Positions 1 to 64,000 of a stretch of DNA of 64,000 nt are shown in pieces. Source of the stretch: Obrimoposthia wandeli (Eukaryota); contig CDROCS010001715.1 of assembly GCA_977020255.1 (NCBI GenBank), positions 186,001 through 250,000 of the forward strand. The letters are read 5' to 3'. Below the pieces are notes generated by a model. That model saw nothing but the letters and a program-made list of their open reading frames with translations, did not search any database and had not been told where the DNA came from. How positions within the stretch are numbered: the stretch's first letter is position 1; every line of letters begins with the position of its first letter. The translations under genes were made by a program, and so were the position numbers.

Positions 1-1289
1 TCAAATGAACTATTGGTAAAGCCTTCAAATATAAGGAAATAGTTTGTAGTCAACGTCTCGGGATTACCTTCATTGTACCTTTAAAGTAATTGGTCGTGAA
101 TTTACCCGTTGTTCTACTTCTAAGAAAACTGTGATTGTTTTATGTTTTAATAGCTGTTGAACTCCCGAATAATGTTTGTGTTTCACATGTACCTCTTTGA
201 TTAATAGCCAAGTTATCCAAACGTTTCTTGACAAATTATAAATGGAAATCCAATCAACATTTCATAACTATGACTTTATGACTATGCCAAATACTGCCGA
301 AATCTTAAAACTTCTCTCCTGTTTTTTTATATATTTTACTGAAATTTACAAAAGTTTATATTAACCTGTAAAGAATCAACTTTATTAATTAACTAAGATC
401 GCTATGTACACCTTCAATACTGCGTCGCTCACCAACATATGATTTATTTAATTTTATTGCAGATTTGCCCTCTAAAATTTGTTACTTCTCATTATATTCA
501 TCATGTAAGTATCGTTATTACACAGAAGCAGTATAAAATGACGGTTATCGCTCATTAGGTCAACGACCCTCCTGAGTTATGAGCTATGAGTTGAACCCAC
601 GACACTTGCAATTTGATCTTTTCTGATGAATGCTCAACTCATATCTCATAGCACAGTATTAACGACTACCAATATTTAGACCTATTTTTTATTTTGAAAT
701 GTAAGTGGGCTAATTAAAAGCATTTGTAAACTGTATTAGAGAGGTTCTAAAGATTGTGTAGTTTGGACTTTTACTATGGATCTTGTGTCACCCGTTTCTC
801 TTCAAATGTTGAGGTTTCTTAGAAGCTTTGTCATATGTTTTCATTGTATCCAATTTGAATTCTCTTCTTTCTAAACGTTAAACTAACTTTCATCCCATCT
901 ACTGCTGGATAATAAAATTCACTTCATAATTATCTTAGCAACTTTTTTCAAGAACTTAAAACCTTTCGAAGCACATTCAATTAGAATTTCTTAAAATTGA
1001 CTCGTTGGACTCGTTTGCAAGTCGTTTTTAGCGACAATGAAAATTTACTTCACCTATTTAAACGATGATTCCATAACGTAATTTATTTTAAGTATATTTT
1101 CTTTTATCTCCATAATCACAGGATATTCATACAAATCTTTATTACAAATATACTGAAATAAGATAAATGGAAACAAATCATGGCTAGGTTGTGTGTCAGT
1201 ACTATACATTTCAGTAACACTTTACGCGTTTAGTTTAACTATTTTGACATATTTATTAAAGGCTTTTGGGGTATAGCGCTGCTTACGTA

Positions 1290-1500
1290 TTCCTTTGATT
1301 GATATTGAGTTGGTCCGGATTCCAGCTCGAGATCTCGTGGACAATTTGTGGGAAGTGTCAAATTTCCCAATGCATTTGTTTGAAGTTTTCTTCAGATATA
1401 TTCGCATATTGCGTCCACATTTACAGATCTGTTCAACACGAATTAGACCTTCTTCTCTCAGAGCACAATATACAAGGAAGCTTTTTCTTGGTTATATTCA
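1290..1500 (-). pseudogene. possible Merlin/ISXO2-like transposase N-terminal remnant
   Basis: Minus frame reads LREEGLIRVEQICKCGRNMRIYL...STRSRAGIRTNS, resembling the L-x-E-x-GL...C-x-C...M...SIR zinc-ribbon start of Merlin transposases. No DDE core was recognised. Confidence 0.3.
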
Positions 1501-4149
1501 CAGTATAAGTTCGGTTTGCCATGTAGTTTACTTAAAATATGGAAATTACGTACTTATTTAAAAATAATTAAACATTCTTCGATTGAATGATGACTGTAAC
1601 CCATAATTTTCCAAAATGTCTTCCAAACCTAAATTGTGAACACAATTATTCCTTTTATTTCAGTAAAAATGGCGATGTAACAGCTTTGGACCCAACACCA
1701 ACATTAAATTCATTTTCCACTTTTATGATAGGTCTTGGGAGGAAATATTGTCATTTTGGAACCAAACGTTGGGGCAAAGCGTTTACATGTTTTTTTGAAA
1801 AAAGAATATTGATCATTTTTGATTGAAGCTGTAAAGTTTCTTGTAAAATAGATTCTAGACTCACAAGTTGAAATATAATAAAGACAATTTAATACAATAT
1901 ACATCTATATTGGTTATTTTAAATGAAAGACTAAAACGTGTATTTCAAAAGAAAGATTAATCAAAACTTAGTAACGAGTAATCCATTATGGAAGATTAAA
2001 ATTAATCTGCTAGTTCTCAGAAATATACGGAAATGCTAGAGGAAACTCATGAATTAAATATCAAGAATAAGGCATATGAACGCTAATATTTTAATTTTTA
2101 TAAGAATTAAAATATTAAATTATTATATAAAATTATGTTGTAAATTATATATATTTCATCAAGTGGTATTTATTAAAATCACTGTTGTTTAAATAATATG
2201 TAGTTAACATTTGTAATAATTTTTGTAGAGCATTTAAATTGTGAGAAAACGTTTAGGCTGAAGTCGTACGTAGTCAGAACTTTGTTTATGTTTATCTTTA
2301 AAACAGCTGTTAAATTCATGTTTCTTTCAGATATTTTACTAACCTACACGTTTATAAATTATATTCTTTCAGAATATAAACTATTCAGTATTTGTAAGTA
2401 AACTTTTATATATTTAATATTAAAAAATTTATTATTAATTTACTTTATTTATATTATTTATTCATTATTATTAATTAAATATTAAATATATCTACAGGAT
2501 TTTTTCCTTATAAATAAACTGTAAATTGTCATATTTGATAAATTAAAGTATTAAAAAATGCCATAATTTGAAGTTTTTCACATTATTGTATATTATTTCT
2601 TTTAAATATGTCGTAATTAAATATAATTAGCTCCATAACAAAATATTACAACATATTTCAATTAATGATAATTATAAATTAAAAATCTACAATAAATGAT
2701 CACTTTTAAAACTTGCTAAATTATTAAAATTATGCTATTATTTTATAAGTTTAAAAATAATTTGTTATTTTAATTATTTTAATTATTATAATTATATTTT
2801 TACATACTTCTTATTTAATAATTAGGTTATACATTTTTATTTTAAAATTCCAAAATAAAACTGCTGTAATCGCCATTTTTTGCAAATGGATATTTTTAAT
2901 GTTTACGTGGGCAAAGTCCAATTAATGCCAACGTTTAATGCCATTTAACTACTCAGAAAATCACCTACAAAATTAAAAGAATATCTAAATAACATATCAC
3001 AATAAGATATAACATTATTTAAATATTTTTGGATGAATTATGTAATTAAGTGTCTACAATTATAATACTACTATTAATGTGGCACTGTTCAGTAAAATTG
3101 GTTTAATTTATAAATTAGAAAGAAAAAAAATTACCTTTGATTACAGAAATTGACAAAATAAATAAACCGAAAATATCTAGTTTCATAATTCTGTAAGTCC
3201 AATAGTGAATTTCAATGAAACAAACCGCTATATTTATATCTCAAGCATAATCTTCAAAACAAAACCGCTGAAAGTAAAAGTGACAAACCAAACTTTTATA
3301 TATCAATAATATTTGTGCTGACATAGAAAAAAGTTGCCAAAAAGTAATGACATCGATCACACGATCATAAACATTCTGTTAGCATCATCAGCTACTTACA
3401 ATTTCTGAACTTAGAGCTTAAATGGAAAATATTTTATCATGATAAACAAAGAAAATAATTTCTAATTTTGAATAGCATATTTTCTCGGTTCGCAATTTCA
3501 AAAATATTTTAACAAGGATTTATCTGGAGAATTAATGTCAAAATACTGAATATGTAATTTTTCAACAAAACAAGTTGAAACTTATAAAGTTTTTTATTCT
3601 TATTTTAGTGAATGGATATTTTGAGTAGTTTGTGTGTAAACTCATTGCTGCACGTCCTCAACTTATTCTTAATTTTAAATAAATACGGCGAGTGTTTTAT
3701 TTTCATTGGAGTCGCACGATTTAATACGAATTCCTATGGGCCATTGTTGATAAGCAGATTTTTCAATGTCAGAGGGACTAAAGTTTCTCATCAAAGTTCC
3801 CCCAGGATAGCTAGCATTTGGGTAATGGTTGATTCATGTCTCATCGTCAGCAGTGCTTACCACAAATTACCAATGAAGACAGTCACACATCGTACTCATA
3901 AAGTTTGATAAAAAGTTGAGGTCATTACATCCCCATGGGGTTCGTCCTATCAGATGCAATTATACTCCAAATGCCAGCTATCACAATGAACGAGTATAAG
4001 CCAATAACACAATATAATTTTAATTACACAATGAAAGACTGTGTGCTGTTTTGATTTCATCTAATTCATGGCTTAGACAAATTCTTAAGTTGTTAAATTC
4101 TGATTTATATGGTTTTACTCAAAAGAATATGTTGATCAATAGTTAAATT

Positions 4150-6072
4150 TATTTTTGAAGACTAGTAACGTTTATTTTAATTTATTTTTTAGGTGTTTAT
4201 TAAAAACCCATTTTTCCTTAAATTCTTCAAATATTTTTAAAAACAAATATTTACAAACCATAACAGTAGTATTTAATAAAGCGGTAATATCTAATCACGT
4301 GTGTGAGAAAATACCTTTTTGATAATATGTGGGATCTTGAATTGAATTCTGGCATTGCTGGGTAGCCAATGAATCTTCCTAAAGTTCACTTTGAACTAGC
4401 ACTTTTCTTTAATTTGGAATCTAAATTTAACCCTTAAAATTTCTGTAAGCAATTTAAATGATTAATATTTGTGCAAACCATTTTGAAAATCAAGTCTTGA
4501 AGTAATAATTCGCACAATGTTAGCATTGGAATTATCTCAGTAGTATTTTCTTTAAAAAAGATCTTATTAGTTAAATCATTTTGATATGTTTTATCACTTT
4601 ATTAATTAGAACGAAAGTTTATTACAATCAATTAAATTATTTGTCTCAATTTTGATCAATTAATGAAGGTATGATATTTTTGAAAGGATTTTGTAAATTT
4701 TCAAAAGATTTTCAATTTTGAATAAAGATTAAAAAAGACATTTTGAAAATGGTAGAAGAAAATCAATTGATTAATATTTTAAAGAAAACAAGATTAGATA
4801 TAATAAAATAAACATAATTCATTAAATATATATTCCATAAGAGCAGCCTCTCATCGACCCGGTAAATTGATTGAGCTTTGATAATCAATACTAAAATGAT
4901 TTGCAGTATTATTAGGTTGAGTTAATGGTAAATATACATTGAATTCTGAGATGCTAATATCCAACTGAGTTTCACTGTATTCGTTTCACTTCTACTAAAT
5001 ATTGTGTATGCTTTCCCGACCCTTTGTCTCTAAGATTTCTTGTATTCTGTATATACTTTTGGTTTTCAGGTAATACTTGTAATTCTTCATCATAAAATTT
5101 ACATATTTTATTTTTTGATCTCCATCCTCAATAAAAGTACATTACTGGAGCAAGTTTGGAATCGATTTTAGTTTTTGAAATACTCCCATCACTCCACCCC
5201 TTCGAAATTCTTTATAAAGCGAGTAGTACTAATTTGTGAAATGTGTACATAATCTCCAATCTTATACTTGGGTTTCTTTCCACTTGAGTCTGATTTCCTG
5301 ACGTTGCCATTATTTCCATAGCATTTTCATCTGAAATATCTATCTGCTCATTTCCATCGAGGGAGAATGCTCATTGTGATTATATACAAATATAATTTTA
5401 GGTAAAATTGTGATCCAAAGTATTTCCTGACTTTTAGTGAAATACTTTTTCAATCGATTCAATCGATCTCAATGTTCAATTAAATCTGTCAACTAGAACT
5501 ATTTTAAATTGAGAAAACATAGAATAATTATTTATCCCAGTTTTTTCATTAAGCCACCAACATGTTTATTATAAAAACTCTCTACCACTATCAGTTAGAA
5601 CATGCATTTCTTTCTGTCATCAATTGTTTCATTGCTTCTAACACATCTATACCAGATTTAGATCTTTAGGCATAGTTTCTAACCTTGCTAAAAACATCAA
5701 CACAAGTTAAAATATATCTGTATCCTGAGCTTTAACGGCACGTTGAATCATCTCCATCAAATCCACTTGCCATAAATCATTACCGTCTGTCTTGTATGAT
5801 CTCGCCGAGAACTGGTGTTTCATCAGTTTGTTCAAGTTGTGCTGCGATTTGTCAACCATGCCCGAGCTTTCTTTTGTTTGTCTTTGCTTCTTTTCCCAAT
5901 TTTGAAATTCCTAAAACCAACGGAATGATTTGGACCGAACCATATTTTCTCCATTGCCAACTAGATGAATTAATTTTAATATTGAGTTTAGAATGAAAGT
6001 TATGTCACCATTAATATCCAGAGATTTTAACTTTCATGTTTACACTATTTTCTATTTATAAATTCCATAATT
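4150..6072 (-). mobile_element. Polinton/Maverick fragment A (integrase plus start of penton), truncated by the LTR at 6073
   Basis: Decayed frames are homologous to the copy C integrase and penton. Left boundary is approximate. Confidence 0.8.
4940..5954 (-). pseudogene. Polinton retroviral-like (c-)integrase, decayed
   Basis: MEKIWFGP start; YKTDGNDLWQVDLMEMI; GYRYILTCVDVFSK; C-terminal KFYDEELQV...KGSGKHTQYLV. These match 50942-51971; several stops and frameshifts. Confidence 0.85.
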
Positions 6073-7463
6073 TGTTATATTACTAATAACTGATCAGTTT
6101 GGGCAAATCCAATATTTCGTAAAATAAGAGTTGGCAATTCCAATATTATATTTGATCAACAGATCAGTTTGGGCGAACCAATATTTCGTAAAATAAGCAG
6201 TGGGCAATTAATTTTGTTTGTCAACAGTCAGTTTGGGCGTTCAACAGGAAATTTCGAAAATCAAAGTGGGCAATTCAATAAAATAAGCCTCAATAAAATG
6301 TTATATTTCTTTTTCTTTGTAAATTCTCAGGAACGATCAAAAACTATTTTAGCAAATTAGCAATTTGTTTTGTGTTTTTCATATATTTGGAACGATCAAA
6401 AATCCAATTCCAATACTTTTTAACAGGAACGATCAAAAATCCAAGTAAATTTGTTTTGTGTTTTTCATATATTTTCCATACAATTGATAAATTAATAAAT
6501 TAAGAATTTGTGGTATACATAAAAATGTTATCCGTAGTTTCCAAATGTAAGTTCTAATAATCACAAATTTTTTAATGAATCCATAAAATTGTAATCCGTA
6601 GAGGCTTATACATGGGACATGCACAGAGTTGAAAAGAGCCATACTGTCCAACTGTGCTGCAGTTGTGTACACACATAGATTAGTGGGCAGAGATGGCACC
6701 ACAACACTATGTTGTATTTTGTCTGAGGAAGGAGAGAGAATCCCTGTGCCAATGCACACACAAACAATCGTCAAGGTTGATCTGGACGTAACAGCTGGGT
6801 ATGGACACACACACACAGAAACTGAAAAGGGCGATACACAATAATAATAATAAAAAATAGCAATTTAACGAGGCAGTAAAAGCTGATAATTGGAGGTGTG
6901 ACATGTACACAACTACTGCAAATAAGCAAGACTAAATAATCATAGGCAATAAAATACGAACTTAAATATCAATAATAATGGTAATAATAATGGTAATAGT
7001 AAAGGTAGAGAATAGTCCTAGAATGTTTAGTGGTAAATCAGATATCAATTAATGTCAGCAATCCGGGGAAAAATGGGCAGCGGAAAGAGAGGATTGTATG
7101 TCCAACTGTGCATGCACATCTCTGCCTTGGTAGCCACCATCCGAAGACGGCCGATCAGGATGACGGGAAAACGATGGGGAAGGATGGCGGGAGAGAGTGT
7201 GTAGCCGGGATCCGCTGACCGTTGCCGACTGAACGAATGCCGACGGCGATCTGCCGCCAGGCTGGGAGACTGGGCGGAAAATTTTTCCATAAATCAATCT
7301 TATCTACATGCCGCCTTCCTGATGAGCCCGGCAGGGCGAAACAGGACTTTCCACCCGTCTGAGGCTGAATTTGAAAAACCTCCCTAATTGTGGGCACTTT
7401 AGATAATTTATAAAATGTCAATTTAAATTGACTTTCTAAATTAATTATTAATTAATAACAACA
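6073..7463 (-). repeat. 3' LTR (left copy)
   Basis: Starts TGTTATATTAC, ends TAACAACA; direct repeat of 20014-21250; tandem units of about 60-70 nt in the first 350 bp. Confidence 0.88.
7313..7365 (+). ncRNA. type I hammerhead ribozyme motif (weakened copy)
   Basis: GCCTTC-CTGATGA-GCCC GGCA GGGC-GAAA-C...GTC-TGAGGC. Core is intact, but stem III has an A-C mismatch and the first stem I pair is C-U. Confidence 0.75.
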
Positions 7464-7799
7464 ATCCTATGGGGGTAAACCAGTCAGACCTCTGACGTTC
7501 ACAAAAAAAATGAAAAATGAATATCCGTTTAGCATGTCTGTCAAAATGTGATTTTAAAAACAAAATTATCAAGGCTGCTAATCCATAATCCAAAAAAAAT
7601 TTGAACGTCAATTTTTATGTTACACTTTCGCGAGTAGTAAAAATATCTATTGCATGATGCATAAAATAATAAGAGTATAATATTTGGTCTTAATTAAAAA
7701 GTTGATGTCAGGATCAAAATTTCAGTAATTTGCAGAAAAATTTTGTATACGAAGTCATTTTAAAAATGATAAACAGTTTAAAAGTTGATAGGTTTTTGA

Positions 7800-10700
7800 T
7801 AACAAATAAGTCAATTGTTTGTGCAGTAATAATAATACCTTTTAACTATACGTTATCTAGAATAAAACAGTCGTTTGAATCAGAGTCGGAGTCGGATATC
7901 TCATTTGGGGTACCCAACAAATCATTCAAACGGAACTCCTCCACCAGTCTTTCTTTACGTTTGTCAAAAACTCGCTTAAGTTTCTTGCGTCTTCTAAACA
8001 AGTGTGATATTTCTTTTGAGATTCTTCTCCAAAATATTTCTCTATCATTGTTCTCAGTGCTATTTTTGGCCTAGTTCTGATCTAATTTCAGTGGATGCAC
8101 CTAGATCTACTATTCTTGCAAACTGACATCTTTCGAGTCGTAAAACTTTTAAATCATTTTCTACTCCCTGCTCCTACTAGGATGTTTCCGACTAGTATTG
8201 TTTGAGCTCTTGCTATAATGTCTTCCGCATCGGCTCTTCCTGTCAATGATTTCTCCGTAAAATGAGTCACTCGATGTACATAATTTCCGGATTCTTTCCC
8301 TCGGTGTGACTATTTCATGTAACACGATCTGGTTCTTTTCATCTATTATCGTGATACTTCCTAAAGCCTGTTTTTGTTAACTGCGGTGGCCATTTCACAA
8401 TCCATAAAAGATTTAACAGGTGCCTGTCTTGTAGGATTATTTTCTATGAACATGATTTTATTTGTCTTTTTTATAAGCTCTATAAAAAATGTATTGCGTC
8501 TAGGACTAAATTTTAATAAATATTCGTTTCTTAATTCGTTTTTTACTGATGGTGTATGAATGATTTTGGAGGAACATGTAACTTAAATCTTTCTCTTGCT
8601 TACTCATTAAGTGGGCTCGTCCTTCTGCTACATGTATCTCTATTTCCTCTATATCTATCAATTCACCTACCAATTCTATTAAACTTATCCTTACATTTTT
8701 TGTATGATGCATGGTGATTATGACACTTTTTCTACTAGTTTTAGTGATTTTCAATTTATTTGGGATGAACGTTTGATTTTCAAAAATGTGTTTGCTCTCA
8801 TCATTATTTTTAAGTTTCTCTTTCCTACTGTCTATACTTCCTATACTTCTTCTATAAAGGAACTTTGCTAAGATATTCATTTTTGGAGTACACTTTGTTT
8901 GTATTTCATCTTTGCTTAAATCTATAACTGGTGGTGAAGGACCGTCTTAACAACTTTCTCCCACTACACGGATCCATTTCCGTTTGTTTGTTGAGTATTC
9001 CATCTGTGATATATATAACAGAATAAGAATACAGCAAGGTCATTAGTCACAAAGCTCATGCAAAAATAAAAATAAATTATTAGTTCATTAGTTAGTTGGT
9101 TAATCAAGAGTATATCTAATATTGTACTAGTTCCTTGTTGCTCGATAATCATAAATAAAGTATAGATATATATATAGATATAATTATGTTTATTATTATT
9201 ATTTTCTCTTCTTTTTCCTTTTTAATTCAGTAAACATTATTTTCCTAAATCATGCTCATCATCTCTATTTCATTCTCAGTCTTTATTAAATGATTTTAAT
9301 TCTACTCACTAGGGGAATTTACTAATTGTCGCATCAGAATCATCGCTTTCTATATGTTGGAATCCCATCAAGTGATTCACCATTGATCGTAAGGATATTA
9401 GTGAATTTAACGCTTCTCTGAGTCTTTGTACTAGTATTTCTTGGCTTGATTGGCTATGTTCTAATCTTTCAATTGCAACGTCAAAAGCATTATTCATTCG
9501 TTCATTCCATTTCCTTGTCTTTTAAATGCGATCTCAGATTTATATTCTCTATCAACAATTTATTTTCCCATTTCTTCTGTCTCTTATATCTTCTTCTATT
9601 ATTTTGTACTAATTTTGAATTTCTCATTTTCTAAAATGTTAAAAAGTTTTTAAGTCTTATTTTAAAAAAAAATAAATAAATAAATCTTTTGATTTTTACA
9701 AATCAGTGTTGTTTTTCTCTTTGTGTTTATAGTTCTTGATTACCGTATCTATTGATGTATTGGATGAATTTGTACCACTTGGTATTATGGATGTTATGAG
9801 TGGACCTGGTGGTCCATACAGTTTGTTTAAGTGAAATGATTTTTTAGTTTTAATTCTTTTAAAAGTTTTTTATTTTTATTATTACTTTTATTAAAATGTT
9901 AAATATTTCAATTATTATTGCTATTATTATCTTAAATTCTGTATGATATATGTTTTTGTGAATGATTTCGTTGACTAAAAAAAAATGTTATATGTTTTAA
10001 GTTCATCGATTTTGATGAATTTATTGTATTTTTTAAAAAGGTTGACTGGTTTTGTATGTTTTCTTTAGAGATGATTGATGATATTTTCTTAAATATTTTT
10101 GTTGTATATTGTGTTAAATATATTTTCATTACTTTTGTTGATTTTAAAATAGGATCTTTTTTATTTTTATTATTAGCCAACTCCGCAAAAAAGAGTTGGT
10201 TGAAACATTTTTGATATCTTTTTTCCTATTGTTTCTAAAGTAGTTATGTTTTTGCAAGTATTCAAAATGTGTCCCCAACTTCTATACATCATTGGTTTTT
10301 ATTTGTGATTACACATTCTCTATATTGCACTATTATTTTCTCTAGATATCTTATATTTTCTATGGTTAAATTTGTTTTAGTTTGTGTATTTTCTAATTGT
10401 TTTTCTGAGTTTTTCCAAAAATTAACATTATGTCCTCTATATCTAATTCTAATGAGGGCTTTATCTAAGTCGTCTATTTTTAGTTGAAATTCCCATTTAT
10501 CATTATTTTATGTTTTGATATATATTTCGCTGTTGTTTCTAATATTGATGCTAGGTATATGTGAGTTGCTATAGTTCGTTGATAAAGTGTAAGGGTGTGT
10601 GTGTTTGATGTTAGTGTAATTTCATATTGTGTTTCATCTCTTAAGAATGGTATTGTATATTTTCGTGATTTTATTCCTATTATTGTTATGTTTTGTTTCT

Positions 10701-10990
10701 GTCTTTTTGTGTAATTTGTATATTTCCGGTTTTGTTTATAAAAAGCGAAATTTTTTAACTTTATAGATGTGATTTCTGGTATTATTGTAATTAAACCAAA
10801 ATTTTTTATAAGATGTGTTGTCGAGTCATGTTTATTTATAACATTTTTTTTATAGTTAGTTTTTTTATCATTTAGTTTGTTAACATTTGCTCCTTGTACG
10901 TTTTTACTTATGAAGAGATAAATTGCGAATATTATTAAAATTTTGAAAAAATCCTTTATTGATATAACTATTGCTTTATTCCATTTACAT
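7800..10990 (-). pseudogene. decayed accessory ORF region between integrase and 3' LTR, unknown product(s)
   Basis: Broken minus-strand frames (8506-8880, 8964-9152, 9309-9497 and others); signal-peptide-like KDFFKILIIFAIYLFISKNVQG near 10890-10960. Confidence 0.45.
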
Positions 10991-11149
10991 TTTTTGTTTT
11001 TAATATTTTTCTCTGTATATCTTGTATTGGTAACATTTGTAAAACTGTGTTTTTGTGTTTGATCTCAAATTATATTTGTGGCTTTTTTTACTGTTGTATT
11101 CTCTTCTGGTACTTGTCGACATCTATTTATGTGTGTTCTTATTTCTTTT

Positions 11150-12250
11150 TGATTTTAGTTCATTGTCGAGTTTAGCTGTTATGTTAGTTCCATTGGTACT
11201 AATAACTGTATATGGTCCTTTTGTATGGTTTTGATAATTTGAGTGATAATCCTACAATGATTTGTGGATTGTGAATCATTATTTACTTCCGATTTTTATA
11301 TTTGATGGTTTAGTTCTTCTATCATAATATTCTTTGTAATTTTCTTGTATGTTTTTACAAATAATTTAGCTTTTCAAATGCTAGTTTTATTCTTTCTCTA
11401 ATTTCTATTTTGTATTCAGGTATTTCTAGGTATTGTGTAGTAGGTTGTAGTAATGTTAGATCAATAGGCATTTGCGGATCTCTGAGGAACATAAGGTAAG
11501 GTGTTTCTCCTGTAGATGCATGTACTGATGTTCTATATGCAAAAAGGCATGGGGGTATGTGCAAATCCCAATCTGTTTGGTTGTTGTTTGTATATGATGC
11601 CATCATATTTTCGAGGGTTCTATTAAATCTTTCTTCTAATCCGTCGGTTTGAGGGTGATATGGTGTTGTATTGATCTTTTTTATGTGAAAGATTTCAGCT
11701 ATTGATGCTAATACATTATTTATAAATTCAGGACCTTTGTCGGTTAATAACTTTCGGGGTGCACTAAAACCTTCGCGATGGTTTCAGCCTTATGATCATG
11801 TGTTGGAAAAGCCTCTGGCCATCTTGTAAAATAATCTGAAAATACTATTATATATCGATTTCCTCGGGGTGTTTCAGGTAATGGCCCCATTACATCCATG
11901 GCAACAGTTTCCATGGGGGCCGATGGATACGGTATTGGTTTTAAAGGTATCTTTGTGGTACGTAAGGTGTTTTTCTTTTAAAGACATATTTCACAAGTAT
12001 TACATCAATTTTTTACATCTTCTTTCATATCAATCCAATAATATTTTAAATTTAATCTCGAATGTGTCTTCTTTGTTGAAAGATGTCCTCCTAAAGCTCC
12101 GTTATGTATTGAAGGAGTAATTGGCATTGTATTTCTTTAGGTATAACTAGTGAGTACTGATTCTTATCGTTGCAATAATGGAAAAGGTGGTGACTGAATT
12201 TATACCGAGATTCAAGTTTTAAATGTTGTCTTAATTTTTCATCTGTTGGA
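11150..12250 (-). pseudogene. gypsy integrase
   Basis: YWIDMKEDV..CNTCEIC zinc finger; METVAMDVMGPLPETPRGNRYIIVFSDYFTRWPEAF; PYHPQTDGLEERFNRT; WDLHIPPCLFAYRTSVHASTGETP; PYKGPY (GPY/F). Confidence 0.93.
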
Positions 12251-12399
12251 ACTTGATTGATGGTGATATACTTAATTATTTGTTGTAATTCCGTATCTTT
12301 GCTTTGAAGATCGGTGATTACTTTATCATCATATCGAGCCTTGATTATTGTAAAAATATTTAATTCGGTGTCATTGGAATTTATTACATTTACTTCTTC

Positions 12400-13620
12400 T
12401 CTTATTCTAGAATAGGCAATCTGCATTGGCATTTGATTTACCTTTTCTATATTTAATTTCAATATCATATTTTGGAGAATTAACGCCCATCTCATTAGTC
12501 TAGATGTTGTATCTTTATGATTTAGTAGCCACTGTAATGGTCTTTGATCAGTATAAACGTGAACTTTTCGACCTAACAAGTAATGTTTAAAATGTTCCAT
12601 TGCAGAAACAAATAGCGAGGCATTCTCTTTCTATTGTTGAATAATTTATTTCGTGTTTTTTAAGACCTCTGCTTGCGTACGCTATCACATGATCTTTTCG
12701 TTATTATCCTGTTGTCCTAGTACTGCTCCTAACGCGTATCCACTTGCGTCAGTCATTACTAGAAACGAGTTGTTGAAATTAGGATATCTCAATATAGGTT
12801 TTTCAATCAATTTTTGTTTTAAGTACTCGTATGACTCTTGTTGTTCCGTTTCCCATTCAAATTTTTCATCCTTTTTAATAAGTTTGTTTAATGGTGTTGC
12901 TATTTGTGCAAAGTTTCTGATAAATCGACGATAATATCCTGCAAGTCCTAAAAATTCTTGTATATTTTTTACTGTTTTTGGAATTGGAAAATTCTTTATT
13001 TTTTCTATATTACTTTCATCTGGTTGAATTCCTTTTGCTGATACTGCGTGACCTAGATAATTCACTTTGTCTTTCATCCATTCACACTTTTTTGGTTTTA
13101 ATTTTAAACCTGCTATTTTTAATCTAAGAAATACATTTTCTAAATCTTTTAAATGTTCTTCAAAATTTTTTTGAAAAAATTAGAATATCGTCGATATAAA
13201 CCATGACATGATCGGCGTCCATCAAAATGTGGCTCATGCATCTCTGAAATGTTGCTGGAGCACCTGTTAATCCAAAAGGTAAAACGTTAAATTCGTATAA
13301 TCCTTCTCCTGTTGAGAATGCTGTTTTTCTGTATCTGATTCCTCTATTTCTATCTGCCAATATCCACTTTGTAAATCTAAGGTTGTAAATATTTTTGCAT
13401 TTTTTAGTTTATCTAAGATTTCATCAATTCTTGGAAGCGGATACGTGTCTTTATGTGTGATCTCATTTAATTTTCTGTAATCTACGCAAAATCTTAGTGA
13501 ACCATCTTTCTTTTTATCAAAACAACTGGAGATGTCCATGCTGAAAAACTTCTTCTTATGATTTTATTCTCTAACATTCCTTTTACCTGTCTTTGAGCTT
13601 CTTCTCTGTAAGCGTATGGG
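12400..13620 (-). pseudogene. gypsy reverse transcriptase and RNase H
   Basis: [86 protein letters not shown]; frameshifted. Confidence 0.95.
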
Positions 13621-13822
13621 ATACGGTAAGGTCGTTGTTTGATTGCTGTATTAATAGTTAACGGAAGGTTATGTTTAATTAAATCTGTTCGTCCAAGGTC
13701 ATATTCATTTTTGCAAAAATTACGTCATATTTTTCCATCAATGATTTTAATTTTGATTTCTCATAATCATTTAATCTAATATTTTCAAATTTTACAGTGG
13801 AATTGTCTTCTATTTTTCATTA

Positions 13823-14215
13823 TTAATTAATTCTATATTCTCTATAACACTTATTTTTCCAAGGCGTGTTCCTACTTTTTAGATGAATCTCGTTTATGTC
13901 TCCATTTAGTATTCTGATAGGTATTGTATTATTTTTTATTTTACAAATTATATTTGGTAGAACGTAATTTAATGTTTCCTGTTGATATTTATAAGGTTCG
14001 AATAAGATGTCTTTTTCTGTAACTATGTTAGTTTCTAATTGTAATATTGTTTCTGTTCTAGGTTGAAGGATGATATCTCCTTTTATTTCCAATTCGTATT
14101 CGCTTTTAGCGTTTGGTCTGTAAATGTCTTTAATTTGATTTTTCTCGAAGTCGAAATGAAAATTGTTTCCTAATTTCCTTAATATATCTATTCTATTATC
14201 ATCTGACATGGACAA
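13823..14215 (-). pseudogene. spacer between protease and RT, possibly a degenerate dUTPase-like fold
   Basis: IILQPRTETIL...LFEP...PIRILN pattern, like spacers seen after the protease in some gypsy pol proteins. No catalytic dUTPase motifs were recognised. Confidence 0.35.
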
Positions 14216-14219
14216 TTTT

Positions 14220-14455
14220 TCATTATTCTAGTAGGTATTTTTATAAATTTATCTCCTATTTTAAAAATGCCATCTAATTTACTAATAATATTTACGGGTT
14301 GACCGTTTGCTGCTGTTATTTGACTGTTATCTGTGTGAAGTAGTGATATTTGGTGTGGTTTAAGAAAGACTCGTCCAAAACTGTTACGCTTGATCCTGTG
14401 TCAATTAAAGCTTTTAATTTGTACTCATTAATTTCAACTTTTTACATAAGGTCGT
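14220..14455 (-). pseudogene. retropepsin (aspartic protease)
   Basis: Removing one A from an A-run near 14440 gives RPYVKVEINEYKLKALIDTGSSVTVLDE (DTG catalytic motif). Confidence 0.9.
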
Positions 14456-16506
14456 CTATCATTATCCATTTGATTTATAGTATATATTGTTGGTGCAGTT
14501 GATTTTTGAACTTTTGTTTCTTCTTTATATTTTTCTAAATCGGGGTATTGTGTAGATTCTGTATTCTCTTTATTTTTATTGTCTACTATTTTTTGTAAAT
14601 TTGTTTCTCGCATTTCGTTTGATAATGCGTTTACAGTATTTTGATGATGATTAAATATAAGAAATTTTGCCAAAAATGGAAAACATCCTAATATTAGTTT
14701 CCATGTTAATCCTCCAACTTTATAAATATAGTATGTGGATAAAATTTGACTCAATAGTATTTTAAAGCATATTAGTAGTGCATATATTCCTACAAGTCCA
14801 GAAAATGCTTGTCCAAAAATTAAAAATTTCCCCCATATTTTTGACATTGTATTTTTTGTAGCTTTTATGTAATGGTTTGGAGAAAGTAATAAATCATAAT
14901 CAGGACGGCTAATTCCGTCTGGTACTGATCTTTCTATGATTTGTGTTAAAATTCGTGATCTTATTTGAGGAAATAAAATTTCTTTTCTTAATTTATCTAT
15001 ATCTTCTTGTATGTAAATGCCTTTTGTATTTAGTTCATTGTCTGGATTTATTTCTATGTCATTTTTTAGATTAGTTAATTGTAGTTTTAGTGGTTGAGCA
15101 ACTATGTCTCTTCTTGGTAATGTTATCCATATATATTTTGAGATTTTATAATGAGGTGCCATTATGTTTGAACAGTTTATTTTTTTTATGCTGAATGTGT
15201 TAAAAAGTATTATTCTGGTGATTGGTTCTACAAATAATGAATGATTTTTGTATGAAATTGGCAATTCTTTGGTACATTTATTGTGATTTCTTATATTAAC
15301 TATTACTTTTTGGCATTGATACGTATATAGTACCTCTCCCATTACTCTTCCGAAAGTACCATCTGGTAACGGTAATAATGGTGTTATTAATTCTGGATTT
15401 GTAGCAATAATTGCTAGTTTTGTTTTCAAAATTTCTTGATTTAATTTACAGTCATTCATTATTGTTTCTCTATAAATAGCTTCTATTGTCATTAATCCTT
15501 TGTGATAAAAATAATCTAATTTATTATTGAAATAATCGTAATTTTTTATATCAAATTTTGTTGGTGTAGTTTTTGCATTATAAATTTTTCTTACTTAGAT
15601 ATATTCCTTTATAATTAGTTGTATAAATAGAGTGTCCACATCGGGATTCCTCTTTCTTTTTAATAAATCGCATACCTGAACCTCGTTCAGTTGACATTAA
15701 AATAGTTGGAGTTGATGTTTTTGTATTTTTCTAGTTCTATATTTTTAAGTATATTTTTTGGAATTCGTTGATCTAACTCTGGATCATCTTTGAATCTTTG
15801 ACCTTGAATTATTTGGAAATTTTCTGATTTTAGTAGTATTAATTTACATTGGTCTGTTTTACCTTATAGTATAAAATTGAAGATCCTGTGTTACAATATC
15901 CGATATTTGCTGCACAGAATGGCATAGTCACCATGGTATTTGTAGATGGATCAAATGTTGCCTTAAATGTTCTTAGTTCTACCTCAAAGTTTTTTATAAC
16001 TACTAAACCACTTTGTTTAACTCCCATTACGACGTATGATCCTGTTGTGCATTCTCCGTCAGATTTGATAGTTCCTACCACCGTAATCATTTGTTGTATT
16101 ATTTTGTTTTTTATTGCTTTTACTTTTATTTCTCTATCTATTCTCAGTTCGCCTGTTGCAAAAGCATCTTTACAATTTAACGCGTCAACAATTATTGGTG
16201 TTTTTCCTAATGCTGGCTTAACAATTGAATTATGGCTGTGTTGAATGTTATGAATGTTTCCACATGTACTCTACATTCGAAAACTTCTGTATTTATGTAA
16301 TCTGTTTCCTGGTATACATGAAATAACTTGGTGGTTTAAACTTTTACTTCATTTGGATCTGCGTCGGCGCATTGTTGTAAATCCATTAGTGAATATTTAT
16401 TTTGAATACTATATTTTGAACAATCATATGCTTCAAGAGCATTTATAGGTTTTATTATATTTGTAATTATACATATCATAAATATTATTTGAATTATTTT
16501 CCATAA
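14434..16506 (-). pseudogene. class III viral fusion glycoprotein (chuvirus G/herpes gB-like env) with internal signal peptide and C-terminal TM segments
   Basis: LWKIIQIIFMICIITNIIKPINA/LEAYDCS...YSLMDLQQC; G..GRVMGEVLYTYQC...KCTKELPI....FVEPITRII...C....P.Y.I...W; hydrophobic GQAFSGLVGIYALLICFKILL and WKLILGCFPFLAKFLIF. This Cys/motif pattern matches chuvirus-type glycoproteins. Confidence 0.8.
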
Positions 16507-18358
16507 ATTCTGGATGATTTTGTTAAAATTATATGTATTTTTAAGATTTGAATTTTTACTATTTTTTGGTGATTTTCGTTTATTTTTATTTTTCGATTTT
16601 TTATCTTGTGTTTGAGTGGTTTGATTTATTTTTGTACTTATTTGTGTTCTTTTTTCTAATGTTAGACAACCGTTTCTAAATATTTCTCCGAATTCGGATT
16701 GAGAGTTGGTACTATTTGTGTTTTGCTCATTGTTTTGGTATTGCTGATGTGTTTCTTTATAGCGATTATCTATTTCTTGTTGTCTTAATCTCATCAATGC
16801 AACTTCTTCTGTTTCCTGAGTTATATCAGTGTTTTCAATAGTATGTATTGGGTTTCTGTAAGCATATTGTTGATTTTGATTGTTAAACTGTACTGTTTTT
16901 TGAATCTGTGGTTGTGGTTGTTGTTGTTGTTTTATTGTTGTGTTACCAAATTGATTCATCATTGTATTTAGTTTGCTACATTCATCCGTATTGTGATTTT
17001 TCATATTACAAATTTTCCAAAATTTTGTATTAGTATTAAAATATTTAGCTTGATTATTTTGATTACTGAAATTATTATATGGGCTTCTAAAATTACTATT
17101 TGTATTTTTGAAATTATTATTTGGATTGTTGAAGTTATTATTTTGTGGTCGTATATTATTACTTTGTCTGTATAACAGTTTTCGGCAAGTTTCAATAGTA
17201 TGATTGTCTTTTTTTACAAAATCTACAAAATTTGTTGTTGGTTATTTTATAACAATTCTCTATTGTGTGATTTTGCAGTCCACAATTTGTACATTTTTGG
17301 AAAGGTCTTTGTGTAATTTGTGAGTCTGTATAGTTTCTGTTTGTTTGATTCCTATAAAAGTTATTTGTCGGTGGTGTATATTGTTGCTGGTTTTGGTAAT
17401 TAGATTGTGTATTTGGGTTATAGTTTTGAGTTTGATTGAAATTTGGTGGTGTTGTAGGTCTTTGTATTTTTTCAAAGGTTAATGCTGAAACTTCAGATTG
17501 TTGTAACATGTTTAATCTTGTTTCTACAAGTTGAGCCTTATTTACAGCTTGCTGAAAGTTTTCTACTTCTAGTAGAGCTGGATGATTTTTGATTTTATTA
17601 TTTAATCCATGTAGAAACTGATGTAATAGTAAGCGCTCTCTTAAAACTTCCTCAATTCCAGGGAATGATTTTAGGGCTAAACGTCTTAATTCAATTGCAA
17701 AAATATTTGTGGGTTCTCCTAAATGTTGCTCACGTTGTCTAAACTGATTTAAGTAATTTTGCTCTGATTGGGTTCCTAAAATCATATTTTGAAAATTCTG
17801 AACTAAATGGTTCCATGTGTCTTTTTGTTCATTGTTTAATTCTATATAACTTGTTAAGGCAGTGCCTTTTAAATACGCTGGAAAAACCCTAAGTTTCTCT
17901 TCATTAGTCCATTCAAATGCCTGAGCAAATGAATCAAATCTATTTAAAAATTCGGGTAATGAAGATTTATCGCCATTGAAAGCGTCCAAAGGATCATTTA
18001 ACTTATGTTCAGCCATTATTTGAGGTTGATTATCTATTTCTATATTATTTGGTTCGTTCAATTCGGGTTCTGGTGTGTTTGTAGTTTGAGTAGCTTCTGT
18101 TGAGCTATCGGTTTCTAGTGTTTGGTTAGTAAGGCCATCTGTTAGACTTTCTGAGCTGGTTAAGTTTAGTTGGATTGGGTGTTGGTGTTGTAATGAAGTT
18201 TCTGGGAAAAATTCGCTATTTGTTCTAAAGCTTATTTGAGATTTAGGTCTCTGTGGTGGTGATTCTTTAGGTTCTGTTCTTACTAGTCGGGCTTGAATTC
18301 GTCGCCAGTGAAGACTAGCGCTACGTTTGGATTTATGAATTTTATTATTTTTATTTAT
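16507..18358 (-). pseudogene. Gag with three CCHC-type zinc knuckles and Asn/Gln-rich linkers
   Basis: Capsid-like FLNRFDSFAQAFEWTNEEKL...LKGTA; knuckles CTNCGLQNHTIENC, CRFCKKDNHTIETC and (W)KICNMKNHNTDEC; one frameshift in an A-run near 17212. Frame is open up to 18358. Confidence 0.88.
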
Positions 18359-19994
18359 TCAACGCTTTTTATCACTATGTTGTAGATTTTATTAAAGTTG
18401 TTGAATTTATAATATTTAAATAACCAATTTTTAGCTTTTTTTGAATCAGATAATTTGTCCCAGACTTCTCAAGATTGCTGACCTATTGGATGTCGGCTAT
18501 CCTTGTTTCGCAATTATGAAAAAATGGATACAGAAAAATCTTGTTCAAAATTCTGTAAGTGCTTGAGGTTGATCACAGTATCCTTACTTTTGAATAAATC
18601 AGTTATACACTACCGCTAAGGGTCAATCTAATTCAGTTATATTATTGTTACGTATAAAAAAAAAATTTTGATTAATAAAATATTATTTGATTTGATTACT
18701 TTTATTACAAACAGCAAGTCAATTAATTGTTTGTTATACTTTATCAATGAAGATAGGAATAAAAATATTTATATATACGCAGCACAATAGGATTATTTAT
18801 TGATACTTTTCAAAGTTAAATTTGAAAAATGGAATACAATATATACGATTTTAATAATTATGAATTAGTTATAACTTTTAATGATGTCAACTTTTTAATG
18901 TAACAACTCTATGGTTCCAAATCAGTTTACCAAAGAATAAAAATGAATGTAAAATAGTAAGTCCAACTTCGAGAGATAATATAAATGGTATAAGTAGTTG
19001 AATCAAAAATCAAATACAATTGTAAAGCCGTAAAATTGTTTTTAATAAAAATTATGATATATGAACTTTTAAACAGTAATTATATTTTCAGAAATGTTTA
19101 GGTCAAGGTATTCCTACAGTCTCCCGCAATTCTATTTTCTACCTTCTTAACCAACCACCAAGACCACAACTGCTCCCTTATTCTACGGTTATCTGCTTAT
19201 TTTGGTCTCGGAACCTTTGTTTCGATTACCGCAGAGAGAGGAACAGTCCCGCTCAAAAATGGTCGAAAATTTTCAAACAATACTCGTGAGACTATAAGAA
19301 TCCCTAATTTTCAAAAATAATATTTATACGATTATGACATTCTATCTATCACTATTAGAAATAAATATAATTTTAAATACAATAATCAATTTTTAACACA
19401 AAAAAAAAAAAAACTATATAATTTTAGTTTATACTTTTTTAAATTTTCAGTTATTTATTGTAATCTCTACTTATATACACATATATAAATGGAAATTAAC
19501 TGAATATTTTATTCCCAGAAAAGAAACCGCAAAAATAAATATGTTAACAAATAAACCCAAAATATGAGTTTTAAAATTACTTCAAAGAAAACAATATAAA
19601 TATATTCTATAGTAAAATTTATGTAAGTTATGTTGTTCAAAGTTATTTATTGGATTAGTTTATAGAAGTTTGTGTTATAACCACAAATCAAATTCACAAT
19701 ACCGTTAAATGTAAATAAATTGAATATTACAAATGATGGAGTTAATATTAATAAAATTGAATACTAAAATGATTGTTAATAAAAAGTTAATTTTCAAAAA
19801 TTGAATTCAAAGTTCTCTAGGGCAACTAATCACAAATGAATACTACAAATTGTTATAGCTATAAAAAGTATTTAAATAGTTTCTGTTATTTTGAGCTTAA
19901 TGCAAAATCCGACCAAATAATGTTAATATATGAAAATGTAAAACAAAAACCAAAAATAAGGTAAAATCAAAATAATAAATGACCTGCTTGCGTT

Positions 19995-20011
19995 CTGGAT
20001 CGGGCTCACCA
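19995..20011 (-). promoter_or_regulatory. primer-binding site
   Basis: Minus strand reads ...ATATTACA-AT-TGGTGAGCCCGATCCAG directly inside the 5' LTR. TGG is complementary to tRNA CCA; the cognate tRNA was not identified. Confidence 0.8.
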
Positions 20012-20013
20012 AT

Positions 20014-21250
20014 TGTAATATTACAAATAACTGATCAGTTTGGGCAAATCCAATAATTTCGTAAATAAGAGTGGGCAATTCCAATATTATATTTGATCAA
20101 CAGATCAGTTTGGGCGAATCCAATAATTTCGTAAAATAAGAGTGGGCAATTCCAATAAAATAAGCCTCAATAAAATGTTATATTTCTTATTTCTTTGTAA
20201 ATTCTCAATTGATCAACAACTATTTTAGCAGAATTAATTTTGTTTGTGTTTCGTTCAACAGGAACGATCAAAAATCCAATTCCAATACTTTTTAACAGGA
20301 ACGATCAAAAATCCAAGTAAATTTGTTTTGTGTTTTTCATATATTTTCCATACAATTGATAAATTAATAAATTAAGAATTTGTGTTATACATAAAAATGT
20401 TATCCGTAGATATACGGGACAAAAATCAATCAGTGTAAGAGAGGCTGTGATGCATGCATGCACCCAGGTTGAAAGGACGCCAAACTGTCCAACTGTGCTG
20501 CAGTTTCTACACACATGCATTTAAATGGAGCCATCAAACACTATATGATCCAGAATCCCTCTCGAAAACACATTCACGGAATCTGCTAACAAACACACGC
20601 ACACACAGAAACTGAAAAGGGCGATACACAATAATAATAATAAAAATAGCAATTTAACGAGGCAGTAAAAGCTGTAATTGGAGGTGTGACATGTACACAA
20701 CTACTGCAAATAAGCAAGACTAAATAATCATAGGCAATAAAATACGAACTTAAATATCAATAATAATGGTAATAATAATGGTAATAGTAAAGGTAGAGAA
20801 TAGTCCTAGAATGTTTAGTGGTAAATCAGATATCAATTAATGTCAGCAATCCGGGGGAAAATGGGCAGCGGAAAGAGGGGATTGTATGTCCAACTGTGCA
20901 TGCACATCTCTGCCTTGGTAGCCACCATCCGAAGACGGCCGATCAGGATGACGGGAAAACGATGGGGAAGGATGGCGGGAGAGAGAGTGCAGCCGGGATC
21001 CGCTGACCGTTGCCGACTGAACGAATGCCGACGGCGATCTGCCGCCAGGCTGGGAGACTGGGCGGAAAATTTTTCCATAAATCAATCTTATCTACATGCC
21101 GCCTTCCTGACGAGCCCGGCAGGGCGAAACGGGACCACCCCGTCGGAGGCTGAATTTGAAAAACCTCCCTAATTGTGGGCACTTTAGATAATTTATAAAA
21201 TGTCAATTTAAATTGACTTTCTAAATTAATTATTAATTAATAACCCAACA
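20014..21250 (-). repeat. 5' LTR (right copy)
   Basis: TGTAATATTAC...TAACCCAACA; near-identical to the left LTR except a central block and the tandem-repeat region. Confidence 0.9.
21101..21150 (+). ncRNA. type I hammerhead ribozyme (intact)
   Basis: Stem I GCCUUC/GGAGGC, CUGACGA, stem II GCCC-GGCA-GGGC, GAAA, stem III ACGGG-ACCAC-CCCGU; cleavage predicted after C21144 (GUC). Confidence 0.92.
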
Positions 21251-22369
21251 CATTTATTTTTGTTTTCTGAGTTATAAAAAATAAACTAATAGCTTTAAAT
21301 TTTTGAATAAAATGAGAAACTTAATCAAGAAGCATTGATAGTAGCAACGAAAATGGAAGAAATTATTGAAGAAGAAAATAAACGATCAGAATTCTTAATT
21401 GCTTTGGCTTTTATTGAACCCATAATAGCTCATGCTTCCTGTATGAAAATGAATCGTATGACTTACCTTTGTGATAGTTTGTTTAAAGCTAAATTTAGTC
21501 AAATTAGTGCAAAAAGATTAAACATAAATTCAATGAGTGAAATTTGCGAGAATCAATTATATTGGAAATTATCGAGATGGTTTTGATGAAACTGAGATTC
21601 TAAAATCAGAATCCACCCATGTAATCATTACATCTATGGTGGATAAGATATCTTATAGAAATTAAAGTATACGTCTATCTTTGTAAACTCGGAATTAGGA
21701 GAAACAATATTGCAATATTATAAACAGACTAATAATATAATTAAAGAAATTATAAAAAAAAAGTTTTAGTATGTGGTCATTATGGAAGTTTACATGCTGT
21801 TTGCATTTTTATTTCTTTCAATGGGCGTTAGCACTGCATCCAATCTTGTTAAAGTTAAACGTAGTATTGATACACCTAGCGAAACTATGCTTAATCAAAT
21901 ACTTATTTTTAATCATTATCATATATAAATTGTATTCTTTATGAGTCTTTATTTGTTAGTATCTTTATTTGTCAGTGTATTTCAGCATCCAATCAGATTC
22001 TAGTTATATAGTATATAAACAGATTATATTTTATTTCTACTTCATTATTATGTTTACTCCCAATTATTTCAAGATATATGTTGCTTAAGCGTTAGATGCA
22101 TTCATCTCAAAAAATCTTAAAGGAAAATATGTCTTGAAACTCATCGAGACAACGGATCTGCCCATGGAAGAGCATGTAAAAAGAGTTATGCTCAACAAAT
22201 CTATCAAATGACTCATATTGGGCTACAATCAAAGGAAACAAAATCACGAGGAGCAGAAGAATAAGAAAAGCCTTTTCTGGGAGTAGAGTTTTTTATTGTG
22301 TATTGGTGGATATAATAAAATATTTTAAATAACTTTGTCTTATAAACATTATCTCAACACTCTAATATT

Positions 22370-23013
22370 TTAAATATGAACTTAAAAAATAATTCAGTTT
22401 TTAAAATAGTGGTGGCGAGAAAATTCTTTTAATTCGCAAGTTACTACAAAATATTAAATACTTTAGATTTAAGTTTAATAAGACATATTGGCATCAGAGG
22501 AGATGGAGAAGCAGGTTTTACTAGTAAAGAGTTAAAAATATAAAAAATATAAAAGCCAATAAAGGATTTGATGATATTCGGTATGAGAGATTATATCGAC
22601 ATGATGTTATTGTTATTGATGAATTGTATCGATATGCAAATAAAGAGAGTAATTTCAATAATTTATTCACTAAAATAGCAAGACATTGTGAAGTAACTGT
22701 TATTTTCTTCCCATAAAATCTGTTTCAACAGGATGGGAATCATAGAACTCGTAATTTAAATGTGCATTACCTTGTTATATTAAAGAATCCACATGATCCG
22801 ACTGTTACTGATTTTGTTTCAAGGTAAACTTACCCTAATAATATAAATTACTTAATTGATTCATTTCATGATGCAAGTACTGTTCCTCACGGGAACATTT
22901 TTATTGATTTGACACAAGATTGTTGTGATGACTTAAGATTTAGATCTGATATAGTCAATCCATCCGTTATTACCGTCTATAAACAATCAAAGAAACCAGT
23001 TTCTCGAAGATGA
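22370..23013 (+). pseudogene. Polinton packaging ATPase (A32/FtsK-HerA-like)
   Basis: VIVIDELY (Walker B), NLFTKIARH..VTVIF..*NLF, RTRNLNVHYLVILKNPHD, PHGNIFIDL...DDLRFRSDI; Walker A is decayed. Confidence 0.85.
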
Positions 23014-23111
23014 GTTTTAAAAAGGAAATTATTAAACCTGAAGTCAAGAAATTGATTAAATCAGTTTTAAGTGCAAGAAAGATGGTTGCTCAAAAATCAA
23101 ATAAGCAATGA
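23010..23111 (+). CDS. small Lys-rich Polinton ORF
   Basis: MSFKKEIIKPEVKKLIKSVLSARK..., homologous to MPFKKLIV...EVNKLIKSVVRNK at about 50367-50507. Confidence 0.5.
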   Translation: MSFKKEIIKPEVKKLIKSVLSARKMVAQKSNKQ

Positions 23112-23450
23112 ATGGTTGTTCTAGATAAGAAATCTATGAGTATTGCCTATTTTAATTCTCTTAAGCGTGAACCCGCTATTCGTCGTCCAACTATTCTTAA
23201 ATCATTCCCTACTTTTGTAGTCGATAATTTACTTAATATAGCACAAAAAATAGTTTCTGCTAAATCATTTGTTAGGACTAAAATGAATCGACATAAGAAA
23301 CCTCTACTTGATTTGTTTCATGTTAAAACACGAGCCTGTAAACGTAAATTGCCATAGAAGCAAATATAAAGATATTTAGGATTTATAGTAACGATTGTTA
23401 GTTCGATAGTTGGTGCACTTGCTAGGAGACTAATAAAACTATGTTTATAA
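23112..23450 (+). pseudogene. small Polinton ORF with amphipathic C-terminus
   Basis: ILKSFPTFVVDNLL...KPLLDL, homologous to 50534-50853. Confidence 0.6.
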
Positions 23451-24100
23451 ACATAATTTTGAATCAATAATATGAGATAACTTCCAGATATACCTAAATT
23501 AAATATAAAAATCAAATCGTCTTGCTGTAATGGAGAAAATATGGCTCAATCCAAGTCATCCTGTGGGTACACAGGAGTTTCAAAATTGGCAAGAGAAAGG
23601 GAAAGAAAGGGAAAGAGAAAACTTAGATGTGGTTGAAAATTAAACTAGCTTACAGCTTAAACAAACCGATGAGACATCGGTTCCCAACGAGATCATACAA
23701 ACCGAGCGGCCTGAATGATTTATGGCAAGCATATTTGATGGAAATGATACTGTATGAGAGTATTAAAAATATATATATTTTAACTCGTGTTGATGTCTTT
23801 AGTAGATTTGCAAGAGCTCTAAAGTCTAAATCCATAATGATGTTTTAGAGACAATGACGCAAATGATAAGGGAAATAAAACCAGCAAATTTCCAAATAGA
23901 TAGTGGAAAGGAATTTTATAATAAACATGTTAGTACATTATTAAAAAACATGATAATAATCATTATTCAGTGTTTTCTCAATATAAAACTGCCTTAGTTA
24001 AGCGTTTTAATCAAACATTAAGATATATATTGAAAGAGTATTTCACTAAGCAGGAAAATATAACCTGAGTCAGCGTTTTACTTCAAATAATACATGCATA

Positions 24101-25169
24101 TGTTGGGAATATCTTATAAATATTTATTTAAAAAATAAAAAATATATATATATATATATAAAAATTAAAAAATGAGAATTAATTAATTAAGGAATTAATT
24201 AAGAATTTCCCTTATTAGGGAAAAGTTCTATTTAGATAAAATATGCACTTTGGCATTTTAGTTTAGAGTGGTTAATCTCCGACAGGAAAAAAAAACGTTT
24301 CGCCCTGCCGGGCTCATCAGGGAGATGGCTTGTTATCTCTGACTTCGCGGTGGGTTCTGCGAAGCCAGAGATAACAATAATAAAAAGCCAGAGAAAAGAA
24401 GGAAAGATTTCCCTTTTCATGTGGCGACGAATATCGTCGACATGTGATGTTGGTGTGCGCAAGTACACATTTCAACACACACACTCACACAGCGGACATC
24501 ACTCAACACACTCACACAGCGGACATCACTGTACTCACTCACTTATTCTCTGTACTCACTCACCTACTCTCAGTCTTGTGTATGTGTGTGTATTTTATGC
24601 AAAACTATTTTCCTCTCTGTCCAGATACGATTCTTGCGGACAGATGGGCAGTTTGCTTGTGTGATCGTTTTCTCCCTCTTCCCAGATGCGCTACAATCGA
24701 TTGGCATGTGGGCATGATTTCGCGCTTCCAGTTGTGGGCAGCGTTTTCATCGGCACATATCCCCAGCGGAAGAATAAATTGTTGTGTACCTGCTATAAAA
24801 GCAACACATTTTCAATAACTAAAAAAGTCATGATTACACAGAAAAATACAGAATCATAAATATTATTATTTTATCATCGTTATTAAAACTGATAGAACAT
24901 CAAATTATTGAACTATATTTAATTGAAATCAGGACTATATTGTTATTCTAAAATTGAACAATTTGATTTGATTTGATTTTCCAGCTATTACTTTGGAAAC
25001 ATTATTCTATTATTTTAGAAACAATTTGAACAATTTGATTTTCCAGCTATTACTTTGGAAACATTATTCTATTACTTTAGAAACAATTGGATTTGATTTT
25101 TTCGGATATTGTTTTGATTAAGACAATAAAAATTGATAATAAAATTACTTATTATTCAATATATTAACA
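24101..25169 (+). mobile_element. solo LTR of a family related to 6073/20014, in opposite genomic orientation
   Basis: TGTTGGG...ATATTAACA; perfect 4-bp TSD CATA (24097-24100, 25170-25173); related tandem repeats at 24950-25110; TATAAAA near 24795. Confidence 0.92.
24275..24326 (-). ncRNA. type I hammerhead ribozyme
   Basis: Minus strand reads ATCTCC-CTGATGA-GCCC GGCA GGGC-GAAA-CG(T9)CCT-GTC-GGAGAT; perfect 6-bp stem I and minimal stem III. Confidence 0.88.
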
Positions 25170-26329
25170 CATACAATCATAGTGAACAGTCATCATTAGA
25201 GAGAAAGAGACCTATTGATGTTACAGATGAAAATGCTATCAAAATTTGGCAACATCGTAATCAAAGAAAAGTTGTAAAGAAACCCAAGTATAAAATTGAG
25301 GATTATGTACGTATTTCTCAAATTAGTACTACTCCTTTTATAAAGAATTTCTAAGAGAATCGAAATTAAATTGAAGGGGGAAAATTTGAAATAGTTTTTA
25401 ATGATGAAATTATTGCAGAACAATATGTATTTCCAACTAAACCTAATGATGGAAAATATGTGGCTTCAGGAATTATGGATAAACATAGTAAGTATCCAAT
25501 AATATGTTTTAAGATAAAAAAAATAATTCACTAAACATGAGAGGAAAAAAAACAAAAACTTATATATTCAAAATTTAAACTACTTAAAATCAAAAAAGTA
25601 AAACCAAAAGCAATGTTAAAGAAAAATATACAAAAATATACAAATTAATAAGTAAAGAAAAAATTACTATTTTTATTCAAATTTTCTGATTGGATTGAGA
25701 GTAAGTTCTACATTAAGTTAATCTCATTGGCTTAATACTATTTTAAAAATAGTATATAAGAAAGTACGAAGCAGCTGAGAATGGTAAGATTATTGATATT
25801 ATTTTTAATTTATCTTTTTCAGAATTGCAAGATGAATAATAAACTCTGTTTTAATCGTCAACAAGGCCAACCCCCTCGACTTCCCATCATGTTCAATGTT
25901 CCATACAACGTTCTCGATGTACCACATCGCTAATCGAGAATGCAACCATGCGGAAGTCCCGAAGAGCGAAGAGCGGACCAGCTCAACAACCAACAATAAC
26001 CGAAAGTAACTTTTTGACAAAAACGTGACATCATGAACTAACCCTGTGTATCGCATACTGCGATAAAATATCTACCAGAAATTGTATGTTATAAATTAAA
26101 TCTTCTTGTAAAATTGTAACGATTCTCGACGATTTTAAGTATGTTGTATATTTGGAACTGTAATTATTATAATTGAAACTCCTAAAGACAATCTTTTTAT
26201 ATCTGAGAAGTGAAAATCATCAAAATAGTGACAAAATTCGGTTAAGTAGCTTAGGAAGAGATAAAAGTTTGTATAAGGATTTAAATTAATACACTCCCAA
26301 AAAACCTAATCATAAATAATGCCATGCAT

Positions 26330-26578
26330 ATGTCCTACTATATCTGCTTGAGACGCCTTTGACACCTGGCAGTGGTTCCACAGGGATGTACCCACCTGTT
26401 CTACCAGGGCTGTCTGTATACCTGGGCGAGATACAGGCCACACGTCACACCGACGTGCCCAATGTGTCGGAGCCCCTTTCAACATTGGAGTATATCCCTA
26501 AATGGCCGGATAGTGTCACGAGGCTTCCTGACAGACTGCATTGGTGGCAACCAATGCCAGTGTCTCATGTGCCCTTAA
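26330..26578 (+). pseudogene. degenerate RING-finger ORF
   Basis: YYICL...*...GCTHLFYQGCLYTW....TCPMCRSPF; RING ligand spacing with two ligands changed to Tyr and one stop. Confidence 0.65.
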
Positions 26579-26966
26579 CGCCGCAGAAACATAAGACTGC
26601 AGACACGAGAGAAGTGGCAGTCATAACGAGATCGCGGCTTCACGACGTTCGGGATCACCCCTTGATATCCTCATTACCAACGACAAGATTATGGTCAACA
26701 AATGCCGTCCTGGAGCACCTACTCCACGAAATATCCTACGCTACCGATGGACCAAGTAGCGCAATATCTGGAAAATATGGCAGAGAAAAATGACACCATG
26801 ATTATAGATTTAACATGATTTTGTCTACCATCCTGATTACCATCCCTCCTTCCTGTACATTTTTGATGTTTTAAAAGTAATATAGGAGTTCTTAAAACTA
26901 ATGCTATAAAATTTTGTCGCCGTTCAAGATAGATTTTGTAGATCTACAATTGTAGTTAGATTAGAC

Positions 26967-27336
26967 CAGGTGTGTGCAACAAGCGGCCCGCGGGCCACAT
27001 GCGGCCCTCTATGCAAGTTAGTGCGGCCCTCGCTAACAAAATTTATTTTTTACCTTCCGCAGGATGTGAATCTGTTTCGCCACAGTAAGGTAAATTTTAC
27101 AGTTTTAAACTCTAAATTCCAAGTGTCTCATTAAAACGATTTGCCAAGATTTATTCCATAGGTTAAATAAATGCCAAGATTTATTCCATAGGTTAAATAA
27201 ATGTTTTTCTGAATGCAAATATATTGTAAAATCTTTGAATTTATAATGCATATGAATTCTAGATTTTCAGTGTGGCCCACTTAATATCTGAAGTGATGTT
27301 ATAAGGCCCGCCGACTAAAAATGTTGCACGCTCCTG
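26967..27336 (+). mobile_element. hAT-family MITE
   Basis: Imperfect 14-bp TIR CAGGTGTGTGCAAC / GTTGCACGCTCCTG; subterminal CGGCCCGCGGGCCACATGCGGCCC; 8-bp TSD GATTAGAC; internal 30-nt tandem duplication. Confidence 0.92.
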
Positions 27337-27419
27337 GATTAGACTGTCTGATGAGTAGGTGGAGTTGACACTATAAAATCTATACCATTCCTGGAACGAA
27401 ACTGTCTTAAAACCCCAGA

Positions 27420-30300
27420 GGTATGTTAGATTAGGAAAGTTATGAAATAAAATAAAATAAAATGTATATTTATAGAAGAATTTAACCTAGGAAAAATTGT
27501 GTTGAAGTTAAAATTAAATAAATTAGTTTTAAAATAAATTGGGAATATATATTGAGTAAAAATGGAGACCTTGGAGAGGTCGTGAAATATGCATAAAGAG
27601 AAGATAAAAATGTGCAAAAGGTCTGTAGAAGAAGTAAACGAAAATACAACAAAATCGCAAGCAGAGAATTTAGAAGTACACACTCTATTAATAAAGTTAT
27701 TATTCATTGAATTGTGTGGAATTTCAAAGTACATAATCACAGCAAGATACAGCGAAACTAATCATAATTACTGCAAAATATAGTGAAATTCCGACCCGAA
27801 AATCAGTATCGACAGCATCCGGCCTGTTGTGTTGAGGGAGATGTAACGATATATAAGCATAAAATTTGTTTACCATAGTAAACATTTCAACGAAGAGTAA
27901 GAAAATCAACAAAGAGTGTCGAGCGGAGATATCCGATCAAAGGTATTGGACAAAGGAGAATAAACCTAATCGCGAAGAGACGTGAATTTGCGGAGACGCA
28001 GGGAATTCAATTCTAGGACACCTGCGACGATACGAACTAATCGATGAGAAGTCATGACAATTTGGATCTCGAATTTAGGATGCAAAACTATTAATTGGTG
28101 AGGACCTGAATTGAATCATTAGTAAAGGCCAAAAGTAAAAGAGTCGAAAGTATAAAGTTGCTATTTGAATCTGGAGTAAAAGTAAAAGTGTTGAAAGTAT
28201 AAAGTTGTTATCGTAATAAGTATAATCTTGAGTAAAAGTAATCGAGCGAATAGTATAATTGGGATATAAATGTAAAGGAATTGATATCGTGAGAGTATCA
28301 ACCTACCCCGTGCTGAATTTAGTCAGTCAGCTAATTGTGAGTATATTCATACCTGTATCTAAAAATCATACTTGTGTCTAGAATTAAGTAGTATTTAAGA
28401 TAAGCCACGAGTAAGTATTTTACACAACCAATCTCATGAGATCGTCGAGCCTCCTATTATATAGGCTAGCCGTGAGTTAACCACTTAACGGTGATTCCAA
28501 GCCCCGGTATATTCAGCGGATTGTTACGCCCTGGTATTATCGGAGGAGTATCATTAGCGTCGCTTGGCTCCGGATCTGTTTGTATATTTAGATCTTGGTT
28601 TTACCAGACCCTTTTCAAAGTAAAATCTAAAACAGACTAACTGGCTAATCATCCTAAGCGTATACTACACCACACTAGTTTTAGGATCCCTCCTTGTTAT
28701 CCTAAAACACAACTCCTTGAACATACCACAAAACATCAGACATAGAACCTTCAGACTTGAGACTCGAATTAGGAAATGTAGGAATAGGTAGGCCACATCC
28801 ATTTGTAAGCCCTTTCGCTACAGAGCTCACGGTAGGGACCTCCATACGAGGATCTAGTTTATTAGAAACCCCAACAATATTATTGTAAAGTAATTATATC
28901 AAATAACAATTTATTTCTTACACATTTTATAATGTAATTGTAGTTTAATAAACGCGTAAATATTCGATTTTACTTTAACTTGCACATTAATTTCTGCTTA
29001 TGAATTAACAAGATTAGTTAGAACGGTCAATAAGATTTTCGTAACATTTAAGGATAACTTATTCAATTTTTTAACGTAACAATTATTTATTTTAAAAAAA
29101 AGTAATTAGTGATTTTTACTATTTTATGTTGAAAGCAAATAATTGTTTTGTAAATTTTTCAAAGATAACATCTAATATTTTATTTATTATTTAGGACTTC
29201 TTTGATTAAGCTATTGATAAAATGGTACCAAAAGTAAGAAATAGAAGATGTATTATTGCATAAAGCGTTCATATATGTTTATCGGGAAGTAACTTCAACA
29301 AAACTGGTAAACAACTCTTTTTCTCTCTCATACACGCAAGGGACCCAACTTTATCAGTGTTGGCCTAGATGGGCAATATTTGTGCACTTTAACAGTCGAT
29401 CAATTAGTCGGATACAGCTCGCTCCATTACTCACGGGAGAAACTGCAGCAGCATGCGAGTGTGTATGCCATTCATCCAGGTATATGGACAGGCTCGGCAG
29501 ACGCATATCACTGTGTGATATAACAAATATTAGGAACATAGGGGACACATTCTTGTTTACAGAATCTCTGAGAGTCAATAACATAGTTGTGGGGTCAAAT
29601 CCACACTGAAGTTCGGGAATTGGAAGAAGTAGCTGGAAGAAGCGCACGAAAAGCTCGTCTCGTCTCAATGTCCCGGCAAATTCGTCGACGTTTATCAACT
29701 TCCATTCTGTTGGCAACCCCTGCCTATGTTCAGTGGAAACAAAAAAGCAATTAAAAGACCAATAAACATAGAGGAGAATGTCAAAGCACATTTTACTCCT
29801 GTGAGTGTGTTTAGCAGGCAATCCAACACAAACACGCAAAACACACATACACACACCTAGACACGGGAGAATCTGTTGCCGCGTGTGCATCATTATCCCG
29901 GGAATTGTAGTGTCTGAGAAAGTCTACAAACGCTAGCTGACTGGATTGATACAAAACTACCGTGTAACAGCATGAATCTATGTGAGGATTTCCTGAGTGT
30001 CTATCACGGCACACAGCACTGTTTCATGCACATTCTGCACTTGGTGCCTCTTTGAGGTGACTGTCAGCGGACACACACTTGTCCTCTTGTACATTATGAT
30101 TGCACTGTTCAGCAAAATTGCACCTGACTTCAGAAACAACTAAGGATTTATTTCTCGGACTTTTGTTGCATATTTGCCGCATTCCATTAAACAGATATTC
30201 AACCGGTTCCTTTTGTTCTGAAATGGTGAGTTTTCTTGATACCTTGTCGCGTTATTCTTACTGTCTTATTGTATTGTTAATTTTATTTTATTGAAAGGTT
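27420..30300. repeat. GC-enriched repeat-like islands, probably LTR remnants of other families
   Basis: Composition and CA-rich tracts resemble the LTRs above; no matching TSD or partner copy found. Confidence 0.3.
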
Positions 30301-32311
30301 AACACCATTTCATACCAAGTATTAACTAGTTTAAAAAGGATTCCATCATAACAAAATATTAAAACAATTTTTTCAAAGTAAAATTGCAATTACTTAATTC
30401 ATCGTTATAAAAGTGCAAAAAGTTGTAATATTAGTTGCTTAAAACTCCTTTAATAGTCTAAATCAACTGAAAATTAAAGTATTTTATTGGAACTTTGTGA
30501 ATTCTTCATATAATTTTGATTTGATAAAGTTATGATATAATGTTTTATAATTTATATCTACATCCAACAGCTTTCATTTCGATGTTTATCTAAATTTTAG
30601 AAGGTCAAATTAATTCTCATACTTTTTACACAAGTCACTTTATAAATACATTTTTATTTATAAAATTAAATAAGTCATATTGATGCAATTTTTTAAAAAT
30701 ATTAAACTGTTATAGAAAATGTTTTGACGTAGAATATTACCACTTAAAAAAATATTTTAAAAAATTCTAAAAAATGGGCTAAAAATAGTTTATAAATATT
30801 ATTATTCTCTTCAATTTATATTGTTATATTATTTAATTATTTATTTATGATATTTAATAATATCAATTGATGGAAATTCAAGCAGATGGTTTATTTTTTG
30901 GTGATATACTTTCAAAAGTCAATTGAACTATATATGTGCTGAACAGTCTTATGTATCATTTCAATAAAGGGTATCTGTTAATTCTTCGTCTAGAAAACTT
31001 GCATTATTAAGGAGATTTAAGGAAACATACTTAGTATTGCTGCAGTATTCCTTAGTGTTTATAATGATCCAGGGTGTTCACTCTCAATAACTCCAACTAT
31101 CTATCGCAGTGCTTTCATTTCAAAAAAAATAACGAATTATTTACTAAAAACATTGTCAAATAGCTAAAATTACTTCATTCTATAAAACAAGAGTCACCAA
31201 TGAATTCGTATTCAATCATATGGTTTAATCGATATTTTTAGTTAATAATTATTAATTATTTCTTCTAAGCTTGTAAAATGATAACAAATCAATGTCTTTA
31301 AATCCTTACATTTTCAGCCTGATGCTCTTGAAAATACTTAGCATGAAAACTTTCAACTTTATTTTTTCTATAAAATAAATTTTAATTTCCACCGTGTATA
31401 ATTCAGCATAATTAAATGATCAAATACATTTATCAAATCCGGCAATTTTGAATACTAGCTGTTGATTTGCTTTAATTAACAAAGATGTTACTTTCCGTGT
31501 CGATTAAGAAATTTTCTACCACTGGAAAATCTCGACAAGTAATCTTTACCAATAACTCAATTAAAAATCTGAATAGGGAATGTACATTAATAATTGGTAT
31601 TATGTGAATTTTGTTAAATATTTATATTAACAAAATGTTTACTTTTAACCATCATGAACTGTCTACTTTAACCGATCCAAACATATTTTAATTGTAGGCT
31701 TATAGTTTTTACCACAATGTTTTAATGAAAGGGTAAATGATATATTTTATAATTTTAATTTTTAGTAAAACAAAACAATCCTCCATGAACAGAGACCACA
31801 TCTGGACATAATTTCCATGACAAGTCAATATATCAAAAATAAGTATAAAGTATGCTATAAAAATCCTTGCTAGTTGTAGTTCTTTCAAACAGTTTGTTTC
31901 CCCCTCCCATTTATTCACAGTTACTCAACGTTTGGTTTAATAAAAGAATTGTTTAGATTATATTTGTTGTCTTCAAACCGAAAAACTGTTCTTTCAATTG
32001 CTGATCAGTGTTCTCGAATTGACTGAAGCTTAATTTCTTTGGATACAATTTATTCATATATTGAAAATTTCAATGACATTTCATTGTTGGTGTTGGGAGG
32101 TTAACAGACTTTGAAATATAGGGATATATATTAGCCTATGATTTGTAGACAAATGCTACCATTATTTTCTGGGATTCATAAACTACTTTAATAATGTTGT
32201 TTAGAATTATCAATTTTAAATCTTTTCTCGTTAGAGTCTGTTGTATGCTAATTATAAGTTAAACACTTGACACATTTCAGTTACTTAAAAGTTATAGGTG
32301 CATAATCCCGA

Positions 32312-32430
32312 TTCAGAAATTCTTAGATTGGTTATCGGGAGAGATTACGAGCTGTGCTAGTTCATTAGTAGATTACACAACTTGCAGGTAGCAAGACCTG
32401 CGGTTTAATTCCAGCTGCGATAACTAATTT
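32312..32430 (+). repeat. dispersed repeat with tRNA-like (SINE-like) segment
   Basis: Aligns with 45840-45955 (CAGAAATTCTTAG...TAGTTC..TAGA...GACC..G.T.AATTCC); degenerate A/B boxes. Confidence 0.45.
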
Positions 32431-34079
32431 TCACCCTAACCCAACATCATTTTTTGTATATGTTGTTTAATCTTTATTAATAGAGCATTCGTTACTTTCA
32501 TATTGTGTTCTTTATAATTTTATCTACTTTATCGACCCCTGAAGAACACTTAAGTATTCAAAATCTGAGATAGGGTCATCGTTATCATTTCAATTAACAT
32601 TTAATTTTACAATTTAAATCAAGCTGTACGTCAGGTTATTTTTCAGGTAAATTCTTAAAGCAAATTCTAATGATATTTTTGAAGCCAAGTGAAAAAAACC
32701 TAATGTTTCATATTTTTAAATAAAATGTAATAAATTTATATTCTTAATTTACAGTTATTATCCTACAAAATAACTGAATTATAAAATTCTTCTTCTTGTA
32801 TGTCAAAACTTATTTGAAGTCATGTAATAGAAAGCTTTATCTAAATTATACTTTACAAGTAAGTACATATCTGTAATTTTATAAATATGTAATATAAATA
32901 AAGATATTTTGTTATTGACTAGTGATATAATGAGAAAAAAAAGTATTTGAAATTTTATTTTTGCATTCATTTCACATCAGTTTTTAATTTTACAATTATA
33001 AAATAGTAAAATTTTGACAAAATGTCTTGAAAATGAATAATCTTGATTGGAACCTTATATAGATAGCCAACCAGGTTTTACAGAAATAACCAATATGACA
33101 GGTCGACTTTTACGTAACGAGTACCGTTATTTCGTAGTTCTTAATAGTTTCATGAATCGGTTTTGTTTAATTTTGGAAACACTTTTGCTGATTGTTTATT
33201 TATGGACAATAAAATGTTTTATAAAACTAATCGAATACATAATTTTCACTCAAATTCTTCAATATACAATAAAACTATTTAAATAAATATTTGTTGTAAT
33301 TGAGGTGTGTGATTGATTTAAGTGTTTATATAGTTTTAAATTGAATAAAGATAAAATAAATAAACCATTTCAAATCTAAAATATTACACAAAATAAACAC
33401 TTTCGGTAAATATCATTAAATTAAACATACACAAAGTTATATTAAGTTAATATGTAAATCTATTAAAAATTCAACTGAATAATTATGAAAATTGAACTTG
33501 ATAAATAGTATTAAACGACTATTACTAATTTTTTTTCTCACATTTAGATTGATTATAGCATTAAAAATTGTATATATTTAGATTTATGTCAGTCAAAGAA
33601 AAAATAACAGATTATAGAATGTTTTACTGTTTTGTTTGCAAATAATTGTATTAATTTATAAAAATATTATATATTCTTTTCTAATTTCATATATAATAGT
33701 AAACGTATGACTGGAATTCAACATTACTAAGAAAATAGTAGAATTGAAAACTTGAACTGCGAAAAACATCAAATAGACATCTACTAAGCAAACATACTAG
33801 TTAACAAGTTGCGATTCTGCATTTTGTTTATTAGTCGAATATTTAGTCTAGAGTAAAAGTACACATGCATGGATACTGTGTGAGGTCTATAACAATACAT
33901 TTTGAAGTGTGAAACACCGATTCTCGAAAACAGATTATGTTTAGTTCACAAAAATAAAATTTTAAAATATTTGTTAATTTAAGCAAGAAAAATACTGAAC
34001 GAATTTAGTTATTCTTATGGAAATTAAATAAATATATAGTTTAAGATTTTTTTTAGAAATAATTTACAAAAACATTATT

Positions 34080-34830
34080 TTAAGTCAAGGATTTTTTTCT
34101 GTTTTTTAAAAAAAATTATTTGGGTTATATTTTGTGTTGCTGAGACTAATCGTGCATCTTTTGATTTTTTTAGAGGGGGAGAGGAGAGAATTTCTGGTTT
34201 TAATACAGAGTATGGTGCTTTAGGTTTTGCTTTTTTAATTTTGGGTGAGTATGGTAATATTATTTTAATTAGATTTTTAACAATTTTACTTTGGTTTTAA
34301 AATTAAAATCTTTCTTTTTCTAAAAATTATTTGAAAGGGTTTTCAACTTTAGTTATTTTCAGAAGCAGATTAAATGTTTCAAGATGTATAATAAAACGTT
34401 GGTTTTCTTCTACTAATTATAAGGATATTGGTACTTTATATTTTATTTTTAGGTGTTAGAATGGCACCGGTTGGACTAGTCGTAGGGTTTTAATCCGAAT
34501 GGAAATTTCTAATCCTGGCTTACAATCTGGTAAAGCAGATTTATACAACAGTTTAATAACTTCTCATGACCTGATAATGATTTTTTTGTAATGCCTGTAA
34601 TGATGGGGGATTTGGTAATTGGTTGATTCCTTATTTCTGAACACTCCTGATTTATTATTTCCTCGTGTAAACAATTTAAGTTGGTATTTATTAATTCCTT
34701 CTTCTATTTTAATTATTTTTTCTATGCTTTTTTATTCTGGTGTGGGTGCAGGTTGAACTGTCTATCCACCTCTTACCGGCAATATTGCACATTCTGGTTT
34801 TTCTGTCGATTTGGCTATTTTTCTTTGCAT
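34080..34830 (+). pseudogene. NUMT: partial ND1 followed by 5' part of COX1
   Basis: AETNRASFDFLEG...SGFNTEYGALGFAFLILGEYG (ND1); [51 protein letters not shown] (COX1, TGA read as Trp); frameshifts present. Confidence 0.95.
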
Positions 34831-35209
34831 TGAGAATCTTGAAAATTTTTGTAAAATTCAGTTCTAAGTTAGTTCAAACTGTAAAAACGCGTAACTCAAG
34901 AACGTGACAGATTTTTTTCAAATATCTTTTGACAATTGGTTACGCTACAAAATGTAAGTCAAATCATAAGTAGAAAGTAATTTTTATGCATTATTTATTG
35001 AAACTCATTATGTTACTATAAATAGTACAATTGAAAATTGATTTGTAAATTATCAATATCGACATTTAAGTGAGTTTATAAAAAAATCGGTCTCACGTTT
35101 CAATCCGAACTTTACTCTAAACCAGATTTTCGATACATTCCAATCGATAATGACACTCAAGTGCTCAGTATAGCTCAGTGAAGGGAAATGACTTCTTGAA
35201 TCCATCCAG

Positions 35210-35634
35210 AAGCCAAGTCGCATCAGATTGGGTGTCTCAAGTGTGTCACTGCACCGGAACTTCTTTCCGACATCGAAGTATCTGAGTACAACAAGCAGCC
35301 ATCACCAGAAGAAGAAATCAGGAGCAGCAGCTACAACAGCAGGCATCTGTACCAAGTCCCAATCAATTCAGGATCTTCCGCTCTGGAACGTTTCGTCTTC
35401 TGATCTTGACGACATGTTCCTCAGTAATCTCCGTCTTCTCAGCGACGAGGAAGAACATCGGAAAAACAGCAACAGCAACCGTCGAGTTGAAAGTTCATAC
35501 GATGATGTTCAAGATGGTTGTATGACTTCTTCCAGCAGCCGATATCAGAGTTCTCTCAACATCTTTATAAAGCCGCGTGATCAATGGCGACATTCTTCCA
35601 TTGTTGACTACAAATTCTGCGAATTCGCTGACAG
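35210..35634 (+). CDS. host gene exon (unidentified Ser-rich protein); upstream exons not located
   Basis: GC-richer open frame; ends AG/GTCGGT in phase 2, matching the next exon. The acceptor at 35209 is tentative. Confidence 0.6.
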
Positions 35635-38529
35635 GTCGGTGCTCTTGTCTTGTTTTCTGCAGAATGCGCCTGTAATGACTACGTACTTAGCGATTTACTT
35701 CATTAATTGACAAATTTGCTTGATTACTCCATTGTCATATTTCCCAGCCCAAATTCACATTCATGATAAACAGCACTTACCTCGTGGTTCAGTATATCAG
35801 AAAAATTAACAACACCATATATTTGTAAAGCAAAAACAGGGCTATCTAACTGTTAAACAATAAAATTGAAAGACTAGAAATAGAAACACAATAACACCTC
35901 AAAGCATGCTCTCTAAGAAAATTTTCAGAAATGAAAAATCGTAATTATCATATTCCAAAGATACACGTCCTCAAACCTGTACTGAACCCACAATTATACA
36001 GTTTTAACAAATTTCGAGCGTGCCTGTCACACCAGAACATGTTTCTTTGGAAGGTACAAAGTGAGTTTGGATATTGATTTGTCATCTTTTAGTTGTCTTT
36101 ACCATGACTAGATAGGTATGCGTGATGTAATTGTGAGTTGTGGGCTGAATAACAGATACATTTGACATTTCTCAAAATTCCCAAATTCTAAAATACAAAA
36201 ATCTTTATGTATTAATACCCAATTTCTCCAATTTATAATTTTCTTTTTCAACTTTTATTTATAGGTAATATACTTTTTTTAAATGATAAATTATTTTCTA
36301 TAAATATCATAATTTTAATAAAAATAATATTTTTATTTTGAACCTCTTACTTTGATTTTTGTTAAACTACTTTAGTGTATTTACTACTTTCGACATTAGC
36401 TTCGTCTTCACAGTGTAATCTGATAGTTTAACAAAAATTTTTATTCATATGGTTTGTTAGAAAATAGAAAATCAGGTATAACTGTATTCAGTAAATTAAT
36501 CAGCATTCATTGTTGTACTGAGGATATAAATGTATAATGGTAATTATTGAGCAATGTAAAAATACCACACAATCACACATACACCGACTTAAACATTATC
36601 TTCTTTTATAAAGAACGACTTGAAAATCTTCAACATCAAATGACGTTGTTTTGCTAACTTTTATATTTTCCTTTGAATACCGATAACAGTACAAACATAG
36701 CGGTTTTAATAGAAAAGCATCGGTACTGGAAACCCTACTCTGAAATGCAATACTATTCGATAAGGTTAATTATAAGAATGACATTTATTCAACAGTAGTT
36801 AAAACTACTATATGTTAAATAAAACTACGACATGCAAAAATTATCATATACCAAATTTTCTAATAAATATTTATATGATATTCTCGAGCCTGGTGAATAT
36901 GCATCTTAAAAGCAACGACGACGACAGCAGAATGGTAAAAAATTTGCCAATAACGAACAAAGTATATAAGACATTGTAAGAATGTATGAAAATCCAAGAA
37001 ACAGCTGAAGACTTTACTATTCAGGGAATATTATGAAAAATAATTGACAACAGAAAGTTTGAAAAATATGCAAACATACGTAATATGCTTGAAAAGAATG
37101 AAAATCAATGATAGTATTTCTTGCGTCTAATATAAATATTATTTGTTTTTGCTTTTTTTCATTGACTTAATTGTACTTTCTGGTTATATTTTCTAAAATA
37201 TGTTAACAAATTAGTCGTATATTTTAAAAGAAATTGCCCATTCAAGTTATGCATAATCCGTGGATTCATGAAAAATAATTTTGAATTATCACCAAAAAGA
37301 CTTTGAAATAAAATTATTAATAAAAAAATACAACCCAATCCAATATAAATTTCAGGAATTAATTTTCTACTATTATTAAATTACATTAAAACGAATGGAT
37401 AATAGTTTTTTGTCTATACGAAAATTATTTTTTTAATGCCTTATTTATATTTCATCCACTATAAGAATAATTTTATTTTATAATTAAATTTTTTTTTGTT
37501 ACATGTTTTAAAAAAAAGTTATTAATACAACTTAAGAGGAACAAATGTCTCGCGATCGACGGGTTGAACACCCGTTCACTATATAAACAGCCAGAGATTT
37601 TAATACTTGAACATCATTCATCACTAACTTTGACAAGTTCCTTTATCACTCCTCGATCCTAGACTCTCTTCCACACTTTGTCCTCCTAGATCCCTGGATA
37701 TTATCAATCCTCAAAGTACTACCTACATTTTCGCAGTAGTTACCGCTTCCACTCATTCTATCATTCTATTTTGTACTTGCCATAGAAGCCTGAAAAATAT
37801 AAATTAAAAGAGCAAATAGGAAAATTTTATTTTACGCCAAAACTACCTTATTGCAGTGATTAAATGACTAGAGAAAGTAACTCGAATCTCCTTCGATCAT
37901 ACAGTTGCAGTTATCATCAATTGCGCAAGAAATTGTCAAACTCACATTCCAATTATTCTGAAGCACTTGAGAGACAAATTGTGAAGTTATTGAAGTGAGA
38001 AATGCTCGTCCAACTCTAGTTGCATAGTGATTAGCTGCTTGGTCGTCAGAGCATCGTCTCTTTTTCATTGTCACCATCGCCTTGTTGCTGTCATATTCTC
38101 AGATCAGATTGCCGTATTCATTGTATTGCTGATACAGCCTTTCTTGAACGACTTAGTTACCATAGAAGGATGATGTCCCACTCATGCTTTCAATATTCAT
38201 TCGCACACACCAGTCATGAAAGTTGTGTTTATGTTGCTTTGTGGTGGTAAGGTCCACTCGTTCTCCTTTCATCTCATCGCATCCCTAAACAGTTTGTTCG
38301 GGCAACGTTTATTCTGCAACCTCAACACAATAACAAGATAATCTATTGATTGTTCAGATGAATGACATACATTGGAAGCTAATATTTACATAATAAGAAA
38401 ATTAAGTAGATCTATCAAACTTCAAAGCATTTACATTTTAATTTCTATGTTATGATATTCGATGTAGGATTTTTATAACATTAAATATTTTTCTGATTTC
38501 TCATCAATATATGCATAATGATCGCACAG

Positions 38530-39099
38530 ACACAGCAACTACAATGAGCCTGTACCTCTAAAAGCTAAGCCCGCCATCTACTCCTCCTACGAGACCATAT
38601 ACGACCCCTTGCTGTACCCTTTGACGAACAGAGCCTTGTCCCCGCCCTCCTCTGACTCTGACGCCACCCTCAAATCGCGGTCGACCTCCCCCACGTCCAT
38701 CGTTTCGTCCTTAAACAGCCCTGGATCCAGACGCAACAGCACCCCCGTCATGCATCAACAACATCAGCAGCGCCAGCACCACCAGAGACCTCCGAAACAC
38801 CCGCAAATAGTGGCAGCCAGTCCCTCCAGCATCATCATCAGTCGACCACTGGGGCGCACTCACAACGATCTCACATCATCCTCCTTCCCTTTACAATGTG
38901 CACCACCCGCATCAGGTCTTGCTGCCTCTAGTCCACATCTCCCAGCTCGCTCTCATCTCACCATCCAGCCGTCCAGCAACATTCTCAACAACCTTTTTCT
39001 GCCCCCCGCACAACCAAGGTCCGAGCCCCATCCCGTTCCACCAACCAGAAGGAAGCACCGGATGAAGATGGCCAATCAGCAGCACCACAGCCTGAATAC
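38530..39099 (+). CDS. host gene exon (Ser/Pro/His-rich)
   Basis: CAG/ acceptor, open frame HSNYNEPVP...HHSLNT, donor GTAAG; phase 2 in and out. Confidence 0.75.
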
Positions 39100-41339
39100 G
39101 TAAGCCTCGTATTCCAAAATCCCAATTCTGCTGGCACAGTTTCTGGGAATAGTTTTGCCATTTCTGGGGGTTATGAACCAGTCCTCAACAGTTTAGAAAC
39201 GACAAGCCAAAGCCATAGATAAATATGAGTGAATCTAAACTAAGTTTTATTATTTTCACCTATAGGCTACTTAGTACTTTACTCCTTTTTGGCACATTTA
39301 ATAAAGTGCAATCCTTACTACACGAATCGATTTGCAGTCATTTCAAGCTTATTCAGCGAACTTTGGATTTCTATGAAAAAACAGATATCTGCATATATGT
39401 GATGTTGGGATTCAAATGGTGTTACCTCTTTGTTGCGACATACATATATTCGACAGAAATTAGCAAACTCCTTCTTGTATAAAGGTGTCATCCTTCTCAT
39501 TGACGTCAAACTTATAGATTATAATTTATATAATTAGTTTTGTCATCCATTTTAGGTGAGCTCTATAATCATCTACAATTGCAGGTGACCAAATTCTTAG
39601 ATTAGGTCAGCGCTGGGGCTCACGAAGATAACCTGTTTGTGAACCCTGTTGTCAGACACTAGCATTAACCAATCTGGCACATTTCGAGCAGTGTGATTAG
39701 AGACATGCGCAAATAGCTTTGGAATGAGCGGTGGCGTTACGTACTAATTATTAAAAAATTTAACCAACTTTAAAATATTTTTTTATCAAATTCATCCAAC
39801 ATCGACAGTTCTATTTACAAAACAATATTTTAAAATAAGATTTTTAAAAAAATTACAAAAGGAAATCTAGTCGAGAAAATAAAATTTAATACAAGTTATG
39901 TTTTGCTATTTTTTTCGCGTAATCAAATTTTAGTATCACAGATATTGACAGTAATCAAGTAGAGCAGCTAGCCGAGAGTCAATTTTTTTAAAAATAATTC
40001 GAAATTATTTTCAAATATCTAAATAACTAAATTAGCGAAATTTTCAAATTCGCTTGATTACAATTCTCGGTGACCAACATATTAACAATTCATTTTATGT
40101 TATAACTTGTATTTCTATAACTATTGTTAAAGATTTAAGAAACGCATCAAGACCCACGACAAGCGTTTGTGTATATAAAAATAAGAATATACACAGAGTT
40201 AAGTGAATTCATATCTAAATAAAAGTGCTTAGTTTAAATTAAACAAATCAAATTTGTTTTCTTTATAAACATAAAATTATTTTAAATAAATAAATTATAA
40301 AATTTTCATATTGTTGCTTACAGATTTGTCAACGCTGATTGACAAAAAAACAAAAAAATATTTATTTTCATTTGATTTTATCTCATTTTTGGTGTCTTAT
40401 TAAAATGACACTTAAATCAGTTACTGGTTAACTAATGTCTTAATTTCTTTTTAAATGGTTTTCAAATGCCATATCATTAACCATACATGGATTTATAAAA
40501 AAACGATTTTGAAATAAATAGAGAACGTAGGCAATAAAATAAGTCATGATTTCCACACCCACTCAGTGAGTCAATATCTGAGAAAGCAAAGTCACAAAAC
40601 TACTGTTACGACTCGAGTTGGTAAAGACCACCAACATCGTTAGTCGGTACTAACCGACTTTATTGTCCATCAATATACCACAAATGACAACTCAATTTAT
40701 CACCACAGCTCACGAGACTACTCGTCACTCTCAAATAGATGTATATGTCATCGCCAAAATTCTGTGATTCTACAATAGCGAAACAGCGTCATGAAATTTC
40801 TCTTTTCATCTATTTACTTGAATTATATGGTAGCATGCATTTAATTTGAATACTCAATATTTTTTTTGAATTTCATATTTGACAATTAATTGAACTTTAT
40901 GAACATAAATTAAAGTACAAGTTGTTAAAGGGAATGACTTTATTGAGAAAACGGTCTTCAAAGATGCATGGGTATTTGTTTTCAACCGTTTTATAGCTTG
41001 AAAATCTAATGTGATGATTAAAAATGGACAGCGGTAGAATTAAACTATCAAAGCTGAAAACCACAGATTTTCATGATAATTTAAATTTTATTTATTCTTC
41101 AATTATTTTGTTAGCTAAATTTTTCTTCCCATCTTTATTATTTTGAAATATATTTATTTTTTATTTTAAATAATTGTGACAAATATAACCCAATTTTTAA
41201 AATTGAAATAAAAAGTGATTCATTAAAATTTTCTGAATGACTACAAACTCACCAATAGAAACATATTTACTCTTGTTTTTACAGCAAATCGAGTGATCAA
41301 AGATGGAAGACTTTCTAAAATTCTGACAACGTTACTAAC

Positions 41340-42780
41340 CTTAGTTTGTTGGTGATCTTTCCAATGTACGACCTACGTGACATCAGACACATGAAATTAA
41401 AACGTATAAACTAATTTAGAGATAAGAGATTATGGTGTAGAAGTTTGTTAGAAATCACATTGGATACTTTAAATTATTTTGAAACAAGCCTTATTTTTGT
41501 CAAAGATATTTTAGTCATTTTGAACTGTCAAAAACGTACGGAAAATGGCATAATCAGACAATTATTAGGAAAGATTTCATTTGAGGTTTTTCTACTGTCC
41601 AATGAATAAAACTTATTTGTAACGGAACGTATTTGTTTCTCAATAAATGAATATTTGTATCCGTTCTTAAGAAGCCGTCTGTTTAATGTACATGGTGATC
41701 GCAGGCCCGGTTCTAGAACTTTTATGTGTGTAGGCGAGATGTATATTTGCCGCCCAAAAAAATTCAATTATTTTAAAATTGAAGAAAAATAGAAAAACAA
41801 TATAACCTAAACTTAATTATGTATATATATTTATTTAATTAGAAACATTATATAAAAACAAAAATAAACATAAATAAATTCAATTTATACCAAAATAAAA
41901 CATAACGCAAACAAATCATAATTAAAAGTGAATTTTCCTTGCTTTTAATTCTGCAAAATCTTTGACTAATTCTTCCATGTCTAATTGATCAGCAATTTCT
42001 TTTTCAATAGAAATTGTAGCTAGACCAACTAAACGATCTTGACACATTTGTGATCTCAAATATGATTTTATAATTTTTAGCTTTGAAAAGCTTCTTTCAG
42101 CATTAGCAACTGTAATAATATTTTTACAGTATAAACTTGGTATTTAAATCGCGGAAAAGTCACCGCCACCTAAGCAAAAAATTCAAATTTCAAAAGCAAG
42201 AAAACCAATCATTTTAAAAGCAAGAAAACCAATAAACCTAGATGGCATTGTAATCAACGCCATCTAGTATACGCTAGAGCTAAATAGATAATTTCATACT
42301 TAATAAACAGGAAACATAGTTACTGCAAAACAAACGAAAAATGCGAAAACATAACGAAAAATTTAAAATTTTACATGGATTTTGAAATTTATTTCGTTTC
42401 GTTTTGAAAAAGTATCAAAAATAAAATTAAGAAAATGCCGCCCTAAAAAATTTCGGAAAAGTGCCGCCGTCGGCTATCGCCGACGTCGCCTACGCCTAGA
42501 ACCGGGCCTGGGTGATCGTAAAGTAGTTATGGGGTTTTAAATTTCCAAACAAATACCAAAGTAATGAATGTAGGCAAATGATTTATTAGCCAGCAAAAAA
42601 TACCAACTTCAAAATTTATTTTTATCAACATTTTTACCATCTAACAGAATATAGTATAGGTTAAATCAATACAAAACTCCTAAGTATTTACAAGTGTCAA
42701 TCAAGTTGTCCAAAAGGCAGATCTAAAGCACTGCACAATCGAGCATATGAACATATTGATCAATGTATCAACAACAGAAC
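41340..42780 (-). mobile_element. Penelope-like element remnant split by a hAT insertion
   Basis: LLKNGYKYSFIEKQI (PLE RT C-terminal NGYP-type motif) and CHVGRT (GIY-YIG-like); heavily decayed. Confidence 0.5.
41702..42510 (-). mobile_element. internally deleted hAT transposon
   Basis: Perfect 15-bp TIR CAGGCCCGGTTCTAG; 8-bp TSD GGTGATCG; hAT dimerisation remnant TVANAERSFSKLKIIKSYLRSQMCQDRL...IE at 41922-42116. Confidence 0.95.
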
Positions 42781-44281
42781 TCGCATCTTCTATTAAAATC
42801 AAAATATGTCACTATAATTGTGTTAGTTTGAAGTTTAACTTTGAGATTGTAATCGAAAATTTTGCGTAGCTTCACAGTAAATATTTTGATTGGAGATTTG
42901 TAATAGAAATGCAATTTATTTAAACTTAAAGTTATTTTTGAATATTCAAGTCAGAATGAACTTATGCTTCTAAATTTATCTGAAATGTTTATGGAAAAAG
43001 CATACATACATACCATTTATGATACTATGTGTATGCTTTGTTATTTTTGCTGTAACGATTGTTGAATAATGAATAATTAGTAACATATTAACTAATTTGT
43101 CTTCAAATCATAAGCCAATCTTATTATACACTTCCACCGCTCAATTTTATCGAAAAGATACTGGTTATGTTGATTTATTTCTGTTAATTTTTATTCCTTA
43201 TTTTCAATGTTGGTCGGATAATTCAAAGACATAAATATATTTCAAAATAAAAAAAAGATGGGGAAGAACAATTTAGCTAACAAAATAATTGAAAAATAAA
43301 TACAATTTAAAATTATTATAAAAATCTGTGATTTTCAGCTTTGATAACCTCTCTTGATAGTTTAATTCTGCCTCTGCCCAACAACAAAGGAAATGTTGAT
43401 TAAAAAATATCACAATAGAGTCAATTAATATTTGTAACATATGCACTTTAAAACGTAAACGAGTTCCTACGATAATAAAAAATGAGTATTTACAGTCACC
43501 TCATAAATTCGATATCAGAAATTATTTGTTCCTAAAAATTATAAATTATCCTGGATTTAAAACGATAAACTTCCAGTAACTTATTCCATAGCGGAAGATA
43601 GTTGGGAAAAGGCACGTGAACGAGTTGAAAAAAGAGTTTGGTTACACTCAAGTCATTCCTAGATCAGGTAAAACAAGCAAAAACAAGCCATTGTCCCTAC
43701 CATGGGCAATGAGTTGAGCTTCTGACAATTATAAATCTGTTCATTAACTAAAGGACCCAGATGAACTGAAGAGAAAGAGCAAGAGAGCCTCGATGGTAAG
43801 ACATAATTATTTTCTCTGACAAAGTAACTTTATATATCAATGAGAGCGTAAATAGTCATACTTTTTTCTGAGGAAAATCTGAATCAGATTATGGAGAAAT
43901 CAGAGAAGTCAGTGCCAGTGACAATTTGGACAATGATTCCATCGGATGGTTTTGTTCAATACAAATGTTTACACGTCACAAGGAACCATTAAGGGTATTG
44001 CATTTTTTTAATGAGCGTGTTTTTAATTTTAACAAGTGACCGCTACAACCAAGATATGTATATGTTAGCGGAAATATACATATTCCGGTAAATAAAATTG
44101 TTCCTAAATGATTTTTGAAAATTCTTCTTTTTCCATACGCTTCTTTGTATTTGTAAACTTTAAAACCTCCATCTTTGTCCACATTACAAAAGGTTTTCAG
44201 ACAGCAATTCGTCGAAAACAAATTTTGTTGTTAAATTCAGTTTCTATATATCTAAACTTACCACCCTCTAAACGTACCCAG

Positions 44282-44400
44282 AAATGATTTCAAGCCGCCT
44301 TCCTCTACAAATGGAAATGGAATTATCAGCCATCCTTCTTCTTTCACTCCTAAAACTGTCCTATGTGCTCAAAATTCGGAGATCAAGATGATTAACAGCG
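44282..44400 (+). CDS. host gene exon
   Basis: CAG/.../GTTAG; 119 nt, phase 2 in and phase 1 out; NDFKPPSSTNGNG...KMINS. Confidence 0.65.
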
Positions 44401-45246
44401 GTTAGATTATGATTTTCTATTTTTTGTAAAATTTTATTTTCAAACTACCATAAACATTTCCAAAAAATAGATTTTAAAAATTGTTATATTTTATAGAAAT
44501 GTCTTGAATATTATAAACTTCCTATACATAAATAGCTTTTCTTTATTCATTTGAAATTGTAGAAAGTATGAAGCAATACAAACCAATAAATAATTATTTC
44601 GTTAATGAAGCTTTCTTAAAGTTTTTACAATCGAAAATCACAAACTTCAGTAAAATTTAAGGAATACTAGGCTTTTATTTGTCTAAGGCTTTGTGCCTTT
44701 GTGCTTTAGTTAAAAATAACAATTTTAGAAAATAAAGAAAAGTTTGCTTTTTATTTGTTTAGCTGAACTACTTAAATTCATTTTAAACACAGTACTGACC
44801 ATAAGTATGGAATATGTTTTTATTTTATTTTTCTACTAAAATTTCATTTTTTGCTTCGGAAATATTAATGATTAAATGCTTTATGAAAATTTACATGAAT
44901 ATACAAGTTTTACAACTACAACAGTTCAATGCTATTATAATTTACAACTTGCTTATATGAAAATAATGTTGCACAATGAAAACTAAAACAACCTGTCAAT
45001 TTATTCTTATTTTTCGCAACGGTTTTAATTTGTACAGTACATTATTGAATGGAAAATAGATTAGTTGTGCTAAATATGGTTTCAGAGGTTTTAAACATTT
45101 CAATAAATTGGATTTTTTATTTTATCTTTTGAAATTTAGGCTTTGAAAAGGTAAAAAGAAGTTATAACCCTTTTGTTTCTAAATTTCTTTCTTTCATTTA
45201 TTTTATTTATAATTGCAATTTCCTTTATTTATGTTTTTTAACCGTT

Positions 45247-45340
45247 ATTTTGACTCGTATTTTGTTTTTCTCCTTTAAATAATATAGATCTGACCTTATT
45301 TTTCTCTTATAAATCTGACCTAAATATTTAACAAAAACAT
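45247..45340 (+). repeat. near-identical inverted copy of part of the Polinton C left end
   Basis: Reverse complement of about 48274-48367 with 2-3 mismatches. Confidence 0.85.
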
Positions 45341-45839
45341 TAATAAAAATATCTTACAAACTATTTTAAGTATTTTTTCTGTGGCTACCAGTCAAATAAA
45401 TAAGATTAGTAGACTGTAAAAATAATATTTTAATATTATGTATATGAGAAAATTTACAAATTTGATAATTTAGATTGACGAGTAGATTAAACATTAATGT
45501 TACAAGAAAACCCAAAACTGTTCTACGCTTTTTACAAATAGTCTTATTATTGAAGTGATTCTAACCTATTGTCTTTTTATCATGCATATTTTCTAGATTT
45601 TATTTTGCTGCAATGCTTAGCATAATCCTTTTTATTTTCTATTTTAATTTCATTTTTAATTTGGCTTATATTACCATTTCAAACTCAAAATTGAGTAAAT
45701 AAGAACATTTTATTCATACAAATTGCTTAAACAACAATTTTATGCCCAATTTAATACTTATTCTTATTTTTCATCGACATGATACTCGTATTGAGATAAA
45801 TACTTGACAAAATTCAAATATTTACAAATTGGACTAAAC

Positions 45840-45955
45840 AGAAATTCTTAGTTGGGTTAATAAGATAGATAATGAACTGCGATAGTTCTGTGGTAGAATC
45901 TGCGATTCGTGAGTAGTGAGACCGCGAATCAATTCCCAGTCGCAACAACTTAGTT
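45840..45955 (+). repeat. dispersed repeat with tRNA-like segment
   Basis: TGCGAT...GTCGCA closing stem, TAGTTCTGTGGTAGAA and TCAATTCCC boxes; homologous to 32312-32430. Confidence 0.45.
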
Positions 45956-46399
45956 TCTCATGAACCTAGCACTAGGAGTTATCATTTTATAAAGGATAGT
46001 TTGTGAATTAAACAGTTGATCCTTGATTTTACATTCAACATAACTTTAGTAACATTCGTATTGACTGTGTAAAACTAAGAATACTAAGGTTATCTTTATT
46101 TAATGTTGGAGTTAGAGTTGCTTCCCTTCTTAGGAAAGTCTATTCGGTGAGTTCTTAAAGACCTTACTAAAGGACCTACTCTAATTCTTATCTCATTTTT
46201 GAAGGTAAAACAGTATTTGATGGAGTTGAAAACTCTCGGTAAAACTGATTTGTTCAGCACTAATCAATAGCTTACGATCCAGGGCGTTTATTTTTATTTC
46301 ACACATTTACTCTAAATTAGCTAACCATTAAAGTTGTTTAATTTTTAATTTATCAGTAGAAAAATGGGACACTCTAATTTTGCTAAACCTTTAAATGAC

Positions 46400-47230
46400 A
46401 TGACATAAAAATCATATCTGCCTAAACCTGAATTTCTAAATAAACTAAATGTGAGCTACATGTGTTTAACTATTATAAAACGCCATTATAGTAAAACATC
46501 AATCCCACTGTCGGAAACCATCGTGCAGTGGATATCTTTCTGTTCAACCTTTTTAAAAATGACTTTGGCAACTTTGTTAGTTGCTTGCCAGACATTAGCA
46601 CACGCTATGCTTTCAGTATCCCTTAGGGACTTTGGGAAAATTCTCAATTAGAAAAAAAAGAATTTCATAGTCTTGCAAAAACTCTGACAACATCCTTTAA
46701 GTCGACACCAAGCCGATTTATAAAAGGAACAAGTCTCCATTCATGTTGCTGAACTTCAGAGAAAGTGGCTTACTTTGACTATTCCTGAGTTGGTTATCCA
46801 TCTCAAGACCTTTGTCAATCTTGCCATTTAACTGAGTCAGTACAATTCCAATTATTTACAAAGTTAGCTGACATTTAATTCGTTATTATAAGGAGCTTTC
46901 AATCTTTTCTTTCTTGAATTCATGTGTCTCTTTGGAAATGGCAGCTTGCAAATAATATTTCAATGGCGAATTTTGATTGATAATTTAACTAAAAAATGCT
47001 ATGTTATACAATACCTATATGCAGATATATTTTGGGAAGCTCCAACTGATTTTTTTATCTTCTATTAATCAGCTTTTTAGTATTTTCTGGGCAATACAAT
47101 CTCTACCATGAATTCAAGCCAATGTTTGACCTCCAAGAACTTTCTGCACAACGCAGTATATCGTACTCCTCGAACATTTCACTATTAGAAAATGTACAAG
47201 TGTATGGTTTACTATAATTTTTATTTTGTG
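46400..47230 (-). mobile_element. non-LTR retrotransposon (LINE) remnant
   Basis: Fragmentary RT-like frames (e.g. HDGFRQ); many stops. Confidence 0.3.
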
Positions 47231-47514
47231 TGTAAAATCCCGGAATGAGATTGTTTCTATCCGCTTGCGTTATGTGATTTATCTCAGTTAGAATTTGTAT
47301 TTAAAAAATGAACATTGATAAAATAAACTTACTCCAATTGTTTATTAGCAACGAGTAACAAAAAAATAAAATATTTACCGCAATTGAACAATATTAAATT
47401 TTAGTTATTTACGTTTATAATTAATTTCTTATGGTTTATTCAGGCCAAATAGATATATGAAAACAGTTTATTTTTTGTCCAAGAAAAATAATTAAATATA
47501 CTTTCTTTTTTCAG

Positions 47515-47618
47515 ACATTGGTGATCCCAGCCAATTTGATCGTAGTGACAGAAGCTTGATCCACAAATCAGTCAGCAGTACCATCACCAAGAGCTCCCAA
47601 TCAAATCTTTGGTCGTAA
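47515..47618 (+). CDS. host gene exon, probably the last coding exon
   Basis: Polypyrimidine TCAG/ acceptor, phase 1 in, DIGDPSQFDRSDRSLIHKSVSS...NLWS*. An alternative donor GTAAAG lies at 47615. Confidence 0.65.
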
Positions 47619-48385
47619 AGAATATGTCGTGTGTCCTGATTTTCACGAAATATATCCCGTTTTATTACTATGTTTTGTCTGCCATTTATTCTCCGCTACG
47701 TACTTGACGTGCTATTTAAGCCTAAAATTTCTACCCATTTATTTGATTTCGTGCCCAATAATGTTTATGGCCACAACATAATTTGCACATTTGGTAAAAA
47801 ATAGTCGAAAATCGTGATTCCTGTGTGTCAGAATTTACTTCCTTTGCTAAATTGTTAATAATTTTCATGAAACCGTTTCTATAAAATGATTTCCATTTTA
47901 TAATATCGAAATGGTTAGTTTAAGACAGTAGGTGAATGTGTCCGGTCTAATCCACACCCCCTCCCCCGGGGGGCTACCACTGTCCTTTAAAACCGTGCAT
48001 GTGTGTGGAGTGAAATTTTGTGTATGTGTGGAGTGAAATTTCGTGCATGTGTAGGGAAATATTTTTGTTGAAAAATTGAAAAATTAACGAATAGGAACGT
48101 GGGTGACCCCACCCACTTATTTTTTATTTTACTTTGAAATTTACCGCGAATCTCAAAAGTGATTAGAGAAGACCACGGGAATCTATATTGGCCCCGGCGG
48201 CTTATCGCAGACGAGATTTCAAATAATATGTTAATATATTACTACTATTTTTAAGAAAGATTTTAGATTACTACATGTTTTTGTTAAATATTTAGGTCAG
48301 ATTTATAAGAGAAAAATTAGGTCAGATCTATATTATTTAGAGGAGAAAAACAAAATACGAGTCAAAATTATTTTCAAAACATTTA

Positions 48386-48796
48386 TTAAACATAAAACAT
48401 CATATTGGCTTCACTCATAGTCCAAAGAGGCTGCATTTTCCCGTCATCAGCAAAATATCCATTGAGACGTATTGAGATATTCCATAGTTCTTCATCTAGA
48501 ATTGGAGCAATCAAATATCCTAGATCCTCTTTAAAATCCAGACTGGGGTAACTTTCAAACTGGAAACAATTTCCATCATATACATAATCAGGAATGTAAA
48601 ATCCCAAAATATATTTCAATTGATCAATATCAGATGTTGTTAAAATTTCGATGAGATATTTATTCTCCACTTTTGATATTTTCACAGGATTCATAACTCG
48701 TATAATTTGATGCCTCTTTAATATATTACATAGTTTTCCTTTTGAAATTCTTTCTGGATAATAAAAATTTCCTACACATCTCAAAAGAGAATCCAT
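48386..48796 (-). CDS. Polinton terminal-repeat gene of unknown function
   Basis: Intact ORF; motif WNISIRLNGY...G..QPLW.M..A is shared with 48945-49397 and 57330-57598. Confidence 0.7.
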   Translation of the reverse strand: MDSLLRCVGNFYYPERISKGKLCNILKRHQIIRVMNPVKISKVENKYLIEILTTSDIDQLKYILGFYIPDYVYDGNCFQFESYPSLDFKEDLGYLIAPILDEELWNISIRLNGYFADDGKMQPLWTMSEANMMFYV

Positions 48797-48944
48797 TCTA
48801 AAATAAGGAAACTGATTAAAAAACAATGTTTATAAAAAATACATATAAGATACAAATATTTTAAAAATAAAACTTATTATTAATTGACAAATGAAAGAAA
48901 CATAGTAAAACCGATTGCAATTTATTACATACAAAATGAAATAT

Positions 48945-49397
48945 TTAAAACATAGAAATATGAGCACGTTCAATTTTCCACTTAGGCAACTTTGTCCCCA
49001 TTTCATCTTTCTTGTAACCATAAAGTCGAATTTTTACAGTCCATTGCTTCTTTTTCGGAAACGCATCAACATCTATTTCTCTTCCATAGTCATCTAGAAA
49101 TGCTTCATCGGCTCCTCGGATATAAAATTCGTTCTTATTGAAAGTAAAATTCGGAACTGCCTTTTCAATTTTCTGTTTAAGATATTGAAAATCTGGTTTT
49201 TGAATATTTGATAGATAGTAGCTGAACTTTCTTCTTTCAATTGTCACAGGATTTACTAAAGCAATCAGTTGAGCCTTCTTCAAGAATCTGACTTTGTATT
49301 TGAAATATTGTGTCACTTCTTCATACATATCCTTATCCGATTCTTCAAACATTTCCGAATCTTCGTCACCGCTTAATACCCGTTGGCTATCGTCCAT
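48945..49397 (-). CDS. Polinton gene of unknown function, paralog of the previous ORF
   Basis: Intact ORF with acidic N-terminus; WTVKIRLYGY...G...PKWKIERA; TATAAAAG upstream (49458-49465). Confidence 0.7.
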   Translation of the reverse strand: MDDSQRVLSGDEDSEMFEESDKDMYEEVTQYFKYKVRFLKKAQLIALVNPVTIERRKFSYYLSNIQKPDFQYLKQKIEKAVPNFTFNKNEFYIRGADEAFLDDYGREIDVDAFPKKKQWTVKIRLYGYKKDEMGTKLPKWKIERAHISMF

Positions 49398-49643
49398 CGT
49401 TGATAATTGTCTTTGATATGAATGCATTTATTGTGATTTTTCCTCCAATGGCGCATTCTTTTATACTAATTTCTAACAAAGACATGAATCTCATTGGTTA
49501 ATATAACTAAAGCATTGAATTTGATTGGAAGAAATATATCATCCAATTATAATAGGTTTGCAAGATAATTACAAGAAACGTGCAATAAAAAAGCAGTTTC
49601 AGACATATATAAAGAAGATTTTACAGAAAACAACTTTAGTCTA

Positions 49644-50144
49644 ATGAAACTCGTAAATATAAATTATAAAGGTAGAATAGAAGATGATGTTTTGTACTTA
49701 CCATTCAATGAATGAAAGCCGAGACAATATGTGAAAAAGTTTGACAATTTCATAGTTATTATTTTTCTTACAGGTTAATTTTTTATTTTATTTTCATATT
49801 GAATTCTTTTAGGAAATTGTCGTGTTATGGGATGCAAAATACCAATGCTTGGGTTCAATTTACCATTTGGAATTCGAATCACTGCAATACAATCAATCAC
49901 GATTTCGGCTAATCTTGGGAAACAGATAAATCTTTTAAAAACTGCAGAGAAAATAAAAGAAGAATGCATGTTTGAACCAGAAATTTTTCCTGCTCTCAGT
50001 TATTTGAAGTTTAAACCGCTATGTGTAAATATATTTTCCAGTGGTGAAGTTATGATATTGGGATTGAAAAATTTCGATTATCCAGACATTGTTGATTTGA
50101 TTTTAGAAAATATATCTTATTACATCTTGTTATCTTTTCTATAA
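49644..50144 (+). CDS. TATA-binding-protein-like gene (39-nt intron 49774-49812; one TGA at 49713)
   Basis: Spliced product has both TBP half-repeats: IIFLTGNCRVMGCK and IQSITISANL..QINL...FEPEIFPALSY...VNIFSSGEVMILGLK. Confidence 0.85.
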
Positions 50145-50366
50145 ACAAACCCGTTTAAACTTATTGTTTCAAATGAATAATACTATAAATAGAGACAAAA
50201 TATCAATGCTTATGTTCGAATTACCATAAACAAGCACATGGGTATATATTTATTGACTTTACACAAGCTTGCCCAGATGATTTATGTGTTTTTACAAACA
50301 TATTTAATTCTAAGGGAGTAACTGTTTATAAACAAATAGAGGACAATTATAAAAAATAAATTTGCA

Positions 50367-50507
50367 ATGCCTTTTAAGAAGTTGATAGTAAAACGTAAAG
50401 TTAAATCTAAGAAATCAAAAAAAATAATCATTGAGAAAAAAGAAGTGAATAAATTAATCAAATCTGTAGTTAGAAATAAAAGAAAACTTAAATGGCTTCG
50501 AATATAA
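50367..50507 (+). CDS. small Lys/Arg-rich Polinton ORF
   Basis: MPFKKLIVKRKVKSKKSKKII...KLKWLRI*; homolog in copy B. Confidence 0.5.
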   Translation: MPFKKLIVKRKVKSKKSKKIIIEKKEVNKLIKSVVRNKRKLKWLRI

Positions 50508-50533
50508 ACAATATTCAAATTGAATTTTTTTTA

Positions 50534-50853
50534 AAATGAAGAAAATACAAAGAAGCATACCACATTTTAAAGCTTTGGTCAAAGCCTCTTCTCATAAGAG
50601 AATGATTATTCTTAAAGAATTTCCATCTTTTGTTGTAGATGATTTATTGGAAGTTTTGTATAATATAGTTTTGAGTTGAGTAAACGGAAAAATGTATTAA
50701 AGAAATATAGAAAACCTCTTCTAGATATTGCTAATGTAAAAAGTAAAAAAAGGAAACGAAATATTATTCTTAAACATAATGGTGGTTTCATAGGAGCTGT
50801 TATTCCAGTTGTCGCTTCAATTATCAGTAGTATTATAGCTGCGACACGTTCAT
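50534..50853 (+). pseudogene. small Polinton ORF ending in GG plus a hydrophobic amphipathic helix
   Basis: ILKEFPSFVVDDLL...KPLLDI...HNGGFIGAVIPVVASIISSII; one break. Confidence 0.65.
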
Positions 50854-50941
50854 AAACAATTAATTCAAAAATCAGCTAAAGATATGGGTGCTAACCCTTC
50901 TTTACCTAAATTTAAATTTTCTATATATTGAAATTGTTGTA

Positions 50942-51971
50942 ATGGAGAAGATATGGTTCAATCCAAAAGATCCAATTGTATACACAGGAATTTCAAAATT
51001 AGCAAAAAGAACAAAACAAAATTACAAGAAAACGCAGAAATGGCTGAGCGATCAGTTAGCCTACAGTCTGAACAAGCCGATGAGAAGAAGGTTTCCAACT
51101 AGAGTTTACAAAACCAGCGGTCCTAATAATTTATGGCAAATGGATTTGATGGAGATGATCCCATATTCTTCCATTAATAAGGGATACCGATATATTTTAA
51201 TATGTATTGATGTATTTAGCAGGTTTGCTCATGCAATTCCAGTTAAAGCAAAGTCTTCAATAGCTATGCTTGAAGCCATTAAAGAAATATTAAAAGAGGA
51301 CATTCCACAAAATGTGCAAACTGATTTAGGAAAATAATTTTATAATAAGCAAGTTCAATCATTATTTAAACAAAATAATATAAATCACTACTCAGTGTTT
51401 TCACAATACAAAACAGCAGTAGTTGAAAGATTTAATCGTGCTTTAAGAGATCGAATAAAAAGGTATTTCACAAAAGAAGGAAATGAAAAATGGGTCCAAG
51501 TTTTACCTAAAATAATACATGCATATAATCACTCTGAACATAGAGGTCTCAAGGGAATGAGACCTGTTGATGTTACTAACAAAAACTCTATGGATATTTG
51601 GATAGACAGGAATAAAATAGAAAATATTAAAAAAGCTAAATATAAGATTAAACGAATATGTTCGAATTTCTAAAATTAGCTCTACTCCTTTTATTAAAAA
51701 ATTTGATCAGAATTGGAGCGATGAAATATTTTGTATAAGTAAAATTGATCAAAAGAGTAATTCAATAATGTATACTATTAAAGATGCTGACAATAATATC
51801 GTTCACGGTAAATTTTACGATCAAGAACTACAAGTAATATCATATAAACCTAGCGTTTTCCGAATTCAAAAAATATTAAAATCTAAGGGTGCCGGTAAAC
51901 ATAAACAATACTTTGTTCAATGGCATGGTTATTCAGACCCAACTTGGATATCAGCATCTAATATAATATGA
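50942..51971 (+). pseudogene. Polinton integrase with C-terminal chromo-like domain
   Basis: LWQMDLMEM, YILICIDVFSRFA, VQTDLGK*FYN, AVVERFNRAL, YFVQWHGYS; one stop and one frameshift. Confidence 0.95.
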
Positions 51972-52790
51972 AGTCTATGTATATGGTGTTACCTAGTAAC
52001 GGATGTCCGAAGACTCAACCAGATAAGGACGCTAGTAGCTTTATTATCGATTTGGAAAATCCTATAAATCTCCAAGGTTAATGGGAAGCGACTTTAACAA
52101 AATTTCCTTTTTATTATTCTCCAATTTCTATCAGAAAAAACTCACATATTTCGTTTACAAAAGAATTTGATCATGAAAAAACAACTGAAGTTGTGATCGG
52201 GTTTGATAGTAAAGGAAATTTCTTTTACAATTGTATAGATAAAGAAGTGAAAGTTATATATGAAAATAAAAAAGTCAGATTTAAAAATCAATTAAAATAT
52301 CTTCAAGTTATTAAAATTACATTTGAATCTGAAAAAGAAGCTCTTCAATTCAGTTTTGATAGTGAACAAACAGTAGCTCGTAATAGACGGAATATAGTCT
52401 CATCTAAATCGGTTAGAAATGTTCCTGGTAGAGTAGCAAGAGTGTTGTTACTTGAAACGAGACCAAAGAATGTAGTGGAATTGAAAAAGTTTTCAAAAGA
52501 TTATAAAATAGATAGTGAAGTGAATTTTATCTAAATTAAGACAGAAGGAATATAGTGAATATTTGGATAAATGTGTAACATTAAAAAAAAGTAAATTATT
52601 GTTTACAGTAAAGATCAATTTGAAACGGGTTTCATTTCAAAGGAAGCCACCATAAAAGCTAAAAATAAGGCAAAACGTTTATATGCTGTTAATCATTTAT
52701 ATATTTATACTAATTTAATAGAACCAACACTTGTAGGAGGACAACAAGTTCCACTTTTGAGAACAATATGGATATCTCAAAATCAAACTA
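51968..52790 (+). pseudogene. minor capsid protein (penton, PX)
   Basis: MYMVLPSN...FIIDLENPINLQG*WEATL start; YIYTNLIEPTLVGGQQVPLLRTI end. Confidence 0.8.
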
Positions 52791-53092
52791 ATGATGGATC
52801 TGGCTGGCTTAGAACATTAGGTAGATTTGCCTTTTCTCTTTTAAAGAGACTCAGGAAATTTGTATCAAAATTAGGAAAGTACTACCTTTCATCTAATGAC
52901 AATAAACTAATACCAGCTTTTAAAAAGCATGCACTTAATGAACTTGATAATGTTTTACCTGACGTTGCTAATTTGATTAGAAAAAGTAAATCAAATAAAA
53001 GCCAAGAAGGTAGTGAATTTAAAAGTAAAAAGAAGAAAAAAATTAATATTAACAAACGTAAGAAAGTTGAAGGAACAATATATGTAAAATGA
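52790..53092 (+). CDS. small basic amphipathic Polinton protein upstream of MCP (cupiennin-like in adintovirus terms)
   Basis: GSGWLRTLGRFAFSLLKRLRKFVSKLGK...QEGS..KKKKK. Confidence 0.6.
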   Translation, partial: NDGSGWLRTLGRFAFSLLKRLRKFVSKLGKYYLSSNDNKLIPAFKKHALNELDNVLPDVANLIRKSKSNKSQEGSEFKSKKKKKININKRKKVEGTIYVK

Positions 53093-54320
53093 GTTGCGCC
53101 AAAACCGAATTGTGTATTTTTGATAAACCACTTCCACAAATAGTTGTAGATAATGCTTCCTTTGAAGAAATATTTCTAGTTAACTCAGTTTCAGGAACCA
53201 CTTTAACCGATTTAGAATTTAATAATAATGGTTCCAATAGCGAGTATTTAGATTTGAATGATACTTTGCTTTATGTTCAAATAAAAGTATTAAATCGGGA
53301 TGGTACAAATTTAGAGGAAAATGCCGATGTAACACCTGTAAATTATCTCTTTAATTTTTTATTTAGTGATGCCTTTGTTACTCTTAATAATGTCAAAATG
53401 GAAGGTGGAAATTCTTCCTATGCTCATAAAGCTTTTATTGAAAGTCTTTTGAATTATTGTACTGATACTCAAAATACTAATTTGGCAACCATTGGTTATA
53501 TGATAAAACGGTTGCAACTCGCTAAGAATGGATTGCAGGTTCTAAAGCTTACGAAATGTGTGGGTCTTTGAGATTGAATTTCTTTGAACAACCGAAATAT
53601 TTAATTTCCGGTGTTAATGTACATCTTTGTTTGAAACGTAATAAATGGAATTTTTCTTTGATAAGCAAAGACGTTCTAAAACCTATACTTGATATTTTGG
53701 ATGCAAAATTGTATGTTCGAAGAGTTAAAACTGAGCAATCAGTTTTAATGGCACATAATATAGGAATGGAAAAAAACAATGCTTGTTATCCTATTAGAGA
53801 AACTAAACTTTTATCTTATTCTTTAGGTACGGGTACACAAGCTTTTAATAAGGATCAAATGTTTGGTGATGTAAGATTACCAAAATTCATTTTAATTTCT
53901 TTTCAAAAAACTGCAAAGTTTCTAGGAAATTATACGACAGATGTAACTCAATTTGACAATCGTGATGTAGGTTCAATGACACTTTCAAGAAATACTGATT
54001 ATCGCGAAACATATAAAACAGATTTCGAAGGTAACGCTTATGCTTTGGCTTATACGCTATCTATTATTCGGAATTTGGGTCAACTAGATAACAATATAAA
54101 CAATGGTATTTCTTTCACTGAGTTTAAAAGTAGCTGCTCGTTCTTCACATTTGTTTTGGCACCAGACTTTGATATAAATCAATGCCAACTACCAAAGGAT
54201 GGAAATTTACGACTAGAAATTAAGTTCAATGCAGCTTTAACACATCCTACTACGGTGCTTATTTACGGAGTATTTGATTCGGAAATAGAAATAAGTAAAA
54301 ACAGAACTGTCATATTATAG
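53089..54320 (+). pseudogene. major capsid protein (PY, double jelly-roll)
   Basis: CAKTELCIFDKPLPQ, EYLDLNDTLLYVQIK, LLNY, KLYVRRV, PKFILISF, NGISF.EF...F.FVLAPD, GNLRLEIKF; frameshift near 53500. Confidence 0.92.
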
Positions 54321-54321
54321 A

Positions 54322-54703
54322 ATGAAGTAAGAAATTTTTTAAATTTATATTTATTAATTTTTATTTAGTTCAGTACAAGTACAAGAATCAACAGAGAAGG
54401 TCCTGGGTGATAAATTCAATGGAGTTTATCCAATTGATATGATTCCATTTTTTCAATCTGGAGGTTACATTATCAATACTCATACTTCGAATTTACCAAG
54501 AGAACATTGGATAGCTATTTATGTTAGAGAGTGGACAATACATCTATTTGATCCACTTGCAATGTATTAACCACACAAACTTGTTTCAACTATTCAAAAA
54601 GGACGAAGAAGAGTATTTTACAACAAGATACAATATCAGGATCCTGCGACGAGAAACTGTGGACATTTATGTATTTTATGGTTATCGTTGCAAAACGTTT
54701 AGT
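54322..54703 (+). pseudogene. adenain-like cysteine protease (42-nt intron 54327-54368; one TAA)
   Basis: Spliced MNSVQV...FNGVYPID...INTHTSNLPREHWIAI...FDP...Q...CGHLC (H, D, Q, C catalytic motifs). Confidence 0.9.
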
Positions 54704-54864
54704 GTGTTTTAAAAATAAATATTTTTAATGTTTTATTTTTAATTATTTTTTAAATCCATAATAAATATAAGGGTAAAATAATAAAAGACATAAGACGAAT
54801 TTTTTTAATACATTTATTAAAAACAACATCACAATGAGATCTGTCAGCAAAGATAAGGTCCATC

Positions 54865-57280
54865 CTAAAAAATGTATTGAAATAACAAAAAGTTAGAGTT
54901 AGTATCTAATAAGTTGTCCCTAAACATTGCTGGTAATAATTGATTATCTAAACTAACATTTTTACATTCTAAAAAGAAAGAGTCAGTGTCCCCAGCTGCG
55001 ATTTTAATCTCACAATTGAATTCTCGTCGATATTTCTCTAATTCTATGTATTGAAGCTCGTACATTCTGAGTTTAGAAATGTCTAAAACCGTTTGACCTA
55101 TATAACTCGGTCGATCGAGACAAATACTCTGTTTTCCTAATAACACTGCTACCAAGCCATCTGCAATTGTAAAACTACGCTTGAAGTTGTACTTGCTAGT
55201 ATATGTTATTATTTTACGCTCATCATTGCAAAACCGTAGAAAAATACGTCTTTAAACACAAAGTTTTGACTGAAGCTTATAGCACGATGAATTCGAGTAA
55301 CTTTCGCTCCCAACTTTAAGTAGAATTGAAGAAGCCGCCAATGTACAACATAATTCAACTTGTCTTCATGGGTTAACAATAATTTCTTAACCTTTGAATT
55401 AGGTGGGCATTGATGAACAGGTGCTACTGGAAGATCATCTAATTTATCATGCACATTGGAAGGGATTGTTAAGTCAACCTCAACCAAATAGCCGATTTCT
55501 AATGAAACTGTATCAACAGTAACCGAATCTGTCATCAACTTATTCAACTCTTCCTCGTCATAAACCCACTTAAAGTTGGCATGAGGTAGAGGTTGAGTAA
55601 GCGCCCACCCATACAAATTATTAATGTCGATGTAAAGAATCTCCGTGGATTGATTTTTGACAACATAATGTTTGTTGACAAAAGTCATTCCACCGCGTAT
55701 ACCATAATCATACATTTGATACATCGCGGGATCTTGCAGTAACTCGATATTAATTTTAAGAGTTTTTATTGCTGTTGCCCATGAAAGACAAGGTAAACTA
55801 AAGAAATGCATGGGATCTAGCCTATCTTCTGCTAAAGAATTTACACGAAAGGATTCAAACACATCAGCTAAAAGATGAATGTCTAACTTCATATAATAAA
55901 GCATATAATCTAAAAGATTTCGACAATTATTCCCCCAAAATGTACGGGCCTCATTATAGTCTTGAAGGCTTACACTTTCAAATTCAGTTATGGATGGGAT
56001 TTCAGTTGTATTTTCTAAATCTGCAAAGGTTTTCGCAAATTTATACGGAAAAATCCCCTTATCATTAACCGAAGCTAGGAACACTGACTGTGTAATTGGC
56101 CATGCATTTAAAGATTCCGTTAAATTTTTTAAAGACCCGCTCAAAAACTGCAGAGAATCTATGAATCTTAAACTGCAGAATTCAGTATATGCAGTTAAAG
56201 ATAAATATTTCTCTGAAGTTTGAGGTATACATGAAATTTCCCAAGAGCTTAATGTAACCAACGCGTATTTAAGTATATGGTGTAATTCATATCTTTTGAC
56301 ATTATGAAACCCGATTGGAATGCGTGGTTTTTTAGGAAGATACGGCCAAGGTTACAGAGGTTGCACGCCACTCCCAAGTATCGCCCCGTAATATTGTCGT
56401 AATTTCTGACTAACTTAGACTGGGTACCACACAAATAACATAATCTACAAGAATTAAAATTAACCCAGTCTATGCCTGTCATGATCATTGCTTTATGAGC
56501 ATTAAGATCATACCACGGTTTGACAACTGTAGTTCCTAATTCTTCTAATTTTAACATAAAATCTAAAATACAATTTGGACCGGAAAATTTATGATACTGT
56601 GTAATAGTGGGGCCTAAGAATAGTAGTCCTGCCGAAGTCGGTAGGTGAATACTCTCATACTGGTCATGCAATATTAAAATTGACTCAAAATCTGTATACA
56701 CCCTGAATTCCACGGGTATGCATTTTGCCCAATCACTAAATTTTAAATCCTTATCCTTAGGCATGCTGTATAGCGTATTGTCATCAGGATTCAGTGTACA
56801 TAATGTAAGATGTTTGCTGTAAGAGAGCTCGGATCGGAATCCATACAAACATCTATGACACCACTTACACCTTATCCTAACCGGTAAGGCTCCATTATCT
56901 AAATTTAGAAGACGATCTAAATTTGGAATTGCAGCATAATGGAATTTTTTATTATGTTCGAGCAAAATTAAGTTGACCTGAGTTCCCTCATTTTTGCTAC
57001 TATAAATTACATCTACAAAAGGATTTTTAAATATTTCTTCATCTGTTACATTAACTGGGACATCAGTATTATATTTGAATACATTAATACTCAAGTTATT
57101 AAGGTGTTCAAATCTTGATATCGCAGTTAATTTAACAGGAAAATCTATCCCATGATACTGCAATTCATTTAAAAAAGGGATATATTTACTGACACGCTCT
57201 CTGTGCTCAGTAATTACATCCTTTTGAGGATGGCCAACTCGCTATATAGAAAGCAAAGGTTGTTACTGTTTTGTACGTTA
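54865..57280 (-). pseudogene. protein-primed family B DNA polymerase, truncated at both ends
   Basis: CHRCL...H zinc finger, VYTDFES, endonuclease VII-like CYLC...CNLCNL, RFIDSLQFL, KGIFPY, GIRGG, YIDINNLYG, GDTDSF; motif B is mostly deleted. Confidence 0.93.
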
Positions 57281-57329
57281 ACAATGGAACGTGAAAGTTG
57301 AAGAGATCTAGGTGAAGAAATGTATGAAC

Positions 57330-57598
57330 TCCCAGAAAGATATATCATGTCAGTGAACTTTGTTAGAACAAAGCTAACATCGTGAATTCTAACTAGATAA
57401 ACTACTTAACTGATTATGCATATGAATTGATTCCAGTCTGGCTTTTAGAAATGACCTTGGTTATTTGATTATTACACTTTTAGATGAAGAAATATGGAAT
57501 ATTTCAATACGGCTCTATGGATATTATGCTGATAGTTTCATTAAAAAATACAACCTCAAGGAACTTTGAATGAAGCTAATATGGTGTTTTACAATTGA
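57330..57598 (+). pseudogene. third paralog fragment of the terminal-repeat gene
   Basis: DLGYLIITLLDEEIWNISIRLYGY...EANMVFYN*, an inverted counterpart of 48386-48796. Confidence 0.8.
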
Positions 57599-58299
57599 AA
57601 TTTGTTTTGATATAATAAATGTATTGAAGATAATATTTGTCTTGTATTTTTTTCTTCTTCTTAAAAATATATATAATTCTGACCTACTGACTTTTGTCCT
57701 ACTATTGTGTTGTCATTTATTTATTCAAAATTATCATCTTAAGTCTCGTCTACGGCAAGTCGATAATGACGGGCCAATTTGGTTTCATGTGGTCTTTTAT
57801 AATCACTTTTGAGTACATTGGTTCATTCTCGAGGTCCGGTATGAAATTCATACACACGCATGAAATTTCACATCATACACACATATACGGTTTTAAAGGA
57901 CAGAGGATAGGGTGAATTAAACCGGACACTTGCACCTACTCTGAAGCATAATTTGTTTTTGTTATTTTTTTGTTGAAAGTTTGTCTTTATTAAAAATAAT
58001 CACTACGTCTTCAATTTTTCGGATTGTTTTATATTTAATTGACACAAATAAACTTATTCCAACCACTTTGAAATCTCTATATATAAACGTTGATATCGTT
58101 GATATTAAGGTAGTTTCCTTTAACATGAATTTCCATAATTTTCAACATTTCTTCTTATTTTCGACATTTATATTTGTAAAAAATTCGTCTTTCTATTAAT
58201 GTTTATTTTTAAATAAACCTGATAATTAATATTTCCTGTATTAGTTTTGTTTCGAGTGAAAACATTCATATTACCAATTTATATACAAACTAAAAACTC

Positions 58300-61100
58300 C
58301 CAACAGTTAGTTCTTGTTTCTTCTTTTGTCCTTAACCTTCATCTGAGGATAACATGTGGTAATTCAGTTATTAAGCATCTCACACATACATTCAATTTCT
58401 CCTGCAAACATACCAGAATCATATAAATAAATATAAATAAATATAATAATTTAAAATGTATATAAACATTATTTTATTTTACCTACCTTACATCTCACTA
58501 TCTTTAAAAGGCTTCAGCCAATCAATTTTTGGTATGAGCTTTCTTCCGTTTTTAAAAGTTTTTTTATAACTTCGATCGTGTATAATTTTAATAATCGTAA
58601 CAGGCTCTTCATAACGTTTTTCTTTTTCTTTTTAATTTATTTCTGTATAAGAACGATCTCTGACTTTATATTTATGATTTTCTTCAATATTCAAAAAAAT
58701 CCTTTTTTCATCCGTCCATTCTCTACATATGTTTCTCCTGAAAAATACTTTTGTTGATGTCATACCTTGCATAATTTGATTTTAAAAATATTAAGCATAT
58801 ATGGATTTTCTGGTAATAATTAAGCCCGATTTTTTTATTTTAAATTTCTTTGAATTGCATCTCGAATCTTTCGAAATTGTCTTTCAATTTGTGTATTTGC
58901 CGAATGATGATACAAACTAGAAAAATTTAAACATATGTTACTAGATCTTTCCAGCTCTTTTAATAATGAACTTTCACCCTATTTTTCTGTCTCTATTTAT
59001 CATCATATCTGCTGCTTATTTAAAAATCAATTCATTTTGATAATATTAGCAACCTTTTTACGTCTTGTATTGCCTACTGCTGATATTGCTACGTATTTGC
59101 TTGCATGGTCTATAATAGATAATATTTTTATTGTGTACCGTTGTTCGCAGGGGTCCACAAACATGTTTGACCTGTATATGTCTTTCTAATTTGACAACTT
59201 TCGTGGCTTTTAGTTACTTTTTTATTGAATTTTTCATTTTTTTCTATCGAATATATATAACTTTGAGTATTTCGTATGACTGATTATAAACTTTCGGTAA
59301 TAATTCACCAGACAAAAGCTTTTTAAATATTTTATACACTTAGGCCAAATAAAATTTATAATAGCATCAATCTTTTTGACATTTGTTCTCAAACCACTTT
59401 CGTCTAAAATTTGATCTAGAAATTTAACTTGCCTTTTTAAGAAATTACACTTTTTAGTACCTAACTTAAGACTGGCTTCGAGTCTTCTTGAAAACACTTC
59501 CTCTATGTTTATGTGATGATCTGACCATGTCTTTTAATAAGCTAAAATATCGTCTAGATATACAAAAACAGTTGTCTAATTCATATAACCGTTAACCTTA
59601 TTGTTGAAAGGTAGCTGGAGCTGCTGCGATTCCGAATGGCATTCTAGTAAAACAGTATTATATATGTTTACTTGAAAAAGCAGTGTTAAGTTCTGAACAT
59701 TCCTCCAATTTAACTTTATAGTATGCATTTTCGATATCATAGTTGAAAATATCTCTCATCTCCGAGGCTATCTCATTCATGGCTTGTCATTGATAATTAT
59801 TTTCATTGATTTTCATAAGTATTAGGATATGAGATTACTAGTCATATAATTACATGAGAATAATTAGTACTATTAGATATTGGTAATACAGGTTTCTCTG
59901 TAACTTCGTTTAATAAACTAAAATCTAAAAATATTCTTACATCTCAGTATCTTTATTTTCGAAACAGATCAATGGAGAGTTCCATGGAGATTTGCTTTCT
60001 TTTATAATTCCACAATCTTCCATTTCCTTTGGATTATCTTAAATTTTACTCAATAGGTGAGCTAGTCGTTGTTTTGGAGGAATTTTAATCGGTTTTGAAC
60101 ACTTTAAAATATCATGCTTTAAAAGAGACTACTTTCCAACAACATACTTATGTTTCATAAATATTATATCGTACATCTTTACCAACCTGTTTATCTCAAC
60201 GTCATCCAATATCATCTCAAAGACACTTAAATCATTAGAACTGATATCATTTAAAATGTAAAATTTTAAAGTTTGTCCCATAAATTATTTTGGGAGAAAC
60301 GTTTCGAGCAACATAGAACCTAACGTCATGCTTGTAGTCAATGCCTTTTATCTCCACTGATAGTTTAATTTTTCCTAAAATAGCAAATGGTCTCTCATTA
60401 GCACAGTTTACTTTCAAATCATTAAACTCCGTCATCTTCAGTTTTTCATCAACTTATAAACTCCTTTCAATTACATTAAGGTTTGAACAAGGTATCTAAT
60501 AAACATTCATAAAAATTATCTTTTAATTCATAAAAAAAATTATTGAAATACTAGGCCTACTTCTCATCGAATAATATTTTATAAAATAGTTTTTATTTCG
60601 TTTAATTTTATTGCTATTTAAATTACAAGTCGAAAAATTAATATAATTTATACTACTTTTTGATTAAAACTTATTAAAAATATATCATCAACCAAACATT
60701 CACAATCGTCAACAAATATGCAATTATTAACATACTTATTTTTTTACACAAATCATTCTCAATCAACTATGCTCAACAAAAGAATCACTCACAAGATTTC
60801 CTCTCGTAGAATTCTTTTTAACCTCTTATTCAGCTGTAAGATCTTGCTCTAATGTTGTTTTCTCCTAGTAAACAAGGATAAGACTTTCTTGAAACGCTTT
60901 CTTTGATTTTAATGTGACAAATTTCTTCCCTGCTTCTGTTAATAAAAATTCTCGAACTCAGATTTGCTGTATATTTGTTTCTTCTAGTTGTGTCAATTCG
61001 AAAATCTCAAAATATCTTCGATATTCCCTCCAATTCGATACTGTTCCGATGGCTTGACAAATTGAAGTAGCGTGGTTTTCATGTTAGTTTCGCTTTGAGT
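58300..61100 (-). mobile_element. second gypsy retrotransposon remnant (PR, RT, IN; RNase H apparently deleted)
   Basis: AAAPATFQ, KCNFLKRQVKFL, LVNYYRKFI, IIDHASKYV, YHHSANTQIERQFR; boundaries approximate. Confidence 0.75.
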
Positions 61101-62810
61101 CAATACATTAATATTACCAATTTATATTCAAAAAAAACACAACAGATAAATCTTGTTTCTTCTTTAGTCCTTGACCTTCGACTAAGGATATCATGTGATA
61201 TTTCAGTTATGAAGCATATCATACATTCATTTGATCATTTGCAAATGTTTTAAAAAATTCTAAACATGCACAGACCTTTCGACACACCACCTAATTTAAA
61301 GTTACATTCTAGTGAATTGATTTATTGACGTAGTTTTCAACCATGATAGAACACAGCCACAATAAACACGAAAAGAAAATCAGAAGACGACGGTAATAAT
61401 AATTGTGGTTACCATTATAATAATCGTTGTAATAATCACAAAGAGTCACAAAATCAGCACAGAAGGAGTAGTACGACTAAACTTGCGCTAACAATCCGTA
61501 CCAGCAGCAGGAGATGAAAGAAAGTTGATTTGTATAAAAGTGTGATACAAACGGTTTGAATTTGTCCAGCAGAAGTTTTAACACGAATTCCATGTTTCAC
61601 TCTCAACCTCAGAGGTATTTCTCATACAAGCTCAGCACAGCTTGAAGTACACTGTATTGGGAAAATTCGGAGAACGCATACTCACTACCTCAGTTTCTGA
61701 GTTGGTCTGCAAGAGCTGCAAGGGACCCAGGTCAGCAGTAGACCCAAATTAGCTCAGCAGGTATCGAGCTCACAAACAGGCTTGCACAACAAAGTCCCTG
61801 TTTTAACGAAGAATTGGTCGACCTAAAAGATAACAAATGACGGTAGAAAAGACAACAAAGAACAATCGTTTCCGGGACTTCGCAGATGACAGTGCAGTGA
61901 CAAATTGGAATTTACACAGAAATGACAGACCACAACACTGAAGAAATAGTAGCAGTAATAATGATCAATATTGTCGCAATAAAAATGATAACAATAGTAA
62001 AATTACGATGACCAGCATCTATTGAACACTAATAGGGAGTCTCCTAAAAATGAAAGGATAAATCAATTAATATGACGAAAGGACTAACGAGAAAATCTAC
62101 ACACATCTTCTGAAGACGATGTTGAAAATAAGTGGCTCTTTTGGCATCATTTTGCCGCTTCAACAAAAAAACAGAAATTCCCAACAGTTGTTGTTTGGTA
62201 TTCTGGGCTCACAAAGTAGCTTCTCTCTGGGATAAAATCGACAAAATGTATTTTCCGCATAATCATCACACTTCGATTCACAAAATCCAACTCAGTAATA
62301 GACATCAAAAATCTGACAAATAACAGTTCAAAATAAATATTTATAAACTCTGGAATTGTAAAAATGACAAAAAATATTCTCAACTGACAAATTATAAGGT
62401 ATTATGTAGAAATGTCTTTATTTCCTTTATCAAATAAACACATTGTTACTTCAAACTTCCCCAACTCTCGAAATTCTACTTACAAGGCAATGACAATGGA
62501 ACGGATAATTTATGGTCAATAAACTATCCAAATTGACGAAATTAAAATTGAAGATTTACATAGACCCATCGGTTTTCTTTAGGAATATACTGAAGGATAT
62601 TTTGAAGTTCAACCTTAAAAATGTCTTCCTTGCCAATTGAAGCACGTGGAATTTGTGGATCAAATCCCTAACTCCCTATAAAGCCAATACTGAGATCTTC
62701 CGCTACCATATGCAAACTCTAAAATATTTACTTCTACTTACCAGATCTTGTTCAGAATACACTTGTTTAAGTTGTTAAGGTGTGTGTTATTGATTTGTCA
62801 GTGCTGAATA

Positions 62811-63029
62811 CTATCGAGGCTCAATGGATGTTGTTGATTGTCTGCGCGCCAAGGCGGCAGCTACAGCACTGTTGGTCGAGGCTGGGTGAGGAATGTCACT
62901 AGCGCTGGCACTGTACAGCTTGTACCAACCGAATACGATGGAGCTCAGTTCGAGGTCACCGAGGACGACCTCACAACGACCCATGAAGGCCTTCTTGTCC
63001 ATTCGACTGTACTCACCCCAGATGGTAGC
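62811..63029 (-). CDS. RIMS: last coding exon of a RIM/UNC-10 family gene (C2B domain end)
   Basis: TTTTCCCAG/ acceptor; ATIWGEYSRMDKKAFMGRCEVVLGDLELSSIVFGWYKLY...LARRQSTTSIE matches RIM C2B VWGDYGRMDHK.FMG....L..L.LS..V.GWYKLF...RR.SQ.SLE. Confidence 0.9.
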   Translation of the reverse strand, partial: ATIWGEYSRMDKKAFMGRCEVVLGDLELSSIVFGWYKLYSASASDIPHPASTNSAVAAALARRQSTTSIEPR

Positions 63030-64000
63030 CTGGGAAAATTATTTTTGTTAACCCTTTACATCTTACAACTGATATATGTATACGACGGTTTATAAAATGA
63101 TTTTGTTATCATCTACTTGATCTTAAAATATGGCCTGATCAGATTTTTATATATTCAACACTGAAAAAACATGAAATTATTTTTAATGATTATTTTATTT
63201 TTACAAAAACGTTATGTTTTAATAAAATTATTATAAAGATGATTTTTCAAAATTATTTTGTATGACACTGTAACTTTTTCTATTCATTGTTATTTCTTAA
63301 ATTATCCTTAAATTCATAAAATTCCCATGTGTATTTGCTGATTTCAAACCACATGTGAACTTTGAAAGTAGTTCCTTTGAGAATCATTGCATTTCCGTGT
63401 ATGCAACATAGTAATTGGAAAAATGTCAGGCAGTTTTGTTTCTAACTATTCATTTAATGCATTGTCCACACAAAAGGAGTCACAAAATTCTTACCCTTCA
63501 AAAGAGGATTATATTCAATTTATAGTAATAGTCGAAAGGTGATCGAACTGCAACTCGGTAAGTTTTATGTCAATTCTGCAGTCTATGACCGGGAATTTTT
63601 ATGTAGAAAGTGAATATAAGTTCAAGCTGATGTCGGTAATTGTTTGATATTTGTTTGAAGTGCTGTCTTACATTTATCAAGAATCTGAAAGTAAATTTCA
63701 GCATTGATTGCCTGATTGTGTGCAAGCGTATCACAGAGAATTACTCCTTTCACATTCCAAAAACAATTGAACAATCCTTATTTGTCCAGTCATAGCGCTT
63801 TGGCGAACAACTACTGTTGTACCAAATCAGCCCCTGGCCAGGCTTCGTGAGGTGGACCAGAAGAAATTGCATTCGGGTTTGCCCAATAGAGCTACAACTT
63901 ATAAACGGTAATTAGTTGGTTCTAAAAACTACGTCGATTGTTTTATTCAATAAATAAGAACAAATTAAAACTCTTTCGATACAGTTATCTTCTGTTAGAT

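Follow-up and report, generated by a model that had tools for sequence, protein, structure and literature searches.

Why would a coding retroelement carry a hammerhead ribozyme motif on the strand opposite to its genes, and carry it in both LTRs? The question is raised by a locus of Obrimoposthia wandeli, studied here within a window of 64,000 nucleotides (contig CDROCS010001715.1, positions 186,001 to 250,000; the coordinates below are those of the window). Positions 6073-21250 are a broken GAG-ENV-POL Ty3/gypsy element of about 15 kb, coding on the minus strand and having a gB-type envelope. The features of this element and of a solo LTR beyond it are as follows.

6073..7463, minus strand: 3' LTR, with its TGTTG start at 7463 and CA end at 6073
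7313..7365, plus strand: left type I hammerhead (3' LTR), antisense to the element; decayed; predicted cut after 7359
7464..7468, minus strand: AGGAT at the plus-strand primer position, common to the 3' LTR junctions of the family; not a classic polypurine tract
8509..8946, minus strand: accessory frame Y, on the sense strand; no Pfam match; retained in sister copies (35-45% identity)
10483..11064, minus strand: accessory frame X, on the sense strand; no Pfam match; retained in sister copies (53-91% identity)
11358..14227, minus strand: pol, fragmented by frameshifts; RT/RNase H at 12094-13179, integrase at 11358-11783
14437..17241, minus strand: env, fragmented; Monjiviricetes-type (gB-like) fusion glycoprotein PF24664, between gag and pol
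17195..18358, minus strand: gag (PF03732)
20000..20011, minus strand: primer-binding site (PBS) of 12 nt, just inside the 5' LTR
20014..21250, minus strand: 5' LTR, with an AT-rich U3 end followed by a stretch of 57-65% GC
21101..21150, plus strand: right type I hammerhead (5' LTR), antisense; predicted GUC cut site after 21144; conserved GCC and UGA flank
24101..25169, plus strand: solo LTR of a sister family, TG...CA, with target duplication CATA/CATA, sitting within an integrase remnant
24275..24326, minus strand: antisense type I hammerhead within the solo LTR, its stem III decayed; cut predicted after 24281

Every gag, env and pol frame lies on the minus strand. The paired TG...CA LTRs, the PBS and the RT-RNase H-integrase order are those of a Ty3/gypsy element, the nearest solved RT is that of Ty3, and the position of a gB-type env between gag and pol is that of an errantivirus; in relatives, Env, protease, RT and integrase are encoded in a single frame. 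A Penelope-like element (pseudo-LTR, Penelope RT, GIY-YIG endonuclease) was rejected, as the RT is Ty3-like and is accompanied by an integrase and a PBS. The 12 nt of the PBS fit the 3' ends of the host tRNA-Trp(CCA) and tRNA-Arg(UCU) genes equally well. The copy is probably a mosaic, since its two LTRs diverge over a 269-column patch and its flanks, AATT/CATT, agree at only 3 of 4 positions. The same gene order, gB-type envelope, Ty3-like RT and length of ~15 kb are described, in the accessible parts of the report, for GAG-ENV-POL errantiviruses with HSV/gB-type ENV (Chary and Hayashi, PMC13524379). By-eye comparison with the Schmidtea errantivirus 1 row of its supplement gave ~46 of 107 env positions identical to the env of the window, a likeness that suggests a flatworm host. 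The word 'ribozyme' is absent from the main text of that report, and none of its six Schmidtea rows gives a PBS type; what is new here is the LTR hammerhead. A word search gave one ENA protein, and a search of viral contigs found no relative.

The hammerhead core CUGA-N-GA...GAAA occurs in the window at 7319-7342 (plus), 21107-21130 (plus) and 24320-24297 (minus). The right copy has the CUGANGA, GAAA and NUH core elements, three stems and open stem I of a type I hammerhead, is the sole copy in the window with all three stems paired, and occupies nt 100-149 counted from the U3 end. Defects of the left copy comprise a core-adjacent stem I mismatch, one stem III mismatch and an altered loop III; it lies 5.4-7.3 kcal/mol above its own best fold, and its sequence is unique in the genome. 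The solo-LTR copy, 174-225 nt from the LTR start, lies 10-11 kcal/mol above its best fold. Rfam thresholds were not reached by genome or window copies (best scores 24-33 bits against cut-offs of 34-48.5), the solo copy being the only one in the window to be scored, under the gathering score, and MFE z-scores of the two main window copies were not significant. The coordinates bear out the earlier note, which had placed the PBS and ORFs on the minus strand and both LTR hammerheads on the plus strand, about 100-150 nt from the U3 end, and had given the solo LTR the same polarity. It had also described the hammerheads as bracketing a 13.8-kb unit. The predicted cuts after 7359 and 21144 do delimit 13,785 nt (7360-21144), but this is not evidence of design, because reverse transcription copies U3 into both LTRs and any U3 motif will bracket the element. 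That paired and solo LTRs alike contain the ribozyme is a by-product of LTR replication.

As judged from sequence, the antisense hammerhead is a trait of the whole lineage. The exact 24-nt core has 3,642 matches in the genome and none in the reversed control, so the matches are not due to chance, and two variant core patterns add 233 and 633 further matches. Hammerhead pairs flank opposite-strand gag/env/pol genes in 10 of 10 cases. Ten elements picked by their RT gave 20 side regions, in 17 of which an LTR U3 end was found, each with an antisense core (17/17); this set represents one subfamily (99% identity), and most loci were chosen by the core itself. An antisense hammerhead is also present in a distant family, whose gag and env have 41% and 35% identity. 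The stems are well preserved in 30 of 41 copies (stem I of at least 5 pairs, stem III of at least 4 pairs, and GUC), and both ribozymes remain paired in many sister copies. Many copies have decayed. One core, at locus L189, shares its strand with an env fragment; by its U3 layout only, it reads as part of a nested LTR of opposite orientation. Among 12 second-class loci fetched with their flanks, three adjoin genes of the lineage, all on the opposite strand, two have weak, unrelated-looking matches (one per strand) and seven have none. At 62 of 90 loci (30, 15 and 17 of 30 each) the opposite strand has a loose LTR-start signature downstream, but such a signature also occurs upstream on the same strand at 12 of 30 first-class loci, and the polarity is consequently not rested on it. 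The case that would have overturned the antisense reading, in which the repeats belong to a separate plus-strand element, was examined and rejected, as the hammerhead loci are LTRs of the gag/env/pol lineage.

The structure of the hammerhead is conserved, which points to selection on it: stem letters vary while pairing and core stay. Across 42 stem haplotypes from 61 motifs, pairing in stems I, II and III was 0.82, 0.93 and 0.87 as against 0.63, 0.87 and 0.74 after shuffling, and none of 2,000 shuffles reached the observed pairing, although this control ignores relatedness; L072 and L078 are not hammerhead-like and were left out of the covariation count. Compensatory swaps (C-G/G-C and U-A/C-G) are present in the stems, which covary across families whose remaining LTR sequence fails to align. 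G-U wobbles outnumber A-C (57 versus 28), favouring the antisense strand, N7 is free to vary (U 33, C 18, A 10) and GUC is retained in 48 of the 61. Between families the hammerhead is often the sole alignable part of the LTR, in several sister LTRs homology stops at its 5' edge, and contig depth over 7308-7443 is roughly 10- to 100-fold above the rest of U3. Of 18 pairs, 16 entered a count of changes after insertion, which showed no faster decay of the ribozyme: 6 events over 929 columns versus 28 over 2,413 and 11 over 1,285.

The ribozyme sits amid conserved U3 boxes. A sense TATA-like box is present at about 640-860 in 17 of 20 PBS-anchored LTRs, a count that has no chance control, and is weak in the window's own LTRs; its position puts the likely start downstream of the ribozyme, which lies at the outer limit of the GC-rich U3. 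A poly(A)-signal depletion test was uninformative, the sense strand also being undepleted (513 versus 501-557 expected; antisense 181 versus 153-175 expected).

What, then, might the ribozyme do? The reading we favour, with confidence about evenly balanced, is that it cuts antisense RNA, arising from the element's own LTR promoter or from host read-through, and so limits triggers of piRNA or siRNA production; the earlier note had already put forward such cutting, for read-through RNA, as a limit on dsRNA/piRNA precursors. The antisense RNA could come from the GC-rich LTR promoter firing backwards, in which case transcripts begun in the 3' LTR would cross the element from end to end. It could also arise where a host gene or piRNA cluster transcribes through an inverted insertion. 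Cleavage would be predicted to leave an upstream piece with no poly(A) and a downstream piece with no cap, so that neither would become an exported antisense transcript, and the element would likely be spared small-RNA silencing. The precedent is in flies; in Drosophila, cytoplasmic antisense transcripts of clusters or host 3' UTRs set off piRNA immunity (PMC13226689). More tentatively, the antisense LTR ribozyme may be a protein-free counter-defence that sabotages the piRNA 'trap', cutting cluster or host transcripts of inverted insertions before export and piRNA production. A search for a host RdRP gave no match, nor did its controls. Against this reading, a cut would not by itself imply loss of the antisense RNA or a halt of the polymerase: the accessible part of one study (PMC6938672) describes the product with a 5'-OH that ribozyme cleavage yields in human cells as stable. 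Incoming read-through RNA would, moreover, still carry ~1 kb of antisense U5-R-U3 when cut at the far end of an antisense LTR.

It appears unlikely that the ribozyme instead acts as an insulator or end-maker, uncoupling backward or read-through transcription from processing and shielding the promoter or neighbouring genes with no small-RNA link; the anatomy and place would be identical, but a 5'-OH end is a poor entry for exonucleases, hence termination is not assured, and the gain to the element is less clear. Similarly unlikely is a functional antisense RNA whose end is made by the cut, whether a capped short U3 RNA with a cyclic phosphate or a stable nuclear RNA that has a 5'-OH and modulates expression of the element. 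Products with a 5'-OH can be stable, and regulatory antisense RNAs are known for Ty1 and HTLV-1, but promoter-side LTR sequence turns over between close subfamilies with no conserved RNA body seen, and among 13 copies no conserved antisense frame was found near the cut (frames of at least 80 aa within 3.6 kb of it in 5 copies, a single one recurring, in 2). A unit-length 13.8-kb antisense RNA freed by two cuts and circularising as in retrozymes, which the earlier note had raised, has a low probability, given that LTR duplication by itself produces the bracket and that the window copy has a decayed left ribozyme; type I geometry would provide 5'-OH and cyclic-phosphate ends kept close by stem I, and sister copies often keep both ribozymes paired, but an antisense circle would have no usable PBS, whereas retrozyme circles, as far as the accessible text describes them, bear a PBS and are <1.1 kb (PMC7761336, PMC4918200). 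Least probable is a passenger, or a motif whose retention is due to a role in the DNA or on the sense strand (as a factor site or a sense hairpin), without cleavage in vivo, to which the location among conserved boxes, the decay of many copies and the possible parasitism of Penelope elements by hammerheads raised in the accessible part of Craig et al. (PMC8557442) would lend themselves, but which is opposed by the retained pairing and core, free N7, conserved GUC and wobble bias.

Known systems, as set out in the accessible parts of their sources, compare with the present one as follows. Plant LTR retrozymes likewise have one hammerhead per LTR, a PBS, a 4-bp target duplication and Ty3/gypsy-like ends (Cervera, Urbina, de la Pena 2016, PMC4918200; PMC7761336), but are non-coding, under ~1.4 kb, carry type III ribozymes on the PBS strand and form circles (PMC4918200, PMC7761336). 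Assignment to them was rejected because the present element is coding, 15 kb long and not small, with type I ribozymes opposite the PBS strand, both in the window and among sister copies. Type I hammerheads in terminal repeats are also a feature of Penelope-like elements and animal non-LTR retrozymes, but there the repeats are pseudo-LTRs or short tandem arrays that lack a PBS, and the hammerheads are often minimal (PMC8557442, PMC7761336, bioRxiv 10.64898/2026.07.22.740005), unlike the full three-stem hammerheads, true LTRs, integrase and PBS of the window lineage. Microbial type II hammerheads of metagenome and viral contigs (class in PMC3088659) have a core and a stem II with GGCA loop identical to those of the lineage, and their loop I (UGA...GCC) equals the GCC and UGA that flank its stem I, a recurrence that hints at retained tertiary contacts. 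They differ in permutation and have a GC-rich context, none of 21 such loci matched the element's proteins, and shared ancestry is not implied.

Neither this class of element nor the presence of hammerheads on the sense strand of LTRs (plant retrozymes) is new, and the accessible portions of the cited literature describe retroelement ribozymes as processing the element's own RNA. No ribozyme antisense to a coding LTR element came up in our literature searches. A possible precedent is Yarrowia, where an LTR family may contain the hammerheads; the available part of their description places them no more closely than in 'interspersed repeat elements'. Here, thousands of ribozyme copies lie on the strand that the element never packages, with structure kept across diverged families, and their owner is a coding, envelope-bearing lineage. 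Genomic hammerheads, the role of which is mostly unknown, thereby gain a specific, testable job. If that job is the cutting of antisense precursors, it would be a new kind of transposon answer to piRNA/siRNA defence, and the trap model could be tested from the side of the transposon. Solo LTRs, numbering in the thousands, would moreover scatter potential RNA cut sites through host transcription units.

Comparison of the window with itself identified a direct repeat of ~1.3 kb (6073-7463 and 20014-21250), between the copies of which every coding frame lies on the minus strand. A minus-strand primer-binding site (PBS) just inside the right repeat identifies that repeat as the 5' LTR and the direction of the element as minus.

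Features of the element, in gene order
Just inside the right repeat, minus strand: PBS of 12 nt, matching the ends of host tRNA-Trp(CCA) and tRNA-Arg(UCU) equally
17195-18358, minus strand: gag, a frame within the element
14437-17241, minus strand: Monjiviricetes-type fusion glycoprotein (env), in pieces (E 8e-60)
Next after env, minus strand: reverse transcriptase (RT), RNase H, integrase, as fragments

The nearest solved RT to that of the element is Ty3 RT, and the GAG-ENV-POL layout with a gB-type envelope has been reported among nematode, bryozoan and flatworm errantiviruses (PMC13524379). In a by-eye comparison with the Schmidtea row in the supplement of that paper, ~46 of 107 envelope positions match. 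Sense-strand accessory frames spanning ~3.5 kb between the integrase and the 3' LTR (7870-11064) are kept across families and have no Pfam match. The plus-strand primer position (7464-7480 and sister copies) reads ...CCCCCATAGGAT or ...CCGGAGGAT across families, with no purine run. Elsewhere in the assembly searched (G000), a tandem array with a 207-bp period (contig C5734:143176-151119) holds ~36 pattern matches, and four tRNA-Trp genes were called within the 1.1 kb scanned. Relatives P0003 and P0005-P0007 carry envelope, protease-like domains, RT and integrase within a single long frame, an unusual Env-Pol polyprotein; P0005 and P0006 have two or three protease-like domains each, and one such relative was deposited as a bacterial MAG protein.

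Three hammerhead cores (CUGA-N-GA...GAAA) were found in the window, at 7319 and 21107 on the plus strand and 24320 on the minus strand, together with a loose fourth match at 35390. All three hammerheads belong to type I and are antisense to their own LTR; cleavage is predicted after 7359, 21144 and 24281. The first two oppose the minus-strand genes and PBS, as the earlier note had claimed, and the third sits in a plus-running solo LTR with a CATA duplication, bearing out the same polarity claimed for it. Only the right copy (21101-21150) has all stems paired, its fold being within 1-2 kcal/mol of the best structure; the left copy (7313-7365), a sequence present a single time in the genome, is mismatched in stems I and III, and stem III of the solo-LTR copy (24275-24326) has decayed. 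Rfam scores of the hammerheads fell below gathering thresholds. The left ribozyme shows ~6 changes in 59 columns vs 2 in 230 flanking columns, a clustering absent from 16 other LTR pairs, and comparison of LTR pairs indicated post-insertion decay of ribozymes no faster than that of their flanks. Both insertions lie amid Polinton-like remnants (integrase, protein-primed polymerase B) at 4994-5991, 21300-25500 and 50864-57241; the piece at 22500-23000, which may resemble a packaging ATPase, had no packaging ATPase match in Pfam.

The antisense hammerhead is a lineage trait. Its 24-nt core has 3,642 matches in the genome assembly (control 0), and patterns for other stem II forms gave 233 (control 5) and 633 (control 47). 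Among 30 loci inspected from each of the three match sets, most share a layout that runs from the LTR start through an AT-rich stretch and a conserved box to an opposite-strand ribozyme 71-222 nt from the start; because this LTR-start signature is loose, polarity rests instead on genes and PBS. All 10 hammerhead pairs flank element genes lying on the opposite strand. In a motif-independent sample of 10 elements chosen by RT search, all from one subfamily, the LTR U3 end was present in 17 of 20 flanking regions, each of the 17 with an antisense core, and the antisense hammerhead also occurs in a distant family (41% gag, 35% env identity). One apparent same-strand core and gene looks, from its U3 layout, like an inverted nested LTR.

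Covariation argues that the ribozyme is kept as a structure in this lineage. Across 61 motifs (63 minus two dropped) with 42 stem haplotypes, pairing of stems I, II and III was 0.82, 0.93 and 0.87 vs 0.63, 0.87 and 0.74 with shuffled partners, a shuffle that ignores relatedness, and two-sided base swaps occur in all three stems. N7 is unconstrained and GUC is retained in 48 of the 61; the core itself belonged to the search pattern that selected the motifs. G-U pairs exceed A-C in the stems (57 vs 28), which speaks for the antisense strand. Between families, alignable LTR sequence is often limited to the ribozyme, homology of several sister LTRs ends at its 5' edge, and contig depth is maximal over the ribozyme and U3 end (four runs, one sample). 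GCC and UGA beside stem I have counterparts in microbial type II hammerheads sharing stem II, where they make up loop I, a hint of retained tertiary contacts. Several of these microbial loci (L051-L071, same core and stem II) lie directly before apparent start codons.

A sense TATA-like box is found at ~640-860 in 17 of 20 PBS-anchored LTRs (without a chance control), and is only weak in the window's own. Since it comes after a GC-rich stretch starting at the ribozyme, the latter most likely occupies the far edge of U3, where it would be first passed by backward transcription from the promoter. LTR mosaics are common. The window LTRs differ over a 269-column patch (6158-6800 vs 20029-20590), and in two of eight RT-chosen elements (L141/L142, L145/L146) the promoter sides of the 5' and 3' LTRs are unalignable and the ribozyme alignable. 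Two loci (L148 and L150; contigs C1970 and C2445) have a PBS directly after the 3' LTR, forming head-to-tail arrays with a common LTR.

Plant retrozymes are small non-coding elements with type III hammerheads in their LTRs on the PBS strand (PMC4918200, PMC4918198, PMC7761336), whereas here a type I motif lies opposite to the PBS in a coding element. Type I hammerheads also occur in Penelope-like elements and animal retrozymes, which lack true LTRs. The main text of the errantivirus paper (PMC13524379) does not mention ribozymes. Both the element class and the ribozyme class are known, and we could not find their arrangement described: the literature searched contained no coding LTR element with a ribozyme on its antisense strand. 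Yarrowia hammerheads, which may belong to LTRs, are a possible precedent.

We put at even chances a mechanism, read from sequence, in which the ribozyme cuts antisense RNA. The source of such RNA would be either the promoter of the LTR itself or read-through from the host, and a backward transcript from the 3' LTR would, if uncut, traverse the whole element antisense. The predicted cut would leave one piece without poly(A) and one without a cap, so that fewer antisense triggers of piRNA or siRNA pathways would be exported. Against this, ~1 kb of antisense LTR is predicted to remain on incoming RNA, and in human cells the 5'-OH fragment left by ribozyme cleavage is reported to be stable (PMC6938672). 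Counts of poly(A) signals did not separate the readings. It is unlikely that the ribozyme serves as an insulator, and rather improbable that it yields a defined regulatory antisense RNA. The earlier note, whose interpretation is borne out in part, also took the hammerheads to bracket a 13.8-kb unit; the antisense placement stands, but bracketing follows automatically for any U3 motif and does not point to design. Chemistry would permit a unit-length antisense circle, but the left ribozyme of the window copy has decayed, the circle would have no usable PBS, and antisense frames show no conservation, making it quite improbable. That the ribozyme is a passenger is very unlikely. Returning to the cutting of antisense RNA, cytoplasmic antisense transcripts suffice to start piRNA immunity in Drosophila (PMC13226689), and in the boldest reading, which we hold only tentatively, the ribozyme would defeat a piRNA trap.

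What the first reader, a model, noticed from the sequence alone, without database searches (positions are those of the whole stretch)
21101..21150. Complete type I hammerhead ribozyme in the LTR of an autonomous-type gypsy retroelement
All core nucleotides are present (CUGAnGA, GAAA, GUC), with three paired stems: GCCUUC/GGAGGC, GCCC/GGGC and ACGGG/CCCGU. The differences from the left LTR copy cluster in the ribozyme, at the variable N7 position and stem III, while the flanks look identical. Hammerheads are known from non-autonomous retrozymes, Penelope-like elements and satellites. I know of no description in LTRs of an env-encoding Ty3/gypsy element.
Basis: partly seen in the sequence, partly recalled or inferred. 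Interest (0 to 1): 0.88.

Follow-up and report, generated by a model that had tools for sequence, protein, structure and literature searches.

The report
Antisense hammerhead ribozyme in retroelement LTRs
A textbook self-cleaving hammerhead RNA motif sits in both long terminal repeats of a decayed envelope-carrying gypsy-type retroelement and in a related solo repeat nearby, but on the strand opposite to the element's genes, so it could only cut antisense transcripts, a setting not described before.

Summary
The motif is real. Window 21101-21150 (+) has every hammerhead core nucleotide and three stems of 6, 4 and 5 bp. It scores below Rfam's curated threshold (25.3 against 34 bits) but far above chance (0 of 300 shuffles).

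The element (6073-21250) lies on the minus strand, in the order gag, class III env, RT, RNase H, integrase. So the hammerhead is antisense to it, at positions about 100-150 of U3 in both LTRs. This copy is also dead, with many frameshifts and stops.

New here is a third copy at 24275-24326 (-). It lies in a 1,069-bp solo LTR of a diverged related family, at the same place and in the same antisense orientation. Its core is identical except at N7, and stem I has two compensatory pairs, while the flanks are barely alignable.

Six of eight contigs of related GAG-ENV-POL elements from other samples were searched with the purpose-built model and all eight with a generic core scan; none has a hammerhead. 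Two of them have recognisable 3' LTR starts.

Best reading: this is an inherited, lineage-specific LTR module. It folds only in antisense or read-through RNA and cuts that RNA at the LTR edge. Whether that helps the element or the motif is a tolerated passenger is open. I found no published report of a hammerhead in LTRs of coding LTR retroelements.

The parts
21101..21150 (+). Hammerhead copy R (type I), in the element's 5' LTR. It is antisense to the element, with predicted cleavage after 21144.
   Evidence: 75 bits with own model R1.
7313..7365 (+). Hammerhead copy L, in the element's 3' LTR. The core is intact, but two stem positions do not pair and loop III is longer.
24275..24326 (-). 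Hammerhead copy S, in a solo LTR and antisense to it. Stem I is 6 bp with two compensatory pairs relative to R. Stem III is short (3 bp) with a U-rich loop.
20014..21250 (-). 5' LTR of the element (1,237 nt; TGTTGGG...TTACA in element sense). The hammerhead complement occupies LTR positions 101-150 (U3).
6073..7463 (-). 3' LTR of the element (1,391 nt). The hammerhead complement occupies LTR positions 99-151.
19994..20011 (-). PBS-like site, TGG... 2 nt after the terminal CA of the 5' LTR.
   Evidence: unique in the window.
6073..21250 (-). Whole GAG-ENV-POL Ty3/gypsy-type element (15.2 kb). Flanking 4-mers are AATT and CATT (3 of 4 match).
17195..18358 (-). gag (Retrotrans_gag domain).
14437..16443 (-). 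env, a class III fusion glycoprotein (PF24664 Monjiviricetes_fusion). Broken by frameshifts and stops.
11159..14400 (-). pol region (RT, RNase H and integrase detected; protease not detected here but present in relatives). Broken by frameshifts and stops.
7944..8823 (-). Remains of an accessory RNase T-like (DEDD exonuclease) ORF found intact downstream of pol in relatives.
24101..25169 (+). Solo LTR of a related family (TGTTGGG...TTAACA). It has a perfect 4-bp target duplication CATA (24097-24100 and 25170-25173) and is inserted into a chromovirus integrase fragment whose paralogues are uninterrupted.

Best explanation
This is a genuine type I hammerhead ribozyme motif that belongs to the LTR of a lineage of GAG-ENV-POL Ty3/gypsy-type retroelements. 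It is encoded on the strand opposite to the element's genes, about 100-230 nt inside the 5' edge of U3. The element's own genomic RNA therefore carries only its complement and is not cut. The ribozyme can fold only in RNA made in the antisense direction, either by read-in from flanking DNA or by divergent or antisense transcription from the LTR. Such RNA would be cut after C17. In the 3' LTR the cut falls just before the antisense transcript enters the coding region. In the 5' LTR it falls just before the transcript leaves the element. I infer that this uncaps or truncates antisense RNA at the LTR boundary, which would limit long antisense or chimeric transcripts. Shown here: the motif, its strand, its position, and its conservation between two LTR families. 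Inferred: catalysis, antisense transcription, and any benefit to the element.
For: The core and three stems are complete, with 0 of 300 shuffles reaching the strict descriptor. The element's orientation rests on several lines. Every domain hit and every tblastn match to relatives is on the minus strand, in the order gag-env-RT-RH-INT. AT skew agrees. The PBS-like site lies on the minus strand. The LTR 5' terminus TGTTGGG follows a purine-rich tract in relatives. There is a second, independent LTR. The solo LTR 24101-25169 has a target duplication and empty-site paralogues. It carries the motif at the equivalent place and in the same antisense orientation. Between the two LTR families the core plus stem II match at 23 of 24 positions, differing only at N7. 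Aligned flanks are 47% and 59% identical, and blastn aligns only 38 nt. Stem I shows two pairs changed on both sides and one G-U to G-C change; G-U pairs fit only the hammerhead strand. A sense-strand ribozyme in U3 would sever R and the tail from the genomic RNA. The antisense orientation is therefore the one compatible with a coding LTR element (inference from the LTR replication scheme).
Against: There is no expression or cleavage data. Rfam's curated threshold is not reached. Covariation rests on three sequences and is weak statistically (47 of 500 shuffles do as well). The left copy has two unpaired stem positions, and both elements here are dead copies, so nothing shows current function. 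Six contigs of related elements (80 kb) gave nothing with the model and all eight (about 110 kb) gave nothing with the generic core scan. These include two recognisable 3' LTR starts with the same TGTTGGG terminus. The module is therefore not general to the clade. Stem I is a plain 6-bp helix with no obvious loop for the tertiary contacts that make natural hammerheads fast.
Confidence: 0.5

Rival explanations
1. Tolerated passenger. An ancestral LTR picked up a hammerhead-bearing fragment, for example from a Penelope-like element or a retrozyme-type repeat. Only antisense insertions survive, because a sense copy would cut the genomic RNA. The motif persists without serving the element.
For: Type I hammerheads in animals are otherwise tied to Penelope-like elements and non-LTR retrozymes. 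Relatives with the same LTR terminus lack the motif. The left copy has already lost two stem pairs. Differences between the two LTRs pile up in the motif instead of avoiding it.
Against: The core plus stem II form an island of near identity (23 of 24) between LTR families whose flanks are barely alignable. Stem I changes are compensatory. No Penelope-like or tandem retrozyme copy of this hammerhead occurs elsewhere in the 64 kb.
Confidence: 0.3
2. Retrozyme-like excision. An antisense transcript spanning both LTRs is cut at both hammerheads. This releases a unit-length antisense RNA of about 13.8 kb with 5'-OH and cyclic-phosphate ends, which a host ligase could circularise.
For: Two hammerheads lie in direct orientation, one per LTR. 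That geometry matches plant LTR retrozymes.
Against: Known ribozyme circles are 0.2-1 kb and non-coding. Here the excised RNA would be antisense to all genes and very long. Retrozyme hammerheads are type III and are described as cutting the retrozyme's own transcript. No data show such an RNA.
Confidence: 0.1
3. One reading: a sense-strand ribozyme that processes the element's own transcripts, as in retrozymes or Penelope-like elements.
For: The only support is the presence of a hammerhead in each LTR.
Against: All coding capacity, the PBS-like site and the LTR polarity are on the opposite strand.
Confidence: 0.03
4. Chance resemblance, or a sense-strand DNA or RNA element that merely looks like a hammerhead on the other strand.
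For: The Rfam score is below the gathering threshold. The same 24-nt core plus stem II occurs convergently in unrelated bacterial and phage hammerheads.
Against: None of 300 shuffles reaches the descriptor. Three copies exist, with compensatory stem I changes and G-U pairs that work only on the hammerhead strand.
Confidence: 0.03

Closest known systems
Plant LTR retrozymes (non-autonomous LTR retrotransposons with hammerheads in both LTRs; PMC4918200, PMC7761336)
   Same: One hammerhead in each LTR, LTR-retrotransposon termini with 4-bp target duplications, and a link to Ty3/gypsy.
   Different: Retrozymes are small and non-coding. Their hammerheads are type III and are described as cleaving the retrozyme's own transcript to give circles of 600-1000 nt. 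Here the element has coding architecture and is 15 kb long, the motif is type I, and it lies antisense to the PBS and genes.
Type I hammerheads of Penelope-like element pseudo-LTRs and metazoan non-LTR retrozymes (PMC7229834; bioRxiv 10.64898/2026.07.22.740005)
   Same: Type I topology in an animal-type repeat. The solo-LTR copy has the short stem III typical of these motifs.
   Different: There is no tandem or pseudo-LTR arrangement and the hammerhead recurs nowhere else in the window. The window was not screened for Penelope-like coding domains. Here the carriers are true LTRs with TG...CA ends and target duplications, and the ribozyme is antisense to the carrier.
GAG-ENV-POL envelope-carrying Ty3/gypsy elements of Nematoda, Bryozoa and Platyhelminthes (PMC13524379; Sacco et al. 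2022, cited there, not held in the library)
   Same: The order gag-env-pol, a class III (gB/G-like, PF24664) env, LTRs and a PBS. Relatives at 46-50% env identity have env fused to protease and pol.
   Different: That paper, which catalogues LTRs and PBS sites, contains neither 'hammerhead' nor 'ribozyme'. The window copy is degraded.
Rfam Hammerhead_1 (RF00163)
   Same: Full-length alignment to the model, with the identical core and three helices.
   Different: The score of 25.3 bits is below the gathering score of 34, because the stem sequences and the longer stem III differ from the seed families.

Membership tests
Hammerhead ribozyme, type I | Conserved core: C3 U4 G5 A6 N7 G8 A9, G12 A13 A14, the A15.1-U16.1 pair, and H17 (not G) at the cleavage site | tested here: met
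   All present in the three copies.
Hammerhead ribozyme, type I | Three helices around the core, with helix I open (5' and 3' ends in helix I) | tested here: met
   Stems are 6/4/5 bp in R and 6/4/3 bp in S. L has one unpaired position each in stems I and III.
Hammerhead ribozyme, type I | Score at or above Rfam RF00163's gathering threshold | tested here: not met
   25.3 bits against 34, with no hit in the gathering-mode search.
Hammerhead ribozyme, type I | Helices supported by covariation | tested here: inconclusive
   Two pairs changed on both sides and one G-U to G-C change in stem I, from only three sequences. 47 of 500 shuffles do as well.
Hammerhead ribozyme, type I | Loop-loop tertiary contact between helices I and II, typical of fast natural hammerheads | tested here: inconclusive
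   Helix I is a plain 6-bp stem with no internal loop that extends the pairing. No three-dimensional modelling was done.
Hammerhead ribozyme, type I | Site-specific self-cleavage | not testable with these tools
   No transcript or cleavage data are available.
Ty3/gypsy (Metaviridae) LTR retroelement, GAG-ENV-POL type | Direct LTRs with TG...CA ends and a PBS next to the 5' LTR | tested here: met
   LTRs at 6073-7463 and 20014-21250. TGG... starts 2 nt after the terminal CA. No window tRNA gene was available to match the PBS. The tract before the 3' LTR is only weakly purine-rich.
Ty3/gypsy (Metaviridae) LTR retroelement, GAG-ENV-POL type | gag, then class III env, then protease-RT-RNase H-integrase, all on one strand | tested here: met
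   Pfam hits in that order on the minus strand. Protease is seen only in relatives.
Ty3/gypsy (Metaviridae) LTR retroelement, GAG-ENV-POL type | Short target-site duplication | tested here: inconclusive
   The full element has AATT and CATT (3 of 4 match). The solo LTR has a perfect CATA with empty-site paralogues.
Autonomous (intact) element | Uninterrupted gag, env and pol reading frames | tested here: not met
   Alignment to three relatives needs 4-9 frame switches and crosses 8-38 stops, depending on the relative and the span.
LTR retrozyme | Small non-coding element whose LTR hammerheads (type III) are described as cleaving its own transcript | tested here: not met
   The element is 15 kb with coding architecture. 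The motif is type I and antisense to the PBS and genes.
Penelope-like element pseudo-LTR / non-LTR retrozyme | Tandem or pseudo-LTR repeats each carrying a type I hammerhead, associated with a Penelope-like RT and GIY-YIG endonuclease | tested here: not met
   Only three copies in the window, all inside true LTRs and none tandem. The window was not screened exhaustively for Penelope-like coding domains.

The most novel reading that the evidence does not exclude
A lineage of envelope-carrying LTR retroelements keeps an antisense-strand hammerhead in U3 as a device against antisense RNA. By cutting every antisense or read-through transcript at the LTR/body boundary, or by excising it as a unit between the two LTR ribozymes, it would blunt double-stranded RNA and small-RNA silencing of the element. 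That would be a ribozyme used as a counter-defence by a retroelement.
Probability: 0.15. Interest if true: 0.85.

Novelty: new variant of a known kind. Interest (0 to 1): 0.62.

Why it matters
Genomic hammerheads in eukaryotes are currently tied to non-coding retrozymes, Penelope-like elements, satellites and a few introns. A hammerhead that is part of the LTR of a gag-env-pol retroelement, and antisense to it, would add a new carrier class. It would also pose a concrete question: what does a ribozyme do for, or to, an element whose own RNA it cannot cut? It gives a simple structural rule, since only the antisense orientation is compatible with LTR replication. It also provides a testable link between self-cleaving RNA and control of antisense transcripts of retroelements. 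Practically, it shows that default Rfam thresholds miss such copies.

Tried and rejected
- Rfam searches: gathering mode found nothing. A whole-window E-value search lost the two LTR copies to its filters but exposed the third copy as a weak type III hit.
- Pattern scans: the 24-nt core plus stem II was searched in metagenome, prokaryote-genome and viral collections. The 21 loci returned are all GC-rich bacterial or phage hammerheads with unrelated stems I and III, so they are convergent and of no use for this element.
- Protein searches: gag found no homologue. The word-indexed env search found one 1.9-kb contig for which no DNA is held. Exact look-up of eight window ORFs found none in the collection, so the source genome could not be identified.
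- Contigs of relatives: eight contigs (L022-L029) contain no complete LTR pair. Conservation outside this genome could therefore be tested only at two recognisable 3' LTR starts, and both lack the motif.
- Nested-element idea: I looked for inner LTRs that would make the coding region a nested insertion inside a plus-strand element and found none.
- PBS identity: no tRNA gene in the window could identify the primer.
- Literature: one search was wasted on a prefix that matched 'nerve'. Sacco et al. 2022 is not held.
- Possible slip: to feed Pfam with pieces that do not cross stops, my script printed the bounds of the open segments inside the element, and these bounds coincide with stop codons.

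Full report
1. The observation

Window 21101-21150 (+) reads as a complete type I hammerhead. It has a 6-bp open stem I, then CUGACGA, then a 4-bp stem II closed by GGCA. GAAA follows, then a 5-bp stem III (including A15.1-U16.1) closed by a 5-nt loop. C17 comes next, followed by the return strand of stem I.

Rfam's Hammerhead_1 model aligns end to end at 25.3 bits, with E 6.5e-4 on a 501-nt search. The gathering score is 34, so the standard search of the window returns nothing. The whole-window E-value search even loses the hit to its filters.

Chance is excluded in another way. A strict type I descriptor finds two sites in the window and none in 300 dinucleotide-preserving shuffles. A loose descriptor averages 0.057 sites per shuffle.

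2. The element and its strand

The repeats flanking the finding are true LTRs, at 6073-7463 and 20014-21250. Everything between them that can be recognised lies on the minus strand, in descending coordinates:
- gag, 18358-17195
- a class III fusion glycoprotein (PF24664), 16443-14437
- reverse transcriptase, RNase H and integrase, down to about 11159
- remains of an RNase T-like accessory ORF, 8823-7944

AT skew agrees with a minus coding strand.

On the minus strand the right LTR ends in ...TTACA. Two bases later comes TGGTGAGCCCGATCCAGA, a PBS-like site that is unique in the window. In element sense the LTR begins TGTTGGG. That is the same terminus that follows a purine-rich tract at the 3' LTR starts of two relatives. 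No inner LTRs exist that would make the coding part a nested guest.

The element therefore runs right to left, and the hammerhead on the + strand is antisense to it. It occupies positions 101-150 of the 5' LTR and 99-151 of the 3' LTR. That places it in U3, upstream of any plausible promoter; the solo LTR has a TATAAAAG about 700 nt in.

3. What kind of element it is

The order gag-env-pol with a class III env is the non-canonical arrangement already described for envelope-carrying Ty3/gypsy elements of nematodes, bryozoans and flatworms (PMC13524379, which cites Sacco et al. 2022; that paper is not held).

A full-library search with the env piece found relatives at 46-50% identity that are long env-protease-pol or gag-env polyproteins. 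Two relatives carry an intact RNase_T-domain ORF after pol.

The window copy is not autonomous. Aligned to three relatives it needs 4-9 frame switches and crosses 8-38 stops, depending on the relative and the span. Both env and pol are broken by frameshifts and stops, while the gag domain lies in one open piece. I could not identify the host. The window is about 30% G+C and full of other mobile-element remains.

4. A third copy

The E-value Rfam scan and a core pattern search revealed the same CUGAUGA-GCCCGGCAGGGC-GAAAC at 24275-24326 on the minus strand. It lies in a 1,069-bp insertion at 24101-25169. The insertion has TGTTGGG...TTAACA ends and a perfect 4-bp duplication, CATA. It interrupts a chromovirus integrase/chromodomain fragment whose two paralogues in the window are uninterrupted at that point. 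It is therefore a solo LTR in + orientation.

Again the hammerhead is antisense, at LTR positions 175-226. This LTR belongs to a different family. blastn aligns only 38 nt, the hammerhead itself, to the element's LTR. A global alignment gives 47% and 59% identity in the flanks but 23 of 24 in core plus stem II, the single difference being at N7.

Stem I differs at five positions yet stays fully paired. Two pairs changed on both sides and one G-U became G-C. The G-U pairs fit only the hammerhead strand. Stem III is short here (3 bp, U-rich loop). A covariance model built from the three copies finds nothing else in the window.

5. Comparison of the two LTR copies

In the well-conserved LTR block (20601-21244 and its partner) the 53 hammerhead columns hold 6 substitutions and one gap event. 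The other 596 columns hold 4 substitutions and 2 gap events. Even if the loop III changes are counted as one event, this is a real cluster.

The differences fall at N7, at one stem III position, in loop III, and at the first stem I pair. In the left copy the two stem differences leave positions unpaired. Relaxed or absent constraint in this dead insertion, local mutability of a GC- and CpG-rich hairpin, or short-patch conversion could each account for it. I cannot tell which.

The other half of the LTRs (20014-20600) is far more diverged, at about 17% with many indels. The pair is therefore mosaic, which is unexplained.

6. Relatives elsewhere

Eight contigs of related elements from other samples were fetched. 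The covariance model, run without filters on six of them (80 kb), found nothing. A generic core scan on all eight (about 110 kb) also found no hammerhead on either strand. None holds a full LTR pair.

Two show clear 3' LTR starts, each a purine tract followed by TGTTGGG, and neither has a ribozyme in the following several hundred bases. The module is therefore specific to the lineage seen in this genome and is not a general feature of the clade.

Exact matches to the 24-nt core in metagenomic, prokaryotic and viral collections are GC-rich bacterial or phage hammerheads with unrelated outer stems, so they are convergent.

7. How it most likely works

A sense-strand ribozyme in U3 would cut the genomic RNA between the body and R plus the tail, and so would block the first strand transfer. 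This follows from the standard LTR replication scheme. An active hammerhead can thus persist in the LTR of a coding element only in the antisense orientation, which is what is seen twice.

In that orientation it folds only in antisense RNA. In a 3' LTR the cut falls about 100 nt before such RNA enters the coding region. In a 5' LTR it falls about 100 nt before the RNA leaves the element.

I consider it most likely (0.5) that this is a maintained LTR module that truncates antisense or read-through transcripts at the LTR edge. The conservation island and the compensatory changes argue for past constraint. The absence from relatives, the decaying left copy and the lack of any expression data argue for caution.

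The main rival (0.3) is a tolerated passenger captured from a hammerhead-bearing repeat. A retrozyme-like excision of a unit-length antisense RNA is possible but unsupported (0.1).

8. Novelty

Full-text searches found hammerheads reported in plant LTR retrozymes (type III, non-coding), in Penelope-like pseudo-LTRs and non-LTR retrozymes (type I), and in satellites. I found none in LTRs of coding LTR retroelements. The recent survey of envelope-carrying gypsy elements contains neither 'hammerhead' nor 'ribozyme'.

I rate this a new variant of a known kind. Both the ribozyme and the element class are known. What is new is their association, the antisense placement in U3, and its recurrence in two LTR families.

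One script printed the bounds of open segments inside the element so that they could be used as separate Pfam queries, and those bounds coincide with stops. I flag this as a possible slip and do not repeat them.

Noticed in passing
window 24332-24375: A 17-bp-arm palindrome sits directly upstream (in ribozyme sense) of the solo-LTR hammerhead and is absent from the element's LTRs. It offers an alternative closed stem I, which is why Rfam reports this copy as a weak type III hit (32.8 bits against a gathering score of 48.5) and as a spurious mir-3119 hit on both strands.
   Followed up: partly
window 6073-6800 and 20014-20600: The two LTRs are mosaic. The U3-side block is about 99% identical, while the R/U5-side half is about 83% identical with large indels and differing numbers of a roughly 70-nt tandem repeat. 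That is hard to square with simple sister LTRs and suggests conversion, recombination or repeat instability.
   Followed up: partly
window 4994-5991 (-), 23494-24100 plus 25174-25355 (+), 50888-51971 (+): Three diverged copies (66-78% identity) of a chromovirus-type integrase/chromodomain region (rve and Chromo hits in the third copy). The solo LTR sits inside the second copy, and the full element begins 82 bp from the first.
   Followed up: partly
window 7944-8823 (-); L022 9547-11622; L024 7920-9260: Relatives carry an RNase_T-domain (DEDD exonuclease) ORF downstream of pol, and the window element keeps remnants of it (tblastn E 9e-9). DEDDy-type exonuclease ORF3s, a different DEDD subfamily, are reported for bdelloid rotifer LTR elements (PMC5408684). 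I did not check whether one is reported for GAG-ENV-POL elements.
   Followed up: partly
window 55209-57163 (-): Two adjacent ORFs, one with a DNA_pol_B_2 domain (E 4e-17). This suggests a Maverick/Polinton-type or similar protein-primed polymerase element.
   Followed up: no
window 49827-50141 (+): An ORF with a TATA-binding-protein domain (PF00352, E 2e-11). It may be an exon of a host TBP-like gene and a handle for identifying the host.
   Followed up: no
window 45247-45340 / 48275-48368 and 41046-41157 / 43231-43346: Two pairs of inverted repeats (98% and 91% identical), 3.1 and 2.3 kb apart. They look like terminal inverted repeats of DNA transposons.
   Followed up: no
loci L001-L021: Bacterial and phage contigs carry hammerheads with exactly the same 24-nt CUGAYGA-stem II-GAAAC block as the window copies but unrelated outer stems. 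This stem II and loop are a recurrent convergent solution, so identity of stem II alone is not proof of common descent.
   Followed up: yes
window 20840-21172 (+): A 110-codon ATG ORF on the ribozyme strand spans the GC-rich LTR block and the hammerhead. It has no Pfam match and is probably a by-product of the composition.
   Followed up: partly

Follow-up and report, generated by a model that had tools for sequence, protein, structure and literature searches.

The LTRs of a coding, envelope-carrying Ty3/Gypsy lineage in the Obrimoposthia wandeli genome contain a type I hammerhead motif on the strand opposite to the element's genes. We are confident that this family encodes a real hammerhead under selection. 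The likeliest explanation, which we hold with moderate confidence, is that a selected hammerhead in U3 cuts antisense RNA before that RNA enters the element. The copy flagged in an initial annotation lies at 24275..24326 on the minus strand of a 64,000-nucleotide window, the whole stretch of DNA analysed here (positions 186,001 to 250,000 of contig CDROCS010001715.1, assembly GCA_977020255.1).

All parts of a type I hammerhead are readable in this copy on the minus strand. Stem I consists of AUCUCC (24321..24326) and GGAGAU (24275..24280). The core CUGAUGA, stem-loop II (GCCC-GGCA-GGGC, with loop GGCA) and GAAA together occupy 24298..24320, and the stem III region, which is short and lies around a U-run, occupies 24281..24297 together with the GUC cleavage triplet. 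C17 is 24281, and cleavage is predicted between 24281 and 24280. These are the type I hallmarks, a CUGANGA core, GAAA and an NUH triplet ordered around three helices, with helix I open. Directly 5' of stem I is a conserved GCC (24327..24329, minus) that complements the GGC of loop II and is proposed to form a tertiary pairing with it. The position of a conserved UGA 3' of stem I (24272..24274, minus) holds variant letters in the flagged copy. A long near-perfect hairpin of 21 bp (24330..24378) stands immediately 5' of the ribozyme; such a hairpin is common to several LTR subfamilies, the others having differently sequenced hairpins at the same spot.

An Rfam scan of the window gave no match at gathering level. 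The best Rfam match of the flagged copy is to Hammerhead_3, a type III model, at 32.8 bits against a gathering score of 48.5 (E 0.0003). Against a model of the LTR family the same copy scores 68.3 bits, the model having been built with this copy included. A type III reading via an upstream GUC, as suggested by Rfam, was rejected because the upstream strand is engaged in the long hairpin and, in the GUCCCC subfamily, is not complementary to stem I.

The carrier is a true solo LTR, as the initial annotation had it. It spans 24101..25169 (plus), is 1,069 bp long with TG..CA ends, and is flanked by a 4-bp target-site duplication (24097..24100 and 25170..25173, plus); the ribozyme is antisense to its own LTR. 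Another solo LTR, L009, is 94.5% identical to it over the full length, and the target duplication is perfect at both. Contigs from two of four sequencing runs, compared with 23900-25000, revealed nothing beyond the presence of the LTR in many copies. The insertion splits a decayed Polinton-like integrase sequence (23522..25350, plus), and the sequence on its two sides matches 50934-51526 and 51552-51704. The window has several pieces of Polinton-like integrase, together with a protein-primed DNA polymerase, at 5200-5955, 23522-25350 and 50864-57241, and both LTR insertions in the window adjoin Polinton-like integrase sequence.

Stem III of the flagged copy has three pairs where typical relatives have five. 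The initial annotation had suggested that this weak stem might need dimerisation. A dimer model, which would suit minimal motifs of the Penelope type (PMC4209133), was discarded, as the relatives, including the closest sampled LTR, have a 5-bp stem III; four stem III positions distinguish the flagged solo copy from L009. In folding predictions, the hammerhead fold of the flagged copy is 10-12 kcal/mol less stable than the best fold and its pairs have probabilities close to 0; fully paired relatives come within 0-3.5 kcal/mol of the best fold (6.2 for one in longer context). Several fully paired copies also have alternative folds that are 1-6 kcal/mol better when longer context is folded. The flagged copy, on these models, has a stem III weakened by decay of its own; it is predicted to be misfolded and is most likely inactive, a dead member of the family stranded in a solo LTR.

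The window also contains a coding element of another subfamily (6073-21250, minus). Its 5' LTR (20014..21250, minus) contains a hammerhead on the plus strand (21101..21150), antisense and with every stem paired. A PBS-like stretch (19994..20011, minus) starts with TGG 2 nt past the end of the LTR. The internal genes (11358..18358, minus) are broken and comprise gag, a linker ORF, a Monjiviricetes-type fusion glycoprotein, a protease region, RT-RNase H and integrase. Two further ORFs in the 3' interior (8506-8946 and 10480-11064, minus) have no Pfam match and are ~36-91% conserved across the lineage. The 3' LTR (6073..7463, minus) carries a second antisense hammerhead (7313..7365, plus) with mismatches in stems I and III, including a broken pair adjoining the cut site that the initial annotation did not mention. 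The LTRs of this element are ~99% identical in U3 and 85.5% identical overall, and its target duplication has a mismatch. The element is probably a recombinant of two subfamilies.

Comparison of the three LTRs agrees with most of what had been reported from them. Between the copy at 21101-21150 and the flagged copy, stem I changes from GCCUUC/GGAGGC to AUCUCC/GGAGAU by two double changes and one wobble, and all six pairs are kept. Core and stem II are identical, the solo LTR matching each of the other two over 37-38 nt that cover the ribozyme. The LTRs do align poorly otherwise, with one plus-strand match at E<0.01 per LTR; the aligned termini and tandem repeats that the initial annotation described hold as resemblance only.

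A 24-letter pattern of core and stem II is matched exactly at 3,642 places of the 1.35-Gb genome, and its reversed control nowhere, so the hammerhead match is not a chance one and the identification at 24275-24326 stands. A pattern for other stem II sequences gave 847 matches, against 42 in its control. With the core left unspecified there are 3,726 matches, and among the first 100 of these, counted by eye, the core is intact in 93 and GAAA is present in all 100. Position 7 in the same 100, also counted by eye, is T in 41, C in 46 and A in 13.

The alignment used to examine the stems was made from sequence only and holds 86 of 142 rows, 84 of them distinct, some loci having been entered twice among the 142. 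Repeat fetches, second LTRs, near-identical copies (judged by eye), 11 rows with a longer stem III and four others were left out; the four (L051, L055, L061 and L138) have an unpaired 3' half, and their omission raises the paired share slightly. In the 84 distinct rows 95.3% of cells are paired, compared with 86.1% in shuffled alignments (none of 500 as high) and 27-50% in slid controls, and double changes occur in 12 of 18 pairs (six of six in stem I, three of four in stem II, two of five in stem III and a lone cell of the proposed loop contact); since the copies are related and LTR parts recombine, the cells with double changes overstate the number of separate events, and the shuffle counts should not be read as probabilities. 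Stem haplotypes found in at least two rows have mismatches in 2 of 103 cells, against 59 of 351 in singletons, a pattern expected if active lineages keep the fold while inserted copies decay. Stem III is 5 bp in the shared haplotypes. On the ribozyme strand there are 66 G-U cells against 25 A-C cells, an excess that could partly reflect mutation bias. At four-fold sites of RT, the subfamily of the solo LTR and that of its neighbour are 0.70-0.72 identical (37-39 sites), at which level the 23 identical letters of core and stem II would persist by chance about 4 times in 10,000. The initial annotation had taken the two stem I sequences as direct evidence of selection on RNA structure across LTR families. 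Pairing and covariation are indeed found in the larger alignment, and selection is borne out once the family is sampled, but two sequences did not amount to direct evidence. The covariation does extend across LTR types, though these are recombining subfamilies of one lineage and not separate families.

The letters flanking stem I are conserved as well. GCC and UGA are kept in 77-84 of 84 rows, while the commonest letter of neighbouring columns occurs in 27-58; neither flank was part of any collecting pattern. This conservation would fit probable tertiary contacts of GCC and UGA with the GGCA loop. The GCC:GGC pairing is almost invariant in the main alignment, which for that reason gives the loop contact no covariation support. 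An older subfamily has a RUAA loop with a UUU or UUC flank in 9 of 9 cases, whereas GGCA-like loops occur with GCC-like flanks in 7 of 7, a change of loop and flank that reads, in sequence terms, as one coordinated switch. General hammerhead biochemistry is the basis for expecting fast monomeric cleavage from such loops, and by this analogy the predicted contact suggests a fast monomeric ribozyme.

Pairing of GCC with the GGC of loop II has been proposed for other hammerheads, as GCCR with YGGC, in the parts of PMC7936874 consulted. Four phage contigs (L140-L143) encode type III hammerheads with a stem-loop II identical to that of the LTR motif. Their loop I starts with UGA, UAA or UGAC and ends with GCC; the LTR motif thus corresponds to a circular permutation with loop I opened. 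In the hammerheads described in PMC7936874 and in the phage ones, as in the LTR motif, a GCC at the helix I periphery complements a GGC of loop II. The LTR motif differs from both in being a type I permutation with loop I opened, whereas they are type III and, as PMC7936874 describes its own cases, have GCC on the 5' side of an internal loop. The phage contigs are GC-rich; their hammerheads fall below the Rfam gathering score and have a core that is also identical to that of the LTR motif.

The carrier belongs to a Ty3/Gypsy lineage with the order PR-RT-RNase H-integrase and Gypsy-type domains. Its elements are coding and 13-15 kb long, with an interior of 12-13 kb, and have a gag-env-pol order in which a gB/chuvirus-type env (PF24664, a Monjiviricetes-type fusion glycoprotein) lies upstream of the protease. 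In both copies checked (L033:2763-5411 and L036:1406-4471) the fusion glycoprotein runs in one frame into the aspartyl protease, which raises the possibility that env belongs to the Pol polyprotein. The nearest full-length relatives are ~50-55% identical and nearly all metagenome proteins, the lineage being classified by its domains. At the protein level, RT-RNase H is ~90-99% identical among the LTR subfamilies, and LTRs of one type occur with pol of another; the LTR types are thus recombining subfamilies of a single lineage. In their best match, the two LTRs of a pair are 94-99.6% identical (10 pairs), indicating a young expansion. A 4-bp duplication is clear at six of these pairs, likely at one, and unresolved or absent at three. 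All subfamilies seen have a short or weak purine tract ahead of the 3' LTR.

Neither the antisense orientation nor the coding, envelope-bearing nature of the carrier was part of the initial annotation. The ribozyme is antisense to the genes in all 15 elements with linkable genes, namely the window element, 11 others, two with other stem II types and one of the older subfamily; the count leaves out L145-L147, which are RUAA-type LTRs near sister-lineage sequence with inconsistent orientation, and L159. A PBS-like motif within 1.5 kb is on the strand opposite to the ribozyme in 19 of the 142 rows and on the same strand in none. In most rows showing the start motif, the core lies ~130-235 nt inside the 5' end of the LTR, a position that would be the 5' edge of U3. 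Ribozyme copies are dispersed or 12-14 kb apart.

The genome also contains a sister lineage with env, a RING finger and protease, whose RT-RNase H is ~45-60% identical to that of the main lineage, with at least 150 matching regions. No hammerhead was found in its LTRs by regular expression (7 pairs), by Rfam (4 stretches) or with the family model (0 of 7 pairs), so the motif is not needed for such a life style. This lineage had been considered as the carrier of the RUAA-loop ribozyme and was rejected, as none of its 7 LTR pairs carries one and the RUAA LTR joins the 3' interior of the main lineage. Sister-lineage elements (L146:2489-3676; L186-L226) are ~22-25 kb long, with RING before protease, LTRs of 1.9-2.6 kb with tandem repeats, and a long 3' interior. 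In one copy (L198-L199), ~2.65 kb of pol is triplicated in tandem, which may be real or an assembly effect.

Outside the O. wandeli genome, no motif-bearing Gypsy element was found in the collections searched, which hold few animal genomes. Seven Gypsy-like loci from IMG/VR gave no ribozyme match, and the type I pattern had no matches in viral contigs. Among the 80 of 118 metagenome loci examined, a type I fold is present in 29, none with a neighbour matching the element's proteins. One metagenome contig (L308:77-265) has four hammerhead-like cores in tandem, ~63 nt apart.

Self-cleaving ribozymes in retroelements are explained as releasing or circularising the element's own RNA. In the cycle of an LTR element, however, the minus strand occurs as DNA, which leaves backward transcripts as the only RNA on which an antisense ribozyme can act. 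A ribozyme selected on a strand that is never packaged cannot release or circularise the element's own RNA, which points to control of antisense transcription. We propose that a monomeric, full-length type I hammerhead is kept by selection in the U3 of this coding, envelope-carrying Ty3/Gypsy LTR. Its RNA would be made only by backward transcription of the LTR, from an LTR promoter or from host DNA. U3 is copied from the 3' LTR, and the motif there would be in the last stretch that a backward transcript crosses before the element interior. Self-cleavage at this point would leave a downstream RNA with an uncapped 5'-OH. Uncapped 5'-OH RNA is open to decay or termination after such a cut, and the RNA would be degraded or its synthesis terminated. 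This would spare the element both antisense and double-stranded RNA, and would keep its genomic transcript free of interference.

The same anatomy would be expected if the ribozyme served as a counter-defence against piRNA silencing. In the piRNA trap model a copy lands backward in a piRNA source locus; the ribozyme of the first LTR would then cut the precursor before the coding region, and fewer antisense piRNAs would be made against the family. The very large young expansion, with its closely matching LTR pairs, is compatible with this reading, but the beneficiaries would be relatives and not the trapped copy, cleavage might also feed piRNA processing, and the position at the U3 edge suits an LTR-born transcript at least equally. 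We consider it unlikely. A broader form, in which the U3 hammerhead severs any antisense transcript, piRNA-cluster precursors included, and so helped the family reach thousands of copies, is put forward tentatively and is itself doubtful. Were it true, the motif would be a protein-free suppressor of RNA silencing, and the host genome would contain thousands of cut sites, each specific to one strand.

It is distinctly improbable that the product RNA is itself useful, whether through an uncapped 5' end used for translation of an antisense gene or as a short, stable regulatory RNA made of hairpin and ribozyme. Self-cleavage is described in PMC13725137, as far as that source was available, as promoting translation initiation in RNA viruses, and several subfamilies have the long hairpin directly 5' of the ribozyme. 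In all 8 of the 3' LTRs compared, however, the first AUG met from roughly the cut site on begins a frame of no more than 3-14 codons (in an unspliced reading), and ORFs of at least 40 aa vary among them in place and length. No conserved antisense ORF was found, the one in the window (7706-8074) having no match in other elements.

Retrozyme-like processing, in which two LTR ribozymes would release a unit-length antisense RNA to be circularised and copied, is very unlikely, although one ribozyme per LTR is the layout given for retrozymes in the available part of PMC4918200. The released RNA would be 12-14 kb long, and because it would contain the PBS and purine tract as their complements, normal priming by the element's own enzymes would fail. 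Retrozyme RNAs are non-coding and ~1 kb long. A look at 100 of the 3,642 places showed no short, non-coding derivative with two LTRs. Equally remote is a passenger, either a relic of a ribozyme captured once or a DNA site or sense-strand structure kept without catalysis: the motif is confined to one lineage and absent from its sister, and recombination could homogenise a short stretch, but double changes in three stems, a free position 7 within a fixed core, the G-U bias on the ribozyme strand and the conserved letters of the proposed tertiary contacts are expected of a catalytic RNA and not of a DNA site.

Cutting of antisense RNA at the U3 edge, the reading that we prefer, would have consequences beyond the element. 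Host transcripts that run through any of several thousand solo and paired LTRs in one of the two directions could be cleaved. One genome provides intact and dead natural copies together with a ribozyme-free sister lineage, and hence a direct test of cis resistance to antisense silencing. The observations also extend the range of hammerheads to coding, envelope-bearing Ty3/Gypsy elements.

Ribozymes are known from R2, L1Tc, SINE-like repeats, Penelope-like elements and non-coding plant retrozymes, going by the portions seen of PMC6765202, PMC7761336, PMC4918200 and bioRxiv 10.64898/2026.07.22.740005. Hammerheads are thus known in the LTRs of plant retrozymes and in Penelope repeats; we found none reported for coding Gypsy LTRs or for an antisense facing. 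A full-text literature search returned no such case, of which supplementary hammerhead tables or Repbase entries could hold examples. Elements of the GAG-ENV-POL Ty3/Gypsy kind with a gB-type envelope are reported from nematodes, bryozoans and flatworms in the accessible text of PMC13524379. The present elements resemble these in the gag-env-pol order, the Monjiviricetes/chuvirus-type fusion protein and the PR-RT-RH-IN arrangement, and are set apart by env being in frame with protease in the two copies checked. The main texts of PMC13524379 and PMC12440569, in the parts available, make no mention of ribozymes, and that of PMC13524379 does not contain the word 'hammerhead'.

The LTR retrozymes of plants (PMC4918200, consulted in part; Cervera, Urbina, de la Pena 2016) are similar in having one hammerhead per LTR, a PBS and purine tract, a 4-bp duplication and a link to Ty3/Gypsy. 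As described in that source they are non-coding and 1-1.5 kb long, mostly with type III ribozymes that delimit their own RNA. The carrier here, unlike retrozymes, codes for gag, env and pol over 13-15 kb and has a type I ribozyme opposite to the PBS and gene strand. Its coding interior of 12-13 kb compares with a non-coding centre of 600-1000 bp in retrozymes, and where retrozymes have the ribozyme on the strand of the PBS and purine tract (a polarity taken from a figure legend of PMC4918200), the 19 opposite cases and none on the same strand place it on the other. Penelope-like elements and animal non-LTR retrozymes (PMC4209133, PMC7761336 and bioRxiv 10.64898/2026.07.22.740005, each in part) also have a type I hammerhead in the terminal repeats of an animal retroelement. 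In those accounts, helix III is 1-2 bp or missing, the ribozymes form dimers in tandem repeats, and the endonuclease is of the GIY-YIG type. The minimal dimeric form, with a helix III of 1-2 bp, a palindromic loop and tandem copies, is not that of the LTR family, which unlike the Penelope type has a helix III of 5 bp, dispersed copies, a retroviral-type integrase and true LTRs.

Follow-up and report, generated by a model that had tools for sequence, protein, structure and literature searches.

What does a Polinton do with a TATA-binding protein (TBP) of its own? The question is raised by a locus in Obrimoposthia wandeli, on contig CDROCS010001715.1, where the first-pass annotation of a stretch of 64,000 nucleotides (hereafter the window, meaning the whole stretch) had proposed that a Polinton encodes a minimal TBP homologue (mini-TBP) of about 150 residues.

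A mini-TBP gene in a degraded Polinton

The gene model of the first-pass annotation held up, and the protein product did so only for the gene and not for this copy of it. On the plus strand, an ATG at 49644 opens a reading frame whose stop codon ends at 50144, and splicing of a short intron leaves 154 codons. Because an in-frame TGA lies at codon 24 of exon 1, the copy in the window is unable to make the protein of about 150 residues. We considered a splice variant that would skip this stop codon and ruled it out, since intronless homologues align across the region. The mini-TBP gene is real and its copy in the window is dead. The peptides FEPEIFPAL and IFSSGEVMILG, cited as marks of the two TBP repeats, are both found in the translated gene, and exon 2 matches the Pfam TBP family PF00352 (one repeat matched, E 2e-11, 44 bits with a cut-off of 22.9) as well as TBPs in the PDB (E 4e-12 to 1e-5).

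The predicted Polinton setting was confirmed by the integrase, the polymerase, the inverted ends and the other element genes that surround the mini-TBP. Of the genes by which Polintons/Mavericks are recognised, the protein-primed family B DNA polymerase (PolB) and the rve integrase were found by Pfam, and the packaging ATPase as a remnant. The inverted arms of this copy are 76-90% complementary, and no matching 6-bp target-site duplication flanks it. Its features are:

47927..57940: degraded Polinton/Maverick copy of family A, with ends AGTAGG.../...CCTACT
48386..48796, minus strand: second copy of an SSB-like gene, 27-28% identical to the SSB-like gene at 48945..49427
48827..48834, minus strand: TATAAACA word upstream of the second SSB-like gene
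48945..49427, minus strand: conserved neighbour gene, predicted T7 gp2.5/Enc34-type SSB (AF2 and Foldseek)
49458..49465, minus strand: canonical TATA box TATAAAAG of the SSB-like gene
49606..49613, plus strand: canonical TATA box TATATAAA of the mini-TBP gene
49644..49773, plus strand: mini-TBP exon 1, 130 nt, aligning with intronless homologues
49713..49715, plus strand: in-frame TGA at codon 24 of mini-TBP, which breaks the copy
49774..49812, plus strand: 39-nt GT-AG intron of the mini-TBP gene
49813..50144, plus strand: mini-TBP exon 2, with the Pfam PF00352 and PDB TBP matches
50140..50147, plus strand: TATAAACA word preceding a small ORF downstream of mini-TBP, seen in 28 of 30 copies
50228..50335, plus strand: remnant of an A32-like packaging ATPase, its last ~36 codons, most of the gene being gone here
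50327..50334, plus strand: TATAAACA word at the 3' end of the ATPase
50491..50813, plus strand: PX/PZ-like core protein gene, broken; the homologue on metagenome contig L034 has a weak Adeno_PX match (E 0.011)
50503..50510, plus strand: TATAAACA word before the PX/PZ-like core gene
50852..50858, plus strand: ATAAACA word before the small ORF/integrase unit
50942..51968, plus strand: rve integrase, broken (Pfam rve E 3e-8; stop at codon 132)
51901..51907, plus strand: ATAAACA word within the integrase 3' end, before the presumed minor capsid gene
51920..52981, plus strand: presumed minor capsid (penton) and PW-like genes, fragmented, located by tblastn to L034 ORFs
53089..54320, plus strand: presumed major capsid gene, broken, 54-57% identical to an L034 ORF
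54358..54567, plus strand: presumed adenain-like protease fragment with a His-Trp...Asp motif, which is fuller in family D
54868..57241, minus strand: protein-primed family B DNA polymerase, broken (Pfam DNA_pol_B_2 E 5e-9)

The ATPase remnant is 72% identical to residues 191-226 of the L034 ATPase, a protein with a Pox_A32 match, and the gene is whole in sister copies of the element. Some of the names above are our assumptions: we take 51920..52981 to hold minor capsid (penton) and PW-like genes from their position, there being no family match; the major capsid gene is presumed from size and position, and its protein gave no Pfam DJR, PDB or pairwise match; and the protease label is likewise presumed.

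The conserved neighbour at 48945..49427 yielded an AF2 model with a pLDDT of 77.5, whose best Foldseek rows were Enc34 SSB, ASFV CP312R and T7 gp2.5 (E 0.05-0.17, probability 0.89-0.99). These matches, weak but consistent, suggest that it folds like a T7 gp2.5/Enc34 SSB and unlike TFIIB. SSB-like homologues adjoin the TBP gene in other elements too. No Pfam match to TFIIB was found in the element ORFs scanned, and PHROGs returned nothing useful for the mini-TBP or its neighbours.

The mini-TBP gene had been described as transcribed divergently across a region with TATA-like boxes on both strands, and both points are correct: it faces away from the two minus-strand ORFs, and both boxes fit the canonical TATAWAWR. 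As canonical boxes are frequent in the AT-rich window (2.4 per kb, both strands), these two say little by themselves.

Copies, intron and families in the genome

An exact 23-mer from family A exon 2 occurs 6,919 times in the 1.35-Gb genome, with zero occurrences of its reversed control; family A is a high-copy Polinton with thousands of copies. From the 30 best exon-2 matches, 28 copies could be aligned over both exons. Sixteen of these are open after splicing and 12 are broken, in a sample that is biased towards intact copies because it was chosen by best exon-2 match. Exon 2 measures 332 nt in all 28 copies and exon 1 measures 130 nt in 22, while the intron between them ranges from 34 to 45 nt with all three phases present (9, 8 and 11 copies); its GT is kept in 27 copies and its AG in 26. 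An intron interrupts the same codon in L034 and in families B and C, and family D is intronless. Judged by these alignments, the 39-nt intron is real and its site is common to four related elements. Four sequencing runs behave like DNA from a single sample and so do not bear on splicing or expression.

The genome hosts at least four families of mini-TBP Polintons (A, B, C and D). The TBPs of families A, B and D are 45-49% identical to one another, and family D gave at least 150 matches in its genome search. Together these families may account for several per cent of the genome. One family B copy (L148) also carries an IAP-like gene (BIR and RING) and a dual-specificity phosphatase gene, at 3568-4566 and 5696-6439, each with a TATATAAG box upstream.

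Fold and surfaces of mini-TBP

Exon 2 retrieved six proteins at 47-53% identity, and a profile of these six gave 277 matches at E<=0.001; nearly all of the 120 best are 130-195 residues long. Our alignment comprises 116 rows, namely 115 of the best 120 plus exon 2, five partial or overlong rows having been omitted. The aligned proteins are mostly 144-165 residues long and 36-74% identical to the first row, and intronless members align through both exons and over the splice junction. A search of a viral contig set with the mini-TBP alignments, the L034 ATPase, the L034 capsid-like protein and an ATPase alignment found no relative. One sub-branch of mini-TBPs, on contigs L035, L036, L037, L038 and L039, has as its neighbours longer SSB-like genes, an exonuclease-like ORF and an LRR ORF; these contigs are too short to reveal the element type.

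We modelled the homologue P0002, which is 47% identical to exon 2, with AlphaFold2 (pLDDT 96.7). The model spans both TBP lobes and has no long helix between strands S5 and S1'. All 44 Foldseek rows listed at E<=0.001 are TBP structures (best E 4.5e-9), superposition on human TBP 7egb_P by VIA aligned 149 residues (Z 13.2, rmsd 2.6), and an Atlas search returned TBP clusters, so that the postulated TBP fold was recovered, in this homologue, by comparison of structures. On the strength of the model, mini-TBP appears to have the whole TBP saddle except helix H2.

The two-lobed saddle is common to mini-TBP and the cellular and archaeal TBPs (PF00352; PDB 7egb_P, 1cdw and 1mp9). Compared with cellular TBP, mini-TBP is about 25-30 residues shorter: H2 is missing, H1 and the first stirrup are shortened, and F99 is lost. 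The absence of an N-terminal extension and the shortened first repeat had both been noted at the outset, and rightly. Residues are numbered here as in yeast TBP by way of the host TBP, the first-lobe register being inferred from an anchored alignment. From G125 to Q158, host TBP counts 33 residues and mini-TBPs mostly 20-21, which makes the H2 region 12-13 residues shorter. In cellular TBP, the basic patch of H2 is described as the surface for TFIIA, TAF1, Mot1 and Brf1/2 (PMC7221094).

Other surfaces have been kept. The equivalents of the TFIIB-contact residues E186 and E188 are E in 111 of 116 proteins (D in the other five) and in 115 of 116, respectively, and N69, F116, Q158, F190, P191 and F207 also have kept equivalents. 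Three of the four intercalating phenylalanines are retained (114/114, 116/116 and 116/116); the one lost is yeast F99 (human F193), in whose place 99 of 115 mini-TBPs have K or P. On the DNA face, mini-TBPs have near-invariant N, R, M, S, T, R, C and N, in this order, where cellular TBP has V71, V122, T124, N159, V161, I194, V203 and L205. The alignment thus points to a DNA face that is rebuilt in a protein whose TFIIB-contact glutamates are kept; by the same comparison, mini-TBP would differ from a canonical eukaryotic TBP in lacking both the set of four phenylalanines and H2, and would agree with it in the stirrup glutamates. Three of these positions, I194, V203 and L205, are the ones changed in the altered-specificity mutant TBPm3, in a paper that also assigns the 3' half of the TATA box to the N-terminal lobe (PMC1636458), and F99, like the other N-lobe phenylalanine, is reported to insert between base pairs 7 and 8 (PMC3142196).

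A promoter word before presumed late genes

The word ATAAAC[AG] stands 15-110 nt upstream of all 25 late-class starts in five elements, at -25 to -53 in 18 of them, and before none of 12 mini-TBP starts. By late class we mean the ATPase, PX/PZ-like, pre-integrase, penton-like, PW-like and capsid-like genes, a label taken from gene type and not from timing; the five elements are one copy each of families A, B and D and L034, plus the ATPase of L033. Canonical TATAWAWR boxes have the opposite distribution, with 7 of the 12 mini-TBP starts and 3 of the 25 late-class starts; among the 30 best family A copies, 25 have a canonical box upstream of mini-TBP. The SSB-like neighbour gene is mixed (late word in 2/7, canonical TATA in 4/7). 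Five start coordinates are a few bases off, which shifts the distances slightly and leaves the classes unchanged.

Random windows contain the word in 10-15% of cases in the sense direction and in 0-4% in the antisense direction. TATAAACA occurs 19 times in the window (shuffle mean 9.65, reached in 0 of 100 shuffles) and six times in L034 (shuffle mean 1.02, reached in 0 of 200 shuffles). The word was first spotted by eye in family A, L033, L034 and L036; families B and D were inspected afterwards and fit in 12 of 12 cases. Where it falls inside the 3' end of the integrase, the encoded residue changes (His, Asp or Asn) and the DNA word stays constant. The T that may precede it is not fixed, being present at 46 of 72 ATAAAC sites. 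One family D copy (L141) has no word before its ATPase; we do not count this as a difference of the family, two other family D copies having the word there. A further decayed Polinton piece of family B type, at 21700-25400 of the window, has five TATAAACA words on its plus strand.

Control Polintons came from three lineages, one of them at 47% GC. In a second Polinton group of the same genome, the mini-TBP profile had no match in L186, L187, L189, L190 or L197 and the word preceded 0/9, 0/6 and 0/8 of the non-PolB ORFs, in elements whose ends are undefined, so that absence of the gene is not proven. This group is low-copy and has (in L186-L187 and L189-L190) a DJR capsid, Adeno_PX, an A32 ATPase and a PLA2-like domain in the integrase ORF. 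The word is also missing before the ATPase, PZ-like and penton-like genes of L066 and L098, two metagenome contigs whose TBPs are full-length. Co-occurrence of word and mini-TBP does not count as a series of independent events, because the elements sharing both are related.

Mini-TBP as a likely private late-promoter factor

Since the element carries both a mini-TBP and a non-standard TATA word, it likely brings its own Pol II switch for late genes. We give a probability of roughly 65% to the reading that mini-TBP is expressed early and serves as a private factor for late promoters, to which it brings host TFIIB and Pol II; in this reading, binding, recruitment and timing are all inferred. Host TBP would transcribe the mini-TBP gene early, from its canonical TATA box, and host splicing would remove the short intron. 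Mini-TBP would then bind (T)ATAAAC[AG], a TATA variant whose C at position 7 should make it a poor site for cellular TBP: C at this position inactivates the yeast HIS3 TR element (PMC4457894) and is accommodated by cellular TBP only through a Hoogsteen pair (PMC4402545; Patikoglou et al., 1999, as cited in both articles). The retained glutamates of the C-terminal stirrup would recruit host TFIIB and Pol II, and a TBP without H2 would be beyond the reach of TFIIA, TAF1, Mot1/BTAF1 and the Brf contact on the N-lobe. The packaging, capsid, core and integrase genes would thus be turned on in the second step of a two-step cascade.

The N-lobe, which reads the 3' half of the box, is the part rebuilt here. 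The likely target of mini-TBP, as the sequences suggest, is the (T)ATAAAC[AG] before late genes, and the two TATA boxes named in the first-pass annotation belong to the canonical class, which probably serves host TBP. That annotation had also supposed that the element may redirect host Pol II/III initiation. The Pol II part gains indirect support from the above; a Pol III role does not, because mini-TBP has no H2, which in cellular TBP contributes to the Brf1/Brf2 surface.

Several observations speak against the late-promoter reading. Some of the words sit inside upstream coding sequence, 7 of the 25 lie 67-100 nt from the ATG, and 5 of the 12 mini-TBP genes have no canonical TATA box. Moreover, the most striking changes on the DNA face, I194R, V203C and L205N, belong to the C-lobe, which contacts the half of the box (5') that is unaltered, and the model leaves them unexplained.

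The strongest alternative, which we consider unlikely, is that host factors read the word, be it a TBP that tolerates C at position 7 or a forkhead-type activator, and that mini-TBP, resistant to regulators, acts as a booster in general by loading TFIIB on any AT-rich promoter of the element, its own included. ATAAACA matches what we take to be the forkhead consensus, and the variable first T of the word fits this alternative. Host TBP is a conceivable reader because wild-type cellular TBP binds the C(-25) variant in crystals, through Hoogsteen pairs (PDB 1qn3; PMC4402545), and the loss of H2 would mean escape from Mot1 and TAF1 whatever the DNA target (PMC7221094). Yet 18 of the 25 words stand at TATA distance, none of the 12 mini-TBP starts has one, the second Polinton group has the same host factors at its disposal and lacks the word, and a general booster has no need of near-invariant, non-canonical residues on its DNA face.

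These residues also speak against the suggestion of the first-pass annotation that the protein is a decoy. A decoy or repressor would soak up host TFIIB or occupy TATA boxes, and so damp host transcription or early transcription of the element. The TFIIB-contact glutamates are indeed the best-kept surface of the protein, and the loss of one of four intercalating phenylalanines together with the TFIIA surface could give non-productive complexes; however, the DNA-facing strand residues are near-invariant over 116 otherwise divergent proteins, and an element-specific promoter word would be left unexplained. As the main reading it was not borne out, and we regard it as improbable.

Still less probable is a reuse of the TBP fold outside transcription, for instance to bind AT-rich terminal repeats or origins in replication or packaging, in company with the SSB. 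The gene usually adjoins the predicted SSB gene and lies near PolB in family D and on L066/L098. Such a role would not need the TFIIB-contact residues, though, the word marks gene starts and not termini, and early genes cluster anyway.

We would give even odds to a bolder form of this reading, in which the pair amounts to an orthogonal two-part switch: the smallest natural two-lobed TBP, stripped of H2 and re-tuned to a TATAAAC box that cellular TBP could not use, would plug into host TFIIB and drive a late cascade in an animal Polinton lineage. With a dedicated factor and a defined word, the timing of Polinton capsid and packaging genes could be tested with one small protein and an 8-bp site. 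Mini-TBP would also be a natural experiment, its sequence suggesting that H2 and one intercalating phenylalanine were dropped and the TFIIB-contact residues kept, and it may yield an orthogonal TBP-promoter pair usable with host Pol II. Were the switch real, the host genome would be strewn with a foreign TBP and its private promoters, in thousands of copies of which many are open.

Relation to host and full-length Polinton TBPs

In a quick IQ-TREE tree of 81 rows, in which long branches meet, the 39 mini-TBP rows form one group (SH-aLRT 92), and host TBP and its paralogues fall among cellular TBPs (support 98). The element TBP is 27% identical to the first exon of host TBP, compared with 43-54% between element families. 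That the gene is a functionless passenger, a host TBP pseudogene captured recently, is hardly credible: the window copy is broken, as are 12 of the 28 alignable top copies, and several host TBP paralogues exist as possible sources, but the identities and the tree set mini-TBPs apart, and the gene is kept in at least four element families of the genome and on unrelated metagenome contigs. The one-off host pseudogene against which the first-pass annotation had warned is likewise at odds with this conservation.

The canonical host TBP gene has a 47-nt intron (L111/L112; G000:C238:871939-874000) and is adjoined, head to head, by a divergent TBP paralogue. Further TBP-like host paralogues, intronless or split, are among the loci L113, L114, L115 and L117. 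The host genome also has several Brf1-like genes of the TFIIB family or duplicates of them (L180-L183); in the host TFIIB gene, the first cyclin repeat was seen only as a short exon piece.

Full-length TBP-like genes occur on the two Polinton-like metagenome contigs L066 (2654-3166, 170 residues) and L098 (2248-2829, 193 residues), where they adjoin PolB and exonuclease-like genes. The L066 TBP has R and N at the positions of I194 and L205, as mini-TBPs do, and a single query with the L066 protein found no counterpart in the genome. These full-length Polinton TBPs are possible intermediates.

Comparison with known viral and Polinton systems

By analogy, mini-TBP would work most like the late TBP mimics of herpesviruses, without being one of them. 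EBV BcRF1, KSHV ORF24 and HCMV UL87 likewise combine a viral TBP fold with a variant TATA word: they are described as large proteins that bind TATT late promoters and, in a six-member viral complex, recruit host Pol II (PMC4893493). In contrast, mini-TBP is a bare core of about 150 residues with the word (T)ATAAAC[AG] and a kept TFIIB stirrup, and Pfam scans of the 7-15 kb elements found no partner genes of the herpesvirus type. In a BFVD search with the mini-TBP fold, the herpesvirus late factors were weak matches (E 2e-3 to 6e-3); the best was a Heterosigma akashiwo virus TBP (E 1.9e-8, 17% identity). Giant-virus (Nucleocytoviricota) TBPs are also reported to be without the N-lobe regulator signature, but have full-length lobes, vary at the TFIIB glutamates and nearly all come with a TFIIB of their own (PMC7221094). 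Mini-TBP, unlike these, keeps both glutamates, and no TFIIB-like gene accompanies it in the element ORFs scanned.

With Polintons, Mavericks and adintoviruses the window family shares PolB, the rve integrase, the A32-like ATPase, protease-like and capsid-like genes and long inverted ends starting AGTAG. Vertebrate Mavericks are described as having eight intronless core ORFs, in a main text that mentions neither TBP nor TATA (PMC8097293); compared with them, the window family adds a TBP gene interrupted by a conserved spliceosomal intron, an SSB-like gene next to it and a shared promoter word. The main text of PMC11071308 likewise has no mention of TBP or TATA. The sole direct mention that we found is in Starrett et al. 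(2021; PMC8502044), where the legend of Fig. 5 gives a gene of a MELD virus or related element the label TBP-like; supplements, Repbase and subscription papers, which lie outside this survey, may list the gene. In the Polinton literature searched, no main text describes the TBP truncation or the promoter word.

The window contains other mobile elements as well. Two more decayed Polinton pieces lie at 4821-5955 and 11499-11759, and an LTR retrotransposon at 6072-21244, with repeats 13.8 kb apart, carries gag and RT-RNase H together with an ORF (14434-15492) for a fusion glycoprotein of the Monjiviricetes type (Pfam E 2.5e-57).
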